Positions 1 to 37,462 of a stretch of 37,462 bases of DNA are shown here, in pieces (the first letter of the stretch is position 1; every line of letters starts with the position of its first letter). A model generated the notes under the pieces. That model was not told the DNA's origin. It did not search any database and worked only from the letters and a program-made list of their open reading frames with translations. This stretch comes from Candidatus Bathyarchaeota archaeon. GTDB taxonomy: Archaea > Thermoproteota > Bathyarchaeia > Bathyarchaeales > Bathycorpusculaceae. The stretch is taken from positions 1-37,462 of the forward strand of contig JAOZGY010000057.1 of NCBI GenBank assembly GCA_026015145.1. Reading direction: 5' to 3'. The position numbers and the translations under genes were made by a program.

Positions 1-367
1 AATTAAGATTTCCCACTTCAGTTCTAGCCATTCTAGTAAAAAACCCGGCACTTTCAGGATATTTTAACGCCATCATAAGAAAACTCGCTCCCAGTATCAA
101 GCATATGTTTACTATGTTTGACCCTAGAACATTGCCAACTGAAATCCCGACAGTCTGAGGATTCATGATAGAGAATATGACAACAACAAGTTCTGGAAGA
201 GAGGTGGAAAAAGCAACAAGTATGAATCCAATTTTGGTCTTTCCCAAGCCAGTTACGCTTGCCAGGTTAACTGAATTAGTGATTGTTAAGCTGCTGGCTT
301 TGATTAAGACAACCAATGAGGCAATAAGAACAGCTATGTTTCCTATACTTCCTAGCTGTTCTAACAC
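1..367 (-). CDS. Ca2+/cation antiporter (CaCA, YrbG/NCX-type), N-terminal part; gene runs off the left edge
   Basis: Not in the ORF track (GTG start, truncated by the window edge). Hand translation of the minus strand from GTG at 367 gives VLEQLGSIGNIAVLIASLVVLIKASS...KIGFILVAFSTSLPELVVVIFSIMNPQTVGISVGNVLGSNIVNICLILGASFLMMALKYPES. The G(S/T)SLPEL ... GNxxGSNxxN pattern is the alpha-1 repeat signature of CaCA exchangers. GGAG lies about 11 nt upstream of the GTG. Confidence 0.6.
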   Translation of the reverse strand, partial: MLEQLGSIGNIAVLIASLVVLIKASSLTITNSVNLASVTGLGKTKIGFILVAFSTSLPELVVVIFSIMNPQTVGISVGNVLGSNIVNICLILGASFLMMALKYPESAGFFTRMARTEVGNLN

Positions 368-650
368 TCTTTTGGTTTCTCCTTTAATTCATTGGAAGCG
401 TAATTTAACCAATATATCTGTTTATCTGCTGGGTATTCATTTTTAAATGATTAAAGAAGTCAAAAAGTCATTTCACGTTGCAACTTTGACAGTAATGATA
501 GAATCCTGTCGCTTAACACGTTTAGATTCTGCTTAAAGTAATGTTGAAAAAAGAAAAGAAAGAATTTTTTTAAAAACTGTGTTTGTGCGCATCAAGATAC
601 ATTAAACATATAACCAGTTAAGATAGTTTTCTAATTAGGGAAAGAAGTGA

Positions 651-779
651 ATGCAAAAAAGAACTAAGCGAAAGTGTAAAGGTTGTGGAAAACTATTCAT
701 GCCTGACAATGATTTTCAAGGCTTCTGTTCAGATAGGTGCTACCATATCTTCAGAGGAGAAATAGTACCAAGTGCTTAG
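651..779 (+). CDS. 42-aa zinc-ribbon mini-protein (CxxC ... CxxxC, DUF2116-like pattern)
   Basis: Below the ORF-track cutoff. Hand translation: MQKRTKRKCKGCGKLFMPDNDFQGFCSDRCYHIFRGEIVPSA. Four Cys are in zinc-ribbon spacing and a purine-rich ggaaagaagtga lies just upstream of the ATG. Confidence 0.45.
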   Translation: MQKRTKRKCKGCGKLFMPDNDFQGFCSDRCYHIFRGEIVPSA

Positions 780-970
780 TATAATCTAGCTTTTCGCGCA
801 CATTTAGAGCAACTCTTCTATACGACTTAGCGCGCTTAATTATGACATTTGGCGCCGGGAAATAGGTTTAGATCTCGGTTTAAATTCTCGGAATTTTTGT
901 AGAATGAGTGACGTAGGATCATTCCGCATGGAAAAAAGTTTAAATCTTTTTCGAGTTGATTAAATTATCT

Positions 971-1300
971 ATGACAAAGATGAACAACCTTGAAGACACT
1001 ATCTTTCAAACACTTTATAGACGTAAGGAGAGTATTCTAAAACAAGTTCCAAATTTAGATCCAGAAGATTATTCTCTACTGCTTTATTTAGTTATAGGAT
1101 ATGACTTGGGTAAGGGAAATTATTTTGGATTGATATTCCCTTTGGAAGATAATAGTCATTTAGAGGAATTAAGAGCTTTAAGCAACGGTTATGTTGAATT
1201 TAGAGATGGTGTTGTTAGAATGGGAGTGATTAAGTTAGAAAATTTAGAGAAAATATTGGGAGCTCCCTATATTAAGCCTAGAAGTATACGTTTTTCGTGA
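971..1300 (+). CDS. hypothetical protein (about 109 aa from first ATG; track ORF starts at TTG 956)
   Basis: Open frame with a globular-looking composition. A TATA-like tttaaatc sits about 30 nt upstream of ATG 971. No recognisable motif. Confidence 0.4.
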   Translation: MTKMNNLEDTIFQTLYRRKESILKQVPNLDPEDYSLLLYLVIGYDLGKGNYFGLIFPLEDNSHLEELRALSNGYVEFRDGVVRMGVIKLENLEKILGAPYIKPRSIRFS

Positions 1301-1320
1301 AATCTGCGGGCAGGCTCGTT

Positions 1321-1362
1321 AGTCATTATCGTGATATTGGCAGTCATTATCGTGATATTGGC
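1321..1362. repeat. perfect tandem duplication of a 21-bp unit (agtcattatcgtgatattggc x2)
   Basis: 1321-1341 and 1342-1362 are identical, followed by a partial third start (agtg). It lies about 20 nt downstream of the stop of the 971-1300 ORF. Confidence 0.95.
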
Positions 1363-1787
1363 AGTGAACAAATGTGTAGTCAAATATTTCGGAAAAATCG
1401 TTGCGAGGAAAATCTCAACAACATCTAGCATGTTACCTGCATTGCGAGGGGTAAGTTTTTGCTTCTCGCGCGCCTGTTAAGAGCCTTAGCAACCCCTTTC
1501 TTTTCCTATTTAGCTCCTTATTTGCCTAGAACTTGGATCCGCTATTTTGCTTCTTGTTTTATCTCGATTTTTGAATTTCGTTTTTACTTTAAAAAAAGAA
1601 CTTGACGGGGCTCTCTTGATAGATGTAGAATATGAGCTTAAAGAATAGATAATCAGTTATTTTGCATATAACTATCAAATAAGCTTAGAATAGTGCCCTT
1701 ACCAGGCAACAATTAAAGGTTAATTGCGAATACATCATGAAACCGATATATAGCCATCGAGCCTATAACTCTGAATAGTGATCAATT

Positions 1788-2012
1788 ATGCCAAAATGTC
1801 CGAATTGCACAGCGCACATGCAAGAACCAAATAAAGAATGGGAGTTTGGACGATTCAAAGTAAAGATGTACAAATGCACTAAATGTGGAAACCAATTTAG
1901 AGAACATTTCATGGAAAGTACGTTGAAATTTGTGGTGAGCGCACACAACGGTGGTCTGGGAAAGATAAGAGTGACAAAAGAAACATTAGACAGACATAAG
2001 ACCTATCACTGA
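1788..2012 (+). CDS. 74-aa zinc-ribbon protein
   Basis: CPNC ... CTKC pairs (MPKCPNCTAHM...YKCTKCGNQF) are typical of a rubredoxin-like zinc ribbon. The overlapping minus ORF 1763-1948 looks spurious. Confidence 0.6.
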   Translation: MPKCPNCTAHMQEPNKEWEFGRFKVKMYKCTKCGNQFREHFMESTLKFVVSAHNGGLGKIRVTKETLDRHKTYH

Positions 2013-2056
2013 CTCTTCTCTTTCGCGTGAGCTATTGTTTGTTTTTTTGGGGAATC

Positions 2057-2308
2057 CTATTTGGTTATCTTGGCGTTTGCAGTCATAGTACTTATTTTCG
2101 TGATCTTTATTTTGACACGGTCTCCAGGCTTTGCGTCAGTAACACGTACTACGAAACCTTGGATTCTGGCTATGCCTTCTCCTTGAGGGCTCGTTTCGGT
2201 TATTTCAACTTCGTATTCTTTCCCCATCTCAACCGGGCAGCTCTTGAAGCCTTTGCCATGACCACGTCTTCCCTCATAACTGCCACCGTGTCTTCTACTA
2301 TAATTCAA
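2057..2308 (-). CDS. TRAM domain protein (83 aa)
   Basis: PVEMGKEYEVEITETSPQGEGIARIQGFVVRVTDAKPGDRVKIKITKI matches the small archaeal TRAM pattern (PV..GeeyeV.I......GdGIArv.GfvifV.ga..Gd.VkvkItkv), after a Gly/Arg-rich N-terminus. Confidence 0.75.
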   Translation of the reverse strand: MNYSRRHGGSYEGRRGHGKGFKSCPVEMGKEYEVEITETSPQGEGIARIQGFVVRVTDAKPGDRVKIKITKISTMTANAKITK

Positions 2309-2429
2309 ATCATATTTCTCCTTCTGAATTTATTTTTGGTATAAAACAAATTTTCTCCTATTATGGTTTAGAGATAGACGTTCAAGAGAAAGTCTATAAA
2401 GCGTATAAGAGCTAATCAACATGTGAAGC

Positions 2430-2609
2430 ATGATACTCAAAAAAATTGCGCTAGTAATAGGATTATTTTTGATAGTGATAGCTGTAGTTTTGCTGGATGG
2501 AAACTGGGAAGCAGACATTTTTCCGGTAATCTTGGGATTGTTAGGAATATTTGTTGTAGCCGTTTTTTTCCTAAGCAAGAAGAAAAAGTGGCTAGTATCG
2601 AACAAATAA
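2430..2609 (+). CDS. 59-aa two-TM membrane mini-protein
   Basis: Below the track cutoff. Hand translation: MILKKIALVIGLFLIVIAVVLLDGNWEADIFPVILGLLGIFVVAVFFLSKKKKWLVSNK, giving two clean hydrophobic helices and a Lys-rich tail. It reads better than the three overlapping track ORFs at 2330-2701. Confidence 0.4.
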   Translation: MILKKIALVIGLFLIVIAVVLLDGNWEADIFPVILGLLGIFVVAVFFLSKKKKWLVSNK

Positions 2610-2749
2610 TAGACTTTACAATGCAAGCTGTTTTTGCTAGAATTAATATACTTACGCCAAAGTATGGGGACAACATTTGTTTTCTCTATCCCTAGAAGCA
2701 CTAGTATTATCCATAGAGCGTTGCAATAATGTAAGGAGAAAGAATCTGC

Positions 2750-2944
2750 TTAGCGTGGGTGTTTATTAAATGCCTTAGCAGTATAATGGGAGTTCTTTGT
2801 CCCGCATGTTCCACAAAACTTCTCAGTTATAACTACAGGATTCTTGCATTTTTCGCAATCGTAGAGCAATTGCGTGCCACAAGTCGTACAATATTTCTTC
2901 TCCATATTATCTGATCCGCATAAGCACCTAACCATATTCAACAA
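2750..2944 (-). CDS. 64-aa double zinc-ribbon protein
   Basis: Successive CxxC-type pairs: CTTCG, CEKC, CGTCG (KYCTTCGTQLLYDCEKCKNPVVITEKFCGTCGTKN). Confidence 0.55.
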   Translation of the reverse strand: MLNMVRCLCGSDNMEKKYCTTCGTQLLYDCEKCKNPVVITEKFCGTCGTKNSHYTAKAFNKHPR

Positions 2945-3720
2945 CCAGATTGCTAGTGTCTGCTCCTCGTTCTTAAGTTATTCTGAGGTTTTTAATAGAT
3001 AAACATAGAGGCGAGACACACAGACAGGCAAAATACACACTCACACTCGGGTATACATAAATAAATACATGTAGAATATGAGAAGGAAAAAGATTAAATT
3101 TTAATCCTTAAATTATCTGATGTAAACGGCGAGATTTTATAGAATATATCGAGATTCTAACAGTCCACCAGTACTACTCTTTACATGGTTTCATCTTTTT
3201 TATTTGGATAAGAAGTTTAAACCTTTCCTGCACAAAAAAACCTTAGCCTAAAACATAAGAAGAATAGGACATTTTTAATGAAATCTTCTTTTCTCTTTAT
3301 TATCAGAGTAAAAAAAGGGGGCTATTAATATAATGTGATATATAATAAGCCACACACACAAAAAGAAACACTCGGAAAATATATGGAAAAACCATGAGAG
3401 AGCTGGCTTTCGGTTCATTGGACAACTAAACTCATTCTAGGACTGGAACTTTCTCGGGATCTCGTTCACTCCTGGAGAGTCCTTGCAGTCACTAACAGTT
3501 TTAAATGCATTTCAAAGAACTCAGAGCTCATCAAACAGCTAAGGATGCTGTGCATAAAAGCTACTCTTAATCTGATACATTTTCCTTGTGCAAATGATCG
3601 GTTTCTCATTATTAGCCAAACTAGAGATTTGATGACGAAGCTGAACAATTAATGCAAAAGTTAAAAGCATCGTTGTCTAAATATGGTTTGTATATCATTA
3701 CTGAAATTACCAATTTTAAG

Positions 3721-3746
3721 TTGGGTCTTCGGGTGACATCTCCACT
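3721..3746 (+). repeat. tRNA-like repeat family, short type-2 copy (5' module only)
   Basis: ttcgggtgacatctccact (3728-3746) is identical over 19 nt to 6009-6027. The upstream ttgggtc resembles gtgggat of the 6000 copy. Confidence 0.6.
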
Positions 3747-3823
3747 GCCCAAACGTAAGTAAATTGACAAATGGCACAACTTTTTAAAGAACATAATATG
3801 CTTCAATTATGGGTGAAGTTTGA

Positions 3824-4033
3824 TTGGTGAAGTGGGAATACAAGGTGGTTCCAATAAAGACTCGGATTCATTCGAGCCACTTTGAAAGTGGTAGTAAACC
3901 GGTAATGGACGACGTTCAGAGTGACATGAACATCTTGGGTAAAGAAGGTTGGGAACTTGTTAGCGTTCAAAACATCAGCCTAAAAGATGATAGGATGTTC
4001 ACGGTTGCTTACCTCAAGAGAGAAAGATATTAA
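3824..4033 (+). CDS. DUF4177-like small protein (69 aa; TTG 3824 or GTG 3827 start)
   Basis: VKWEYKVVPI ... MNILGKEGWELVSV fits the DUF4177 pattern (WEYKVV ... L..lG.eGWELV.v). Confidence 0.6.
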   Translation: MVKWEYKVVPIKTRIHSSHFESGSKPVMDDVQSDMNILGKEGWELVSVQNISLKDDRMFTVAYLKRERY

Positions 4034-4087
4034 ATTTTAATCTTTTGATCATTATCACTTCAAAGCGGGGTAGACTGCTCAAATTCT

Positions 4088-4330
4088 TTAGCCGACTAAT
4101 TCGACTGTTGTTCCTAACGCCTGACCCGGTACTCCTTTCTTGAATTTGACTCTAACAACGCCGTTTTTTCCATGTAAACCTGCGATTTTCCCAATAAACT
4201 TCTTGTTTTTTCCCTTCCAAACCACTTTTTGACCTATGAGGTGTCCTGCCTGAGCTACTAAATCTGCATGGGCAAATTGAATTAGACATTCTCTTGAAGA
4301 TTGTGTTCGGATGCCTATATGATAGTTCAT
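4088..4330 (-). CDS. rpl35ae: ribosomal protein L35Ae (eL33)
   Basis: MNYHIGIRTQSSRECLIQF...LIGQKVVWKGKNKKFIGKIAGLHGKNGVVRVKFKKGVPGQALGTTVELV matches the L35Ae signature (G.I...HG..G.VRa.F...lPg.AiG..v). The start is placed at the internal ATG (4330), because the 26 extra N-terminal residues of the track ORF (to 4408) do not resemble the family. Confidence 0.8.
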   Translation of the reverse strand: MNYHIGIRTQSSRECLIQFAHADLVAQAGHLIGQKVVWKGKNKKFIGKIAGLHGKNGVVRVKFKKGVPGQALGTTVELVG

Positions 4331-4481
4331 TATTCTTCCATAAACTGGTTGGGACAAAACTTTCACCTTTGTAAACTTTACATAATAATACCCCTTGCTT
4401 TTAAACATGTTTCATTTAGCTTTAGCGTTATGCTTGGATCGTGCATGCTCGAGGAAGGGGGGAGGAAATTAAATTTTATCC

Positions 4482-4528
4482 AAAAAATGGGGGTTTGCGG
4501 GTGTTATCTCAAGCTTTCACTTGAGTTA
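4482..4528 (+). repeat. tRNA-like repeat family, diverged copy (5' module plus unrelated hairpin)
   Basis: aaaaaatgggggtttgcgggtgttatctc parallels aaaaaaatgggggggtttgcgagtgatatctc at 8399-8430. It continues into a ctcaag/cttgag 6-bp hairpin instead of the T-loop module. Confidence 0.55.
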
Positions 4529-4638
4529 TCACAGAATTTGCGAGAATGTTTTTTGAATTTAATTTTAACCCCCAACCCACAAACTACCTTTTGAAATGCA
4601 TACAGAATAGAAAGCGTCAAACGTTCAAAAAGAAAATC

Positions 4639-5868
4639 TTACCTGATTTTCCTTAGAGCCTTTTTTGCAGTTTTTCGAACTTCCTCATACTCATCCTCTA
4701 ATGCATGAGTCAATGATTCTTTTGCCCTTGCATCGCGAATCTCGCCAAGAGCCTGCGCTGCAGCCCATCTAATCAAGCGGTTATTATCCTTCAGGGCTTG
4801 AATGAGGGGTTCCACTGCTGGTTTTCCAATCTGTATAAGACCATCAAATGCAACGTTCCCGACGGGTCTCTCTAAATAAAAAGTTTTAGCAGGACTGCCT
4901 ACTAGAGTTAATTTGATTCTGCGCATGCCGCTTCTGGTGTCGCGCAGCACACGTATCGTGTCTTTAATATGTAAAGATTGAATCAGAGGCTCTACCGCAT
5001 GGCGTCCGTATCCGATTATTTCATTCCAATCTTTCTTGAGTGTACCCTCCTTGCCTAAGGACATATTTGCAAATAGATAATAGACTCTCTCGGTAGTATT
5101 TGCGGGATTCCAAGATAGCTTTTTAAGAACCCTCACTGAAGATTTTCGAATACCCCAATTCTGATCTTTTAGAGCTCGTACGAGAGGTTCTATTACCCTT
5201 TCATCGTTCAATGCTCCAAGTGCATCCACTGCAGCTTGTCGAGAATAAACATTTTGTGTTTCATCTTGGAAAACTTGCACAAGAGGTTCTATTGCCCTTT
5301 CATCACCTATACGCTTGAGAACTTTTGCTGCAGGTGCCTGAACCGTCCAATCTTCGTCCTTTAGGAGTTGAATTAATGGCTCTACTGTTGGCTCTCCAAT
5401 GTTTTCAAGTATTTTCCAAACTTCAAAGAATGGGTTTGTTCGTTCGTTTACAAATTTCTCTTTCATAGCCTGGATTAATGGATCTATCGCTGGTTTTCCA
5501 ATTCTCACAAATACTTCGTGTAACTCATCAATCTCTATATGTGATACGTTCTTAAGGGCTGAAATATTTCCAGGTTGTCGTTCCATTATAAAGGCGCGTC
5601 TCCTTTCATAATCCTTCATCGCGTACTCTAAGGCTTGAATCAGAGGATTTACTGCAGGTCCTCCCATTTCCGTTAGATCATCCCACGCCTTCTTAGCCAT
5701 CAAGTAATGCACCTTCTCCGTGTCATTGCCCGCTTTCCAGCCTATCCTGTCAAGGGCAAATGCTGACGACTCTCGGATTTGGTATTTTCTATGCTGCAGA
5801 GCCTCGAGTAACCCCTTTACATCCTTCTTCTGTTCCATTTTCTTGATGTTCGGTCCGAAAATTCCCAT
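4639..5868 (-). CDS. HEAT / PBS-lyase-type repeat protein (409 aa)
   Basis: About seven repeats of the unit (V/I)(E/D/N)PLIQ(A/L)LKD...VR..AA.ALG.I.D.RA, for example VEPLIQALKDNNRLIRWAAAQALGEIRDARAKESL. Confidence 0.8.
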   Translation of the reverse strand: MGIFGPNIKKMEQKKDVKGLLEALQHRKYQIRESSAFALDRIGWKAGNDTEKVHYLMAKKAWDDLTEMGGPAVNPLIQALEYAMKDYERRRAFIMERQPGNISALKNVSHIEIDELHEVFVRIGKPAIDPLIQAMKEKFVNERTNPFFEVWKILENIGEPTVEPLIQLLKDEDWTVQAPAAKVLKRIGDERAIEPLVQVFQDETQNVYSRQAAVDALGALNDERVIEPLVRALKDQNWGIRKSSVRVLKKLSWNPANTTERVYYLFANMSLGKEGTLKKDWNEIIGYGRHAVEPLIQSLHIKDTIRVLRDTRSGMRRIKLTLVGSPAKTFYLERPVGNVAFDGLIQIGKPAVEPLIQALKDNNRLIRWAAAQALGEIRDARAKESLTHALEDEYEEVRKTAKKALRKIR

Positions 5869-5992
5869 TCTATTTATTATCCTCCTTCACAATACTAAAA
5901 AGGCAATCTCCATTATATTTGGTTGAGTTTATAACACTCCTGGGTTAAATCGTTGTATATGATTCATTTGCTGGTTTGGATTAAAAATTATT

Positions 5993-6050
5993 AAAAAAAG
6001 TGGGATTTTTCGGGTGACATCTCCACTCTGGCAAGGATTCAAATCCAGAC
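5993..6050 (+). repeat. tRNA-like repeat family, type-2 copy with degenerate T-loop hairpin
   Basis: The order is an A7 run, gtggg, cgggtgacatctccact (6011-6027), then tctgg-caaggattcaaat-ccaga, where ggattcaaatcc (6035-6046) parallels ggggttcgaatccc of the long copies. It directly abuts the GC-rich katG segment. Confidence 0.7.
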
Positions 6051-6111
6051 TCAAACAGATTTGGGCCGGGTTGCTTACCATATTATCGTCGTTAGCTATC
6101 TCTTGTTACGA

Positions 6112-8328
<2,217 letters not shown>

Positions 8329-8398
8329 TTAAAAGTTAAGTTTCACTGTCTCTTTCAAATTGTGTGATAAATTGTTAAAATTTTATTATATTAATCTG

Positions 8399-8516
8399 AA
8401 AAAAATGGGGGGGTTTGCGAGTGATATCTCCACTTGGTATAGGGTTCGAATCCCACCTCGCCCGCAGCTTATTTTCCAAAATAGAGCACAATTTAGAGTT
8501 ATTTTGGCAAAAAAAG
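8399..8516 (+). repeat. tRNA-like repeat family, long copy B
   Basis: The order is an A7 run, tggggggg, then the 50-nt core at 8417-8466 (47/50 identical to copies C and D), then a tail cttattttccaaaatagagcacaatttagagttattttggcaaaaaaag related to C and D apart from a 4-nt indel. Confidence 0.9.
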
Positions 8517-8693
8517 ATAAACAGAACAATAACCAATGTTTGCGACTGTCTTTTACGGCTCTACTGGCAGGGTTTGGTGTCTCGTAATCCAGTAAAAACA
8601 GAACACCCAGGAAGACCACAATTCACATACGCCATAAATCAGAAGGGAAAAGAAAGGTTATCCTATTGGGATTTGCACTCCATGCAACCATGA
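8415..8693 (+). CDS. possible small winged-helix (PadR/MarR-like) regulator, 92 codons, TTG/GTG start inside repeat B
   Basis: The C-terminal part, NVCDCLLRLYWQGLVSRNPVKTEHPGRPQFTYAINQKGKERLSYW, fits the recognition-helix plus wing pattern L..L...GLV.r......GRP..Y.it.kG.e.L. The N-terminal 17 codons are the repeat core itself, so the gene may be real, a fusion or a remnant. Confidence 0.3.
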   Translation: MRVISPLGIGFESHLARSLFSKIEHNLELFWQKKINRTITNVCDCLLRLYWQGLVSRNPVKTEHPGRPQFTYAINQKGKERLSYWDLHSMQP

Positions 8694-8800
8694 TGAAAAG
8701 GAACGCCTCTAATCTTAGCTACTTTTATCCATCAATTTGGGAACGAATGGCGCATCGTAAAAAGCATAGGGTTGTGGTGTGGTGTAATGAAGAAAAAGGC

Positions 8801-9042
8801 GTTCCCATTTGTTGTACATTCTAAAAGTTCCCATGTTCTTATGTTCCCTATTTATGTGGTTCCCGTGCAGTTCATTGTTCCCTTTTCATGGTCTTTTTTC
8901 CCAAGTTCCCTGTTCCCACCGGAAAACGTATACCGGTACGGTAATACAAGGGATTCAGGGAAGGGGGAAAAAGGGAACATATAAGGGAATAGTGACTTTC
9001 AAGTAGTTTTCGTTCCATGGTTTCCCGCCCGTTCCAGTTCCC
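8801..9042. repeat. dense array of GTTCCC hexamers (iteron-like)
   Basis: Perfect GTTCCC on the + strand starts at 8801, 8827, 8843, 8859, 8877, 8905, 8912 and 9037. GGGAAC (minus orientation) is at 8973. Variants: GTTCCA at 9012 and 9031, TTTCCC at 8897 and 9021, GGGAAT at 8985. A TACCGGTA palindrome lies at 8930-8937. Confidence 0.85.
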
Positions 9043-9433
9043 ATGGGGATAAGGCTTACAATAATGGAAAAGATGGAAAAAGGGCTTTTCTGCTTACTTT
9101 ATATCTTCTTTTCTTCTAGTAGTAGTCTTAGTCGCCCAAATAAACAAACATATTGCTTTATGCAAAAACCATTAACCTATACTTTGAGTCAGAAGAAAAA
9201 TTGGAGTATAAAGAATTCATAAAAAAAGTTAAAAAAACAATTAACCAAACTCATTTTAGACTTTGTAAATATAAATACAAACTAGTTATCTGATTGTAAG
9301 AGTGGAATTCAAAGAGAACTATTGCCTAGAGCTGCGTTTTTAGTTAAGAGAGATTAGATGTGGGATTAGTACAATTGGTTTATGATTATGAAAGTTCAAT
9401 TTGTGTTGACGATTTTTATTGCGAAAACACAAG

Positions 9434-11077
9434 CTAATGAGTTGTGTAAATATATAGTATTTTACTAAAGGTTTCAAGTTCTTTTTTTGATATCCAATTT
9501 TGTTTTTCTAATTCTATTAGTCCTTTCTTAACACCTACGCGCAATCGTTTTTTTAGAAGTATACTGGCTTGAATTCCAGTTTCTGTAATATCTTTTTCGA
9601 GCATAGGATTTCTTTCAATAAGCGGTACTAGCTGATTCAAAAATTTCATTATAGCCTTTGAACGAGATTGAAGTAAAGCTTTCAGTTTTGAAGCACCAAG
9701 GGCTCCCTTCATTTTTGTTAAGAGCCCCATGTCTCCAATCAATGTGGGAGGATATACAATGTATCTTTTTTTGTCGTTTTCTTCGTATCGAGCAAGGTAG
9801 AATGGGAGATAAACCAATACGCGCAACCGACTTTTTCCAGTTATAGTTATTGTGTCGAAAACTTTTGGAAATCCTCTTTTTTTATGAATCATATTCCGAA
9901 TTGAGCTAATTATTTTATTGGTGAGATCTTCTAGTAGGACTATTTCTTGTTTCTTTGTTTTAATTTTGGCATCTCTGGCTGCTTGAAGGCGTGAAAATAT
10001 TTTCCGGATAGATTCGATGTGTTCGTCGCATTTAGCCTTTTGTTGCGCAATTTCAAGTTTCAGAGCATTATCAATTTTCAGCTTTCTTTTGGAGTTTGCT
10101 TCGATTTTTTTGTTGAGAGTTGGCAGTTTCTTCTTTATTCTTTTTAGCTTTAATTTCCATTGGGCTTTTTTATGTATTCTTTTGGAGCGTATTTTTGTTT
10201 CGCATCGTTTTGCTTCTACTTTTAGATATCTAAGAGTTTTTTGTAGCTCAACCTTACTTTCCTGGAGGTTTTGGAGGTTTTTCTTGAATTTTTTGGATTT
10301 TCTAGCAATTTTTTTATTATATTTACTTTGGATTCGCAAGATTTTTTTCTTAACTTTAGGCTTGGTTCTCTCAACTTGTTTTCGATATTTATTTTGAGTT
10401 TCTCTGATTTCTGTTCGAATTTTTTTGATCTTTCGTATAGTAATTAATTTCAGAAGCTTCATGCTATTGTCTAAGTTTTTTATGTCTTGGGCATTTCTTT
10501 TTCCTAGGTTTGAGAGCTGATTAATACTATCTTGGAGTTCAAGGTTTTTTATTGTGGCATCTAAAACTACTTTGTTAGTTAGGTACCTTTTTGCTTTCTT
10601 CATTTCATTAAGATAGGTTTTGAAATCTTCCATGAGAGCGGAGTTTGTCATTAGAGCTTCAATCTTTATTTCCTTCTTGCTGCTGAAATTTTTGAAATAA
10701 TCTTTGTTTCTGATGAGAGTTGCGGTATAAGATTCGGTTGTTTTTTGGTTTTTCTGGAGGTCTTTGTCAAATATTGCAGAGTCGGGTATTGTATCGTAGG
10801 AGAGCGTATGTGAAGCGAGACCGAGTCCGTCAAATATCAAAATTGCCCCTTTAAAGGGAACCAACCAAATAGGATAACATGCTTTAGCTACAAAGACAAG
10901 TTTCTCGTCCATTTTTTTTAAAACACGATTTTCTCCTTTCTTTCTCTCGGATTCAACCAAGTAAAGGATGGCTGCCATTTCCATATTTTTTGTGAAATTT
11001 GTGAATCTTTTAGCAGCCAGCGTGGTGAAGGGTACTATAACCCCTCTTTTTTGTTCTTTGTCTGGATGAATAAGCAT
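9434..11077 (-). CDS. Lys-rich coiled-coil protein of unknown function (547 aa)
   Basis: Long ORF. The N-terminal (about 1-130) and C-terminal (about 400-547) parts look globular. They flank about 270 aa of heptad-like, extremely K/R/Q/E-rich sequence (KIKKIRTEIRETQNKYRKQVERTKPKVKKKILRIQSKYNKKIARKSKKFKKNLQNLQ...). I recognise no catalytic motif. Confidence 0.7.
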   Translation of the reverse strand: MLIHPDKEQKRGVIVPFTTLAAKRFTNFTKNMEMAAILYLVESERKKGENRVLKKMDEKLVFVAKACYPIWLVPFKGAILIFDGLGLASHTLSYDTIPDSAIFDKDLQKNQKTTESYTATLIRNKDYFKNFSSKKEIKIEALMTNSALMEDFKTYLNEMKKAKRYLTNKVVLDATIKNLELQDSINQLSNLGKRNAQDIKNLDNSMKLLKLITIRKIKKIRTEIRETQNKYRKQVERTKPKVKKKILRIQSKYNKKIARKSKKFKKNLQNLQESKVELQKTLRYLKVEAKRCETKIRSKRIHKKAQWKLKLKRIKKKLPTLNKKIEANSKRKLKIDNALKLEIAQQKAKCDEHIESIRKIFSRLQAARDAKIKTKKQEIVLLEDLTNKIISSIRNMIHKKRGFPKVFDTITITGKSRLRVLVYLPFYLARYEENDKKRYIVYPPTLIGDMGLLTKMKGALGASKLKALLQSRSKAIMKFLNQLVPLIERNPMLEKDITETGIQASILLKKRLRVGVKKGLIELEKQNWISKKELETFSKILYIYTTH

Positions 11078-11224
11078 AATGGTTTTTCCTCAGGCAAAGG
11101 TTGTAAGTTTGGCACAGTTAATGATTATGAAATAGGGATTAAGATTCAGATTCTATTTGAACATATAACTGTGATTGGGAACCCTATATTTCGAAGTAGA
11201 AAACACAACCTACAAAATAGAATT

Positions 11225-11340
11225 AAAAAAGGGAAAGTTGTGCGGGTGATATCTCCACTTGGTATGGGGTTCGAATCCCACTTCGCCCGCAGAAAGCTTA
11301 TTTTCTAAAATAAAGCCCAATTATGCGTTATTTTGACAAA
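11225..11340 (+). repeat. tRNA-like repeat family, long copy C
   Basis: aaaaaagggaaagtt, then the core at 11242-11291 (gcgggtgatatctccacttggtatggggttcgaatcccacttcgcccgca), then the tail gaaagcttattttctaaaataaagc... 11242-11316 is identical to 16773-16847. Confidence 0.92.
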
Positions 11341-11362
11341 AAAAGCAAATAAAATAAAAGTG

Positions 11363-12694
11363 TTAGTCCCAGGGTCCAGGCCAATCAGGGAACATGTAGG
11401 TTGCTCCTGCTTCTTCCATAATTTCTTTAGGATATACTGGCACTCTTGCTCCATCTGCCTGCCATTGGAAGAACAGAGCCTGCGTATACCCGGGTCCAAA
11501 CATAAGGTCGTGGGAAGATGTGAACATAAAGCGTGGTGAATCAGTGGTTTCCAAAGCTGTTTCTTCTACAGCTTCGATGACAGCATCAGTTTCTATTGTT
11601 CCAGCTCTCTCGATAGCATCAGGCAAAATATAGCGTACCGTATCATACGCGCCGTGTACCAAAAAAGTTGGTGAATGACCCCACCTGTCAATAAAATCGG
11701 TACGAACTGGCAATGTTTTATTAGTCCATGGGTACCCTGCGACAAACGGGGACACCATAGTGGTTGTACTCCCACACTTTCCATCCGTCCATTCCCAGTA
11801 TTCATTCGCTTGGGCCGTTACGTCGACTCCCCAAACAACGAAGGGTGACTGACGATCATACCACTCTTTAATAGCAAATATGGAATCCTGCGCGCCGATT
11901 AGAGGGATCAATATTTCTGTTCCCGCTGCTTCAGCTGCTGCAAAATAGCTTGTGAAGTCCGTGGTTCCCGTCGTAAATTGACCGCGGTAGACAATGTCAA
12001 AATTGTAGACCTCAGGTAAATAATAATCCAAACCCGCTCTTATGCTCTCAGTCCAAATACGATCCTCAACTAAGTAGGCGATCTTATTAAAGCCAGTATA
12101 TTCTCTTAAAACTACTAAACTATCAAGGATCTCCCTAAAGATTGCTGTTGAGTTTGGTGGGGTGACTCTAAAATAGTATTTATATCTACTATAGTCATCT
12201 AACACACGTTGGGTTAAGGCCTCACCGCCTGCTGCGAGGCTTAAGAAGATTATCTTGTGCTCGGCTATGATGTCCTGCATCATCAGCATGGCGTCGTCTC
12301 TAAAGCCCCCTATTACGTAATCCACCTTATGGAAGGTTATCAACCTCGTTAAAGCGGTGCTTACTTTAATCATGTCCACTATCGGCGCCGCTTCATCAGT
12401 ATCCTCACCAACTATCTCAAGATATCTTCCCAAGACACCGCCTTCAGCATTAACCTGTTCAGCAGCCAACACAGCACCCTCCCAAACATCTTTCCCCCCT
12501 AACTCATCTAAATCGGCACAAACCCCTATCTTGATGGTTTGCGTCTGCTGCGGTTCCTGAGTCAAAAAAACATAAACAGTTCCAGCTACAACAGAAGAAA
12601 CAGCAATCACAGCAACCAATATTATCGAATGAAATTTAGTTAATGCCACAGAATTAAACATAAACCACTTATCCACAAAAACAGTATCAAACAA
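11363..12694 (-). CDS. orphan ABC-type substrate-binding protein, Leu/Ile/Val (LivJ/type-I PBP)-like, membrane anchored (443 aa)
   Basis: An N-terminal TM helix is followed by IKIGVCADLDELGGKDVWEGAVLAAEQVNAEGGVLGRYLEIVGEDT and VDYVIGGFRDD, typical of the branched-chain amino-acid binding-protein fold. No permease or ATPase genes are adjacent. Confidence 0.75.
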   Translation of the reverse strand: MFDTVFVDKWFMFNSVALTKFHSIILVAVIAVSSVVAGTVYVFLTQEPQQTQTIKIGVCADLDELGGKDVWEGAVLAAEQVNAEGGVLGRYLEIVGEDTDEAAPIVDMIKVSTALTRLITFHKVDYVIGGFRDDAMLMMQDIIAEHKIIFLSLAAGGEALTQRVLDDYSRYKYYFRVTPPNSTAIFREILDSLVVLREYTGFNKIAYLVEDRIWTESIRAGLDYYLPEVYNFDIVYRGQFTTGTTDFTSYFAAAEAAGTEILIPLIGAQDSIFAIKEWYDRQSPFVVWGVDVTAQANEYWEWTDGKCGSTTTMVSPFVAGYPWTNKTLPVRTDFIDRWGHSPTFLVHGAYDTVRYILPDAIERAGTIETDAVIEAVEETALETTDSPRFMFTSSHDLMFGPGYTQALFFQWQADGARVPVYPKEIMEEAGATYMFPDWPGPWD

Positions 12695-12810
12695 AACAAA
12701 TATAACACTTTTTAAAAATTAACTTTCGAAAACAACTATACTAATAAACCTCAAACATCAAAGATTAGAAAATTATTTAGTGATTCACATGCTATATAGA
12801 GTGAGCAGCC

Positions 12811-15800
12811 TTGCAAAACAATAACCAATCCGTACCTCTTCTTAACAAAGCGAAAGAGTTGGAGAAGAAGTATAAGTGGCTTGAGGCTGCAGATTTTTAC
12901 GAGAAAGCTTTAGATTTAGCGTTGAAGATGGAAGATTTCTTGAAAACTGCTAAACTTAGCGAACAGCTTGCCTTCTGCTTTTTTAGAGCTGCTCTACAAG
13001 CCCAGACAAACGAGGAATTCAAAAGAAGAATGAAACTGACTATCAGGACCTATGAAAAGGCGGTTAAACTTTTTGAGATGGTTGAGAAAGATGGAAAAAG
13101 AGCAAAAATCAACCATTCTAAAGCTATGGTCGCCTATTCAAGTTTTTGGCTTGCAAAAAATCCATCGAAAAAGAAGGATTTGCTTGATGAGTGGTGGAAA
13201 CTTGAAATTGAGGCTTTAAAGGATTACGAGGAAGCCGGTGACCATCTTTCCGTTGGGAGGATATGTAACAATCTCTCGGAAGGTTCCGCACAAAGAATAA
13301 ATTTTGCATCAGATTGGCTGAAACTGGAGAAGAGGATAGAAGAGGGATTTAGTTATGGAGAGAAAGCCATCATGGTATTGGCGAAGGTGGGAGAGGAACA
13401 TGAACTGGCCACTGCCTATTGTTGGACGAGCTTTTGCTACGTAGTGGCTCTGTGGTATAGGGTGATGGAAGATAGGAGAGGGGAATTCGGCAAAAAATGC
13501 CTAAACTATTCAAGGAAGGCTTTGACACTTTCCAAAAAGACTGGAGATGCATATCTAATTGGTCATTCAAATATGTCAGCAGGACTTGCAGAATGGGGTT
13601 TCGTTGGCAATCCTTTTTCTGCGTTAGATTTTTTTAAGGAGGCTCGAAAACATGGTGTAATCGCAAAGGATAATTTTTTGATCGGCATAGCGAGTGTATG
13701 GATGACTTTCAACAATAATCATGTTATGAATCTAGAAGAAGACCCGGATAAACAAAGAGAAGGATTCAAAAAATCCAAGAAATTTGCTCAGGATGCTATC
13801 CACCATTTCCGGATAGTCGTAGGTTATCCCTACTTCCCCTTTGCTTATGATGTGTATTCTAGGAGCATTATGTCGTTGGCATTAATTGAAACTAATCCTG
13901 TAGTAAAAAGCAATCTTTTGGAAAAAGCGGTTAAAGTGGCGCGGAAGGGTTTAGAAGATAGTGAGCGATGGGTGTATACAAATCCTTCCATTATGATTCT
14001 CGAGGTACTCACATTTTTCGTAGTTGTTTTATATAGGCTTTCCGAAATGGAGATGAAAATCAACGAGAAAAAGCAACTCCTTGAAGAAGCTTCAAAATAT
14101 ACTGAAAAAGAGTTCAACATTCGACAACGATTAAGTCCTTTTGATTACTGGAATAACAGTCATAACCTAAAAAACAGAGCATTGATACAAGCTAAGCTAG
14201 CTAAAATAGAAACAAAACAAGAGAGGAAACAGAAACTACTCCAGAAAGCGGTTTCAGCCATGGAAGAGTGTTTGAAACTAGTTGAAAAAGATATAAAGGA
14301 TATTCCTCCAGGTTGGAAAAACCGTTATGTTGGATCATACTATTGTTGGTACGGAGGAACCTTGGAACAATTATACCTGTTAACCAAGGATAAAAAGATT
14401 TTAAATAGAGCAATAGAAGTCTACCAGAATGCCATCGAAACATATAGCAAAGTAGAGTTGAAGACCCGTGAGGCAGAGTCCCACTGGCAGATAGCTAAAC
14501 TCCAAAACCTCCTCGGAGATAACCTAGAAGCTGCTCGCAACTACGAATCAGCAGCCGAAAACTACAAGCTTGCAGCAGAAAAAATTCCACAATTAAAAGA
14601 ATTCTATCAAGACTATTCAGATTACATGCAGGCTTGGAGTCAAATAGAACAAGCAAGACATAATCACTCAATTGAGGAATACGAAAAAGCTAAAGAATAT
14701 TATGAAAAAGCTGCGAGGCTTCATGAAACATGCGAACCTTGGAGTTATCTAGCTTCTAACTATTTGGCTTGGTCCATTGTTGAAGAAGCTGAAGGCTTAA
14801 GCAGAAAAGAAAACACTCAACAAGCAAAAGAAGCATTCCAAAGAGCCTATCAACATTTTGGAGAATCTGAAAAATCCATCAAACAAAAGATCAAGGAAAT
14901 CACATCCATAGACGAAAAAGAAATGACTCAAAGACTGCTCAAGACTTCGGATCTTAGATCTAAATATTGTCAAGCAAGAGTCCTACTTGAAGAAGCAAAA
15001 TTGTTGGATAGAAAAGGCAAATATCTACAAAGCTCAAAAAACTATGGAAAAGCAGCAGAAAAAATTGAAAGTATCATTGAACAGATAGATACTGAATCAG
15101 AACGCAAAGAACTAAAAATAATTGCGGTTTTATGTCGCGCGTGGCAAAAAATGGCAAACGCAGAAGAAACAACATCCTCACAAGCATACTTGGAAGCTGC
15201 ACAACTCTTTGATCAAGCAAAAGAACTAAGCGTCACTAAAAAAACAAGTCTTTGGGCACTAGGGAATAGCAGTTTCTGTAGAGGATTGGCCGCTGAGAAC
15301 AAGTTTCAGAACACTCTCGAGAAATCATTTAACTCAAAAGCTAATAAATACATGAAAAATGCCTCAAGTTATTACAAAGAAGCAGGTTTTCATAATGCTT
15401 ATGAGTTTGCTAAGGCAACACAGCGACTTTTCGATGCATATTTGTATATGAATAGTGCTGAAGATGAAGTTGATCCTGAGAAAAAAACAAAATTCTATCA
15501 ACTCTCTGAGCAGCTATTGCAGATTGCTGCAGGCTCTTTTATAAAAGCTAAACAACCCGAGAAGACAAGTGAAGTTCAAAGAATCTTATCTACTGTCCGA
15601 GAAGAAAAGGCTTTGGCCACCTCTTTAAATCAGGTTATGCGAGCACCTTCTATTGCTTCAAGTACTTTGTCTTTTGTAGCTCCTACTCCAACCAGTGAAG
15701 TATCAGCAGGATTGGAACAATTTGAACATGCTAATATCCAAGCTAATCTAGTCACACATGTTAAGCAAGTTAAAGTTAGGGAATCTTTCTGTTTGAGCGT

Positions 15801-16749
15801 AGAGTTTGTTAATGCGGGTAAAGAGCCTGCATTATTGACTAGGATTGAAGAGCTTATTCCCAGAGATTTTGTTGTAGTTAAGAAACCTGAAATCTATCGT
15901 CTAGAAGATACTTGCCTAAATATGAAAGGAAAACAGCTCGCACCCTTAAAATTAGTGGAAGCAAAACTTGTTCTTCAACCATCAAGAAAAGGAGTCTATC
16001 AACTAAAACCAAAAGTTCACTATTTAAATGAAATTGGACAAAAGAAATCTCTCATATTGAAGTCTATTGAGATCAAGGTTGAAGAAGTTGTTCTTGCTGA
16101 TCGTGTCTCTACTGGAACCAAAGAGCTAGACTCACTTTTGCTAGGAGGCATCCCAGAAAACTATGCAATAGTATTAACTGGACCTCCAAACGATGAAAGA
16201 GAACAAATAATAAAAAACTTCCTAAAAGCAGGAACCAAACAAAACCAACCCACCTTCTACGTCACCACACAAGCAACCAGCCCAAACAACCTACTAGAAA
16301 AATCTAGCCTTCACCTTTTCTTGTGCAACCCCAAACCAAAAACTCAAGTCCCAAACCGTCCAAACATCACCAAGCTAAAAGGAAAAACAAACCTCACAAA
16401 CCTAAACATAGCCCTATTCAAAACCTACCGGAACATAACCTCAAATAAATTGAGGATCTGCAACGAGATTGTTTCTGATGTTCTCCTGGATTATGGGGCG
16501 AAAACAACTAGAAAGTGGATTGCTGAAATGATCACTGATCTAACATCAAAAGGCTTTACAATACTAGCTGTGATTAATCCTTTGATGCATACTTCAGAGG
16601 AATTAAATGTTGTTTTGGACCTATTTGATGGAGAAATCAGAATCACTCAAACTAAAGATGCTTTGGAATGTAAGAAGTTTATACAAGTAGAGAAACTAAG
16701 AAACCAAGACTACATAAAAAATCCAATATGCCTAACAAAACAAGCATAG
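12811..16749 (+). CDS. 1312-aa multidomain protein: long TPR-like helical repeat region, beta-sandwich-like segment, C-terminal KaiC/RecA-like domain with degenerate Walker A
   Basis: About 950 aa of helical-hairpin repeats (AxxYYEKA / AxxNYExAAExY motifs). A segment VKVRESFCLSVEFVNAGKEPALL...LKPKVHYLNEIGQKKSLILKSIEIKV looks like a CARDB/Ig-type sandwich. The tail STGTKELDSLLLGGIPENYAIVLTGPPNDEREQ aligns to the KaiC/RadA-like G...LD.lLgGGip.gs..litGppGtGKT, but GTGKT is replaced by NDERE. The first in-frame start is TTG at 12811. Confidence 0.8.
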   Translation: MQNNNQSVPLLNKAKELEKKYKWLEAADFYEKALDLALKMEDFLKTAKLSEQLAFCFFRAALQAQTNEEFKRRMKLTIRTYEKAVKLFEMVEKDGKRAKINHSKAMVAYSSFWLAKNPSKKKDLLDEWWKLEIEALKDYEEAGDHLSVGRICNNLSEGSAQRINFASDWLKLEKRIEEGFSYGEKAIMVLAKVGEEHELATAYCWTSFCYVVALWYRVMEDRRGEFGKKCLNYSRKALTLSKKTGDAYLIGHSNMSAGLAEWGFVGNPFSALDFFKEARKHGVIAKDNFLIGIASVWMTFNNNHVMNLEEDPDKQREGFKKSKKFAQDAIHHFRIVVGYPYFPFAYDVYSRSIMSLALIETNPVVKSNLLEKAVKVARKGLEDSERWVYTNPSIMILEVLTFFVVVLYRLSEMEMKINEKKQLLEEASKYTEKEFNIRQRLSPFDYWNNSHNLKNRALIQAKLAKIETKQERKQKLLQKAVSAMEECLKLVEKDIKDIPPGWKNRYVGSYYCWYGGTLEQLYLLTKDKKILNRAIEVYQNAIETYSKVELKTREAESHWQIAKLQNLLGDNLEAARNYESAAENYKLAAEKIPQLKEFYQDYSDYMQAWSQIEQARHNHSIEEYEKAKEYYEKAARLHETCEPWSYLASNYLAWSIVEEAEGLSRKENTQQAKEAFQRAYQHFGESEKSIKQKIKEITSIDEKEMTQRLLKTSDLRSKYCQARVLLEEAKLLDRKGKYLQSSKNYGKAAEKIESIIEQIDTESERKELKIIAVLCRAWQKMANAEETTSSQAYLEAAQLFDQAKELSVTKKTSLWALGNSSFCRGLAAENKFQNTLEKSFNSKANKYMKNASSYYKEAGFHNAYEFAKATQRLFDAYLYMNSAEDEVDPEKKTKFYQLSEQLLQIAAGSFIKAKQPEKTSEVQRILSTVREEKALATSLNQVMRAPSIASSTLSFVAPTPTSEVSAGLEQFEHANIQANLVTHVKQVKVRESFCLSVEFVNAGKEPALLTRIEELIPRDFVVVKKPEIYRLEDTCLNMKGKQLAPLKLVEAKLVLQPSRKGVYQLKPKVHYLNEIGQKKSLILKSIEIKVEEVVLADRVSTGTKELDSLLLGGIPENYAIVLTGPPNDEREQIIKNFLKAGTKQNQPTFYVTTQATSPNNLLEKSSLHLFLCNPKPKTQVPNRPNITKLKGKTNLTNLNIALFKTYRNITSNKLRICNEIVSDVLLDYGAKTTRKWIAEMITDLTSKGFTILAVINPLMHTSEELNVVLDLFDGEIRITQTKDALECKKFIQVEKLRNQDYIKNPICLTKQA

Positions 16750-16755
16750 AATAAG

Positions 16756-16871
16756 AAAAAAGGGAAAGTTAAGCGGGTGATATCTCCACTTGGTATGGGG
16801 TTCGAATCCCACTTCGCCCGCAGAAAGCTTATTTTCTAAAATAAAGCAAAATTAAAAGTTATTTTAGCAAA
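16756..16871 (+). repeat. tRNA-like repeat family, long copy D
   Basis: It begins 7 nt after the stop of the 1312-aa gene. The core is at 16773-16822. Over 92 nt it is identical to copy C except for 2 nt (aa vs gt just 5' of the core). Confidence 0.92.
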
Positions 16872-17176
16872 AATGGTTAAAATTAGAAATAAAAAAAGGA
16901 AAAAGGGAATTCGTAAAAAAGGGAATGTTGTTTACTGATCTTCTTTACTTTATAGGTACTTTCTCGAATGGCAATAACTCCGATTTTAAACCTGATTGCG
17001 TATTCATTCCGGCAAATGCTACTTTCAACGCTTCTAAGTTTTCGGTCTTCCAAGTACACCAAAGTAATTTTCGATCATGAGCAAGCCAGAAATCTTGTAA
17101 CTCTATGAAGTAATCTAACAAGTTTATGAAAAACAGTTAAAGCCAAAAATCACCTATCCAATAGAGGTGTTACTAA

Positions 17177-18553
17177 ATGGATGATGAAATTGATCTCGTA
17201 ATTATTGGTGGAGGAACAGGTGTTTTTGCTGCTTCCTTAGCTACGAAGATGGGTTTGAAAGTTGTTATTTTGGAGAACAGAAGAATCGGAGGGGTCTGTT
17301 TAAATTGGGGTGGTCTTGCAACCAAAACCCTAACCTCAACTGTAGAGTTATTTAGAAATGTGAAAAAAGCAAGTAATAACGGAATAAATGGCTCTTTGTC
17401 TCTTGATTGGAAAGATATGAAAAAATACAAAGACACAATTTGTTCTCGAATGTCTAAGATGCCTGAGATTCTATTAAAAAAAGCTGGAGTAAGAATCATA
17501 AAAGGAAATGGAGAAATCCTGACTCCAACAAAAGTAAAAGTAACCTCCGATATTTAAGAAGAGGTCATAAAAACTAGAAACATTTTGATTGCATCAGGGT
17601 CACAACCTATAACAATACCTGGAGTTCAACTAAAAGATCCAATACTAGACAGTGATCAATTACTAGAACTGGAAAATCCTCCAAAGAGCTTGCTAATTAT
17701 TGGAGGAGGAGTCATCGGATTAGAATTTGCAACAATCTTCAATCTTCTAAATACCAAAGTAACAATTGTTGAAATGCTTCCAACATTATTGCCTAATGAA
17801 GAACCCGAAATGGGAGAATTTCTATTAAGGCACCTAAAAAAAGAGGGAATGGAGGTTTTTGTCAACAGCAAAGTAACTCAAGTCACACAAATCAACGATA
17901 AGGTAGATGTGAAAATACTCACCCCAAAGGAAGAGATAACAAAGAATGTGGATAAAGTCTTGATGGCAGTGGGTAGAGGACCAAATATCAATAGAAAACA
18001 CCTAGAAACTCTAGGAGTAAAGACAAGCAAAAGAGGAATATTAGTTGATGACAAAATGCAGACCTCAGTAAAAACGATTTGGGCCACAGGGGATGCTGTG
18101 GATCCTCATCTTCTCGCAAACGTTGCAATAAGAGAAGCAAAAGTAGCCGTAGCTAACATCGCAGGGGAGAAAACAAAAATGGACTATGGTCTTATTCCCC
18201 GATGTGTTTTCACAATACCCGAGACCGCAGCAATTGGATTAACCGAAAAACAAGCAAAAGATCAAGGATTAGATATCAAAAGTGTTAAAATTAATTTTGG
18301 TGCTCAAAACTTTCGGGCGTACGCATCAAACAAAACAGAGGGCTTCATAAAAATTATCATTCTTGATGATGGAAAGATTGTGGGAGCAACAATAGTAGGC
18401 GCTTCCGCAAGCGATTTGATATCAGAATTTACCTTAGCAATAAAAAATAAAATGACAGCAAAAGAAATGAGTGATCTAGTTTACGTCCACCCATCATTTT
18501 CAGAAGTCTTACAAGTAGCACTCGAAAAAATACTAGGAATAGCCCTAGTATAA
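17177..18553 (+). pseudogene. dihydrolipoamide dehydrogenase-like FAD/NAD(P) disulfide-oxidoreductase family gene interrupted by one in-frame TAA
   Basis: Track ORFs 17177-17557 and 17585-18553 are in the same frame (offset 408 nt). The only interruption is TAA at 17555-17557 (...KVKVTSDI*EEVIKTRNILIASGSQPITIPG...). Family motifs are present: GGGTGVFAA (FAD), IIGGGVIGLEFA (NAD), TGDA, and C-terminal HPSFSE. The redox motif reads GGVCLNWGGLATK, so the second Cys of the canonical CxxxxC is Gly. Confidence 0.75.
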
Positions 18554-18604
18554 AGCTAATAAAAAAAGAGAGGAGTATTATCTTTCTTATTTTATAAAGA
18601 GTGT

Positions 18605-18931
18605 TTATTTTTTCAGCAGTTTTCCTAAAGCTTCGCCTATTATAAAAAGTCCTATAAGAATAATCACAGTCAAGAATAGATCCAATGTATACCCTAAAAC
18701 TCCAGCAACACCAAGAGCTAAAGCAACTAAACCGACGAAAAGACTAAACTTACTTACTTTAATGCCCATCTGGGATCTAGCAAGATTTAGACCTAAGAGG
18801 ATTAATCCAACACCCAGAGCTATATATGCTCCAGTTTCAATCTCGTAAACTGCTCCGATATACCATCCAATGCCGATAAGTATTATAAAAAGTCCCCAAG
18901 CCAAACTATCTAAGGTTCTGTTATCAGCCAT
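18605..18931 (-). CDS. small integral membrane protein (108 aa from ATG 18931)
   Basis: Three to four hydrophobic helices. ggaggg lies about 6 nt upstream of the ATG. The track ORF starts 18 nt further upstream at a TTG. Confidence 0.5.
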   Translation of the reverse strand: MADNRTLDSLAWGLFIILIGIGWYIGAVYEIETGAYIALGVGLILLGLNLARSQMGIKVSKFSLFVGLVALALGVAGVLGYTLDLFLTVIILIGLFIIGEALGKLLKK

Positions 18932-19073
18932 CAAACTTCCCTCCTTCAAATTCCTGATTACCGATGAATTATAGGCTATTCTATTTTTATGATTTATGGA
19001 AGCATTGTCAAGACAAAAATTACCAAAATGTTATATCTAAAGAACACCAAACCAAACTCTTAAGGTATAAAAA

Positions 19074-19691
19074 ATGAGCTTAGAATCAAACAAAACCCTT
19101 GGCGGCGTAGGAGCCATTCTACTAGCCATCCCAATTGCAAATCTCGTCGGAATAATACTAGTCCTAATAGCAATGAAAGGAATGGCAGACCACTACCAAG
19201 ACGACGACATATTCAAAAACGCGCTCTACGGTTTCATATTTGGAATCATCGGCGTAGTTGCACTAATTGCTGTAGGAGTAATGTTTTTTGTTACCTTCTC
19301 AGCTACCATACCATCCACAACCTATCCTCTTGCAGGACTAACAATATTCATACTAGCTTTTGTCACAATGTACATATTCTCACTAATCGGAGCAATATTT
19401 TACAGAAAAGCATTCAACAGTCTTTCAGAAAAATCAAATGAAAAAATGTTTGAAACAGCAGGACTACTCCTGTTAATAGGTGCGATAATCCCAGTAATTG
19501 GAGAAATTCTACGTTTTATTGCATGGATACTTGCAGCAGTCGGATTTTTCTCAATTAGAGTTCCAGTACAAGCAACAATGGGTGAACCTGTCACAAAAAT
19601 TTCTGGCGAAAACAAATTTTGCCAAAATTGTGGAGCTAAAAACAAAAGTGAAGCATCCTTTTGTGAGAAATGTGGCCAGAAATTCAATTGA
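19074..19691 (+). CDS. DUF996-like membrane protein with C-terminal zinc ribbon (205 aa)
   Basis: Multi-TM N-terminal part, then FCQNCGAKNKSEASFCEKCGQKF (CxxC...CxxC). Confidence 0.65.
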   Translation: MSLESNKTLGGVGAILLAIPIANLVGIILVLIAMKGMADHYQDDDIFKNALYGFIFGIIGVVALIAVGVMFFVTFSATIPSTTYPLAGLTIFILAFVTMYIFSLIGAIFYRKAFNSLSEKSNEKMFETAGLLLLIGAIIPVIGEILRFIAWILAAVGFFSIRVPVQATMGEPVTKISGENKFCQNCGAKNKSEASFCEKCGQKFN

Positions 19692-19754
19692 AAACAACCA
19701 TTAAACTTGTTACCCATTTTTTTTAAAAAAAAATAAATGATATTGCTAGAAGAC

Positions 19755-19810
19755 AAAAAAAGAGGAGATGTTTTGGGGTGATATTTTCAATGGTTACGAA
19801 TTCATTTTTA
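19755..19810 (+). repeat. possible degenerate copy of the tRNA-like repeat
   Basis: aaaaaaagaggagatgttttggggtgatattttcaatggttacgaattcattttta keeps the same order as the long copies: A-run, G-rich spacer, ggtgatat, tggt, then acgaattc in place of ttcgaatc. The match is weak. Confidence 0.3.
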
Positions 19811-19899
19811 GATTTAAAAAATACCGGATAGCTTGATTAATCCCATCCATAATATATAGTTTTAAATCAAGAAGATCTTCGAAATTGAGTTGTATTTTC

Positions 19900-20673
19900 A
19901 TGAAAAAACGAATACAGCCTCATATAATGTGTGGTATTGGAGACATAGCAAAATCAGTTTTAATTCCTGGAGATCCAAATCGGGCAGAAAAAATTGCTAC
20001 TTTTTTTGACAATTACAAAAAGGTTGCCGATTATAGAGGATATGTAACATTTACTGGAAATGTCGGCAAAACTGGCATATCTACATGTTCTTCTGGAATA
20101 GGATGTCCTTCTGCGGCAATTGTAGTGGAAGAACTAACTAATATTGGTGCAAAGAATCTGATTAGAGTAGGAACTACTGGAGCTCTTCAACCTGAGATTG
20201 AAATAGGAGATATTGTGATTGCTACAGCTTCTGCCAGGGCAGATGGAGCAACTAATGCGTTTGTGCCTGCAGGCTATCCTGCTGTAGCTGATTTTCAAGT
20301 TGTAAAAGCTCTAATTGAAGCGGCAAAGAGACTTAAGAAAGAGTATCATCTTGGAATTGTTGTAAGTTCAGATGCATATTATGCTGAAAATAAAGATTTT
20401 GTAGAATCTTATAATAAAGCAAATGTTTTGTCTGTGGAAATGGAATCATCTGTACTTTTTACTCTAACAAATATTAAGAAATTAAGAGGAGGAGCAATTC
20501 TAGTAGTAGATAGTAATCTGGTAACTGGAATTAAGAAAGGCGAATTCGAATCTGGTGAAAAAAAAGGAGAATTGGATATACGTGTTCAAGCCTCAATTGA
20601 AGATGAAATTAAAATTGCTATTGAAGCAGTCAAAATCCTTGATAATATATCAGAAAAACTAGAAATACAATGA
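19900..20673 (+). CDS. nucleoside phosphorylase, PNP/UDP family 1 (uridine or purine nucleoside phosphorylase)
   Basis: VLIPGDPNRAEKIA, ISTCSSGIGCPSAAIVVEEL, LIRVGTTGAL and SVEMESSVLF are family-1 nucleoside phosphorylase motifs. The start is set at ATG 19900; TATA-like tttaaatc lies at 19861. Confidence 0.85.
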   Translation: MKKRIQPHIMCGIGDIAKSVLIPGDPNRAEKIATFFDNYKKVADYRGYVTFTGNVGKTGISTCSSGIGCPSAAIVVEELTNIGAKNLIRVGTTGALQPEIEIGDIVIATASARADGATNAFVPAGYPAVADFQVVKALIEAAKRLKKEYHLGIVVSSDAYYAENKDFVESYNKANVLSVEMESSVLFTLTNIKKLRGGAILVVDSNLVTGIKKGEFESGEKKGELDIRVQASIEDEIKIAIEAVKILDNISEKLEIQ

Positions 20674-21600
20674 TTATTCTCTTACATATGGTTTATAATC
20701 ACTGGGAGGAGTAACTTTTCTAATAGCTCCTGCTAAAACAATTATAGTTAGAATATAAGGAAGTGTTAAGATTATCTGTGGTGGAAGTATTCCCAATATC
20801 TGAAGTCTCATTTGTAAAGCATCTGAAAAACCAAACAAAAGACTAGCTCCAAGAGCTCCTGCTGGCATCCAGCCTCCAAAAATCATTGCTGCCAGTGCTA
20901 TAAAACCTCGACCCCCTGTCATTCCCCAAGCAAATAAATTGAGGTGTCCTAGAGAAAGAAAGGCTCCGCCCAATCCGGCTAACATTCCACTAATAATCAC
21001 GCAGAGATATTTGATTCTGTATACATTCACCCCAGCGGTATCTGCGGCAGCAGGATTTTCGCCTACGGCTCTTATTCTTAGTCCAAATGGAGTTTTAAAT
21101 AAAGTAATGTATGAGATTACTACTACAATTATTAGGATGTAAACAAGAGGTGAGTGTTCTCCGATAATCCCGCCAATTATTGGAATATCTTTTATTAAAG
21201 GAATTGATATTGGTTCGATTCCTTGAACAGCATCAGAAGCGCCTCTTGATCCCCAAATTATTTGACTCATATAAGCGGTGAATCCTAGAGCTAAAATGTT
21301 TATTCCCGTTCCGCTTACAATCTGGTTTCCAGCGAATTTTATTGTTATTAATCCGTGAAGCAGTCCTAGCAAAGCACCAATTAAGATTGCCATTAAAACC
21401 CCTAACCAAGGATTCCCCAGGAAATGAGTTGTAGCAACCGCACTAAATGCACAAGTTAGCATCATGCCTTCTAAACCAATATTAATAATTCCTGCTCTTT
21501 CTGAGAATATGCCTCCAAGTGCTGCAAACGCTATAGGTGTTGCCATTCTTATTGCAGCTGCAAATAATCCAACAGTAATTAAATCAAAGATTTCAATCAT
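20674..21600 (-). CDS. ABC transporter permease (BMP/nucleoside-type, NupQ/YufQ-like)
   Basis: Multi-TM protein of the branched-chain/sugar permease fold. It overlaps the upstream permease gene by 8 nt and is the last gene of a four-gene operon. Confidence 0.88.
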   Translation of the reverse strand: MIEIFDLITVGLFAAAIRMATPIAFAALGGIFSERAGIINIGLEGMMLTCAFSAVATTHFLGNPWLGVLMAILIGALLGLLHGLITIKFAGNQIVSGTGINILALGFTAYMSQIIWGSRGASDAVQGIEPISIPLIKDIPIIGGIIGEHSPLVYILIIVVVISYITLFKTPFGLRIRAVGENPAAADTAGVNVYRIKYLCVIISGMLAGLGGAFLSLGHLNLFAWGMTGGRGFIALAAMIFGGWMPAGALGASLLFGFSDALQMRLQILGILPPQIILTLPYILTIIVLAGAIRKVTPPSDYKPYVRE

Positions 21601-22690
21601 TTTTAGCCCTTCTTTTGCGTAGATATTTTATAATTACTGGAGCTGCTACAAACAAAATTACCAAACCTTGAAGAATTGTCACAATATCAATAGGTACGCC
21701 AGTAACTCTATTCATGGTCATACCTCCACTTCTTAATATTCCAAATAATAGTGCTGCTAAAAGAGCGCCTATTGGATTTAATCCTCCGATTAGAGCTACA
21801 GCTAAGCCATCCCAACCATAACCAGGAGAAAATCCATCAATAAAACGTCTATGAACTCCTAAAACCTCACCTGCTCCTCCTAAACCAGCAAGAGCTCCAC
21901 TAATAACCAATGCAATAATCAAGCCTCTCTTAACGTTGATCCCAGCATTTTCAGCTGCTAAAGGATTTAATCCTATTGCTCTTACTTCGTATCCTAAAAT
22001 GGTTTTTTGAAGAACATAAGAAGTTAAACCAACTAAAATTATCCCTAAAAATAGTGAAGCGGAAAGTTGTGTTGGTGGTAATATTCGAGGCAGTTCAGCG
22101 GATGTTGTAATTAGTGGAGTTTGAGCAACCCATCCCTCAGCTCGGAATACATCATTTGCAAGATATCCAGTTACGTAGATTGCAACATAAGTTAGCATCA
22201 TAGTTGTTATCACTTCGTGAGCGCCCAGTTCTGTTTTCAAAAGAGCAGGAATTAAAGCCCAAAGACCTCCAACAACAGCGCCAACTAAGAGAGCTAATGG
22301 GATATGGATTATGCTTGGTAAACCATTAAAAGATATACCGACAATAGCTGCAGCAAAAGCTCCTACGAGGAATTGACCCTCTGCACCAATGTTGAAGAGA
22401 CCTGCTTTGAACGCAAATAAAAAGGCTAAAGCCGTGAAAACTATTGGTGTAGTTTGAGTTAAGGTTTGGCCAAGACCATAAATATCCCCAAATGCTCCAG
22501 CAAGAAGTGAACCATATGCTTCTATTGGTGAGAAACCACTAACCAAGAGAACTAGAGCACCTACTAGTAATGCAATAGATATTGCAATTAATTGTGGCAA
22601 TATTGTCTTGAATTCTAGTTTGAGTTTTTCAAAAATTCTGGAGGCAAGCTCTAGTATATTTATATCGAATTTTTTTGATTTTTCATTCAT
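21593..22690 (-). CDS. ABC transporter permease (BMP/nucleoside-type, NupP/YufP-like)
   Basis: Multi-TM protein with a FNIGAEGQ motif. There is a 4-nt ATGA overlap with the upstream ATPase gene. Confidence 0.88.
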   Translation of the reverse strand: MNEKSKKFDINILELASRIFEKLKLEFKTILPQLIAISIALLVGALVLLVSGFSPIEAYGSLLAGAFGDIYGLGQTLTQTTPIVFTALAFLFAFKAGLFNIGAEGQFLVGAFAAAIVGISFNGLPSIIHIPLALLVGAVVGGLWALIPALLKTELGAHEVITTMMLTYVAIYVTGYLANDVFRAEGWVAQTPLITTSAELPRILPPTQLSASLFLGIILVGLTSYVLQKTILGYEVRAIGLNPLAAENAGINVKRGLIIALVISGALAGLGGAGEVLGVHRRFIDGFSPGYGWDGLAVALIGGLNPIGALLAALLFGILRSGGMTMNRVTGVPIDIVTILQGLVILFVAAPVIIKYLRKRRAKND

Positions 22691-24201
22691 GCTTTAGCAC
22701 CACCCATTAATAACCCTATTTCTTGCCTGTTGGTTTCTTTAGGATCTTTTATGGCAACAATTTTTCCTTCAAACATCACCGCTATTCTATCGCTAACCAG
22801 AAATATTTCATCAAGGTCAGTTGATATTAAAATAATTGCGCATCCCTGATCTCTCATCTCTATAAGTTTGGCGTGAACATATTCTGTTGCTCCAACATCT
22901 AATCCCCTGGTAGGTTGAGACACTATAATTAGTCTTGGATTTTTACTAAATTCTCTTGCTACAACCACTCTTTGTTGAGTTCCTCCTGATAAATATCGAG
23001 CTTTAGTGTCTTTGTTAGGCGTTTTAATTAAGAAAGCTTTTATAATTTTTTTAGCAAAATCAACTACTTTTGAAAAATTAATTCTAATTTTATCAATTGA
23101 AAAAGGTGAGATATCTTGACTCCCTAAGATTAAATTTTCCATTACTGAAAAGTCTAATATTAATCCTCTTTTTTGCCTATCTTGGGGTATATGAGAAATC
23201 CCAAGCTTTATTCTTTCTTTTGGGGATATCCCTGTAATATTTACATCGTTTAAAATTATTTTTCCTTCGCGGATTTTTCTTAATCCAGTTATTACTTCTA
23301 CTAATTCAGTTTGCCCGTTTCCTTGAACACCAGCTATTCCTAAGATTTGAAATTTCTTACTATTTAGGTTCACACCTTTTAAAGCGGGGATTCCTCTGTC
23401 ATTAAGAGTTTTTAGATTTTCAATTTTTAGAACAGTTTTTCCTTTTTTAGCTTTTGTTTTTTGGTAGGATAGTTTCACCTCTCTGCCTACCATCATTTTT
23501 GCTAGTTCGTTTTGGTTTGTTTCAGAAGTTTTTATTGTACCTACTACTTTTCCTTTTCTTAGAACTGTAATTTTGTCACATATTTGTAATACTTCTTTTA
23601 GTTTATGTGAGATGAAAACTATAGCTTTTCCTTGATCTTTTAGAGCCTGAATTGCTTTAAATAATTCGTCTACCTCTTGAGGAGTAAGAACTGACGTAGG
23701 CTCATCTAGTATTAAGATCTCAGCTCCTTGATATAATGTCTTTAGAATCTCAACTCGTTGTTGCATACCTACAGTTAAAGTATAGATTGGAGAGTCCAAA
23801 GGTATGCATAGGTCATATTGGTCACAAAAAACTGAGACTTGTTTGAGAGTTTTTTTCATATCCAAGAAAAATTTCTTGGTTACAAGTTCTCGTCCTAAGA
23901 TTATGTTTTCCACTACTGTTAAGTGGGGAACCAACATGAAATGTTGGTGAACCATCCCAATGCCTAATCCGATTGCCTTGGATGGGCAATCAATCCTCTC
24001 TTCATTTCCGTTCACCAATATTTTGCCTTTATCTGGAGTATGCATTCCATAAAGAGTCTTCATTAAAACTGATTTTCCAGCTCCATTCTCACCTAATAGG
24101 CCATGAATTTCTCCTTTTTCTAAAGAAAAATCAATATTGTCATTAGCAATAACTCCTGGAAAAGTTACAACAATATCTTTCATCTCAATAACTAATGTCA
24201 T
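22687..24201 (-). CDS. ABC transporter ATP-binding protein with two fused ABC cassettes
   Basis: Cassette 1 has GENGAGKS, TVGMQQRVEI and ILILDEPT. Cassette 2 has GVQGNGQTEL, LSGGTQQRVVV and LIIVSQPTRGLD. Confidence 0.93.
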   Translation of the reverse strand: MTLVIEMKDIVVTFPGVIANDNIDFSLEKGEIHGLLGENGAGKSVLMKTLYGMHTPDKGKILVNGNEERIDCPSKAIGLGIGMVHQHFMLVPHLTVVENIILGRELVTKKFFLDMKKTLKQVSVFCDQYDLCIPLDSPIYTLTVGMQQRVEILKTLYQGAEILILDEPTSVLTPQEVDELFKAIQALKDQGKAIVFISHKLKEVLQICDKITVLRKGKVVGTIKTSETNQNELAKMMVGREVKLSYQKTKAKKGKTVLKIENLKTLNDRGIPALKGVNLNSKKFQILGIAGVQGNGQTELVEVITGLRKIREGKIILNDVNITGISPKERIKLGISHIPQDRQKRGLILDFSVMENLILGSQDISPFSIDKIRINFSKVVDFAKKIIKAFLIKTPNKDTKARYLSGGTQQRVVVAREFSKNPRLIIVSQPTRGLDVGATEYVHAKLIEMRDQGCAIILISTDLDEIFLVSDRIAVMFEGKIVAIKDPKETNRQEIGLLMGGAKA

Positions 24202-24246
24202 TGATCTTCAAAAAAAAGAGAAGGGTATAAAGATTTAACATTTATC

Positions 24247-25290
24247 CTAGTATGCGGTAGGTACGATTATCTCACCGGAGATAATTTTGGTTCTAGCTTC
24301 TAATATTTTTTCTTCTACTCCAGTTTCTAGTGGTTCATGCGTGAAATCAAATTCTTCTTCCCAGAAGCCTTCTTCGTCAGGTAATCTGCAGACGCCAACC
24401 CATCCTTCAGCAAGACCTTTATTGTAGATTCCACCTTCAAAAGTGTCTTCAATAGCTGCTTCTATCATCTCATAAACTGCAATATCAACTCTCTTAGTTG
24501 TACTAACTGGTATATTTTGAACATATAGATAGCATTGACATGCGTCTACACCAAAACCTGTGACGTCCTCTTCATTTACAGCATCTAATGCACCTAAACC
24601 ACTTTTTCCTGCTGCAATAAATATTCCATCTGCTCCAAGATCAACTAATGATTTTGCCAATTCTTTTCCTTTTGTTGGATCACCCCAGTCACCAACATAA
24701 ACCGGCTCTAACACTGTTACTTCCGTATCCACCCATTGTACGCCAGCTTCATATCCTAAATAGAAATCATTGATAAGATCTATGTCCATGCCTCCAACGA
24801 ATCCTACGTTTCCAGTATCTGTTATCATTCCAGCGGCTACCCCAACCAGAAATGATGCTTCATTAGATTTGAAAAGAAGCGAAGCCACATTAGGTTGTAC
24901 CACAACCATGTCAACTATGGCGAAGTTCTGATCTGGATATTCTTGAGAAACGACGGTTAACGCGTCTGCTTGATCAAAACCTACACAAATGATTATTTCA
25001 TAATCACCTGATTTAGCAAAATCTCGTTGGAATCCTTCATATTGAGCTATGGCTTCAGGTTCTACGAAATCAAAGTCTATTCCTAGTTCTTCTTTTGCTC
25101 GTTGAACACCTGCATATGATATGTCGTTAAATGATTTATCTCCCAAGCCTCCTGTTGCAATTATTAGACCTACCTTTTTTTCTGCTGGTTCTTGTGGTAA
25201 CGCAAAGTAATATACTGCGACTGCGGCTATTCCGATTATTATTATCACAGCTAAAGCAATAATTGTATTTGAAATCCCCTTACTTTTCAT
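24247..25290 (-). CDS. BMP-family (PnrA/Med-like) substrate-binding protein, membrane anchored
   Basis: An N-terminal TM anchor is followed by KVGLIIATGGLGDKSFND and VGFVGG, typical of basic membrane protein / nucleoside-binding SBPs. The start is placed at ATG 25290; the track gives TTG 25305. Confidence 0.88.
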   Translation of the reverse strand: MKSKGISNTIIALAVIIIIGIAAVAVYYFALPQEPAEKKVGLIIATGGLGDKSFNDISYAGVQRAKEELGIDFDFVEPEAIAQYEGFQRDFAKSGDYEIIICVGFDQADALTVVSQEYPDQNFAIVDMVVVQPNVASLLFKSNEASFLVGVAAGMITDTGNVGFVGGMDIDLINDFYLGYEAGVQWVDTEVTVLEPVYVGDWGDPTKGKELAKSLVDLGADGIFIAAGKSGLGALDAVNEEDVTGFGVDACQCYLYVQNIPVSTTKRVDIAVYEMIEAAIEDTFEGGIYNKGLAEGWVGVCRLPDEEGFWEEEFDFTHEPLETGVEEKILEARTKIISGEIIVPTAY

Positions 25291-25392
25291 GTTTTTCCCT
25301 ACCAATTCAATTATATGAAAATCTTTTAAAGCCTTTTGATTGACCTGAACATGAACATTTGATACAAATATTCACCTTAGGCGGACTGTTTT

Positions 25393-26772
25393 ATGAATAA
25401 GTTAAGGCTATTTGGAACATCAGGTATTCGAGGAAAAGCCATAGTGGAAATGACTCCCAAGCTAGCAGCAAAACTTGGATTAACTTTTGCTTCCTTTCTT
25501 GGAAATAAGGGAACAGTTATAGTTGGAAGAGATGTAAGATTAACTGCAAAAGCGCTATCCAATGCGATTATTTCCGGTCTCAATTCCGGTGGCGTGAACG
25601 TTGAAGATTGCAATATCGCCCCAACTCCAGCAATTCTGTGGGCTCTTAAGAAAAAAAAATTGGATGCAGCAATTGCAGTCACAGGAAGCCACGCTCCAAA
25701 AAACATAATTGGATTCTTGTTTTTTAAAAAAGATACATCAGAGCTTTCACAAACAGATTCGAGTATATTTGAAAAATTATTTGTTAATAAAATTAAAAAA
25801 GTTCCTTGGAATCAAGTTGGAAAAAAAATTCAAGTTGACATTTCTAATCTTTATCTTCAAAGCGTTCTTGAACATGTAAACATTAATAAAATATCTTCTT
25901 TGAAGTCTACGATTGTTTTAGATCCTGGTAACGGAGCATCAACTAATTATGCCTCTAAAATCTTTAATGCTGTAAATATTAAAACGGCTATTATTAATTG
26001 TGATCCTAATGGATCGTTTCCTAATAGAGATCCATACCCAAGACCTGAAGTATTAGGCAGTTTATCTAATAAAGTAAAGGAGCTAAAAGCAGATCTGGGC
26101 TCCGCAACAGATGGAGATGGAGATCGAGCTATTTTTGTTGACGACCAAGGAAAAATACTTTGGGGAGATCAATCAGCAGCCATCTTTGCTAAAAACGCAT
26201 TAATAAAGTCGCAGGGCGGAGTTATTGTAGCACCAATTAACTCTTCAAGATTGATAAACTGGATATGCAACAATAATAATGGAAAACTTGTTTTTTCCAA
26301 AATTGGTCCACCTGCAATTGTTAATTCCATTAAAAAAGAAAACGCACTAATGGGAATAGAAGAAACTGGCAAAAACATTTGGACAAATACAATTCTTTAC
26401 GGAGATTGGATACTATCAACACTTAAGATGCTTGAAATTATCAAAGAAATGCAAAGTTCACTATCTGATATTGTAAAAACATTTCCACAATATTATATGA
26501 AAAAAACAATGTACTCTTGCCCAGAACACACAAAGCAGGCTGTATTAGCCAAAGCCCTAAAAGAGTGGCAAAAAAGAAAAGAAAAAGCCAAAATCATCAC
26601 AATCGACGGGCTAAGAATTAATTATTCAGATGGATCATGGATACTATTTAGACCAAGTGGAACAGAACCTGTTTTTAGAGTCTACACTGAAAGCACAAAA
26701 GCTAGCAGGACTAAAGAACTAGCAAATATAGGTTCAAAAATAATCACTAAATCAATACAGCTTACAAGTTGA
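25393..26772 (+). CDS. phosphohexomutase-superfamily enzyme (PGM/PMM/GlmM-like; possibly phosphopentomutase)
   Basis: FGTSGIRG, an active-site Ser loop AVTGSHAPKN (canonical SHNP reads SHAP), the metal loop ATDGDGDRA, and C-terminal FRPSGTEP. Confidence 0.85.
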   Translation: MNKLRLFGTSGIRGKAIVEMTPKLAAKLGLTFASFLGNKGTVIVGRDVRLTAKALSNAIISGLNSGGVNVEDCNIAPTPAILWALKKKKLDAAIAVTGSHAPKNIIGFLFFKKDTSELSQTDSSIFEKLFVNKIKKVPWNQVGKKIQVDISNLYLQSVLEHVNINKISSLKSTIVLDPGNGASTNYASKIFNAVNIKTAIINCDPNGSFPNRDPYPRPEVLGSLSNKVKELKADLGSATDGDGDRAIFVDDQGKILWGDQSAAIFAKNALIKSQGGVIVAPINSSRLINWICNNNNGKLVFSKIGPPAIVNSIKKENALMGIEETGKNIWTNTILYGDWILSTLKMLEIIKEMQSSLSDIVKTFPQYYMKKTMYSCPEHTKQAVLAKALKEWQKRKEKAKIITIDGLRINYSDGSWILFRPSGTEPVFRVYTESTKASRTKELANIGSKIITKSIQLTS

Positions 26773-26780
26773 AGGTACAA

Positions 26781-27575
26781 CTAAAAAGTTCTATAAATAT
26801 CTGGCTTTGAAAGAGACAAGATCGGGATTAGCTTTCTTGATTCCAAAATACGCTCATAATCTAATTCAACTACAAAGCTCTCCTCTTCTTCACCAATTTT
26901 TTTTAGCACGGTTGCAAAAGGAGATGTAATAATACTGTGACCAATAAAAAAAGGATTTGTTTGATCAACCGCAACAAGATAGGCTCCATTTTCATGCGCT
27001 CTTGATAGGGCTAAAACTTGCCACTGCTCTACTTTGTATTTGCCTTTATACCAAGCTGAAGGAACAATAAAAAGATCAGCACCTTTGTATGCCATAGCTC
27101 TAAAAAGTTCTGGAAATCTAAGATCAAAACAAACTGCTAATCCAATCTTAAAACCTTTAATTGTGGCTAGAACTATTTCATTTCCCGGCGAAAATATCCT
27201 GGACTCATTATACCCAAAAGCATCAAAAAGATGTATTTTCTTGTAAAGTGCTTTGATTTTGCCTTTTTCTACAAGAATCGCAGCATTAAAGATCCCAGTG
27301 TTTTCCTTTAGAAAAACTGTAAATACTACCGCCAAATTTAGTTCACGAGTTTTTTCCAAAACCTTAGTCACAAACGGACCATCTAAACTCTCTGCGTTTT
27401 TCTTAACAAAAACCGGAGTTAAACCGTTAACCAGATTACCCATTGAATATTCAGGAAAAACATGAATTTGGGCATTTACCTTTTCTAAAGTTCTTAGTAT
27501 TCTATTCAAGTTTTCATGTTTATTTGAAGAAAAAGATATCTGATGACAAGCTATAACTAATTTCATATTTTTCAC
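26781..27575 (-). CDS. carbon-nitrogen hydrolase (nitrilase superfamily)
   Basis: Glu in FPEYSM, Lys in YKKIHLFD, and the catalytic Cys in GLAVCFDLRFPELFR. Confidence 0.85.
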   Translation of the reverse strand: MKNMKLVIACHQISFSSNKHENLNRILRTLEKVNAQIHVFPEYSMGNLVNGLTPVFVKKNAESLDGPFVTKVLEKTRELNLAVVFTVFLKENTGIFNAAILVEKGKIKALYKKIHLFDAFGYNESRIFSPGNEIVLATIKGFKIGLAVCFDLRFPELFRAMAYKGADLFIVPSAWYKGKYKVEQWQVLALSRAHENGAYLVAVDQTNPFFIGHSIITSPFATVLKKIGEEEESFVVELDYERILESRKLIPILSLSKPDIYRTF

Positions 27576-27815
27576 TCTTTCCTATTACCAGTATTATTAA
27601 GGTCTCATTTAAGAAAACATTAGATTCTTCATGGATAAATTCTTCTGTATAAAAAAGACTGGAGAGTGGCAATAGACAAAACTTAACGTTCTCTACTAAA
27701 TGCTTCTTTTTGTATAATGAATTTTTTATAATCTATTACGCCTTTGCCTACGCAAAAAGCTGATATAGAGTCCTATATAGAAAGAAGAAACATAATATTT
27801 CATAGGAGATATTTC

Positions 27816-28523
27816 ATGACCAAAGCATTGTTCTTAGTTGATAGTTACCTAAAAGAATCCCCCGCAACTGTAGTTTCTGTCAAAGATGAAAAGTACATAA
27901 TTCTAGACCAAACGCTCTTCTATCCTAAAGGGGGAGGTCAACCCCACGACACGGGTAAGATAATCAAAGGTCGTGAGATATACAACGTTGTGTATGTTGG
28001 CAAGTTTTTAGGTGAAATCTCCCACGAAGTCGACAATTCTGGTCTCAAAGCAGGAGATAAGGTCTACTGCATGCTAAACTGGAAAAGAAGATACAAACTA
28101 ATGCGCAGTCATACAGCTGCCCATGTTCTCGCTTTTCTTCTTCACAAAGGCACCGGGGCACTAATAACTGGAAACCAGCTTGAAGAAGATCACGTTCGGT
28201 TCGACTTTAGTTTGAAAAAATTCGACAAGAGTCTTCTAGAGGCTTACCTTGTAAAAGCAAACAAGTTATACAAAGCAAACATCCCTGTGAAATGGTATGA
28301 GTTACCCAGAGAAGAAGCTATGAAAATCCCTGGGATAGTTAAGATGGCATCAGCTTTTCCCCCTAATCTTCCAACCTTAAGAATTGTTGAAATCGTTGGC
28401 ATTGATAGGCAAGCAGACGGTGGTACCCACGTCAGAAATCTAAGAGAGATAGAAGAGGTCAAACTTGTCAAAACAGTGAACAAGGGAAAAAATAACAGAC
28501 GGATATATTTTAAACTAAACTAA
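27816..28523 (+). CDS. alaX: AlaX-type alanyl-tRNA editing protein (tRNA_SAD domain)
   Basis: Zinc/editing motifs HTAAHVL and ADGGTHV, with FYPKGGGQPHDTG near the N-terminus. The start is set at ATG 27816; the track ORF begins at TTG 27744. Confidence 0.85.
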   Translation: MTKALFLVDSYLKESPATVVSVKDEKYIILDQTLFYPKGGGQPHDTGKIIKGREIYNVVYVGKFLGEISHEVDNSGLKAGDKVYCMLNWKRRYKLMRSHTAAHVLAFLLHKGTGALITGNQLEEDHVRFDFSLKKFDKSLLEAYLVKANKLYKANIPVKWYELPREEAMKIPGIVKMASAFPPNLPTLRIVEIVGIDRQADGGTHVRNLREIEEVKLVKTVNKGKNNRRIYFKLN

Positions 28524-28563
28524 AAATAAGGAAAAATTCTTTTTTTAAAAAAAAACTATCTAT

Positions 28564-29226
28564 TTAGAAAGCGCCAAAGTCTTGGTCATTGAAATAGAAA
28601 ATTGCTTCGAATCCAGAAAGATTTGTCATATCACCAATGAATATTTCAAAACCGCTACCTTGGGGTTCAATATTATATTGCATGTCATTCCAGATTAGTC
28701 TAACCCATGCATGATGTTGATTGTTTTGCTCTCCAATTACGACATATACACTATCAGTTGTCCATCCATTGGATCGTAGTAATGAGCATAAAAGTATTGA
28801 GAAATCTTCACAGTCTCCTGTTTCTAAGTATATTGTTTCGTTTGAGAATTGCCAATATTCTCTTTCATTGTGAATTTCAGAATCGCTTTTGTATTGTATT
28901 CTATTTCCAACCCAATCTCTTAGCGCCATCCAGTCAGGAGTTAATAATGCTAGGTTGTCTTGTAGTATTTCATCTCTTAAATTAACAACGCTGGGATCTT
29001 GGGGTGTAATAAATGAATAGCATAATGTTTCATCAAATACTCTTAGAACATTCTCGTCTACTATGTTTAATTCAGGTCCTGAGTCTTGATCAGTTTGATC
29101 TTGTGAATTATTGGAGATTAATGATAAAAAGCTTTGAATTTGATCTCTAAAGGTGAACGGGGCAACTGCAAATAATAAGACTACAACGATTATGATAAAA
29201 CCAATAATAGTTTTGTTCATTATCAA
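28564..29226 (-). CDS. membrane-anchored transglutaminase-like cysteine protease fold protein
   Basis: An N-terminal TM helix is followed by GDCEDFSILLCSLLRSNGW ... HHAWVRL, matching the transglutaminase-core Cys/His pattern (G.C.dFa.l...llRa.G ... HaWv). Confidence 0.6.
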   Translation of the reverse strand: MIMNKTIIGFIIIVVVLLFAVAPFTFRDQIQSFLSLISNNSQDQTDQDSGPELNIVDENVLRVFDETLCYSFITPQDPSVVNLRDEILQDNLALLTPDWMALRDWVGNRIQYKSDSEIHNEREYWQFSNETIYLETGDCEDFSILLCSLLRSNGWTTDSVYVVIGEQNNQHHAWVRLIWNDMQYNIEPQGSGFEIFIGDMTNLSGFEAIFYFNDQDFGAF

Positions 29227-29427
29227 ATCCGACTATTTCTTTTATCTTCAGTTTTCTAAGTGAAAGGTTAATTACTAGTTAATATCAAACGCGAATATAT
29301 ATGTTTTATCTTACGATTTAAGATTTAATTTTTTAAAAAATAAAAAAACAAGAAATTTACTTGTGACGGTTTCACTTCATATTTAAATAGATGTTAGGGA
29401 GGTTATCAGAATTAATAGTTGATCGCA

Positions 29428-30558
29428 ATGCAAAGCAAAAAAGAGGATTTAGCCGGCCCCAGTATTGGTAACTATGATGAACTGGAGAAAGTTTTGCCGA
29501 AAAATTACAAATCGATGTTAAATCTACTAGACACACAAAAAGCGATTTCGGCTGTGAAAAATTATATTGAGGAACATCTATGCAAAGAGCTTAATCTTGT
29601 CATGGTTCAAGTGCCATTAATAGTAGATGTAAAAAGTGGAATTAATGATCTTTTGGATCGTGATGGCTCACGCACTCCTGTGCAGTTTCATATTAGTAAC
29701 GATTTTAACAAAAATCCAATCGATGCCCAAGTAGTCCAAGCAGCGACTAAATGGAAAAGAATGGCTTTAAAACAGTTTAATCTAAAACCGGGTGAAGGAT
29801 TATGCACTGATATGCGTGCTGTACGAAAAGACTATTTTCTCGATCATGACCATAGCGCTTATGTAGACCAGTGGGACTGGGAAAAAGCTATAACCGAAAA
29901 TGAACGCAACCTCAAATATCTCAATAAAACTGTTGAAAAAATCTGGAAAGTAATCAAGGGAGCAGAATCCCATGTCCAAAAACTCTATCCTCAACTAGAA
30001 ACAGACAAATACCCAAATCTTCCTGAAAAACTCACTTTTCTCCATGCTGAAGACATTCTTGACAAATATCCTAAAACGCCCCGACAACAGCGTGAGACAA
30101 AGATTTTACAAGATTACCCAGGGATTTTCATTTACGGAATTGGTTGGCCTCTAAAAGATGGTTATCCTCATGAAATGAGAGCAACAGACTATGATGACTG
30201 GATCACAGAAACAAAATCACAAGATGGGAGACCAATGCATGGTCTTAACGGAGATATTCTCGTTTGGAATCCAGTTACAAAACGTCGCCACGAACTCACA
30301 TCAATGGGCATACGTGTTAACGCCCAAACTCTTAGAGCCCAACTTGAGTTTGCAGATCAACTTAACCTACTAAAGCACCCATATCACCAAGCTATAATAA
30401 ACAACAAAATTCCCCTAAGCATTGGAGGTGGAATTGGCCAATCTAGAACACAAATGATAATTCTCAAAAAAGCCCACATTGGCGAAGTTAGTGTTAGTGT
30501 ATGGCCTAAGATACTAAAAGAAATGTGCAAAAAAAGAAATATTATCGTTCTTAATTAG
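29428..30558 (+). CDS. asnA: aspartate-ammonia ligase (asparagine synthetase A)
   Basis: TQKAISAVKNYIEEHL, TDMRAVRKDYFLDHDHSAYVDQWDWEKAI and IGGGIGQSR are characteristic AsnA (class II aaRS-like) motifs. ATG is at 29428. Confidence 0.9.
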   Translation: MQSKKEDLAGPSIGNYDELEKVLPKNYKSMLNLLDTQKAISAVKNYIEEHLCKELNLVMVQVPLIVDVKSGINDLLDRDGSRTPVQFHISNDFNKNPIDAQVVQAATKWKRMALKQFNLKPGEGLCTDMRAVRKDYFLDHDHSAYVDQWDWEKAITENERNLKYLNKTVEKIWKVIKGAESHVQKLYPQLETDKYPNLPEKLTFLHAEDILDKYPKTPRQQRETKILQDYPGIFIYGIGWPLKDGYPHEMRATDYDDWITETKSQDGRPMHGLNGDILVWNPVTKRRHELTSMGIRVNAQTLRAQLEFADQLNLLKHPYHQAIINNKIPLSIGGGIGQSRTQMIILKKAHIGEVSVSVWPKILKEMCKKRNIIVLN

Positions 30559-30709
30559 TCATCTTGTACAAATCAAAGAAATAGAAAGTTATGGAGTAGA
30601 AATTATAATCATTCATAGGTTCTAAGATATCTAATCCTTACTGGTTTTCTAAGAACCGATAATAATTTGAGATATTTTTTGGTAATTAATTTTTAAAATC
30701 AATGCAAAA

Positions 30710-30967
30710 TTATTCTTTCTTTTTTGGTCCCCTTAAAACAACAACAGTTACTAAAATAAACAAAACTAAAATTCCACCAAATATGGACAAAACCAATCTT
30801 AATATCGGATCAGAATGGTAAACCACATCAGTTGGAAGACCAAGCAAATAAGCTACCAAGAAAGCTCCTGCAAAAATAGCACCAATTCCTTCAAAGACAA
30901 ACAAAAACTTGGATACTTGATTATCATTTAAATGCAACAAATCAATCCTCCAATATCTTAACGCCAA
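30710..30967 (-). CDS. small membrane protein (85 aa)
   Basis: Two hydrophobic helices and a KKKE tail. No further motif. Confidence 0.4.
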   Translation of the reverse strand: MALRYWRIDLLHLNDNQVSKFLFVFEGIGAIFAGAFLVAYLLGLPTDVVYHSDPILRLVLSIFGGILVLFILVTVVVLRGPKKKE

Positions 30968-31102
30968 TATATAATAAGCGAATAATAAAACTATCGATAA
31001 TATCCATTTTTATAAAAACAAAGGCATTAATCATCCTGATGGATCAGGATTCCAAAAGAATAATATACCAAAACAAGGTGAAAAGATAAAAGGAGAAAGA
31101 AT

Positions 31103-31993
31103 ATGACGGAAGCTAAGTTAAACTCATCAATAAAAACTGGTTTATTAATTGTTGCTCTAACTTGGTTCTTATTCACTTTTTACGAATTCACCAAAGGCGC
31201 ATTTAACATCTATAAAGGTACATTTTGGATTGAGCTCACAGACACAGCAGGTGTTATTGGTCTTGGATTTAGAGCAGTAGCTGGCTTTATAGCAGTAATA
31301 ACGATTTTATTCTTCATCTTTAAAAAAGATCTCTCAAAACCAGAAACCATGATGTCAATAAGATGGATTATCCTTGGTGAAGCAGTATGTTTCCTATCTA
31401 TTTTTCTGGTAGTAATATGGGGTTTAGATATTCTAGCTAATTTTGGTTTAAATGAGTTTGGCTTACCATTTTTTGTGGGTAGCACTATACCTGTTTTATT
31501 TGAGTCAGTGGCAATCCCTTTTGTTTTGATTAAACTGTTTTTGTCATTAAATCCAAACAAGCCAATCTCTAATGTTATTAAATGGAGTTTAATTTCAGGC
31601 ACTATTTACATTTTTATGGTTTGGTTTAATAATGCTAGCGCTTGGATAGTGGCAGTGTTAGCACAGGGAATTGATTATGTTACTCTCTATCCAGCTAACA
31701 TTTTTAGTTTTATTTTAACCACAGTTGGATTGCTTGCACTTGGACTCTACGCAGCATATTTCACGAAAAAATCCATAAACGAACAAACCTTAGAAAAAAT
31801 AAACCTAAGAAAAGTAGGATTAATAATGACTTCTCTGGGTTCGTATTTCTTAATTATTTATGTGATGTGGCTTTTACTTGGAAGCGTTGGCGGTTGGAGT
31901 GACTGGCATGCTTGGTTCCTTGGACATAATGTTGACTTGTGGATGATGACAATTCCTCTAGTTGGAATCCCCTTACTTTTTAAGAAAAAGTAA
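31103..31993 (+). CDS. polytopic membrane protein of unknown function (296 aa)
   Basis: About eight hydrophobic segments. GGAG-containing aaggagaaagaat lies directly upstream of the ATG. Confidence 0.6.
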   Translation: MTEAKLNSSIKTGLLIVALTWFLFTFYEFTKGAFNIYKGTFWIELTDTAGVIGLGFRAVAGFIAVITILFFIFKKDLSKPETMMSIRWIILGEAVCFLSIFLVVIWGLDILANFGLNEFGLPFFVGSTIPVLFESVAIPFVLIKLFLSLNPNKPISNVIKWSLISGTIYIFMVWFNNASAWIVAVLAQGIDYVTLYPANIFSFILTTVGLLALGLYAAYFTKKSINEQTLEKINLRKVGLIMTSLGSYFLIIYVMWLLLGSVGGWSDWHAWFLGHNVDLWMMTIPLVGIPLLFKKK

Positions 31994-32075
31994 GCGCAGA
32001 TAAACAGTCCAGGAATAAAAAGCTAATCTTAGCTTATTTCACATTCATTTATATATATTGTTCGAGCCCAAATAA

Positions 32076-32909
32076 ATGAAAATATTTAATCGTATGTACA
32101 AAATGGTGAATAACATATTAAAAAAACAGCTACAAACAACAATATTGATATTAATAATCGCGGTCACATCAAGCGTTATAGTCTTTGTCATACTCAATGG
32201 AACATCCCAGCAAACACCAGTAAACTATACTTATGAAATCCTAGAGTCATACTCCCATGACCAAACAGCATTCACTCAAGGACTTGAATTCGATAATGGT
32301 TTCTTATTTGAGGGTACAGGTCTCTACAATCAATCAACACTCAGAAAAGTGGAATTAGAAACAGGAACAGTCTTAGAAAGTATTTCTTTACCAGAACAGT
32401 ATTTTGGAGAAGGTATTACGATTTTTAATAATAGAATCATACAGCTAACCTGGAGATCTCAGAAAGGTTTTGTATATGAAAAGGACTCCTTCGAGCTTTT
32501 ATCTGATTTTAGTTATCCGACTGAAGGATGGGGTATAACTAATGATGGATTTCAACTGATAATGAGTGATGGAACCTCAACTTTGTTCTTTTTAAATCCT
32601 GAAACCTATGAAACAGTTAAGCAAATTGATGTAGTAGATCAAGAACCAGTCACAAACCTTAATGAACTTGAATATATCCAAGGAAGAATTTACGCAAATA
32701 TTTTTCAACAAGACAAAATAGCAATAATAAATCCTCAAACCGGAAAAGTAGAAGCCTGGCTGGATTTGACTGAAATAAGCAAAGAAGATACACAAAATCC
32801 CAATAATGTGCTCAATGGAATCGCATATGACTCAGAAAAAGATAGATTATTTATAACAGGAAAAAGATGGTCAAAACTTTTCCAAATTGAACTGATAAAA
32901 CTAGATTAA
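32076..32909 (+). CDS. glutaminyl-peptide cyclotransferase (beta-propeller, plant/bacterial type), membrane anchored
   Basis: YSHDQTAFTQGLEFDNGFLFEGTGLYNQSTLRKVELETG, GEGITIFNNRIIQLTW, GWGITNDG and LNELEYIQGRIYANI match the glutamine cyclotransferase family. Confidence 0.8.
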   Translation: MKIFNRMYKMVNNILKKQLQTTILILIIAVTSSVIVFVILNGTSQQTPVNYTYEILESYSHDQTAFTQGLEFDNGFLFEGTGLYNQSTLRKVELETGTVLESISLPEQYFGEGITIFNNRIIQLTWRSQKGFVYEKDSFELLSDFSYPTEGWGITNDGFQLIMSDGTSTLFFLNPETYETVKQIDVVDQEPVTNLNELEYIQGRIYANIFQQDKIAIINPQTGKVEAWLDLTEISKEDTQNPNNVLNGIAYDSEKDRLFITGKRWSKLFQIELIKLD

Positions 32910-33184
32910 TTAAAGGAAACAAGAAATAAATCCGTGAATTTTCTTCCGGGATGGTTTACTAGAAAAAGAGGAACTGTTCGCCCTGAGCAAATTCTTTATT
33001 TTCGGTTTATTTGTCAAATTGAGGCCGAATTATGGTTTTTTCCCTTTAACGACACATAAACCTTTTTATACATGAACCCAAGCAGTGGGTATGTCACATT
33101 AATCATGTTACTTTAGATAGCTTCTATTAGCTTTTTGAAAATACCACCATGAAAAGAAATTTGTGGCAGGAGAAATAAAAAATA

Positions 33185-34321
33185 ATGAGTATTCAATCTT
33201 TCAAAGACTTACCTTTGAGTATGGAAGTCTTGAATAGTATCAGAGATCTTGGATTTGAAAAACTTTTTCCAATTCAAGCTCACGCAATAGTGCCGCTACT
33301 TAACGGCAAAGATGTTATAGGACAAGCCCGCACTGGGACAGGGAAAACAGCAGCCTTTGGAGTACCAATGGTAGAAAGAATAAATCCCAAAATCAGAAAA
33401 GTTCAAGGTTTGGTTTTAGTTCCAACTCGCGAACTTGCGATTCAAGTGGCAAAACACATAAAATTTATTGCAAACCACATGAAACTAAGGGTTTTAGCAG
33501 TATATGGTGGTGAACCGATCCACAGACAGATCCGAGAATTATCTCGGGGAACACACATTGTTGTGGGTACTCCGGGAAGAACAATAGATCTACTCGAAAG
33601 AGGTCAACTGAACTTATCCTCAACAAAGATAGTGGTTTTGGATGAAGCAGACAGAATGTTAGATATGGGATTTATCGAAGATATTGACCATATACTTTCA
33701 AGAACCCCTTCAAATAGACAAACAAGCCTTTTTTCAGCAACTATAGATAAAAATGTAATCAAAATCTGCAACAGATACATGAAAAATCCTGAAAAAATAC
33801 TTGTAAGCAAAGATGAAATCGCACTAACACAAATGAAACAATTCTATATGCTTGTAAATCCCTATAACAAATTCGAAATTCTTCTGGATATACTAGAAAA
33901 AAATCAGATAGATAGAGCAATAATATTCTGCAAAACACGCAGGGGTACAAGCAAACTATCAGACAAACTCAAAAGAGTTGGATATAATGTTAAAGCACTT
34001 CACGCAGGATTCACTCAATCTCAAAGAAACCATGTAATAACTGAGTTCAGAGAAGGAAAACTAGGCTTACTAACCGCAACTGATGTTGCATCAAGAGGTC
34101 TAGATATTCAAGGAATAACACATATCATCAACTATGATGTACCCATGGAAGCACCAGTTTACTTCCATCGAATTGGCAGAACAGCTAGAATGGGCCAAGA
34201 TGGAACTGCTATAACCCTTGTAGGTTATGGAGAAATTTCAGGATTTAACAACATCAAAGCTCTAACAAAAACAACAATAGAAGAAATAACTGACCTTCCA
34301 ACAATTCAAACTCTTTTCTAA
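33185..34321 (+). CDS. DEAD-box ATP-dependent RNA helicase (378 aa, core only)
   Basis: Q motif (FPIQ), ARTGTGKT, PTRELA, VLDEADRML, SAT, ATDVASRGLD and HRIGRTAR. Confidence 0.92.
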   Translation: MSIQSFKDLPLSMEVLNSIRDLGFEKLFPIQAHAIVPLLNGKDVIGQARTGTGKTAAFGVPMVERINPKIRKVQGLVLVPTRELAIQVAKHIKFIANHMKLRVLAVYGGEPIHRQIRELSRGTHIVVGTPGRTIDLLERGQLNLSSTKIVVLDEADRMLDMGFIEDIDHILSRTPSNRQTSLFSATIDKNVIKICNRYMKNPEKILVSKDEIALTQMKQFYMLVNPYNKFEILLDILEKNQIDRAIIFCKTRRGTSKLSDKLKRVGYNVKALHAGFTQSQRNHVITEFREGKLGLLTATDVASRGLDIQGITHIINYDVPMEAPVYFHRIGRTARMGQDGTAITLVGYGEISGFNNIKALTKTTIEEITDLPTIQTLF

Positions 34322-34378
34322 CCACTAACCATAATAAGTAGATGACACAAATTCTCCCATGAGGTAGAGACAAAAGAA

Positions 34379-34522
34379 ATGGCAAGAGATCCTGTTTGCG
34401 GCATGGTTTTAGATGAAAACACAGCAAAATACAAGATCACATATCAAGGCGAAACCTTCCATTTTTGTAGTGTAGTCTGCAAAAAAAGATTCAAAAGACG
34501 AAAAACCAAGTATATCAAATAA
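34379..34522 (+). CDS. 47-aa TRASH/YHS-type metal-binding mini-protein
   Basis: Below the track cutoff. Hand translation: MARDPVCGMVLDENTAKYKITYQGETFHFCSVVCKKRFKRRKTKYIK. DPVCGM...Y.G..F.FCS..C..F is the TRASH/YHS signature. Confidence 0.6.
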   Translation: MARDPVCGMVLDENTAKYKITYQGETFHFCSVVCKKRFKRRKTKYIK

Positions 34523-34676
34523 CATTCACCAGAATAATAACAAGCAGTTTTTTCAAAATAAAACGGTTTTCTTAGAACAAGTATTAAGAAAACAACAATT
34601 GAAAACCAATTTGAATAATCTAGATCAAATTTTATTGATAAGAATTAAGCAATATATAGAAAAATTTTTTCTATTA

Positions 34677-35957
34677 TTACAGTTTTTCTCCGTTAGAGAT
34701 ATCCATCATAGTTAGTCCAGAATATGGTTTTGGATAAAAATCTGTTGATTTTTCAGGCAATCGCCAACCGTTCTGGGCTATTCTCCAAACTATTTTTGGA
34801 TCAATTGGATTAACTAAAAAGGCTAATTTGGCTTCTCTACTATCTACTTTTTCAAGAGCCACCTTAATTGATTCAGCATATAGAATATCTTGATGCATTT
34901 TCAATTTGCCAATACCCATCACGCGTTTGAAAACTAAATCCCTTAAAACAATGACATCAATAAGGCCAGCCTCTTTAGATTTGGCATTATTTATGATCGT
35001 GGAAGCTTGGGTTTCATTTTTTAAAAGCAGTCCATAAGCCTTTGTTCCATTGTAAACGCAAAAGGCATGTTTTTGAGAGTTCTTCTTAAGAAAAGAATCT
35101 AAAGATTCAACTGTTGGATCAACAATTTGAAGTGAAAAAAACTCACTTAATTTATTTAATATTGTCGGTGTCAACTCAAATTCTTTTAAAGCTCTGTGAG
35201 TTGGCAAAACCACAAGCCCATCTTCCTCAACTGGAACGATATAGGACATGTGAAAATTATAAGCGGAGTCTTTTGTCCATTCTTCTTTTTTTCGTCTATC
35301 ATCTCTGTAAATTATAGCACTCTCATATCTGTGATGGCCATCAGCAACAACAAGTATCTTATCTTTTAGAGCATCTCTAACAAATTCAATCGATTGGAAA
35401 TCAGATATTTTCCAGATTGTGTGTTTAATCCCAGATGAGTCTTTGAAATCAATTAGGGGTGGAGTCTGGGTGATTCTTGAAAAGAAATTTATTGTTATTT
35501 TTTTAGGATCAGAATAAATAAGAAAAACTGGTTCAAGGTCTTTTTGAAGCGATTCTAACATTTTTGTTCGATCAGTTTTAGGTTCTTTATAGGTAACTTC
35601 GTGTGGAAAAACAGTATTTTCATTATAAGGATAAAGATAAATAGCAGCAATTAATCCAATGCGAACACAATTTTTTTCTCCTAGTTGAAATTCTTGTCTA
35701 GATACAAAAATCGCAGGTTCTTTATCCTTAATCAAGATTTGATTATTCATCCATTCAACAATTCTCTTCTGGGCTACTTCATACTTGTTATTTTCAATCG
35801 GTAGGATCAATCGACAATAATTATAAATTGACTTATTATAATAGCTCCTTTGCATTAAAGAATCAATTTTATCATATGGCTGAGTAATTAGATCAATTAT
35901 AGACCCTGCTTTTTTTGAATACCGTATAGCTTTGAAAGGTCTAATATCAACCAACAA
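34677..35957 (-). CDS. DUF1015 family protein (426 aa, TTG start)
   Basis: The N-terminal IRPFKAIRY and the central ADGHHRYESA are DUF1015 hallmarks. Confidence 0.85.
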   Translation of the reverse strand: MLVDIRPFKAIRYSKKAGSIIDLITQPYDKIDSLMQRSYYNKSIYNYCRLILPIENNKYEVAQKRIVEWMNNQILIKDKEPAIFVSRQEFQLGEKNCVRIGLIAAIYLYPYNENTVFPHEVTYKEPKTDRTKMLESLQKDLEPVFLIYSDPKKITINFFSRITQTPPLIDFKDSSGIKHTIWKISDFQSIEFVRDALKDKILVVADGHHRYESAIIYRDDRRKKEEWTKDSAYNFHMSYIVPVEEDGLVVLPTHRALKEFELTPTILNKLSEFFSLQIVDPTVESLDSFLKKNSQKHAFCVYNGTKAYGLLLKNETQASTIINNAKSKEAGLIDVIVLRDLVFKRVMGIGKLKMHQDILYAESIKVALEKVDSREAKLAFLVNPIDPKIVWRIAQNGWRLPEKSTDFYPKPYSGLTMMDISNGEKL

Positions 35958-36134
35958 ATTCAGCTCACAAAATTCCTACTTAAAGCAACTAAGTACTTTT
36001 GCAAATGGTTGTAAGACTTCTTATTTGTCAAAGTTTCAAGGAAAAAATTATAGATTTTACCTAAATTAATAACTCCCAACATTAATGAAATGAACCTTCT
36101 TCAACAATTATAATAAAAGACATCATTATACAAC

Positions 36135-37214
36135 TCATTTTTCTAATTCCCAAATATCATCAATAATAGCAAGCACCTTTTTTATTTCATTTATACTCCA
36201 TTCACCCATATGACCAATACGAAAAGTCTTTTCCTTTAGTTTTCCATAACCATTTGAAATCAAAAATCCTTTTTTTGCAAGTTTTGCAATTAACTCGTCA
36301 ATATTCTTTTTTCTAGTATTTTTTATACATGTTAAAGTAACTGACTCAAATCCTATTTCAGGAAACAATTCAAAATACTTTTTTGCCCAATCACGAGTAT
36401 ACTTAGCCATTTTTATGTGACGCCCAATAACTTGATCGTATGTTTCCTTAAGCAATAAGTCCATTCGTTTATCCAAAGCATACATAAGCGAGATGTTTGG
36501 AGTGAAAGGTGTTTGATGTTTTTTTTCAAACTCAAATATCTTAACTAAATCAGTGTAAGAACCACGATTAGAAACGCAAACCGCTCTCTTTATTGCTCTA
36601 TCTGATACTAAGCTTATGCAAAGACCCGGGGGTAAAGCAAAACATTTTTGTGAAGAAGCAAAAATAACATCACACCCAATTTCTGCTGGCAAAATTTTGT
36701 CACCTGCCATTGAAGAAACACTATCAACTGCAAAAATAATCTTTGGATATTCTCTTCTAATAAAATCTCCAATTTCATAAATGGGATTTCTTACTCCAGT
36801 AGATGATTCATTATGGCACATAACAACTGTATCGTATTTCTTAGATTCTAGTTTATCAGCAATCATTCTGGTTTTTACTGCTTTCCCCCAATCCACTTCA
36901 ACAAGATCAACTTTTTTTCCACAATTTTTAATTGTCTGTGCAAACCGTGATGAAAAAGCACCATTAACACACACAAGCGCATTTTCTTTTACAATGCTTC
37001 TTCCAACAATATCAAACCACAAAGTTCCAGAAGACGTAGTCACCGTAGGATTATATTCATCAGGTAATCTAAAGAAGTTAGTTAGTTTGCTCTTTATTCC
37101 ACGATATAAATCAGAAAAAGCTTTTCCTCTGTGCCCTATGAGGTGTCTAACTTGCTCTTGGAGGATTTCCTGACTTACTTCTGTAGGACCAGGAATTAAC
37201 AATTTCTTGTGCAT
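36135..37214 (-). CDS. class-V aminotransferase (serine-pyruvate / phosphoserine aminotransferase-like)
   Basis: LLIPGPTEV at the N-terminus and the PLP-Lys motif FASSQKCFALPPGL. Length and pattern fit the archaeal AGXT/SerC-like group. Confidence 0.88.
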   Translation of the reverse strand: MHKKLLIPGPTEVSQEILQEQVRHLIGHRGKAFSDLYRGIKSKLTNFFRLPDEYNPTVTTSSGTLWFDIVGRSIVKENALVCVNGAFSSRFAQTIKNCGKKVDLVEVDWGKAVKTRMIADKLESKKYDTVVMCHNESSTGVRNPIYEIGDFIRREYPKIIFAVDSVSSMAGDKILPAEIGCDVIFASSQKCFALPPGLCISLVSDRAIKRAVCVSNRGSYTDLVKIFEFEKKHQTPFTPNISLMYALDKRMDLLLKETYDQVIGRHIKMAKYTRDWAKKYFELFPEIGFESVTLTCIKNTRKKNIDELIAKLAKKGFLISNGYGKLKEKTFRIGHMGEWSINEIKKVLAIIDDIWELEK

Positions 37215-37462
37215 TTTAATAAATCTCCTTTTTAGATCGAAACAGAATAGTTAATTGTATTTTGCTGAAGATCATGAAGGTTTTTCCTTCTTAGATCCTG
37301 TTTTTCTAATAGACGAGTCACTATATACAACTTTAATCAAGCAACGAAATGACAAAATCAAATTAAAGGTTAACTGTTGATTAACCTAAAAAATGCATAT
37401 TTAGTCAATAATTATAAAAATTATTCTTTTTGAAATTAAATTATCTATAAAATATGGCTTAG

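Follow-up and report, generated by a model that had tools for sequence, protein, structure and literature searches.

Repeats and genes in the window

Between 3.7 and 19.8 kb of the window, i.e., the whole stretch of 37,462 nucleotides analysed here from a Candidatus Bathyarchaeota archaeon, the genes are interspersed with a family of short same-strand repeats, of which there are six clear and two decayed copies, far more than expected by chance. The 16-mer GGGTGAYATCTCCACT is found on the + strand at 3731, 6012, 8419, 11244 and 16775 with at most one mismatch and at 19776 with three mismatches, the chance expectation for matches to this 16-mer in the window being 0.13. An earlier note on this DNA, made from the sequence alone, had described seven copies, to which a decayed one at ~16914–16970 can be added. 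Its statement that the copies are intergenic holds for all of them, and the A-run that it placed before every copy is present in six of the seven, the copy at 3721 being without one. The 50-nt core of the long copies is, as had been stated, exactly the same at 11242 and 16773 and agrees at 47 of 50 positions at 8417. A profile built from relatives retrieves 3695–3748, 5982–6056, 8384–8478, 11209–11304 and 16745–16835 and, weakly, 4477–4510. The copies, in which the module is the conserved part described below, are:

3695–3748, + strand: truncated copy, 3′ half of the module only, with GGGTGACATCTCCACT at 3731–3746; without A-run and T-loop
4477–4533, + strand: variant copy with A-run, G-run and TTTGCGGGTG
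5982–6046, + strand: module copy with A-run (5993–5999), TCGGGTGACATCTCCACT (6010–6027) and T-loop-like GGATTCAAATCC (6035–6046)
8399–8550, + strand: long copy B; module 8399–8434, T-loop 8445–8451, identity to tRNA-Arg(CCU) 8442–8464, then tRNA-Arg downstream flank
11225–11362, + strand: long copy C; module 11225–11259, T-loop 11270–11276, tRNA-Arg 11267–11289, flank to 11362
16756–16900, + strand: long copy D; module 16756–16790, T-loop 16801–16807, tRNA-Arg 16798–16820, then flank
16914–16970, + strand: probable decayed extra copy, weak; A-run, GGG and GTTG..TGAT..TCT..ACTT..TCGAAT
19755–19810, + strand: decayed distal copy, adjoining the core genome

The core genome beyond the distal copy begins with a PNP gene at 19885, after which come an ABC transporter and further housekeeping genes. 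In the variant copy the T-arm is replaced by a 13-6-13 inverted repeat composed of GTGTTATCTCAAG (4501–4513), CTTTCA and CTTGAGTTATCAC (4520–4532). The copy is considered a genuine variant because the same variant recurs twice in the related locus L120, and since it has no tRNA-derived core, one side of the HEAT unit appears to use another kind of site.

The copies delimit six or seven units of 0.7–5.4 kb with one to three genes each:

Unit 1, 3749–4476: DUF4177 gene 3824–4033 (+); ribosomal L35Ae-like gene 4088–4408 (−)
Unit 2, 4534–5981: HEAT-repeat gene 4639–5868 (−)
Unit 3, 6047–8383: GC-rich katG gene 6112–8283 (−)
Unit 4, 8551–11224: coiled-coil gene 9434–11077 (−), plus ~0.9 kb without a called gene
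Unit 5, 11363–16755: periplasmic-binding-protein gene 11363–12694 (−); gene for a TPR/KaiC-like ATPase of 1312 amino acids 12811–16749 (+)
Unit 6, 16971–19754: split pyridine-nucleotide-disulphide oxidoreductase gene 17177–17557 and 17585–18553 (+); DUF6790 gene (−); DUF996/zinc-ribbon gene 19074–19691 (+)

The units do differ in composition, as had been noticed before: the GC content of katG is 0.52–0.56 vs. ~0.36 elsewhere. The oxidative-stress cargo shows 86–93% protein identity to MAGs labelled Halobacteriota and Nitrospira. The window has no integrase and no integrase remnant, and none of its units has a replication gene.

Chimeric anatomy of the copies

Each copy is a chimera in which a conserved module of ~45 nt is joined at the T-loop to a 3′ portion of a tRNA gene. 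The module consists of an A-run, a G-run and TTGCGGGTGAYATCTCCACT (i.e., A-run, G-run, TTGC and GGGTGAYATCTCCACT), and the core of the 16-mer approximates the palindrome GGAGAYRTCTCC. The tails in the window are the tRNA-Arg(CCU) 3′ end of low-GC relatives together with ~90 nt of the downstream flank of this gene. In relatives the tail equals the 3′ end of a complete tRNA gene in the same orientation, namely tRNA-Asn (L032, L141), tRNA-Ala (L016) or tRNA-Pro (L140), which lies on the same strand 1.8–3.6 kb upstream of the matching tail; all four loci thus show the co-oriented direct repeat downstream of a full gene that characterizes tRNA-targeting att sites. The tRNA targets vary across the relatives (Arg, Ala, Asn, Pro and Ser-like), and a mirrored configuration, with a tRNA 5′ part in reverse complement, also occurs. 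The full-length parent tRNA that the note had proposed to look for is found as tRNA-Arg(CCU) in related contigs; in the window ARAGORN finds no tRNA gene at all. That this parent is seen only in related contigs is because the contig, which is identical with the window, ends before the head of the array.

The interpretation originally preferred was that the copies are tRNA-like small RNAs of 60–110 nt, transcribed from an A-rich promoter of their own, ending at a T-run and acting via an acceptor-like stem and a T-loop. Indeed, the fold drawn for the 50-nt core is its minimum free energy structure (z = −3.0), and the sequence of the module is conserved in many genomes. However, in an alignment of 33 sequences 61.3% of the cells pair in the helices drawn, vs. 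60.6% in shuffles, 87 of 500 shuffles pairing as well as the real alignment (acceptor-like helix 65% of the cells, hairpin 2 42%), so that no covariation is apparent. The fold is stable in the copies of the window only: members with other tRNA tails have z values of −0.3 to +0.5, and the non-Arg members overall of −1.1 to +0.5. The acceptor-like stem depends on a tRNA-Arg tail and is absent with any other, and the tail switches with the neighbouring tRNA. The T-runs taken for terminators are the natural 3′ flank of the tRNA-Arg gene. The weak T stem of 3 bp is explained by the chimera, the 5′ strand not being derived from a tRNA. Rfam is silent on the copies even at E ≤ 10, and they lack the cloverleaf of a tRNA, in which there are a D arm and an anticodon arm and the acceptor stem adjoins a T stem of 5 bp. 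A small RNA family is therefore very improbable.

Also rejected were a tRNA, a split tRNA and a permuted tRNA, for which ARAGORN and Rfam give no support and of which full parents are present elsewhere, and a leader peptide, since in L040 and L119 the short open reading frame stops ahead of the conserved T-loop, in which no frame is maintained. The NTG before CGGGTGA can be ATG, GTG or TTG and is preceded by an SD-like G-run. Loci of this kind should be annotated neither as tRNA pseudogenes nor as novel ncRNAs.

Arrays, shared units and integrases in relatives

The module is conserved across the Bathyarchaeia and enriched in MAGs of this class, bacterial matches being to the 16-mer only. Where a locus has two or more copies, these are always co-oriented (16 of 16 loci with 21 extra copies, median spacing 1.8 kb), and the arrays are headed by tRNA genes. 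Relative to the flanking genes the orientation is unbiased (upstream 31/21, downstream 23/26), which speaks against a 3′-UTR terminator or a 5′-UTR riboswitch. Origin-recognition (ORB) boxes were dismissed because the copies all point the same way at distances of kilobases and an orc1/cdc6 gene is absent.

Homology between loci breaks at the T-loop's 3′ edge. This is seen at position 6046 of the window in comparison with L120, at the left boundary of both the katG and the ABC2 unit, and in L134, where two copies are identical as far as GGGTTCGAATC. Block of identity and breakpoints coincide with the symmetric stem-loop, as is typical of att sites, the exact crossover not being pinned to the base because the HEAT unit, 99.8% identical overall, has two mismatches close together in its module. 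The latter unit occurs, with this identity, in L120 and L123 between different neighbours, the order being katG/HEAT/L35Ae in the window, ABC2/HEAT/L35Ae in L123 and ABC2/HEAT/PQQ in L120. The katG unit is found in three different arrays, namely in the window, next to tRNA-Pro in L140 (88.8%) and, in L141 (84.3%), within an array that starts with tRNA-Asn. The ABC2 unit is likewise common to different contexts.

A family of tyrosine integrases (PF00589), XerA-like and with an N-terminal zinc ribbon, is encoded next to the module in relatives, among them a head-tailed virus. The catalytic-type motifs ARxGE, KG, HxxRHW, LGH and a C-terminal Y are conserved. A full-length member of 447 amino acids is encoded at 2368–3708 of L166. 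In L022, in L158/L166 (viral, as a portal gene is present), and in L174, L114, L134, L132 and L083 the integrase gene points with its 3′ end toward a module or a tRNA piece. The link between integrase and module is thus an adjacency in about seven loci, in most of which the integrase copies are fragments, detected only by a motif screen and the family profile; beside the modules in L134, L132 and L140 there are remnants of a few codons. A Pfam census of 117 neighbouring open reading frames revealed no enriched recombinase, and a scan of IMG/VR with the commonest 17-mer, a search that requires variant patterns, gave chance matches only. An integrase or recombinase, for which the earlier note had proposed to look, is present beside the module in these relatives, and in the window itself there is none. 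An SSV-type attP inside the integrase gene was discarded, since in L158 the stop codon of this gene precedes the module by 60 nt. The 4482 variant has a dif-like architecture, with an inverted repeat and a 6-bp spacer. Hijacking of XerA/dif was rejected, the variant being out of register with the dif of P. abyssi (PMC2958812), a comparator that is not a Bathyarchaeia dif.

Co-oriented short sites between mostly single-gene units without an adjacent integrase are reminiscent of an integron or CALIN, with attC sites and an IntI integrase. The sites, however, bear a tRNA 3′ end instead of an R″-L″...L′-R′ palindrome, and the GTTCRAA core in the tRNA T-arm misfits GTTRRRY (alignments inspected by eye); moreover, the orientation of the cargo is unbiased, the arrays begin at tRNA genes and not at IntI/attI, and the associated recombinase is the zinc-ribbon XerA-like one. 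The published archaeal integrons have canonical attC sites, and tRNA is never mentioned there (PMC9668308). We consider a canonical integron the least probable of the explanations and practically negligible.

In our opinion the repeats are very probably DNA-level att junctions of integrative elements that target the T-loop of tRNA genes, rather than RNA genes. The earlier note had held att-like scars at tRNA 3′ parts, delimiting foreign units, in reserve, and it is this reading that is supported here and extended by the parent tRNAs, the T-loop breakpoints, the apparent mobility of the cassettes and a candidate integrase family. In the attP of such an element, module, crossover hairpin (usually the T-arm), tRNA piece and integrase gene would follow each other in this order, the 3′ end of the gene pointing toward the module. 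The tyrosine integrase would swap strands inside the 7-nt T-loop, flanked by the symmetric T-stem, presumably via circular intermediates. Insertion would rebuild the tRNA and leave, at the distal side of the insert, the module with the tRNA 3′ end that was displaced, and repeated insertion would stack units head to tail, so that the junctions would all point in the same direction, no matter how the cargo genes are oriented. By its anatomy, the window reads as a tandem array of integrase-less units of a hitherto undescribed family of integrative elements, the junctions of which appear to mark the successive slotting of accessory genes, e.g., katG, into the chromosome of a member of the Bathyarchaeia. 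Most likely it is an integrase acting in trans that moves and reshuffles the units and brings about their loss.

Alternatively, the copies could be static scars of decayed integrase-bearing proviruses or plasmids that have lost their integrase, the units having been reshuffled by homologous recombination between the repeats of 45–150 bp, without mobilisation in trans. The integrase remnants in L134, L132 and L140, the decay of several copies in the window, and the length of the repeats, which permits occasional homologous recombination, fit this possibility. It should be noted, however, that the units of the window and of the inspected relatives carry cargo of only one to three genes, with no virus or replication genes, that 99.8%-identical units are found in three arrangements within one population, and that it is the T-loop, and not a variable position in the repeat, where homology stops. 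Static scars are therefore unlikely, though far less so than an integron or a small RNA.

Significance and relation to known systems

Bathyarchaeia are abundant uncultured archaea of sediment and soil, and their accessory genes are thought to be laterally acquired. To our knowledge, no vehicle for this lateral gene transfer has been described. Genomic islands with laterally acquired genes have been reported for Bathyarchaeia, and one provirus but no other transfer mechanism was named (PMC11697101). The 45-nt module beside a tRNA fragment would be a searchable signature of gene entry, with which flexible islands in MAGs could be mapped, contig breaks explained and viruses linked to their hosts via common attP arms; it also points to a candidate archaeal integrase/att pair of relaxed tRNA specificity for genetics. 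It is conceivable, albeit somewhat doubtful, that the family constitutes a class-wide integron-like capture platform at the tRNA T-loops of Bathyarchaeia, whose cassettes are actively exchanged by the zinc-ribbon tyrosine integrase supplied in trans. If so, integrase-less single-gene cassettes bounded by sites of module plus T-arm (katG, catalase, P-type ATPase, ABC transporters and others) would be cut out, pass from one strain or species to another, and enter the chromosome again at many different tRNA genes, viruses or resident elements being the donors of the integrase.

Among the known systems, CIMEs and satellites are att-bounded DNA without a recombinase of its own, reliant on the integrase of a related helper element. 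The units described here resemble CIMEs in being att-bounded and without recombinase, and differ in being much smaller and arrayed and in that their trans-mobilisation is deduced. Tyrosine-integrase elements that target tRNA genes with crossover in the T-loop are exemplified by mycobacteriophage Ms6 (PMC1762012); the regenerated target with a displaced fragment is the concept behind Islander (PMC4383910), and archaeal cases have been reviewed (PMC8371274). With these elements the family has in common an att core that is a tRNA segment, a symmetric stem with a 7-nt loop as core site, presumed restoration of the tRNA, a displaced direct 3′ fragment marking the far end and, in relatives, an integrase gene beside the proposed attP. 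It differs from them in an arm of ~45 bp by the core that is kept throughout a whole class of archaea, the targeted tRNA being variable, in the mirrored configuration with a tRNA 5′ part, and in that most units here are without integrase. The tycheposons of Prochlorococcus (bioRxiv 10.1101/2020.12.28.424599) encode an integrase themselves and in most cases a replication module as well, whereas the units here are 0.6–5.5 kb in size, cargo-only and in an archaeal host; alike are the tRNA-anchored islands with successive integrations and partial tRNAs in between, the niche-adaptive cargo, and its gain and loss at the strain level. From integron arrays and CALINs (PMC9668308) the family is set apart by the tRNA T-arm chimera in place of attC, the lack of an attI/Pc platform and of a cargo bias, and another recombinase family; shared with them are co-oriented short sites and mostly single-gene, often integrase-free cassettes that are shuffled between genomes.

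Repeat copies as a module joined to a tRNA 3' end

The repeats form a genuine family, as the earlier note had held: the 16-mer GGGTGAYATCTCCACT has five matches with at most one mismatch and one with three mismatches in the window, all on the + strand, where 0.13 matches are expected by chance; the 50-nt core at 11242 is identical to that at 16773 and is matched by that at 8417 in 47/50 positions; and a profile derived from relatives finds the window copies at 3695, 5982, 8384, 11209 and 16745, and weakly that at 4477. Every window copy is intergenic (between ORFs), also as claimed. The A-run said to precede every copy is lacking from copy 3721. An additional decayed copy, beyond those first listed, lies near 16914-16970, and the array ends distally in the decayed copy 19755, after which core housekeeping genes come.

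When 185,579 species genomes were scanned with the 16-mer, at least 119 stretches were found. Among these matches listed, about 45 are from Bathyarchaeia or Bathyarchaeota MAGs and have an A-run, a G-run, (T/A/G)TGC, the 16-mer, 5-8 variable bases and then GGGTTCAAATCCC; the bacterial stretches among the matches listed have the 16-mer alone without the longer module (the conserved arm of about 45 nt). Three module-bearing contigs (L026, L029 and L076; L-numbers designate related DNA stretches compared with the window) have been placed in MAGs of Sulfotelmatobacter, Methanoperedens and Gemmatimonadales; they may be Bathyarchaeia contigs binned wrongly, or the module may have a broader range of hosts.

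On the 3' side of the T-loop the sequence is locus-specific and is the 3' end of a tRNA. For example, the two copies of L032 share the tail TTCGAGTCCTATCGGCGGCGC, with which a full tRNA-Asn lying 1.8 kb upstream, in the same orientation, also ends. A full tRNA-Ala located 3.6 kb upstream of the L016 copy likewise ends in that copy's tail, GGGGGTTCAAATCCCCCCCAGTCCA. The tails in L140 and L141 are a tRNA-Pro 3' end, CCA included, and a tRNA-Asn 3' end plus 40 nt of flank, respectively. The full-length parent of the window tail, for which a search outside the window had been proposed, is tRNA-Arg(CCU), found in low-GC contigs by a metagenome scan with the tail. Since about 90 nt 3' of tRNA-Arg(CCU) in L124 align with the tails of the long copies B, C and D (starting at 8399, 11225 and 16756), the hairpin and T-runs noticed earlier are the tRNA gene's own flank. 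The left limit of tRNA identity differs among junctions (tRNA positions ~45 to ~58), which accounts for the T stem of the window copies having no more than three good pairs.

The earlier note favoured a family of tRNA-like small RNAs, and the fold it had drawn is the minimum-free-energy structure of the 50-mer (z = -3.0). The analysis did not support this reading. ARAGORN found no tRNA gene in the window, and Rfam found no family there at gathering thresholds and only noise on one long copy at E <= 10. When 33 aligned members of the family, drawn from many genomes, were made to adopt the fold, with column shuffles as control, its helices were no better supported than in the shuffles: 61.3% of cells formed pairs versus 60.6% in the control, and 87 of 500 shuffles did at least as well as the real alignment. 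The acceptor-like stem pairs in 65%, the middle hairpin in 42%, and the T hairpin alone reaches 83%. For members with other tails, z ranges from -1.1 to +0.5, so that their folding is no better than that of shuffled sequence. Given this shuffle-level pairing and these poor folds, the acceptor-like stem is, judged from sequence, a local coincidence between GCGGGTGA in the module and the 3' strand of a single tRNA's acceptor stem.

Array layout and moving units

In all 16 loci with two or more copies (those from the genome collection being 8-kb chunks) the copies lie on one strand (21 extra copies, no exceptions), with a spacing of 0.6-5.5 kb (median 1.8 kb). Relative to the flanking genes their orientation is random (upstream 31 same and 21 opposite, downstream 23 and 26). 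Because the window is a complete contig, the head of its array is outside view.

The core genes of the window share 67-72% nucleotide identity with L100 and L108; together with where the module is distributed and how the relatives of katG are labelled, this points to Bathyarchaeia as the source of the window. Two JGI contigs carry the HEAT-repeat unit (window 4490-6046) with 3 mismatches over 1,528 bp but between different neighbours: units follow one another as katG, HEAT, L35Ae in the window, as ABC2, HEAT, L35Ae in L123 and as ABC2, HEAT, PQQ in L120. The ABC2 unit recurs in L030 (85% identity), again with copies at its bounds, and the katG unit recurs in L140 (88.8%), adjoining tRNA-Pro, and in L141 (84.3%), in an array headed by tRNA-Asn. 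In every comparison made, the T-loop's 3' border marks where homology begins or ends, as directly after ...GGATTCAAATCC at window 6046; two copies in L134 are identical through GGGTTCGAATC and divergent after. Tails that are tRNA 3' ends, breakpoints at the T-loop and units with changed neighbours all support the fallback of the earlier note, att-like scars at tRNA 3' parts bounding foreign units. The differing composition of units was likewise seen (katG unit GC 0.52-0.56 versus ~0.36 elsewhere).

L123 lacks, at 2717/2718, the 77 bp of window 4416-4492, a stretch that runs from around the start codon of L35Ae to GTTTGCGGG in the variant site. The stretch has GTTT at both ends; it may have been deleted through microhomology, or its absence may be an artefact of assembly.

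Cargo genes of the window
4088-4408, - strand: ribosomal protein L35Ae-like gene (Pfam E = 1e-11), between two repeat copies
6112-8283, - strand: katG (GC 0.52-0.56 versus 0.36 for the genome)
12811-16749, + strand: TPR-repeat protein with C-terminal KaiC/RecA-like ATPase domain, 1312 aa
17177-17557 and 17585-18553, + strand: pyridine-nucleotide-disulphide oxidoreductase, two adjacent ORFs (N-terminal FAD part, 126 aa; remainder, 322 aa)

An accessory array is an odd site for a ribosomal protein gene, and the L35Ae-like gene may therefore be a paralogue carried as cargo; it stands beside the HEAT unit in L123 also. MAGs labelled Bathyarchaeota, Halobacteriota and Nitrospira encode proteins 86-93% identical to this KatG, a sign that one katG lineage has recently spread across phyla or domains. 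The 1312-aa gene is divergent to a periplasmic-binding-protein gene within one unit, and the split oxidoreductase is probably a frameshifted or interrupted gene in the array's last unit. Cargo in other loci includes catalase, P-type ATPase, NosD-like proteins and PQQ proteins.

An integrase family beside the modules

There is no recombinase among the window ORFs and no integrase remnant in the window at E <= 0.01, and a Pfam census of 117 ORFs neighbouring modules revealed no enriched recombinase family. In 388 kb of DNA around modules, a motif screen for tyrosine recombinases found a single clear match. It lies in L022, where the integrase stops 18 nt short of a piece of tRNA-Glu adjoining a module in reverse orientation. 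Its relatives (1,205 proteins at E <= 1e-5, the named ones from Bathyarchaeota or Thermoproteota) belong to Pfam PF00589, with conserved catalytic-type motifs (ARxGE, KG, HxxRHW, LGH, C-terminal Y) and a characteristic C-terminus (...IYRKRK); the nearest solved structures are archaeal XerA proteins (E ~1e-5). Full-length viral members have 447-495 aa and an N-terminal zinc ribbon. Many database members have just 100-200 aa (fragmentary gene calls), and because the reading frame upstream in L143 has a stop codon, many chromosomal copies may be pseudogenes.

Searches by tblastn, family profile and IMG/VR scans revealed a recurrent layout: module, hairpin, 20-110 nt (often a tRNA piece) and integrase gene with its 3' end toward the module. 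In L140 the integrase is reduced to its last codons (IFRKRK-stop) beside the module. A mirrored configuration is found in L142-144 and L169, where the core corresponds, in reverse complement, to the 5' part of a tRNA, and where a full tRNA and the integrase point the same way.

Integrase layouts
L022: module/integrase
L158/L166: module/integrase, viral contig with portal gene; integrase 45% identical to MAG family
L174: module/integrase, partial module
L114: module/integrase
L134: module/integrase
L132: attL-type, full tRNA then convergent integrase remnant
L083: attL-type, full tRNA then convergent integrase remnant
L142 2415-3064, L143 10001-10637, L144, L169 3001-3861: family member in the orientation of a full tRNA-Glu(CTC) or tRNA-Ser(GCT) gene, 18-65 nt upstream of it

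The tRNA of L083 (~6095-6213, +) looks like class II, ends in CCA, has an apparent intron and was missed by ARAGORN; the remnant lies 66 nt 3' of it, convergent. The IMG/VR viral contigs of this group have a tendency to break off precisely at the stop codon of the integrase (L167, L168, L170, L171) or at the module (L147, L153), which suggests provirus trimming or assembly breaks at repeated att sequences. In copies C and D (11297-11315, 16828-16846), the AT-rich hairpin that follows the tRNA-Arg part translates as LYFRK-stop on its reverse strand; the corresponding region is 8469-8487 in copy B and is present also in L124. This recalls the family's ...(I/L)(Y/F)RKRK-stop C-terminus, clearly kept in L140, L132 and L134, and could be all that is left of an integrase lost by deletion, or a chance match in AT-rich sequence.

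Proposed recombination at the T-loop and known systems

Classical site-specific recombination at the T-loop is the best-supported mechanism. The symmetric T stem would provide the core sites and the 7-nt T-loop the overlap region; such a symmetric stem with its loop is the standard explanation of why tRNA genes are targeted (PMC8371274), and use of a T-stem/T-loop core has been demonstrated for phage Ms6 (PMC1762012). The conserved module would be the adjacent arm of attP. Its core comes close to the palindrome GGAGAYRTCTCC and in some copies is perfectly palindromic, which suggests a dimeric DNA-binding site. Integration would restore the tRNA and leave the module and the displaced tRNA tail at the insert's far end, and repeated insertions would yield a co-oriented array. 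Anatomy, parent tRNAs, breakpoints, variable occupancy and integrase adjacency are directly seen in the loci; from these we infer that the PF00589 family integrase acts on module/T-loop sites and that circular forms arise. The integrase-less units would likewise be mobilized in trans, not passively reshuffled as inert remnants through homologous recombination.

In its mode of action the system is similar to integrative elements that target tRNA genes and, on the scale of whole islands, to tycheposons, which, however, carry their own integrase, whereas the window units have none. Its cassette-like arrangement resembles integron/CALIN arrays, but by attC and attI criteria it is not one of them, and the published archaeal integron paper has no mention of tRNA (PMC9668308). 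No description of the module or of att sites in Bathyarchaeia was found in the literature; a virus survey notes integrases only (PMC10848311). The chemistry of the system is ordinary, and what is new, as far as these searches reach, is the class-wide conserved arm, the relaxed choice of tRNA and the integrase-less single-gene units.

What the first reader, a model, noticed from the sequence alone, without database searches (positions are those of the whole stretch)
8694..9433. 740-bp non-coding gap with a dense GTTCCC hexamer array next to a very AT-rich tract (iteron or origin-like architecture)
Within 8801-9042 there are eight perfect GTTCCC on the + strand, at 8801, 8827, 8843, 8859, 8877, 8905, 8912 and 9037, with several spaced 16-18 nt apart. 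There is one inverted GGGAAC (8973) and at least five one-mismatch variants (GTTCCA, TTTCCC, GGGAAT). The decamer agttcccatg occurs at both ends (8826-8835 and 9036-9045). A TACCGGTA palindrome lies at 8930-8937 and a tandem atggaaaag/atggaaaaag at about 9064-9082. A given hexamer is expected only about once per 4 kb per strand, and less often for a GC-containing one in AT-rich DNA. The array is followed by about 350 nt of extremely AT-rich sequence (9100-9430) with no credible ORF. Clustered short repeats beside an easily melted tract is the layout of replication origins and plasmid or viral iterons, or of a multi-site transcription-factor array. The GTTCCA ... GGGG pieces at 9012-9048 are loosely reminiscent of archaeal ORB elements, but I cannot establish a real match, and no orc1/cdc6 or rep gene is adjacent. 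The two track ORFs across the array are translation artefacts of the repeat.
Basis: partly seen in the sequence, partly recalled or inferred. Interest (0 to 1): 0.6.

Follow-up and report, generated by a model that had tools for sequence, protein, structure and literature searches.

The report
Non-coding tail of a wandering gene cassette
The dense GTTCCC cluster is real, but it is not a replication origin: it is the conserved, non-coding tail of a small winged-helix gene cassette that turns up in different genomic places in related archaea, and the copy here is a broken relic.

Summary
Ten perfect GTTCCC/GGGAAC lie within 304 bp, and no other 300-bp stretch of this 1.53-Mb Bathyarchaeia-type MAG has more than three. 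The origin reading does not hold. orc1/cdc6 lies on other contigs. In sister genomes the orc1-adjacent origin carries classical ORB pairs and no GTTCCC. The AT-rich tract (28.4% GC) is ordinary and is not conserved. The array (window 8679-9092) is the ~430-nt non-coding tail of a ~0.83-kb cassette: promoter, 92-aa winged-helix gene, tail. I found the cassette at 74-87% identity on eight other metagenome contigs, with at least five different right flanks. The tail is more conserved than the gene's third codon positions. It fails every test for coding and keeps 7-10 same-strand TTCCC motifs. It ends where a unit of the genome's dispersed tRNA-like repeat family begins. The exact hexamer, its spacing and the long hairpin are not conserved. 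In this window the gene has lost its promoter and first ~33 codons, so the copy is a relic. My best guess is a cis-acting multi-site DNA platform for recombination or regulation beside an attachment-type repeat. A strand-specific RNA role is the main rival.

The parts
8400..8516 (+). Copy B of the dispersed tRNA-3'-half-like repeat. It forms the left junction that replaces the promoter and first ~33 codons of the wHTH gene.
   Evidence: Repeat families D1 and D2. More than 25 copies in the genome, and copies in all five same-genus genomes.
8511..8693 (+). 5'-truncated winged-helix gene (codons ~34-92 of a 92-aa protein); a pseudogene here.
   Evidence: 70-78% identical to full-length 92-102-aa proteins P0121-P0123 and 43% to a 100-aa ORF in G022. 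Weak PadR/TFIIE-alpha-type wHTH hits.
8679..9092 (+). Conserved non-coding tail of the cassette; the whole array lies inside it.
   Evidence: 74-87% identity to L045, L058-L063 and L046 over exactly this span. Among six intact copies, blocks are 0.83-0.93 identical against 0.815 at wHTH third codon positions.
8797..8917 (+). Pyrimidine-rich run of eight TTCCC motifs (seven of them GTTCCC), 70% pyrimidine. In this copy it is shortened by a 33-nt deletion relative to all six full-length homologues.
8872..8996 (.). Long imperfect hairpin (TTCCC arm pairing with GGGAA arm). It is specific to this lineage, not a conserved feature of the cassette.
   Evidence: z = -4.2 (DNA) and -4.9 to -6.0 (RNA, + strand) in the window. 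L045 z -3.2, L061 z -2.1, but L058/L059/L060/L063 z -0.9 to +1.1.
9001..9055 (+). Small inverted repeat or hairpin GTAGTTTTCGTTCCATGG...CCCATGGGGATAAGGCTTAC, conserved in all seven full-length copies. It holds the sites at 9012, 9031 and 9037.
   Evidence: RNAalifold columns 347-403: 17 stem pairs, nearly invariant.
9064..9092 (+). A-run plus GGG block that ends the tail. It is homologous to the 5' start of the dispersed repeat unit, and the rest of that unit is degenerate here.
   Evidence: In L061 the tail runs straight into a type-1 repeat. In L045 it runs into a type-2 repeat identical in type to the window copy at 4474.
9093..9433 (.). AT-rich spacer down to the stop codon of the 547-aa gene; not part of the conserved unit.
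   Evidence: 28.4% GC, 6.5th percentile. No homologue shares it. No hit in the genome or its relatives.

Best explanation
The array is the conserved, non-coding 3' tail of a ~0.83-kb accessory cassette. The cassette consists of ~95 nt of promoter/operator, a 92-aa winged-helix gene and ~430 nt of tail. It occurs in different genomic contexts in related Bathyarchaeia-type populations. SHOWN: the tail is a discrete unit with fixed ends. It is constrained at the nucleotide level and does not encode protein. It carries 7-10 TTCCC motifs, nearly all on the strand of the wHTH gene. It ends where a unit of the dispersed tRNA-like (attachment-type) repeat family begins. The window copy is a relic with a truncated gene, a 33-nt deletion and a degenerate terminal repeat. 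INFERRED: the tail works in cis as DNA, as a loose multi-site platform for a DNA-binding protein beside the attachment-type repeat. It would serve recombination or mobilisation of the cassette, or control of whatever is read out of the repeat. This would resemble the accessory-site clusters that flank attP cores. In this window it is probably no longer functional. It is not a replication origin, and the AT-rich tract next to it is ordinary spacer.
For: The cluster is unique in the genome. Eight further contigs from four samples carry the same unit at 74-87% identity over window 8679-~9090. The shared segment starts ~95 nt before the wHTH start codon and stops at the repeat. Beyond it there are at least 5 different right flanks and at least 3 different left flanks. 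L044 has the gene without the tail, with the break 5 codons before the stop. Among six intact copies the tail blocks are 0.83-0.93 identical, and the TTTCCCAA block is 0.93, against 0.815 at wHTH third codon positions. The coding tests fail. Third positions are the least variable in the candidate frame (0.145/0.17/0.07, against 0.114/0.061/0.185 in the wHTH control). Copies differ by frame changes. No protein homologue was found. Motif number is kept (7-9 TTCCC on the + strand per copy) while individual sites turn over. The tail abuts the repeat family in L061, L045, L058 and L060. The module is 42-44% GC against 34.7% for the genome.
Against: No binding protein is identified. The wHTH family has its own conserved upstream repeat (TACTAGCNCTGAAC), not TTCCC. 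No integrase or other recombinase gene lies on any cassette contig, though all are under 3 kb. No long ORF runs through the repeat in this genus. Perfect-hexamer columns are no better conserved than their surroundings (78% against 82-84%). Spacing is irregular (7-28 nt here, 5-39 nt in L045), which is unusual for ordered nucleoprotein sites. The same-strand bias of the motifs would fit an RNA-level role equally well. All homologues are close (74-94%), so the constraint signal is modest.
Confidence: 0.42

Rival explanations
1. Strand-specific RNA element: the tail is the 3' UTR of the wHTH mRNA or a separate small RNA. Its repeated UUCCC motifs and hairpins act at the RNA level, for example in stability, termination or protein sequestration.
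For: Nearly all motifs lie on the wHTH strand. In the window and in L045 the long hairpin is clearly more stable on the + strand (-55.8 against -43.9 and -49.8 against -41.8 kcal/mol). Single-sided changes there are G-U compatible only on the + strand. A small hairpin at 9001-9055 is kept in all seven copies. The + strand has only one run of five or more T, whereas the - strand has four conserved T5 runs (reading of alignment A7).
Against: The long hairpin is absent from four of seven copies (z -0.9 to +1.1). The seven-sequence RNAalifold covariation term is positive (+2.76), with only 2 compensatory pairs of 97. Mapping single-sequence folds onto a second copy breaks 19 of 90 pairs, and paired positions are no better conserved than unpaired ones. 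A conserved T6 run sits inside the left arm. There is no Rfam match, and a covariance model found nothing in 100 relatives.
Confidence: 0.2
2. Iteron-type replication origin (or centromere) of a small plasmid or virus; this window holds an integrated remnant of it.
For: The array is a clustered short repeat with variable unit number (33-nt indel of TTTCCC units). It is conserved as non-coding DNA. It sits in a mosaic accessory region punctuated by attachment-type repeats. An AT-rich tract follows it in this window.
Against: No rep, par or primase gene occurs in any of nine contexts. The mobile unit is only ~0.83 kb. Only a 5-nt core is conserved, and the spacing is irregular and not conserved. 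The AT-rich tract is not shared by any homologue. There are no matches in IMG/VR, phage or plasmid collections.
Confidence: 0.12
3. Slippage-prone low-complexity DNA with no function: a pyrimidine tract that expands and contracts and is carried along with the wHTH gene.
For: Individual sites turn over, unit number varies, and the hairpin comes and goes between lineages. The perfect hexamers are not preferentially conserved.
Against: The tail is more conserved than synonymous sites of the adjacent gene in intact copies (for L045 against L046, 86.6% against 61% at third positions). It has fixed ends in different contexts.
Confidence: 0.12
4. Decayed small protein gene with an internal repeat: a ~60-90-aa hydrophobic protein (MFLCSQ...FHGLFSQ...).
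For: An open frame of 57-99 codons with the same apparent start and stop exists in most copies. The 33-nt indel is a multiple of three.
Against: Substitutions are not concentrated at third positions. Copies differ by internal frame changes that would rewrite the protein. The hexamers fall in all three phases (spacings 26, 16, 16, 18, 28, 7). The gene caller did not call it on any contig. There are no homologues among 5.8 billion protein clusters. Several frames on both strands are open there, because the composition lacks stop codons.
Confidence: 0.05
5. Chromosomal replication origin (oriC) with ORB-like elements.
For: Only superficial: GTTCCA...GGGG at 9012-9048 and a neighbouring AT-rich tract.
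Against: orc1/cdc6 genes are on C103 and C67. The genus oriC beside orc1 has ORB pairs and zero GTTCCC. No ORB match lies in the window. The array is absent from 5 same-genus genomes, 331 same-family genomes and 400 class-level genomes.
Confidence: 0.01

Closest known systems
Arm-type and accessory-site clusters flanking attP cores of tyrosine-recombinase elements (lambda, L5, HP1; my own knowledge)
   Same: Several hundred bp of non-coding DNA with many short repeated motifs lie directly beside an attachment-type core. A small winged-helix gene is next to it, as Xis-type factors often are. The unit travels with the mobile element.
   Different: No integrase was found on any cassette contig. 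The motif core is only 5 nt with irregular spacing. Sites were seen on one side only. The 'core' here is a member of a family of more than 25 dispersed repeats, not a single tRNA gene.
Integron gene cassettes with attC sites, including archaeal integrons (Ghaly et al. 2022, PMC9668308; found, not read in detail)
   Same: A single gene plus a 3' non-coding recombination-type element recurs in different contexts, within arrays of one- or two-gene segments separated by same-strand structured repeats.
   Different: There are no GTTRRRY/RYYYAAC core sites. The tail is ~430 nt rather than 57-141 nt. The palindrome is not conserved. The cassette carries its own promoter. No IntI was seen.
Plasmid iteron origins
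   Same: Clustered direct short repeats in non-coding DNA, followed in this window by an AT-rich tract.
   Different: No Rep gene, no fixed 17-22-bp unit, no regular spacing, and the AT-rich tract is not conserved.
Archaeal oriC with ORB/mini-ORB elements and Orc1/Cdc6
   Same: A GTTCCA fragment and a G-run, nothing more.
   Different: The true ORB pairs of this genus look different and sit next to orc1. There is no orc1 here.
SSV-type 'suicidal' integrase elements at tRNA genes
   Same: tRNA-3'-half-like attachment repeats bound short accessory segments. A short ORF at the tail's end reads into the repeat (L061 MGKHGKRGFRVTSPLGTGFES...).
   Different: No long integrase frame runs through any repeat copy in six genomes of the genus, this one included (longest 128 aa). 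I did not test that model further.

Membership tests
Archaeal oriC (ORB + Orc1/Cdc6) | Adjacent orc1/cdc6 gene | tested here: not met
   Cdc6_C hits occur only on C103 and C67.
Archaeal oriC (ORB + Orc1/Cdc6) | Inverted ORB elements (dyad plus G-string) flanking an AT-rich unwinding region | tested here: not met
   The genus ORB (TCCAATAGAAAT..GGGG) is found beside orc1 in G003 and G005. No such site lies in the window, and there is no GTTCCC in those origins.
Archaeal oriC (ORB + Orc1/Cdc6) | GC-skew inflection or marker-frequency peak | not testable with these tools
   The genome is 139 contigs. The local skew only follows gene orientation.
Iteron-type plasmid or viral origin | Adjacent rep gene | tested here: not met
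   None in the window or in eight homologous contigs.
Iteron-type plasmid or viral origin | Regularly spaced direct repeats of ~17-22 bp | tested here: not met
   Only TTCCC is conserved. Spacings are 7-28 nt here and 5-39 nt in L045, and they are not conserved.
Iteron-type plasmid or viral origin | Conserved AT-rich unwinding element beside the repeats | tested here: not met
   Homology ends at ~9090, and the tract is absent from all homologues.
attP-type recombination region | Directly beside an attachment core | tested here: met
   The tail ends at the start of a repeat unit in L061, L045, L058 and L060, and at a degenerate one in the window.
attP-type recombination region | Cognate recombinase in the same element | tested here: inconclusive
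   None on contigs under 3 kb. No long ORF through the repeat in this genus.
attP-type recombination region | Protein binding to the repeated motifs | not testable with these tools
   Needs EMSA or footprinting.
Integron attC | R''/R' core sites RYYYAAC ... GTTRRRY | tested here: not met
   The motif is GTTCCC (GTTYYY), and no such pair lies at the hairpin ends (reading).
Integron attC | Conserved imperfect palindrome | tested here: not met
   The hairpin is significant in only 3 of 7 copies.
MITE or foldback element | Many copies per genome with terminal inverted repeats | tested here: not met
   Single copy in G000.
Known structured RNA family (Rfam 15) | Covariance-model match | tested here: not met
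   No hit at gathering score. At relaxed E-values only chance miRNA-like hairpin hits appeared.

The most novel reading that the evidence does not exclude
The wHTH-plus-tail unit is a true mobile gene cassette. Its TTCCC-rich tail, together with the adjoining tRNA-like repeat, would be the recombination site of a previously undescribed cassette-shuffling system in Bathyarchaeia. That system would resemble an integron but use tRNA-like structured repeats. It would explain the row of one- and two-gene accessory segments in this window.
Probability: 0.15. Interest if true: 0.75.

Novelty: new variant of a known kind. Interest (0 to 1): 0.4.

Why it matters
Almost nothing is known about how Bathyarchaeia exchange accessory genes. 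This is a sub-kilobase unit with fixed ends: one regulator gene plus a constrained non-coding tail. It is found in at least five contexts and always butts against a tRNA-like repeat. That makes it a concrete handle on the mobility mechanism behind the repeat-punctuated accessory regions of these genomes. The result also removes a false origin candidate. For this genus, origin mapping should look beside orc1, where ORB pairs are present.

Tried and rejected
I tried ten things that led nowhere or ruled a reading out.

1. tRNA and Rfam scans of the window and the gap gave nothing.
2. I asked whether the gap is a decayed copy of the genes that follow the 547-aa gene in its relatives. tblastn found no similarity.
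3. blastn against phage and plasmid collections gave nothing relevant.
4. Three GTTCCC at 8-14-nt gaps in 400 genomes of the class matched only a (GTTCCC)n microsatellite in G408.
5. The array DNA found nothing in 40 relatives or in 331 family genomes.
6. Exact conserved 18-22-mers found nothing in IMG/VR or in 185,579 species genomes.
7. The translated ORF across the array had no homologue among 5.8 billion protein clusters.
8. A covariance model of the hairpin found no further copy in 100 relatives or in the distant wHTH loci. A long inverted repeat downstream of the wHTH in L049 is locus-specific; L010, L047 and L050 have none.
9. I looked for an intact integrase frame running through the tRNA-like repeat and found none in six genomes of the genus, this one included.
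10. I looked for a second cassette copy or the cassette's left end in G000 and found none.

Full report
**Observation.** The gap 8694-9433 was read directly. GTTCCC occurs on the + strand at 8801, 8827, 8843, 8859, 8877, 8905, 8912 and 9037, and on the - strand at 8973 and also 8739. That is 10 of the window's 21 hits in 304 bp. Whole-window shuffles give 11.2 +/- 3.0 hits, and none of 100 reached 21. In the whole 1.53-Mb, 139-contig assembly (34.7% GC) there are 379 hits, and no other 300-bp stretch has more than 3.

With one mismatch allowed, eight more sites appear, and the common core is TTCCC. Fifteen of the window's 82 TTCCC lie here. The layout is a pyrimidine-rich block of + strand sites (8797-8917), a centre, a purine-rich block of - strand sites (8958-8990), then + strand sites again (9012-9042). 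The AT-rich tract is 28.4% GC, the 6.5th percentile for this genome. That is low but ordinary for intergenic DNA.

**Context.**
- To the left lies katG (6112-8283, - strand, 54% GC). Its upstream 165 nt are shared with same-genus genomes G003 and G005, which lack the array.
- Next comes copy B of a dispersed tRNA-3'-half-like repeat (8400-8516). The window holds further copies at 3713, 4474, 5993, 11225 and 16746, and the genome has more than 25.
Its first ~33 residues are the repeat read through. From about 8511 it is 70-78% identical to codons ~34-92 of full-length 92-102-aa winged-helix proteins found on small ENA contigs. So it is a gene that has lost its promoter and N-terminus.
- To the right, the 547-aa gene (9434-11077, - strand) is not an orphan. 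It has more than 250 homologues at 45-71% identity. It is a divergent second paralogue: 28% identical to the C114 copy in this genome and 28-33% to the copies in its same-genus relatives. Its nucleotide homology to relatives stops at its stop codon.

**The array has homologues.** The contigs carrying the full-length wHTH genes, and members of their 90% clusters, show that window 8679-~9090 aligns at 74-87% identity to L045, L058, L059, L060, L061 and L063. It also aligns partly to L046 and L062. In each contig it lies directly downstream of an intact wHTH gene.

The segment shared among these contigs begins ~95 nt upstream of the wHTH start, at ...TTCGCTTAATAC. It ends ~430 nt after the stop. 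Outside it there are at least five different right flanks (L045; L058 and L060; L059; L061; the window) and at least three different left flanks. L044 has the gene but not the tail, with the break five codons before the stop. So this is a discrete ~0.83-kb unit that occurs in different places. It is rare. It is absent from 5 same-genus genomes, 331 same-family genomes and 400 class-level genomes. Only one wHTH relative exists among 185,579 species genomes, in a MAG titled Candidatus Bathyarchaeia archaeon.

**Coding, RNA or DNA?**
- *Constraint.* Among the six intact copies, wHTH codon positions 1, 2 and 3 have mean pairwise identities of 0.886, 0.939 and 0.815. The tail blocks score 0.83-0.93, and the TTTCCCAA repeat block scores 0.93. 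The tail is therefore constrained.
- *Not coding.* In the one recurrent open frame, third positions vary least (0.145/0.17/0.07, against 0.114/0.061/0.185 in the wHTH control). Copies differ by internal frame changes. The hexamers fall in all three phases. No protein homologue exists.
- *Long hairpin is not conserved.* The hairpin at 8872-8996 is striking in the window (z -4.2 to -6.0). It is present in L045 (z -3.2) and weakly in L061 (z -2.1). It is absent from L058, L059, L060 and L063 (z -0.9 to +1.1).
- *Little RNA-fold support.* The seven-sequence RNAalifold consensus has a positive covariation term and 2 compensatory pairs of 97. Unbiased mapping of single-sequence folds breaks many pairs. 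Only a small inverted repeat at 9001-9055 is kept in all copies.
- *What is conserved.* The number and strand of TTCCC motifs is kept (7-9 per copy on the + strand). The exact hexamer and its spacing are not. Perfect-hexamer columns are 78% identical to L045, against 82-84% elsewhere, and L045 has only 3 + 1 exact GTTCCC/GGGAAC. The window's eight perfect + strand copies are an extreme of this family.

**Right end.** The last ~20 nt of the tail (ATGGAAAAGATGGAAAAAGGG...) are homologous to the A-run plus GGG start of the dispersed repeat. In L061 the tail runs straight into a type-1 (tRNA-like) repeat. In L045 it runs into a type-2 repeat (GGGTGTTATCTCAAGC...) of the kind found at window 4474. 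L058 and L060 keep a shorter piece. In the window the unit is degenerate. A short ORF starting at the tail's end reads into the repeat.

**Origin test.** Cdc6_C hits are on C103 (at the contig edge) and C67 only. In four same-genus genomes the orthologous orc1 has a ~780-bp AT-rich upstream gap with no GTTCCC. The two examined for repeats, G003 and G005, carry inverted ORB-type elements there (CACCCC..TTTCTATTGGAAA). No such ORB lies in the window. The AT-rich tract at 9093-9433 is not shared by any homologue. No rep-like gene appears in any context.

**Who binds it?** The wHTH family, including 45-52% relatives that sit in defence-island-like contexts next to Cas1 fragments, restriction-modification genes and a TIR protein, has a conserved upstream element CTAGCNCTGAAC before a TATA-like box. 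That element, not TTCCC, is its likely operator. The distant relatives have no TTCCC tail.

**Conclusion.** It is shown that the array is a unique, real, conserved non-coding tail of a small cassette with fixed ends. It abuts an attachment-type repeat, and the copy here is a relic. It is inferred that the tail acts in cis as a loose multi-site DNA platform for recombination or regulation (0.42). A + strand RNA role is the main rival (0.20). A replication origin is unlikely: 0.12 for a mobile-element origin and about 0.01 for oriC.

Noticed in passing
window 9434-11077 (- strand): The 547-aa coiled-coil protein is not an orphan. It has more than 250 homologues of ~550 aa at 45-71% identity. This copy is a divergent extra paralogue: 28% identical to the C114 copy in this genome and 28-33% to the copies in the same-genus genomes.
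   Followed up: partly
window 4474-4560; L045 1575-1650: The dispersed repeat family has two types that share the 5' part AAAAA-GGGG-TTT-CGGGTG-ATCTC. Type 1 continues as a tRNA-like T-arm. Type 2 continues as CAAGCTTT(T/C)ACT.GAGTTATCAC..ATTTGCGAGAAT. G000 has about 22 type-1 cores and about 5 type-2 copies.
   Followed up: partly
L036 (G003) and L039 (G005), ~2730-3510: The likely chromosomal origin of the genus: a ~780-bp AT-rich gap upstream of orc1 with inverted ORB-type elements CACCCC(T)TTATTTCTATTGGAAA. In G000 the same orc1 starts at the edge of contig C103, so its origin is unassembled.
   Followed up: partly
L047 3017-3904 and L049 3019-3904 (- strand): Distant wHTH homologues (45-52%) sit divergently next to a Cas1 gene that is split into two frames at the same place in both contigs. 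Other neighbours are an Eco57I/MmeI-type restriction-modification enzyme, a KaiC-like ATPase and a TIR-Roc-WD40 protein.
   Followed up: no
L049 4405-4615: A ~210-nt imperfect inverted repeat downstream of the wHTH gene (z -4.4 and -3.9 on the two strands), bounded by GCGCGC palindromes. It looks like a locus-specific foldback or MITE-type insertion.
   Followed up: partly
L045 660-760; L044 290-330: A second short-motif run, (A/T)GTCC(C/T)AA four times at 9-11-nt spacing, lies upstream of the wHTH promoter. It resembles the TTCCCAA units of the tail.
   Followed up: no
L045 800-860, L046 120-180, L047/L049 ~3900-3960: A conserved operator-like element (G/A)T(A/G)CTAGC(N)CTGAAC lies before a TATA-like box upstream of every wHTH family member. 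It occurs twice in the close family.
   Followed up: partly
window 6112-8283; L002 (G003): The high-GC katG and 165 nt upstream of it are shared at 82-86% with same-genus genomes. In G003 the katG frame is split into at least two ORFs.
   Followed up: no

Follow-up and report, generated by a model that had tools for sequence, protein, structure and literature searches.

Direct repeats on a Bathyarchaeia contig as probable attachment-site scars that join the start of an integrase gene to a tRNA 3′ end

Two near-identical direct repeats, C and D, in a contig of Candidatus Bathyarchaeota archaeon (GCA_026015145.1, JAOZGY010000057.1; the window, the whole stretch of 37,462 nt analyzed) are very probably scars of site-specific integration, in which the first codons of an integrase gene, int(N), are fused to an attachment site derived from the 3′ end of a tRNA-Arg gene. 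They belong to a larger array of co-oriented copies. The LivJ-like and TPR/KaiC-like genes between them most likely owe their arrival, or their latest rearrangement, to recent recombination at this site, and they are plausibly cargo. We lean slightly towards the C-D segment being a single recent insert.

Results

The repeats and their array

Copies C and D are offset by 5531 nt, as the first-pass annotation had reported, and both direct reading and re-computation agreed with its description. They have AAAAAAGGGAAAGTT in common (11225-11239 = 16756-16770), differ at the next 2 nt (GT versus AA), and are then identical over 75 nt (11242-11316 = 16773-16847); past this run, similarity decays over about 25-30 nt. 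The identity was 92% over 118 nt in a repeat search. ORF analysis likewise put the start of copy D 7 nt past the stop codon of the 1312-aa gene. The features of the array are as follows.

3686-3747, plus strand: leftmost partial copy, the 5′ module alone, with GTGACATCTCCAC at 3733-3745
4482-4553, plus strand: copy A1 ("type 2"), shared leader AAAAAATGGGGGTTTGCGGGTG, then hairpin TTATCTCAAGCTTTCACTTGAGTTATCAC
5995-6075, plus strand: copy A2, shared 5′ module, T-loop-like GATTCAAATCC, different tail CCAGACTCAAACAGATTTGGGCC
6112-8283, minus strand: KatG, catalase-peroxidase, between A2 and B; GC 0.54, GC3 0.60
8400-8517, plus strand: copy B, 84-86% identical to C and D over the profile; tail CCCACCTCGCCCGCA, tRNA-Arg-like as in C and D; downstream flank also shared with them, apart from a 4-nt indel
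8415-8693, plus strand: ORF of copy B, 92 aa, integrase-like in its first 17 residues only
9434-11077, minus strand: p547, protein of 547 aa without a Pfam match, between B and C
11225-11342, plus strand: copy C, probable int(N) and attachment-site scar; A-run/G-run leader at 11225-11239; possible starts GTG 11240 and GTG 11246; short ORF 11246-11308, reading MISPLGMGFESHFARRKLIF up to a stop; tRNA-Arg-like 3′ segment at about 11260-11291, with T-loop GGTTCGAATCC at 11268-11278; conserved AT-rich flank to about 11342
11363-12694, minus strand: LivJ-like periplasmic binding protein (PF13458), GC3 0.42 (core median about 0.24)
12811-16749, plus strand: TPR protein of 1312 aa, KaiC-like domain at its C-terminal end (PF06745, residues 1099-1300)
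16756-16873, plus strand: copy D, structured as copy C; GTG 16777, short ORF 16777-16839, tRNA-like segment at about 16791-16822, T-loop at 16799-16809
16915-16948, plus strand: degenerate 5′-module stub AAAAAAGGGAATGTTGTTTACTGATCTTC, 42 nt past D

At least six co-oriented copies are present on the contig (at 3733, 4482, 5995, 8402, 11225 and 16756), plus the degenerate stub at 16915; nhmmer with the family profile located them at 3718, 4481, 5992, 8399, 11224 and 16756. C and D, which the first-pass annotation had described as bracketing a two-gene module, are members 5 and 6 of this array and no unique bracket. Every copy has a 5′ module (A-run, G-run, nTG-CGG-GTG-AYA-TCT-CCA-C), then a segment that corresponds to a tRNA 3′ part (variable loop, T-arm and acceptor). 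This segment is tRNA-Arg(CCU)-like in B, C and D, and about 50 nt beyond it, not demonstrably integrase coding sequence, are also common to the three. Over the family profile, C and D were 97% identical, compared with 86% for B-C, 84% for B-D and 69% for A2-C, so C and D are indeed closer to each other than to the other copies. The 92-aa ORF of copy B was considered as an integrase N-terminus and rejected, with similarity ending at residue 17.

Parts of the other copies recur elsewhere. The A2 tail CCAGACTCAAACAGATTTGGGCC was also found at loci L045 and L079, and copies in L078 and L045 matched A1 at 89% identity. The leftmost copy carries an alternative conserved upstream sequence (GGT.TATATCA...TCTTCGG), as in L012, L013, L042, L084 and L089. 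Neither an integrase body or remnant (tblastn; profile search in all six frames) nor a tRNA gene was found on the contig.

Integrase-gene and tRNA sequences in the repeat

Intact integrase genes (L119; proteins P0010 and P0012) open with the repeat sequence. The intact P0012 gene (L119/L120) begins AAAAAAAGGGTGTGCGGGAGACATCTCCATTTGGTATGGGGTTCAAATCCCACCCCGCCCG, tRNA-like segment included, with no tRNA gene near. P0010 and P0012 contain TSPLGLGFKS and TSPFGMGFKSHPAR, and the translation of C and D reads MISPLGMGFESHFAR. The N-termini of P0010, P0012, P0003, P0084 and P0093 are translations of a T-arm; other family members translate the T-arm in the two remaining frames (WVRIP, GSNP) or read through whole tRNA genes. 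In these genes the attachment site lies within the integrase reading frame.

The expected products of integration were seen at other loci; the window contig has neither the tRNA nor the integrase body, int(C). In L031, tRNA-Arg(CCU) (5517-5593) is followed by an integrase ORF in the same frame, reading GRGFKSHPAR-LDLHPL. The element 2 kb downstream of this tRNA has a 3′ part that differs from the tRNA 3′ end at a single position, and its 5′ part reads M-I-S-P-L in the same frame as the integrase ORF. In L135 (tRNA-Leu) and L136 (tRNA-Arg), the tRNA overlaps the integrase 5′ end and runs in frame into the body. L031 has the full arrangement, with int(C) beside the tRNA, int(N) at the far end and the tRNA 3′ end as a direct repeat. 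Element tails matched a tRNA 3′ end over 14-32 identical nt in ten cases, and in all of them (10/10) the tRNA lay upstream on the same strand, 0.3-6.4 kb away.

Because intact integrase genes start with the repeat and the tRNAs of L031, L135 and L136 run in frame into integrases, the repeats are best read as int(N) joined to a right attachment site (attR). The first-pass annotation had taken them for recombination sites, and they keep that role here as attachment sites; its generic description as long direct repeats gives way to an integrase-gene 5′ end plus a tRNA-Arg 3′ fragment. Among the 137 chromosomal copies scored for ORFs, the GTG-initiated ORF had a median of 22 aa and none was a full integrase (0/137). 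One copy, in L054, retains 67 aa that match integrases significantly (E = 2e-10). In Pfam the integrase matched PF00589 alone at E <= 0.01, with no match to PF16795. All of its NCBIfam scores were below the cut-offs, the best being XerA-like, and its best PDB matches were XerA, 4a8e and 5hxy.

The genes between C and D

As the first-pass annotation had claimed, only two genes lie between C and D, the long ORFs at 11363-12694 (minus strand) and 12811-16749 (plus strand); the LivJ stop codon is 21 nt beyond copy C. The KaiC-like domain lacks a Walker A motif. The annotation had proposed an analysis of composition and a search for the module elsewhere. Genes of the array had GC3 of 0.32-0.60 versus a median of about 0.24 for 17 core genes to the right (Mann-Whitney p = 1e-4). 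The LivJ-like gene (0.42) exceeded all 17; the TPR/KaiC gene had a GC3 of 0.34 and a codon usage near that of core genes (RMS distance 0.09). The composition of the pair is only mildly atypical. The KatG gene stands at 54% GC versus 35% for the genome.

Conservation of the pair extends to other Bathyarchaeia (L116-L118), where it is tandem in some cases and has no repeats at its flanks; the LivJ-like gene is not the orphan it had been called. The first-pass annotation had set two findings against its own reading: the same two genes at the same locus without repeats, and many dispersed copies of equal identity. The first was found in part. L116-L118 carry the pair without repeats, but at different loci and with 60-73% protein identity, so that their weight against an insertion is small. 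Many copies of equal identity were not found. In L131, an unrelated metagenome contig, a homologous giant TPR/KaiC gene lies between two elements. The unit at 5993-8448 with KatG was 82% identical to L106 3732-6189; the homology terminates within the flanking elements, stopping in the T-loop of copy B. The description of the C-D segment as a cassette-like insert is plausible. p547 adjoins KatG in L071 too, in reversed order. Exact protein look-up returned no record for the LivJ-like protein or p547. No close relative was present in the collections, the next homologue being 68% identical.

The C-D identity was the highest among 40 adjacent pairs (median 73%) and above the 99th percentile of all pairs. 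As an outlier it fits a recent recombination event, in line with the "recent event" of the first-pass annotation, and such an event at the site would explain the near-identity on both sides of the crossover region. In a different and rather unlikely account, C and D are old independent scars homogenized by gene conversion or homologous exchange, and the two genes between them are residents. The short identical tract (75 nt, with decaying similarity on both sides) does resemble a conversion tract, and this account also agrees with the near-core codon usage of the TPR/KaiC gene and the occurrence of the pair without elements in other Bathyarchaeia. However, 40 adjacent pairs in other arrays show no trend towards homogenization (adjacent median 73% versus 71% between loci), the GC3 of the LivJ-like gene lies above all core genes, and a similar gene is bracketed by elements in L131.

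The family and other readings of the repeat

The family survey covered 114 loci. All 66 adjacent copy pairs were co-oriented, with a median spacing of 1.38 kb, and the genes between copies lay on either strand (57 same, 49 opposite). Integrase bodies were rare, with more than 10 scars for each of them. Tails of the same array often came from different tRNAs or other targets. Among metagenome contigs, the exact C/D-type site had no match and a relaxed site pattern gave 14 loci, none a close relative. The sole match in viral contigs (L115) was a chance one inside a portal-like gene.

Could the repeat instead be a tRNA-like small-RNA gene, with an acceptor-like stem, a small hairpin and a T-arm, with selection on the RNA keeping its copies similar? 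The 5′ GCGGGTGA of B, C and D can pair with TCGCCCGC over 8-9 bp around the GGGTTCGAATCCC T-loop; copies are intergenic and show no orientation bias towards flanking genes, and CCA stands at the end of many tails. But ARAGORN found nothing at any element and Rfam nothing at gathering thresholds, its sole sub-threshold match being a 13-nt T-arm (E = 2). Folding z-scores were unremarkable (-1.4) and RNAalifold gave no consensus fold. Of 117 copies examined, a closing stem of at least 7 bp was seen in 24 and a T-stem of at least 5 bp in 20, close to chance beyond GGG/CCC. The sequence equals the 5′ end of intact integrase genes, the tails equal 3′ ends of real upstream tRNAs, and co-orientation, seen in all 66 pairs, is a DNA-level signature. 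We consider an RNA gene highly improbable.

Narrower RNA readings were rejected as well. A tRNA, a tmRNA or a known RNA family was dismissed on the negative ARAGORN and Rfam results. For a split, permuted or intron-containing tRNA, no consistent partner for the acceptor-like tails was found within +-250 nt; the two perfect matches were an opposite-strand tRNA-Val fragment and a chance site. Readings of GGTGAYATCTCC by eye as a C/D-box, K-turn or Shine-Dalgarno/anti-SD element were dropped because the coding frame explains its conservation. A 5′-UTR or terminator element was rejected, as the copies have no orientation bias towards flanking genes.

A classical integron, with the repeats as attC sites for an IntI-type integrase, can be practically dismissed. 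In its favor are the co-oriented sites with one or two genes between them (median spacing 1.4 kb) and the KatG unit, which two genomes share with boundaries at the sites. Against it are the lack of the R″-L″/L′-R′ imperfect palindrome in the sites (a short 8-9 bp stem occurs in Arg-type copies only), integrase scores of 49-55 bits versus the TIGR02249 cut-off of 265, genes on either strand, and the absence of intI and attI from the contig.

Discussion

The int(N) and attachment-site reading of the repeats suggests the following mechanism. Each repeat comprises a promoter-proximal leader, the start codon and the first codons of a tyrosine-integrase gene, joined to an attachment site copied from the final 30-35 nt of a tRNA (variable loop, T-arm, acceptor 3′ strand). 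In the free element, the attachment site would lie within the integrase frame. Its recombination partner would be a chromosomal tRNA gene or an earlier attachment-site copy, and a crossover in the T-loop/acceptor region would split the integrase gene. The body would remain at the tRNA (attL), while the leader, first codons and second tRNA 3′ copy would end up on the opposite side of the insert (attR). Through repeated events, a row of co-oriented attR scars separated by cargo genes would build up; C and D would be two of these scars, and the LivJ-like and TPR/KaiC genes the intervening DNA. The segment may have entered as one unit, and the leader may act as a promoter or ribosome-binding site. 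Because none is encoded on the contig, the integrase was presumably supplied in trans.

Five observations count against this mechanism. Both the tRNA anchor and the enzyme of the array are unseen on the contig. Simple tandem integration predicts an integrase body after each internal scar, and at C the LivJ stop is found instead. The roughly 50 nt that B, C and D have in common past the tRNA-like part are not accounted for by it. The cargo pair, mildly atypical in composition, is native and conserved in other Bathyarchaeia without elements. Finally, the integrase falls outside the Pfam family of known suicidal integrases.

A possible, though in our view doubtful, alternative is that the arrays are a working gene-cassette system distinct from integrons. 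Small units without an integrase would each carry a hybrid site, its left part the integrase leader and its right part a tRNA 3′ end. Xer-like integrases with the attachment site in their own gene would act in trans to excise and re-insert these units, and excision between two scars could capture any chromosomal genes that follow a tRNA gene. Four findings would be explained in this way: the mixed tRNA tails in each array, the missing integrase bodies, the random gene orientation, and the reordering of units (KatG, p547, TPR/KaiC) across genomes. If so, every junction would have an outward-facing promoter and start codon.

The scar mechanism that we prefer resembles that of the SSV-type (type I, "suicidal") archaeal integrases of SSV1/SSV2, pTN3 and pT26-2 (She et al. 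2001; Badel et al. 2020, PMC7253208; PMC8371274). In both, the attachment site attP lies inside the integrase frame, the target is the 3′ part of a tRNA gene, and integration parts int(N) at attR from int(C) beside the tRNA. Scars and trapped elements accumulate in both, and here too excision would require an intact integrase in trans. Self-attachment-site integrases have been described as characteristic of hyperthermophilic archaea and one protein lineage (PMC7253208, PMC8371274), and PF16795 is the family given for the SSV, pTN3 and pT26-2 integrases (PMC8371274). In contrast, the Bathyarchaeia enzyme matches PF00589 only and is nearest to archaeal XerA, and its hosts, which come from soil, peat and sediment, are not hyperthermophiles. 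The separated part is tiny here (leader and about 5 codons), the next approximately 10 codons being restored by the tRNA itself, so int(C) would retain nearly the whole protein. With so small a loss, it is not obvious that int(C) would be inactive after the split. Scars also exceed bodies by far here and form dense arrays. A literature search found no paper on this element or integrase type in Bathyarchaeia.

Accreted and tandem elements at tRNA hot spots (reviewed in PMC8371274; for tRNA fragments, PMC9897764) likewise have tRNA 3′ direct repeats in one orientation below an intact tRNA, with foreign genes between. The units here differ in their very small size (a median of 1.4 kb, frequently a single gene), in mostly lacking an integrase, and in the mixed origins of the tails within one array. 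Bacterial and archaeal integrons also have co-oriented recombination sites between small gene units that recur reordered in other genomes (as KatG and p547 do), whereas the site structure, integrase family and mixed gene orientation differ, and no attI/Pc platform was seen.

In soils and sediments, Bathyarchaeia rank with the most abundant archaeal groups. If the scars are as we propose, the logic of SSV-type integrases now extends to a different, Xer-like integrase family, on this contig and at more than 100 loci of Bathyarchaeia metagenome-assembled genomes. For annotation, gene callers run integrase ORFs through entire tRNA genes, which produces spurious N-termini. The scars would point to integration hot spots with acquired genes such as KatG, and would therefore serve as a simple sequence tag when horizontally acquired DNA is mapped in Bathyarchaeia genomes. 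Should the small integrase-less units prove mobile, they would be a second gene-cassette platform besides integrons.

Copies C and D within a longer array

The near-identical direct repeats C and D, noticed in the first-pass annotation, were confirmed from the sequence at an offset of 5531 nt. Both carry AAAAAAGGGAAAGTT, followed by a 2-nt difference and a 75-nt exact run (11242-11316 = 16773-16847), after which the similarity decays. The two genes described between them, for a LivJ-like binding protein and a 1312-aa TPR/KaiC-like protein, were likewise recovered as ORFs and by Pfam. The features are as follows.

Features of the array
6112-8283: gene for catalase-peroxidase KatG, between two elements; 54% GC (contig, 35%), GC3 0.60
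11225-11342, plus strand: copy C (sequence read and re-computed)
11363-12694, minus strand: LivJ-like binding-protein gene (PF13458)
12811-16749, plus strand: gene for the 1312-aa TPR protein with a C-terminal KaiC-like domain (PF06745)
16756-16873, plus strand: copy D (sequence read and re-computed)
16915: degenerate stub in the window

As a bracketing pair, C and D are both real, but they belong to an array of at least six copies. A family profile search of the contig found co-oriented copies, all on the plus strand, starting at 3718, 4481, 5992, 8399, 11224 and 16756. L35Ae, DUF996 and DUF7504 mark the contig as archaeal; its GC content is about 35%.

An element family in Bathyarchaeia

A conserved-core pattern search of species-representative genomes matched at least 114 loci; among the matches listed, nearly all were in MAGs of Bathyarchaeia, several per genome. 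In the aligned copies, a strongly conserved 5′ module (an A-run, a G-run and nTG-CGG-GTG-AYA-TCT-CCA-C) is followed by about 10 variable bases, GGGTTCRAATCCC and a variable tail. The tail classes resemble tRNA acceptor 3′ strands, CCA often being terminal: ..CCAGTCCA(CCA) carries the G3:U70 signature of tRNA-Ala, ..CCCCGCCCG(CCA) corresponds to tRNA-Arg, and a third class is ..CCCCCGCA(CCA). A further recurrent class, ..TCTGTCCTCTATCTG.TTAG.ACTGGTGGG, was seen in loci L038 and L078.

Among the matches listed (180 copies, 114 loci), 66 of 66 adjacent pairs were on the same strand (p ~1e-20), with a median spacing of 1.38 kb, while 57 genes between copies lay on the same strand and 49 on the opposite strand. 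Because all pairs are co-oriented while the intervening genes face either way, this arrangement points to a DNA-level process.

The commonest neighbours, among the matches listed, were secreted proteins of ~1000 aa with a membrane anchor at the C-terminus and weak similarity to PQQ-propeller and Ig-like domains; 27 of the 114 loci held 45 such genes (e.g., L002 1085-4081). TrmB-like regulators (10 loci) came second. A conserved motif, GGGTTTGCTGAGGCTCTGG, lies 70-110 nt downstream of elements in L012, L013, L040, L079, L080 and L114.

Integrase origin of the element

At locus L031, the order is tRNA-Arg(CCU), integrase ORF, DNA methylase gene and element. The tRNA (5517-5593) continues stop-free and in frame into the tyrosine-recombinase ORF (GRGFKSHPAR-LDLHPL...). 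The 3′ part of the element is the variable loop, T-arm and acceptor strand of the tRNA with one mismatch, and its 5′ part, GTG-ATA-TCT-CCA-CTT (M-I-S-P-L), shares the frame of the tRNA/integrase ORF; an excised circle would thus restore an uninterrupted integrase gene that spans the attachment site.

With the rebuilt L031 protein as a query, 1631 PF00589 integrases were matched, and their N-termini are the translated tRNA T-arm, with all three frames represented. The integrase-family proteins P0010 (..RVTSPLGLGFKSLPARH..) and P0012 (..RETSPFGMGFKSHPARI..) use the same frame as the window copies, which read MISPLGMGFESHFAR. The P0012 gene (L119/L120) is intact, has no tRNA nearby, and its 5′ start, AAAAAAAGGGTGTGCGGGAGACATCTCCATTTGGTATGGGGTTCAAATCCCACCCCGCCCG, is the element itself. 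On chromosomal contigs, the integrase gene call overlaps tRNA-Leu in L135, where scars lie 5-8 kb downstream, and tRNA-Arg in L136. Tails sharing 14-32 identical nt with a tRNA 3′ end at their own locus always had that tRNA upstream on the same strand (10 of 10 cases). No full integrase came after any of 137 chromosomal copies, whose ORFs, read from the GTG, had a median length of 22 aa; the L054 copy retains a 67-aa ORF with a significant integrase match. Judged by its sequence, each repeat consists of an integrase-gene stub joined to an attachment site derived from a tRNA.

L031 5517-7660 is a minimal integrated element of ~2 kb (tRNA-Arg, integrase body, one N6/N4 DNA methylase gene and terminal stub), with a second integrase stub 124 nt past the first. 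Public integrase gene calls read through entire tRNA genes (P0004/L135 10001-10960, P0043/L136 10001-11191, P0019, P0028, P0093), so that the deposited proteins have spurious N-termini translated from tRNA-Leu or tRNA-Arg.

Two other readings were considered. The copies B, C and D have an acceptor-like closing stem, as an RNA gene might; it reached at least 7 bp in just 24 of 117 copies, and the T-stem beyond GGG/CCC was retained at about chance frequency. ARAGORN found no tRNA at the elements, RNAalifold found no consensus fold of the copies, and folding energies were unremarkable (z ~ -1.4); on these results the repeat is not an RNA gene. A UTR element or terminator was ruled out because the copies lie between genes and show no preferred orientation relative to them.

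Comparison with SSV-type integrases

In the type I (SSV-type, "suicidal") integrases of archaea, attP lies within the gene, integration into a tRNA gene splits it into int(N) and int(C), and excision requires an intact copy in trans (PMC7253208, PMC8371274). Both papers present them as a feature of hyperthermophilic archaea except for five Methanosarcinales homologues, and Bathyarchaeia are not among the hosts given in either paper (PMC7253208, PMC8371274). The integrase family of stub-bearing Bathyarchaeia follows the same logic in a different host group. It matches PF00589 only, whereas SSV, pTN3 and pT26-2 are assigned to PF16795 (PMC8371274); among named and solved proteins, archaeal XerA is closest to it, and all curated cut-offs are missed. 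The int(N) part that is split off is very short (a leader and ~5 codons), and the att-encoded integrase residues are re-supplied by the tRNA. A literature search found no account of the element or of such integrases in Bathyarchaeia.

Tails and genes of the window's array

ARAGORN and Rfam found no tRNA gene or Rfam family anywhere on the contig, and neither tblastn nor a six-frame profile search found an integrase body or remnant in the window; the anchor and the enzyme are therefore located elsewhere. The tails of B, C and D are tRNA-Arg-like, and these copies have ~50 nt in common past the tRNA-like part, not recognisable as integrase sequence. A2 and A1 have tails of other kinds that recur in other genomes. 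The A2 tail, CCAGACTCAAACAGATTTGGGCC (6036-6075), is not a normal acceptor strand and, since it recurs (L045, L079), may come from another target gene. The type 2 copy A1 (4482-4553; also L078 97-163 and L045 5489-5554, 89% conserved in these two genomes) has the integrase-stub leader and then a perfect hairpin, CTCAAG-CTTTCA-CTTGAG, in place of a T-arm.

GC3 was 0.32-0.60 in the array genes and ~0.24 (median) in the 17 genes to the right (p = 1e-4). The KatG unit (5993-8448) has 82% DNA identity to L106 3732-6189, and this homology begins at copy A2 and ends inside copy B, in its T-loop. The L071 order of KatG and the 547-aa gene, which lies between B and C in the window, is the reverse. L061 and L071 also have KatG close to elements.

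The ribosomal protein L35Ae gene (4088-4408) lies within the array, between the partial copy 3733 and A1, with GC3 (0.34) above most core genes. Immediately right of the array, a pyridine-nucleotide-disulphide oxidoreductase gene (17177-18553) has a single in-frame TAA (17555-17557; ..KVTSDI*EEVIK..) and could be a pseudogene or reflect a sequencing error. The leftmost 3.7 kb (1-3700), before the first copy, had no ORF >125 aa and no Pfam match, and may be degraded or non-coding DNA.

The C-D unit

Over the family profile, C and D are 97% identical, the highest of 40 adjacent pairs (median 73%) and above the 99th percentile of all copy pairs. Adjacent copies showed no general homogenisation across these 40 pairs. 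Because the C-D identity is exceptional and neighbours are not generally homogenised, the simplest reading of the sequences would be a recent event affecting this locus. If a circle bearing a near-identical site had inserted by a Campbell-type mechanism, exactly this picture would result, with the few differences falling at the two outer ends: GT vs AA on the left, and beyond 11316 on the right.

At L131, two co-oriented elements flank a homologue of the giant TPR/KaiC gene (35% identity), the second lying 29 nt past the stop of that gene. The LivJ-like and TPR/KaiC pair is conserved without elements in other Bathyarchaeia (L116-L118), and its composition is only mildly atypical; both are evidence against a foreign origin of the pair. 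The nearest homologue is 68% identical. L117 and L118 carry the pair as tandem repeats. That these two genes occur together suggests a module for ligand sensing; no Walker A motif is present in the KaiC-like domain of the 1312-aa protein.

Possible scar-to-scar movement

Scars outnumber integrase bodies more than tenfold, units between scars are much smaller than complete mobile elements, and differing tails are frequent within a single array. Excision between two scars would give a circle of a hybrid site and the genes that lay between, and an integrase in trans would re-insert it at any compatible site. This model would cover the scar excess, the small units, the differing tails and the ~50-nt extra stretch of B, C and D, and would amount to a new type of cassette system. 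The earlier cassette idea was partly right, but the reason is specific and largely known: integrase stubs at tRNA-derived attachment sites. The integrase lineage and the host group are new, and the arrays are unusually dense.
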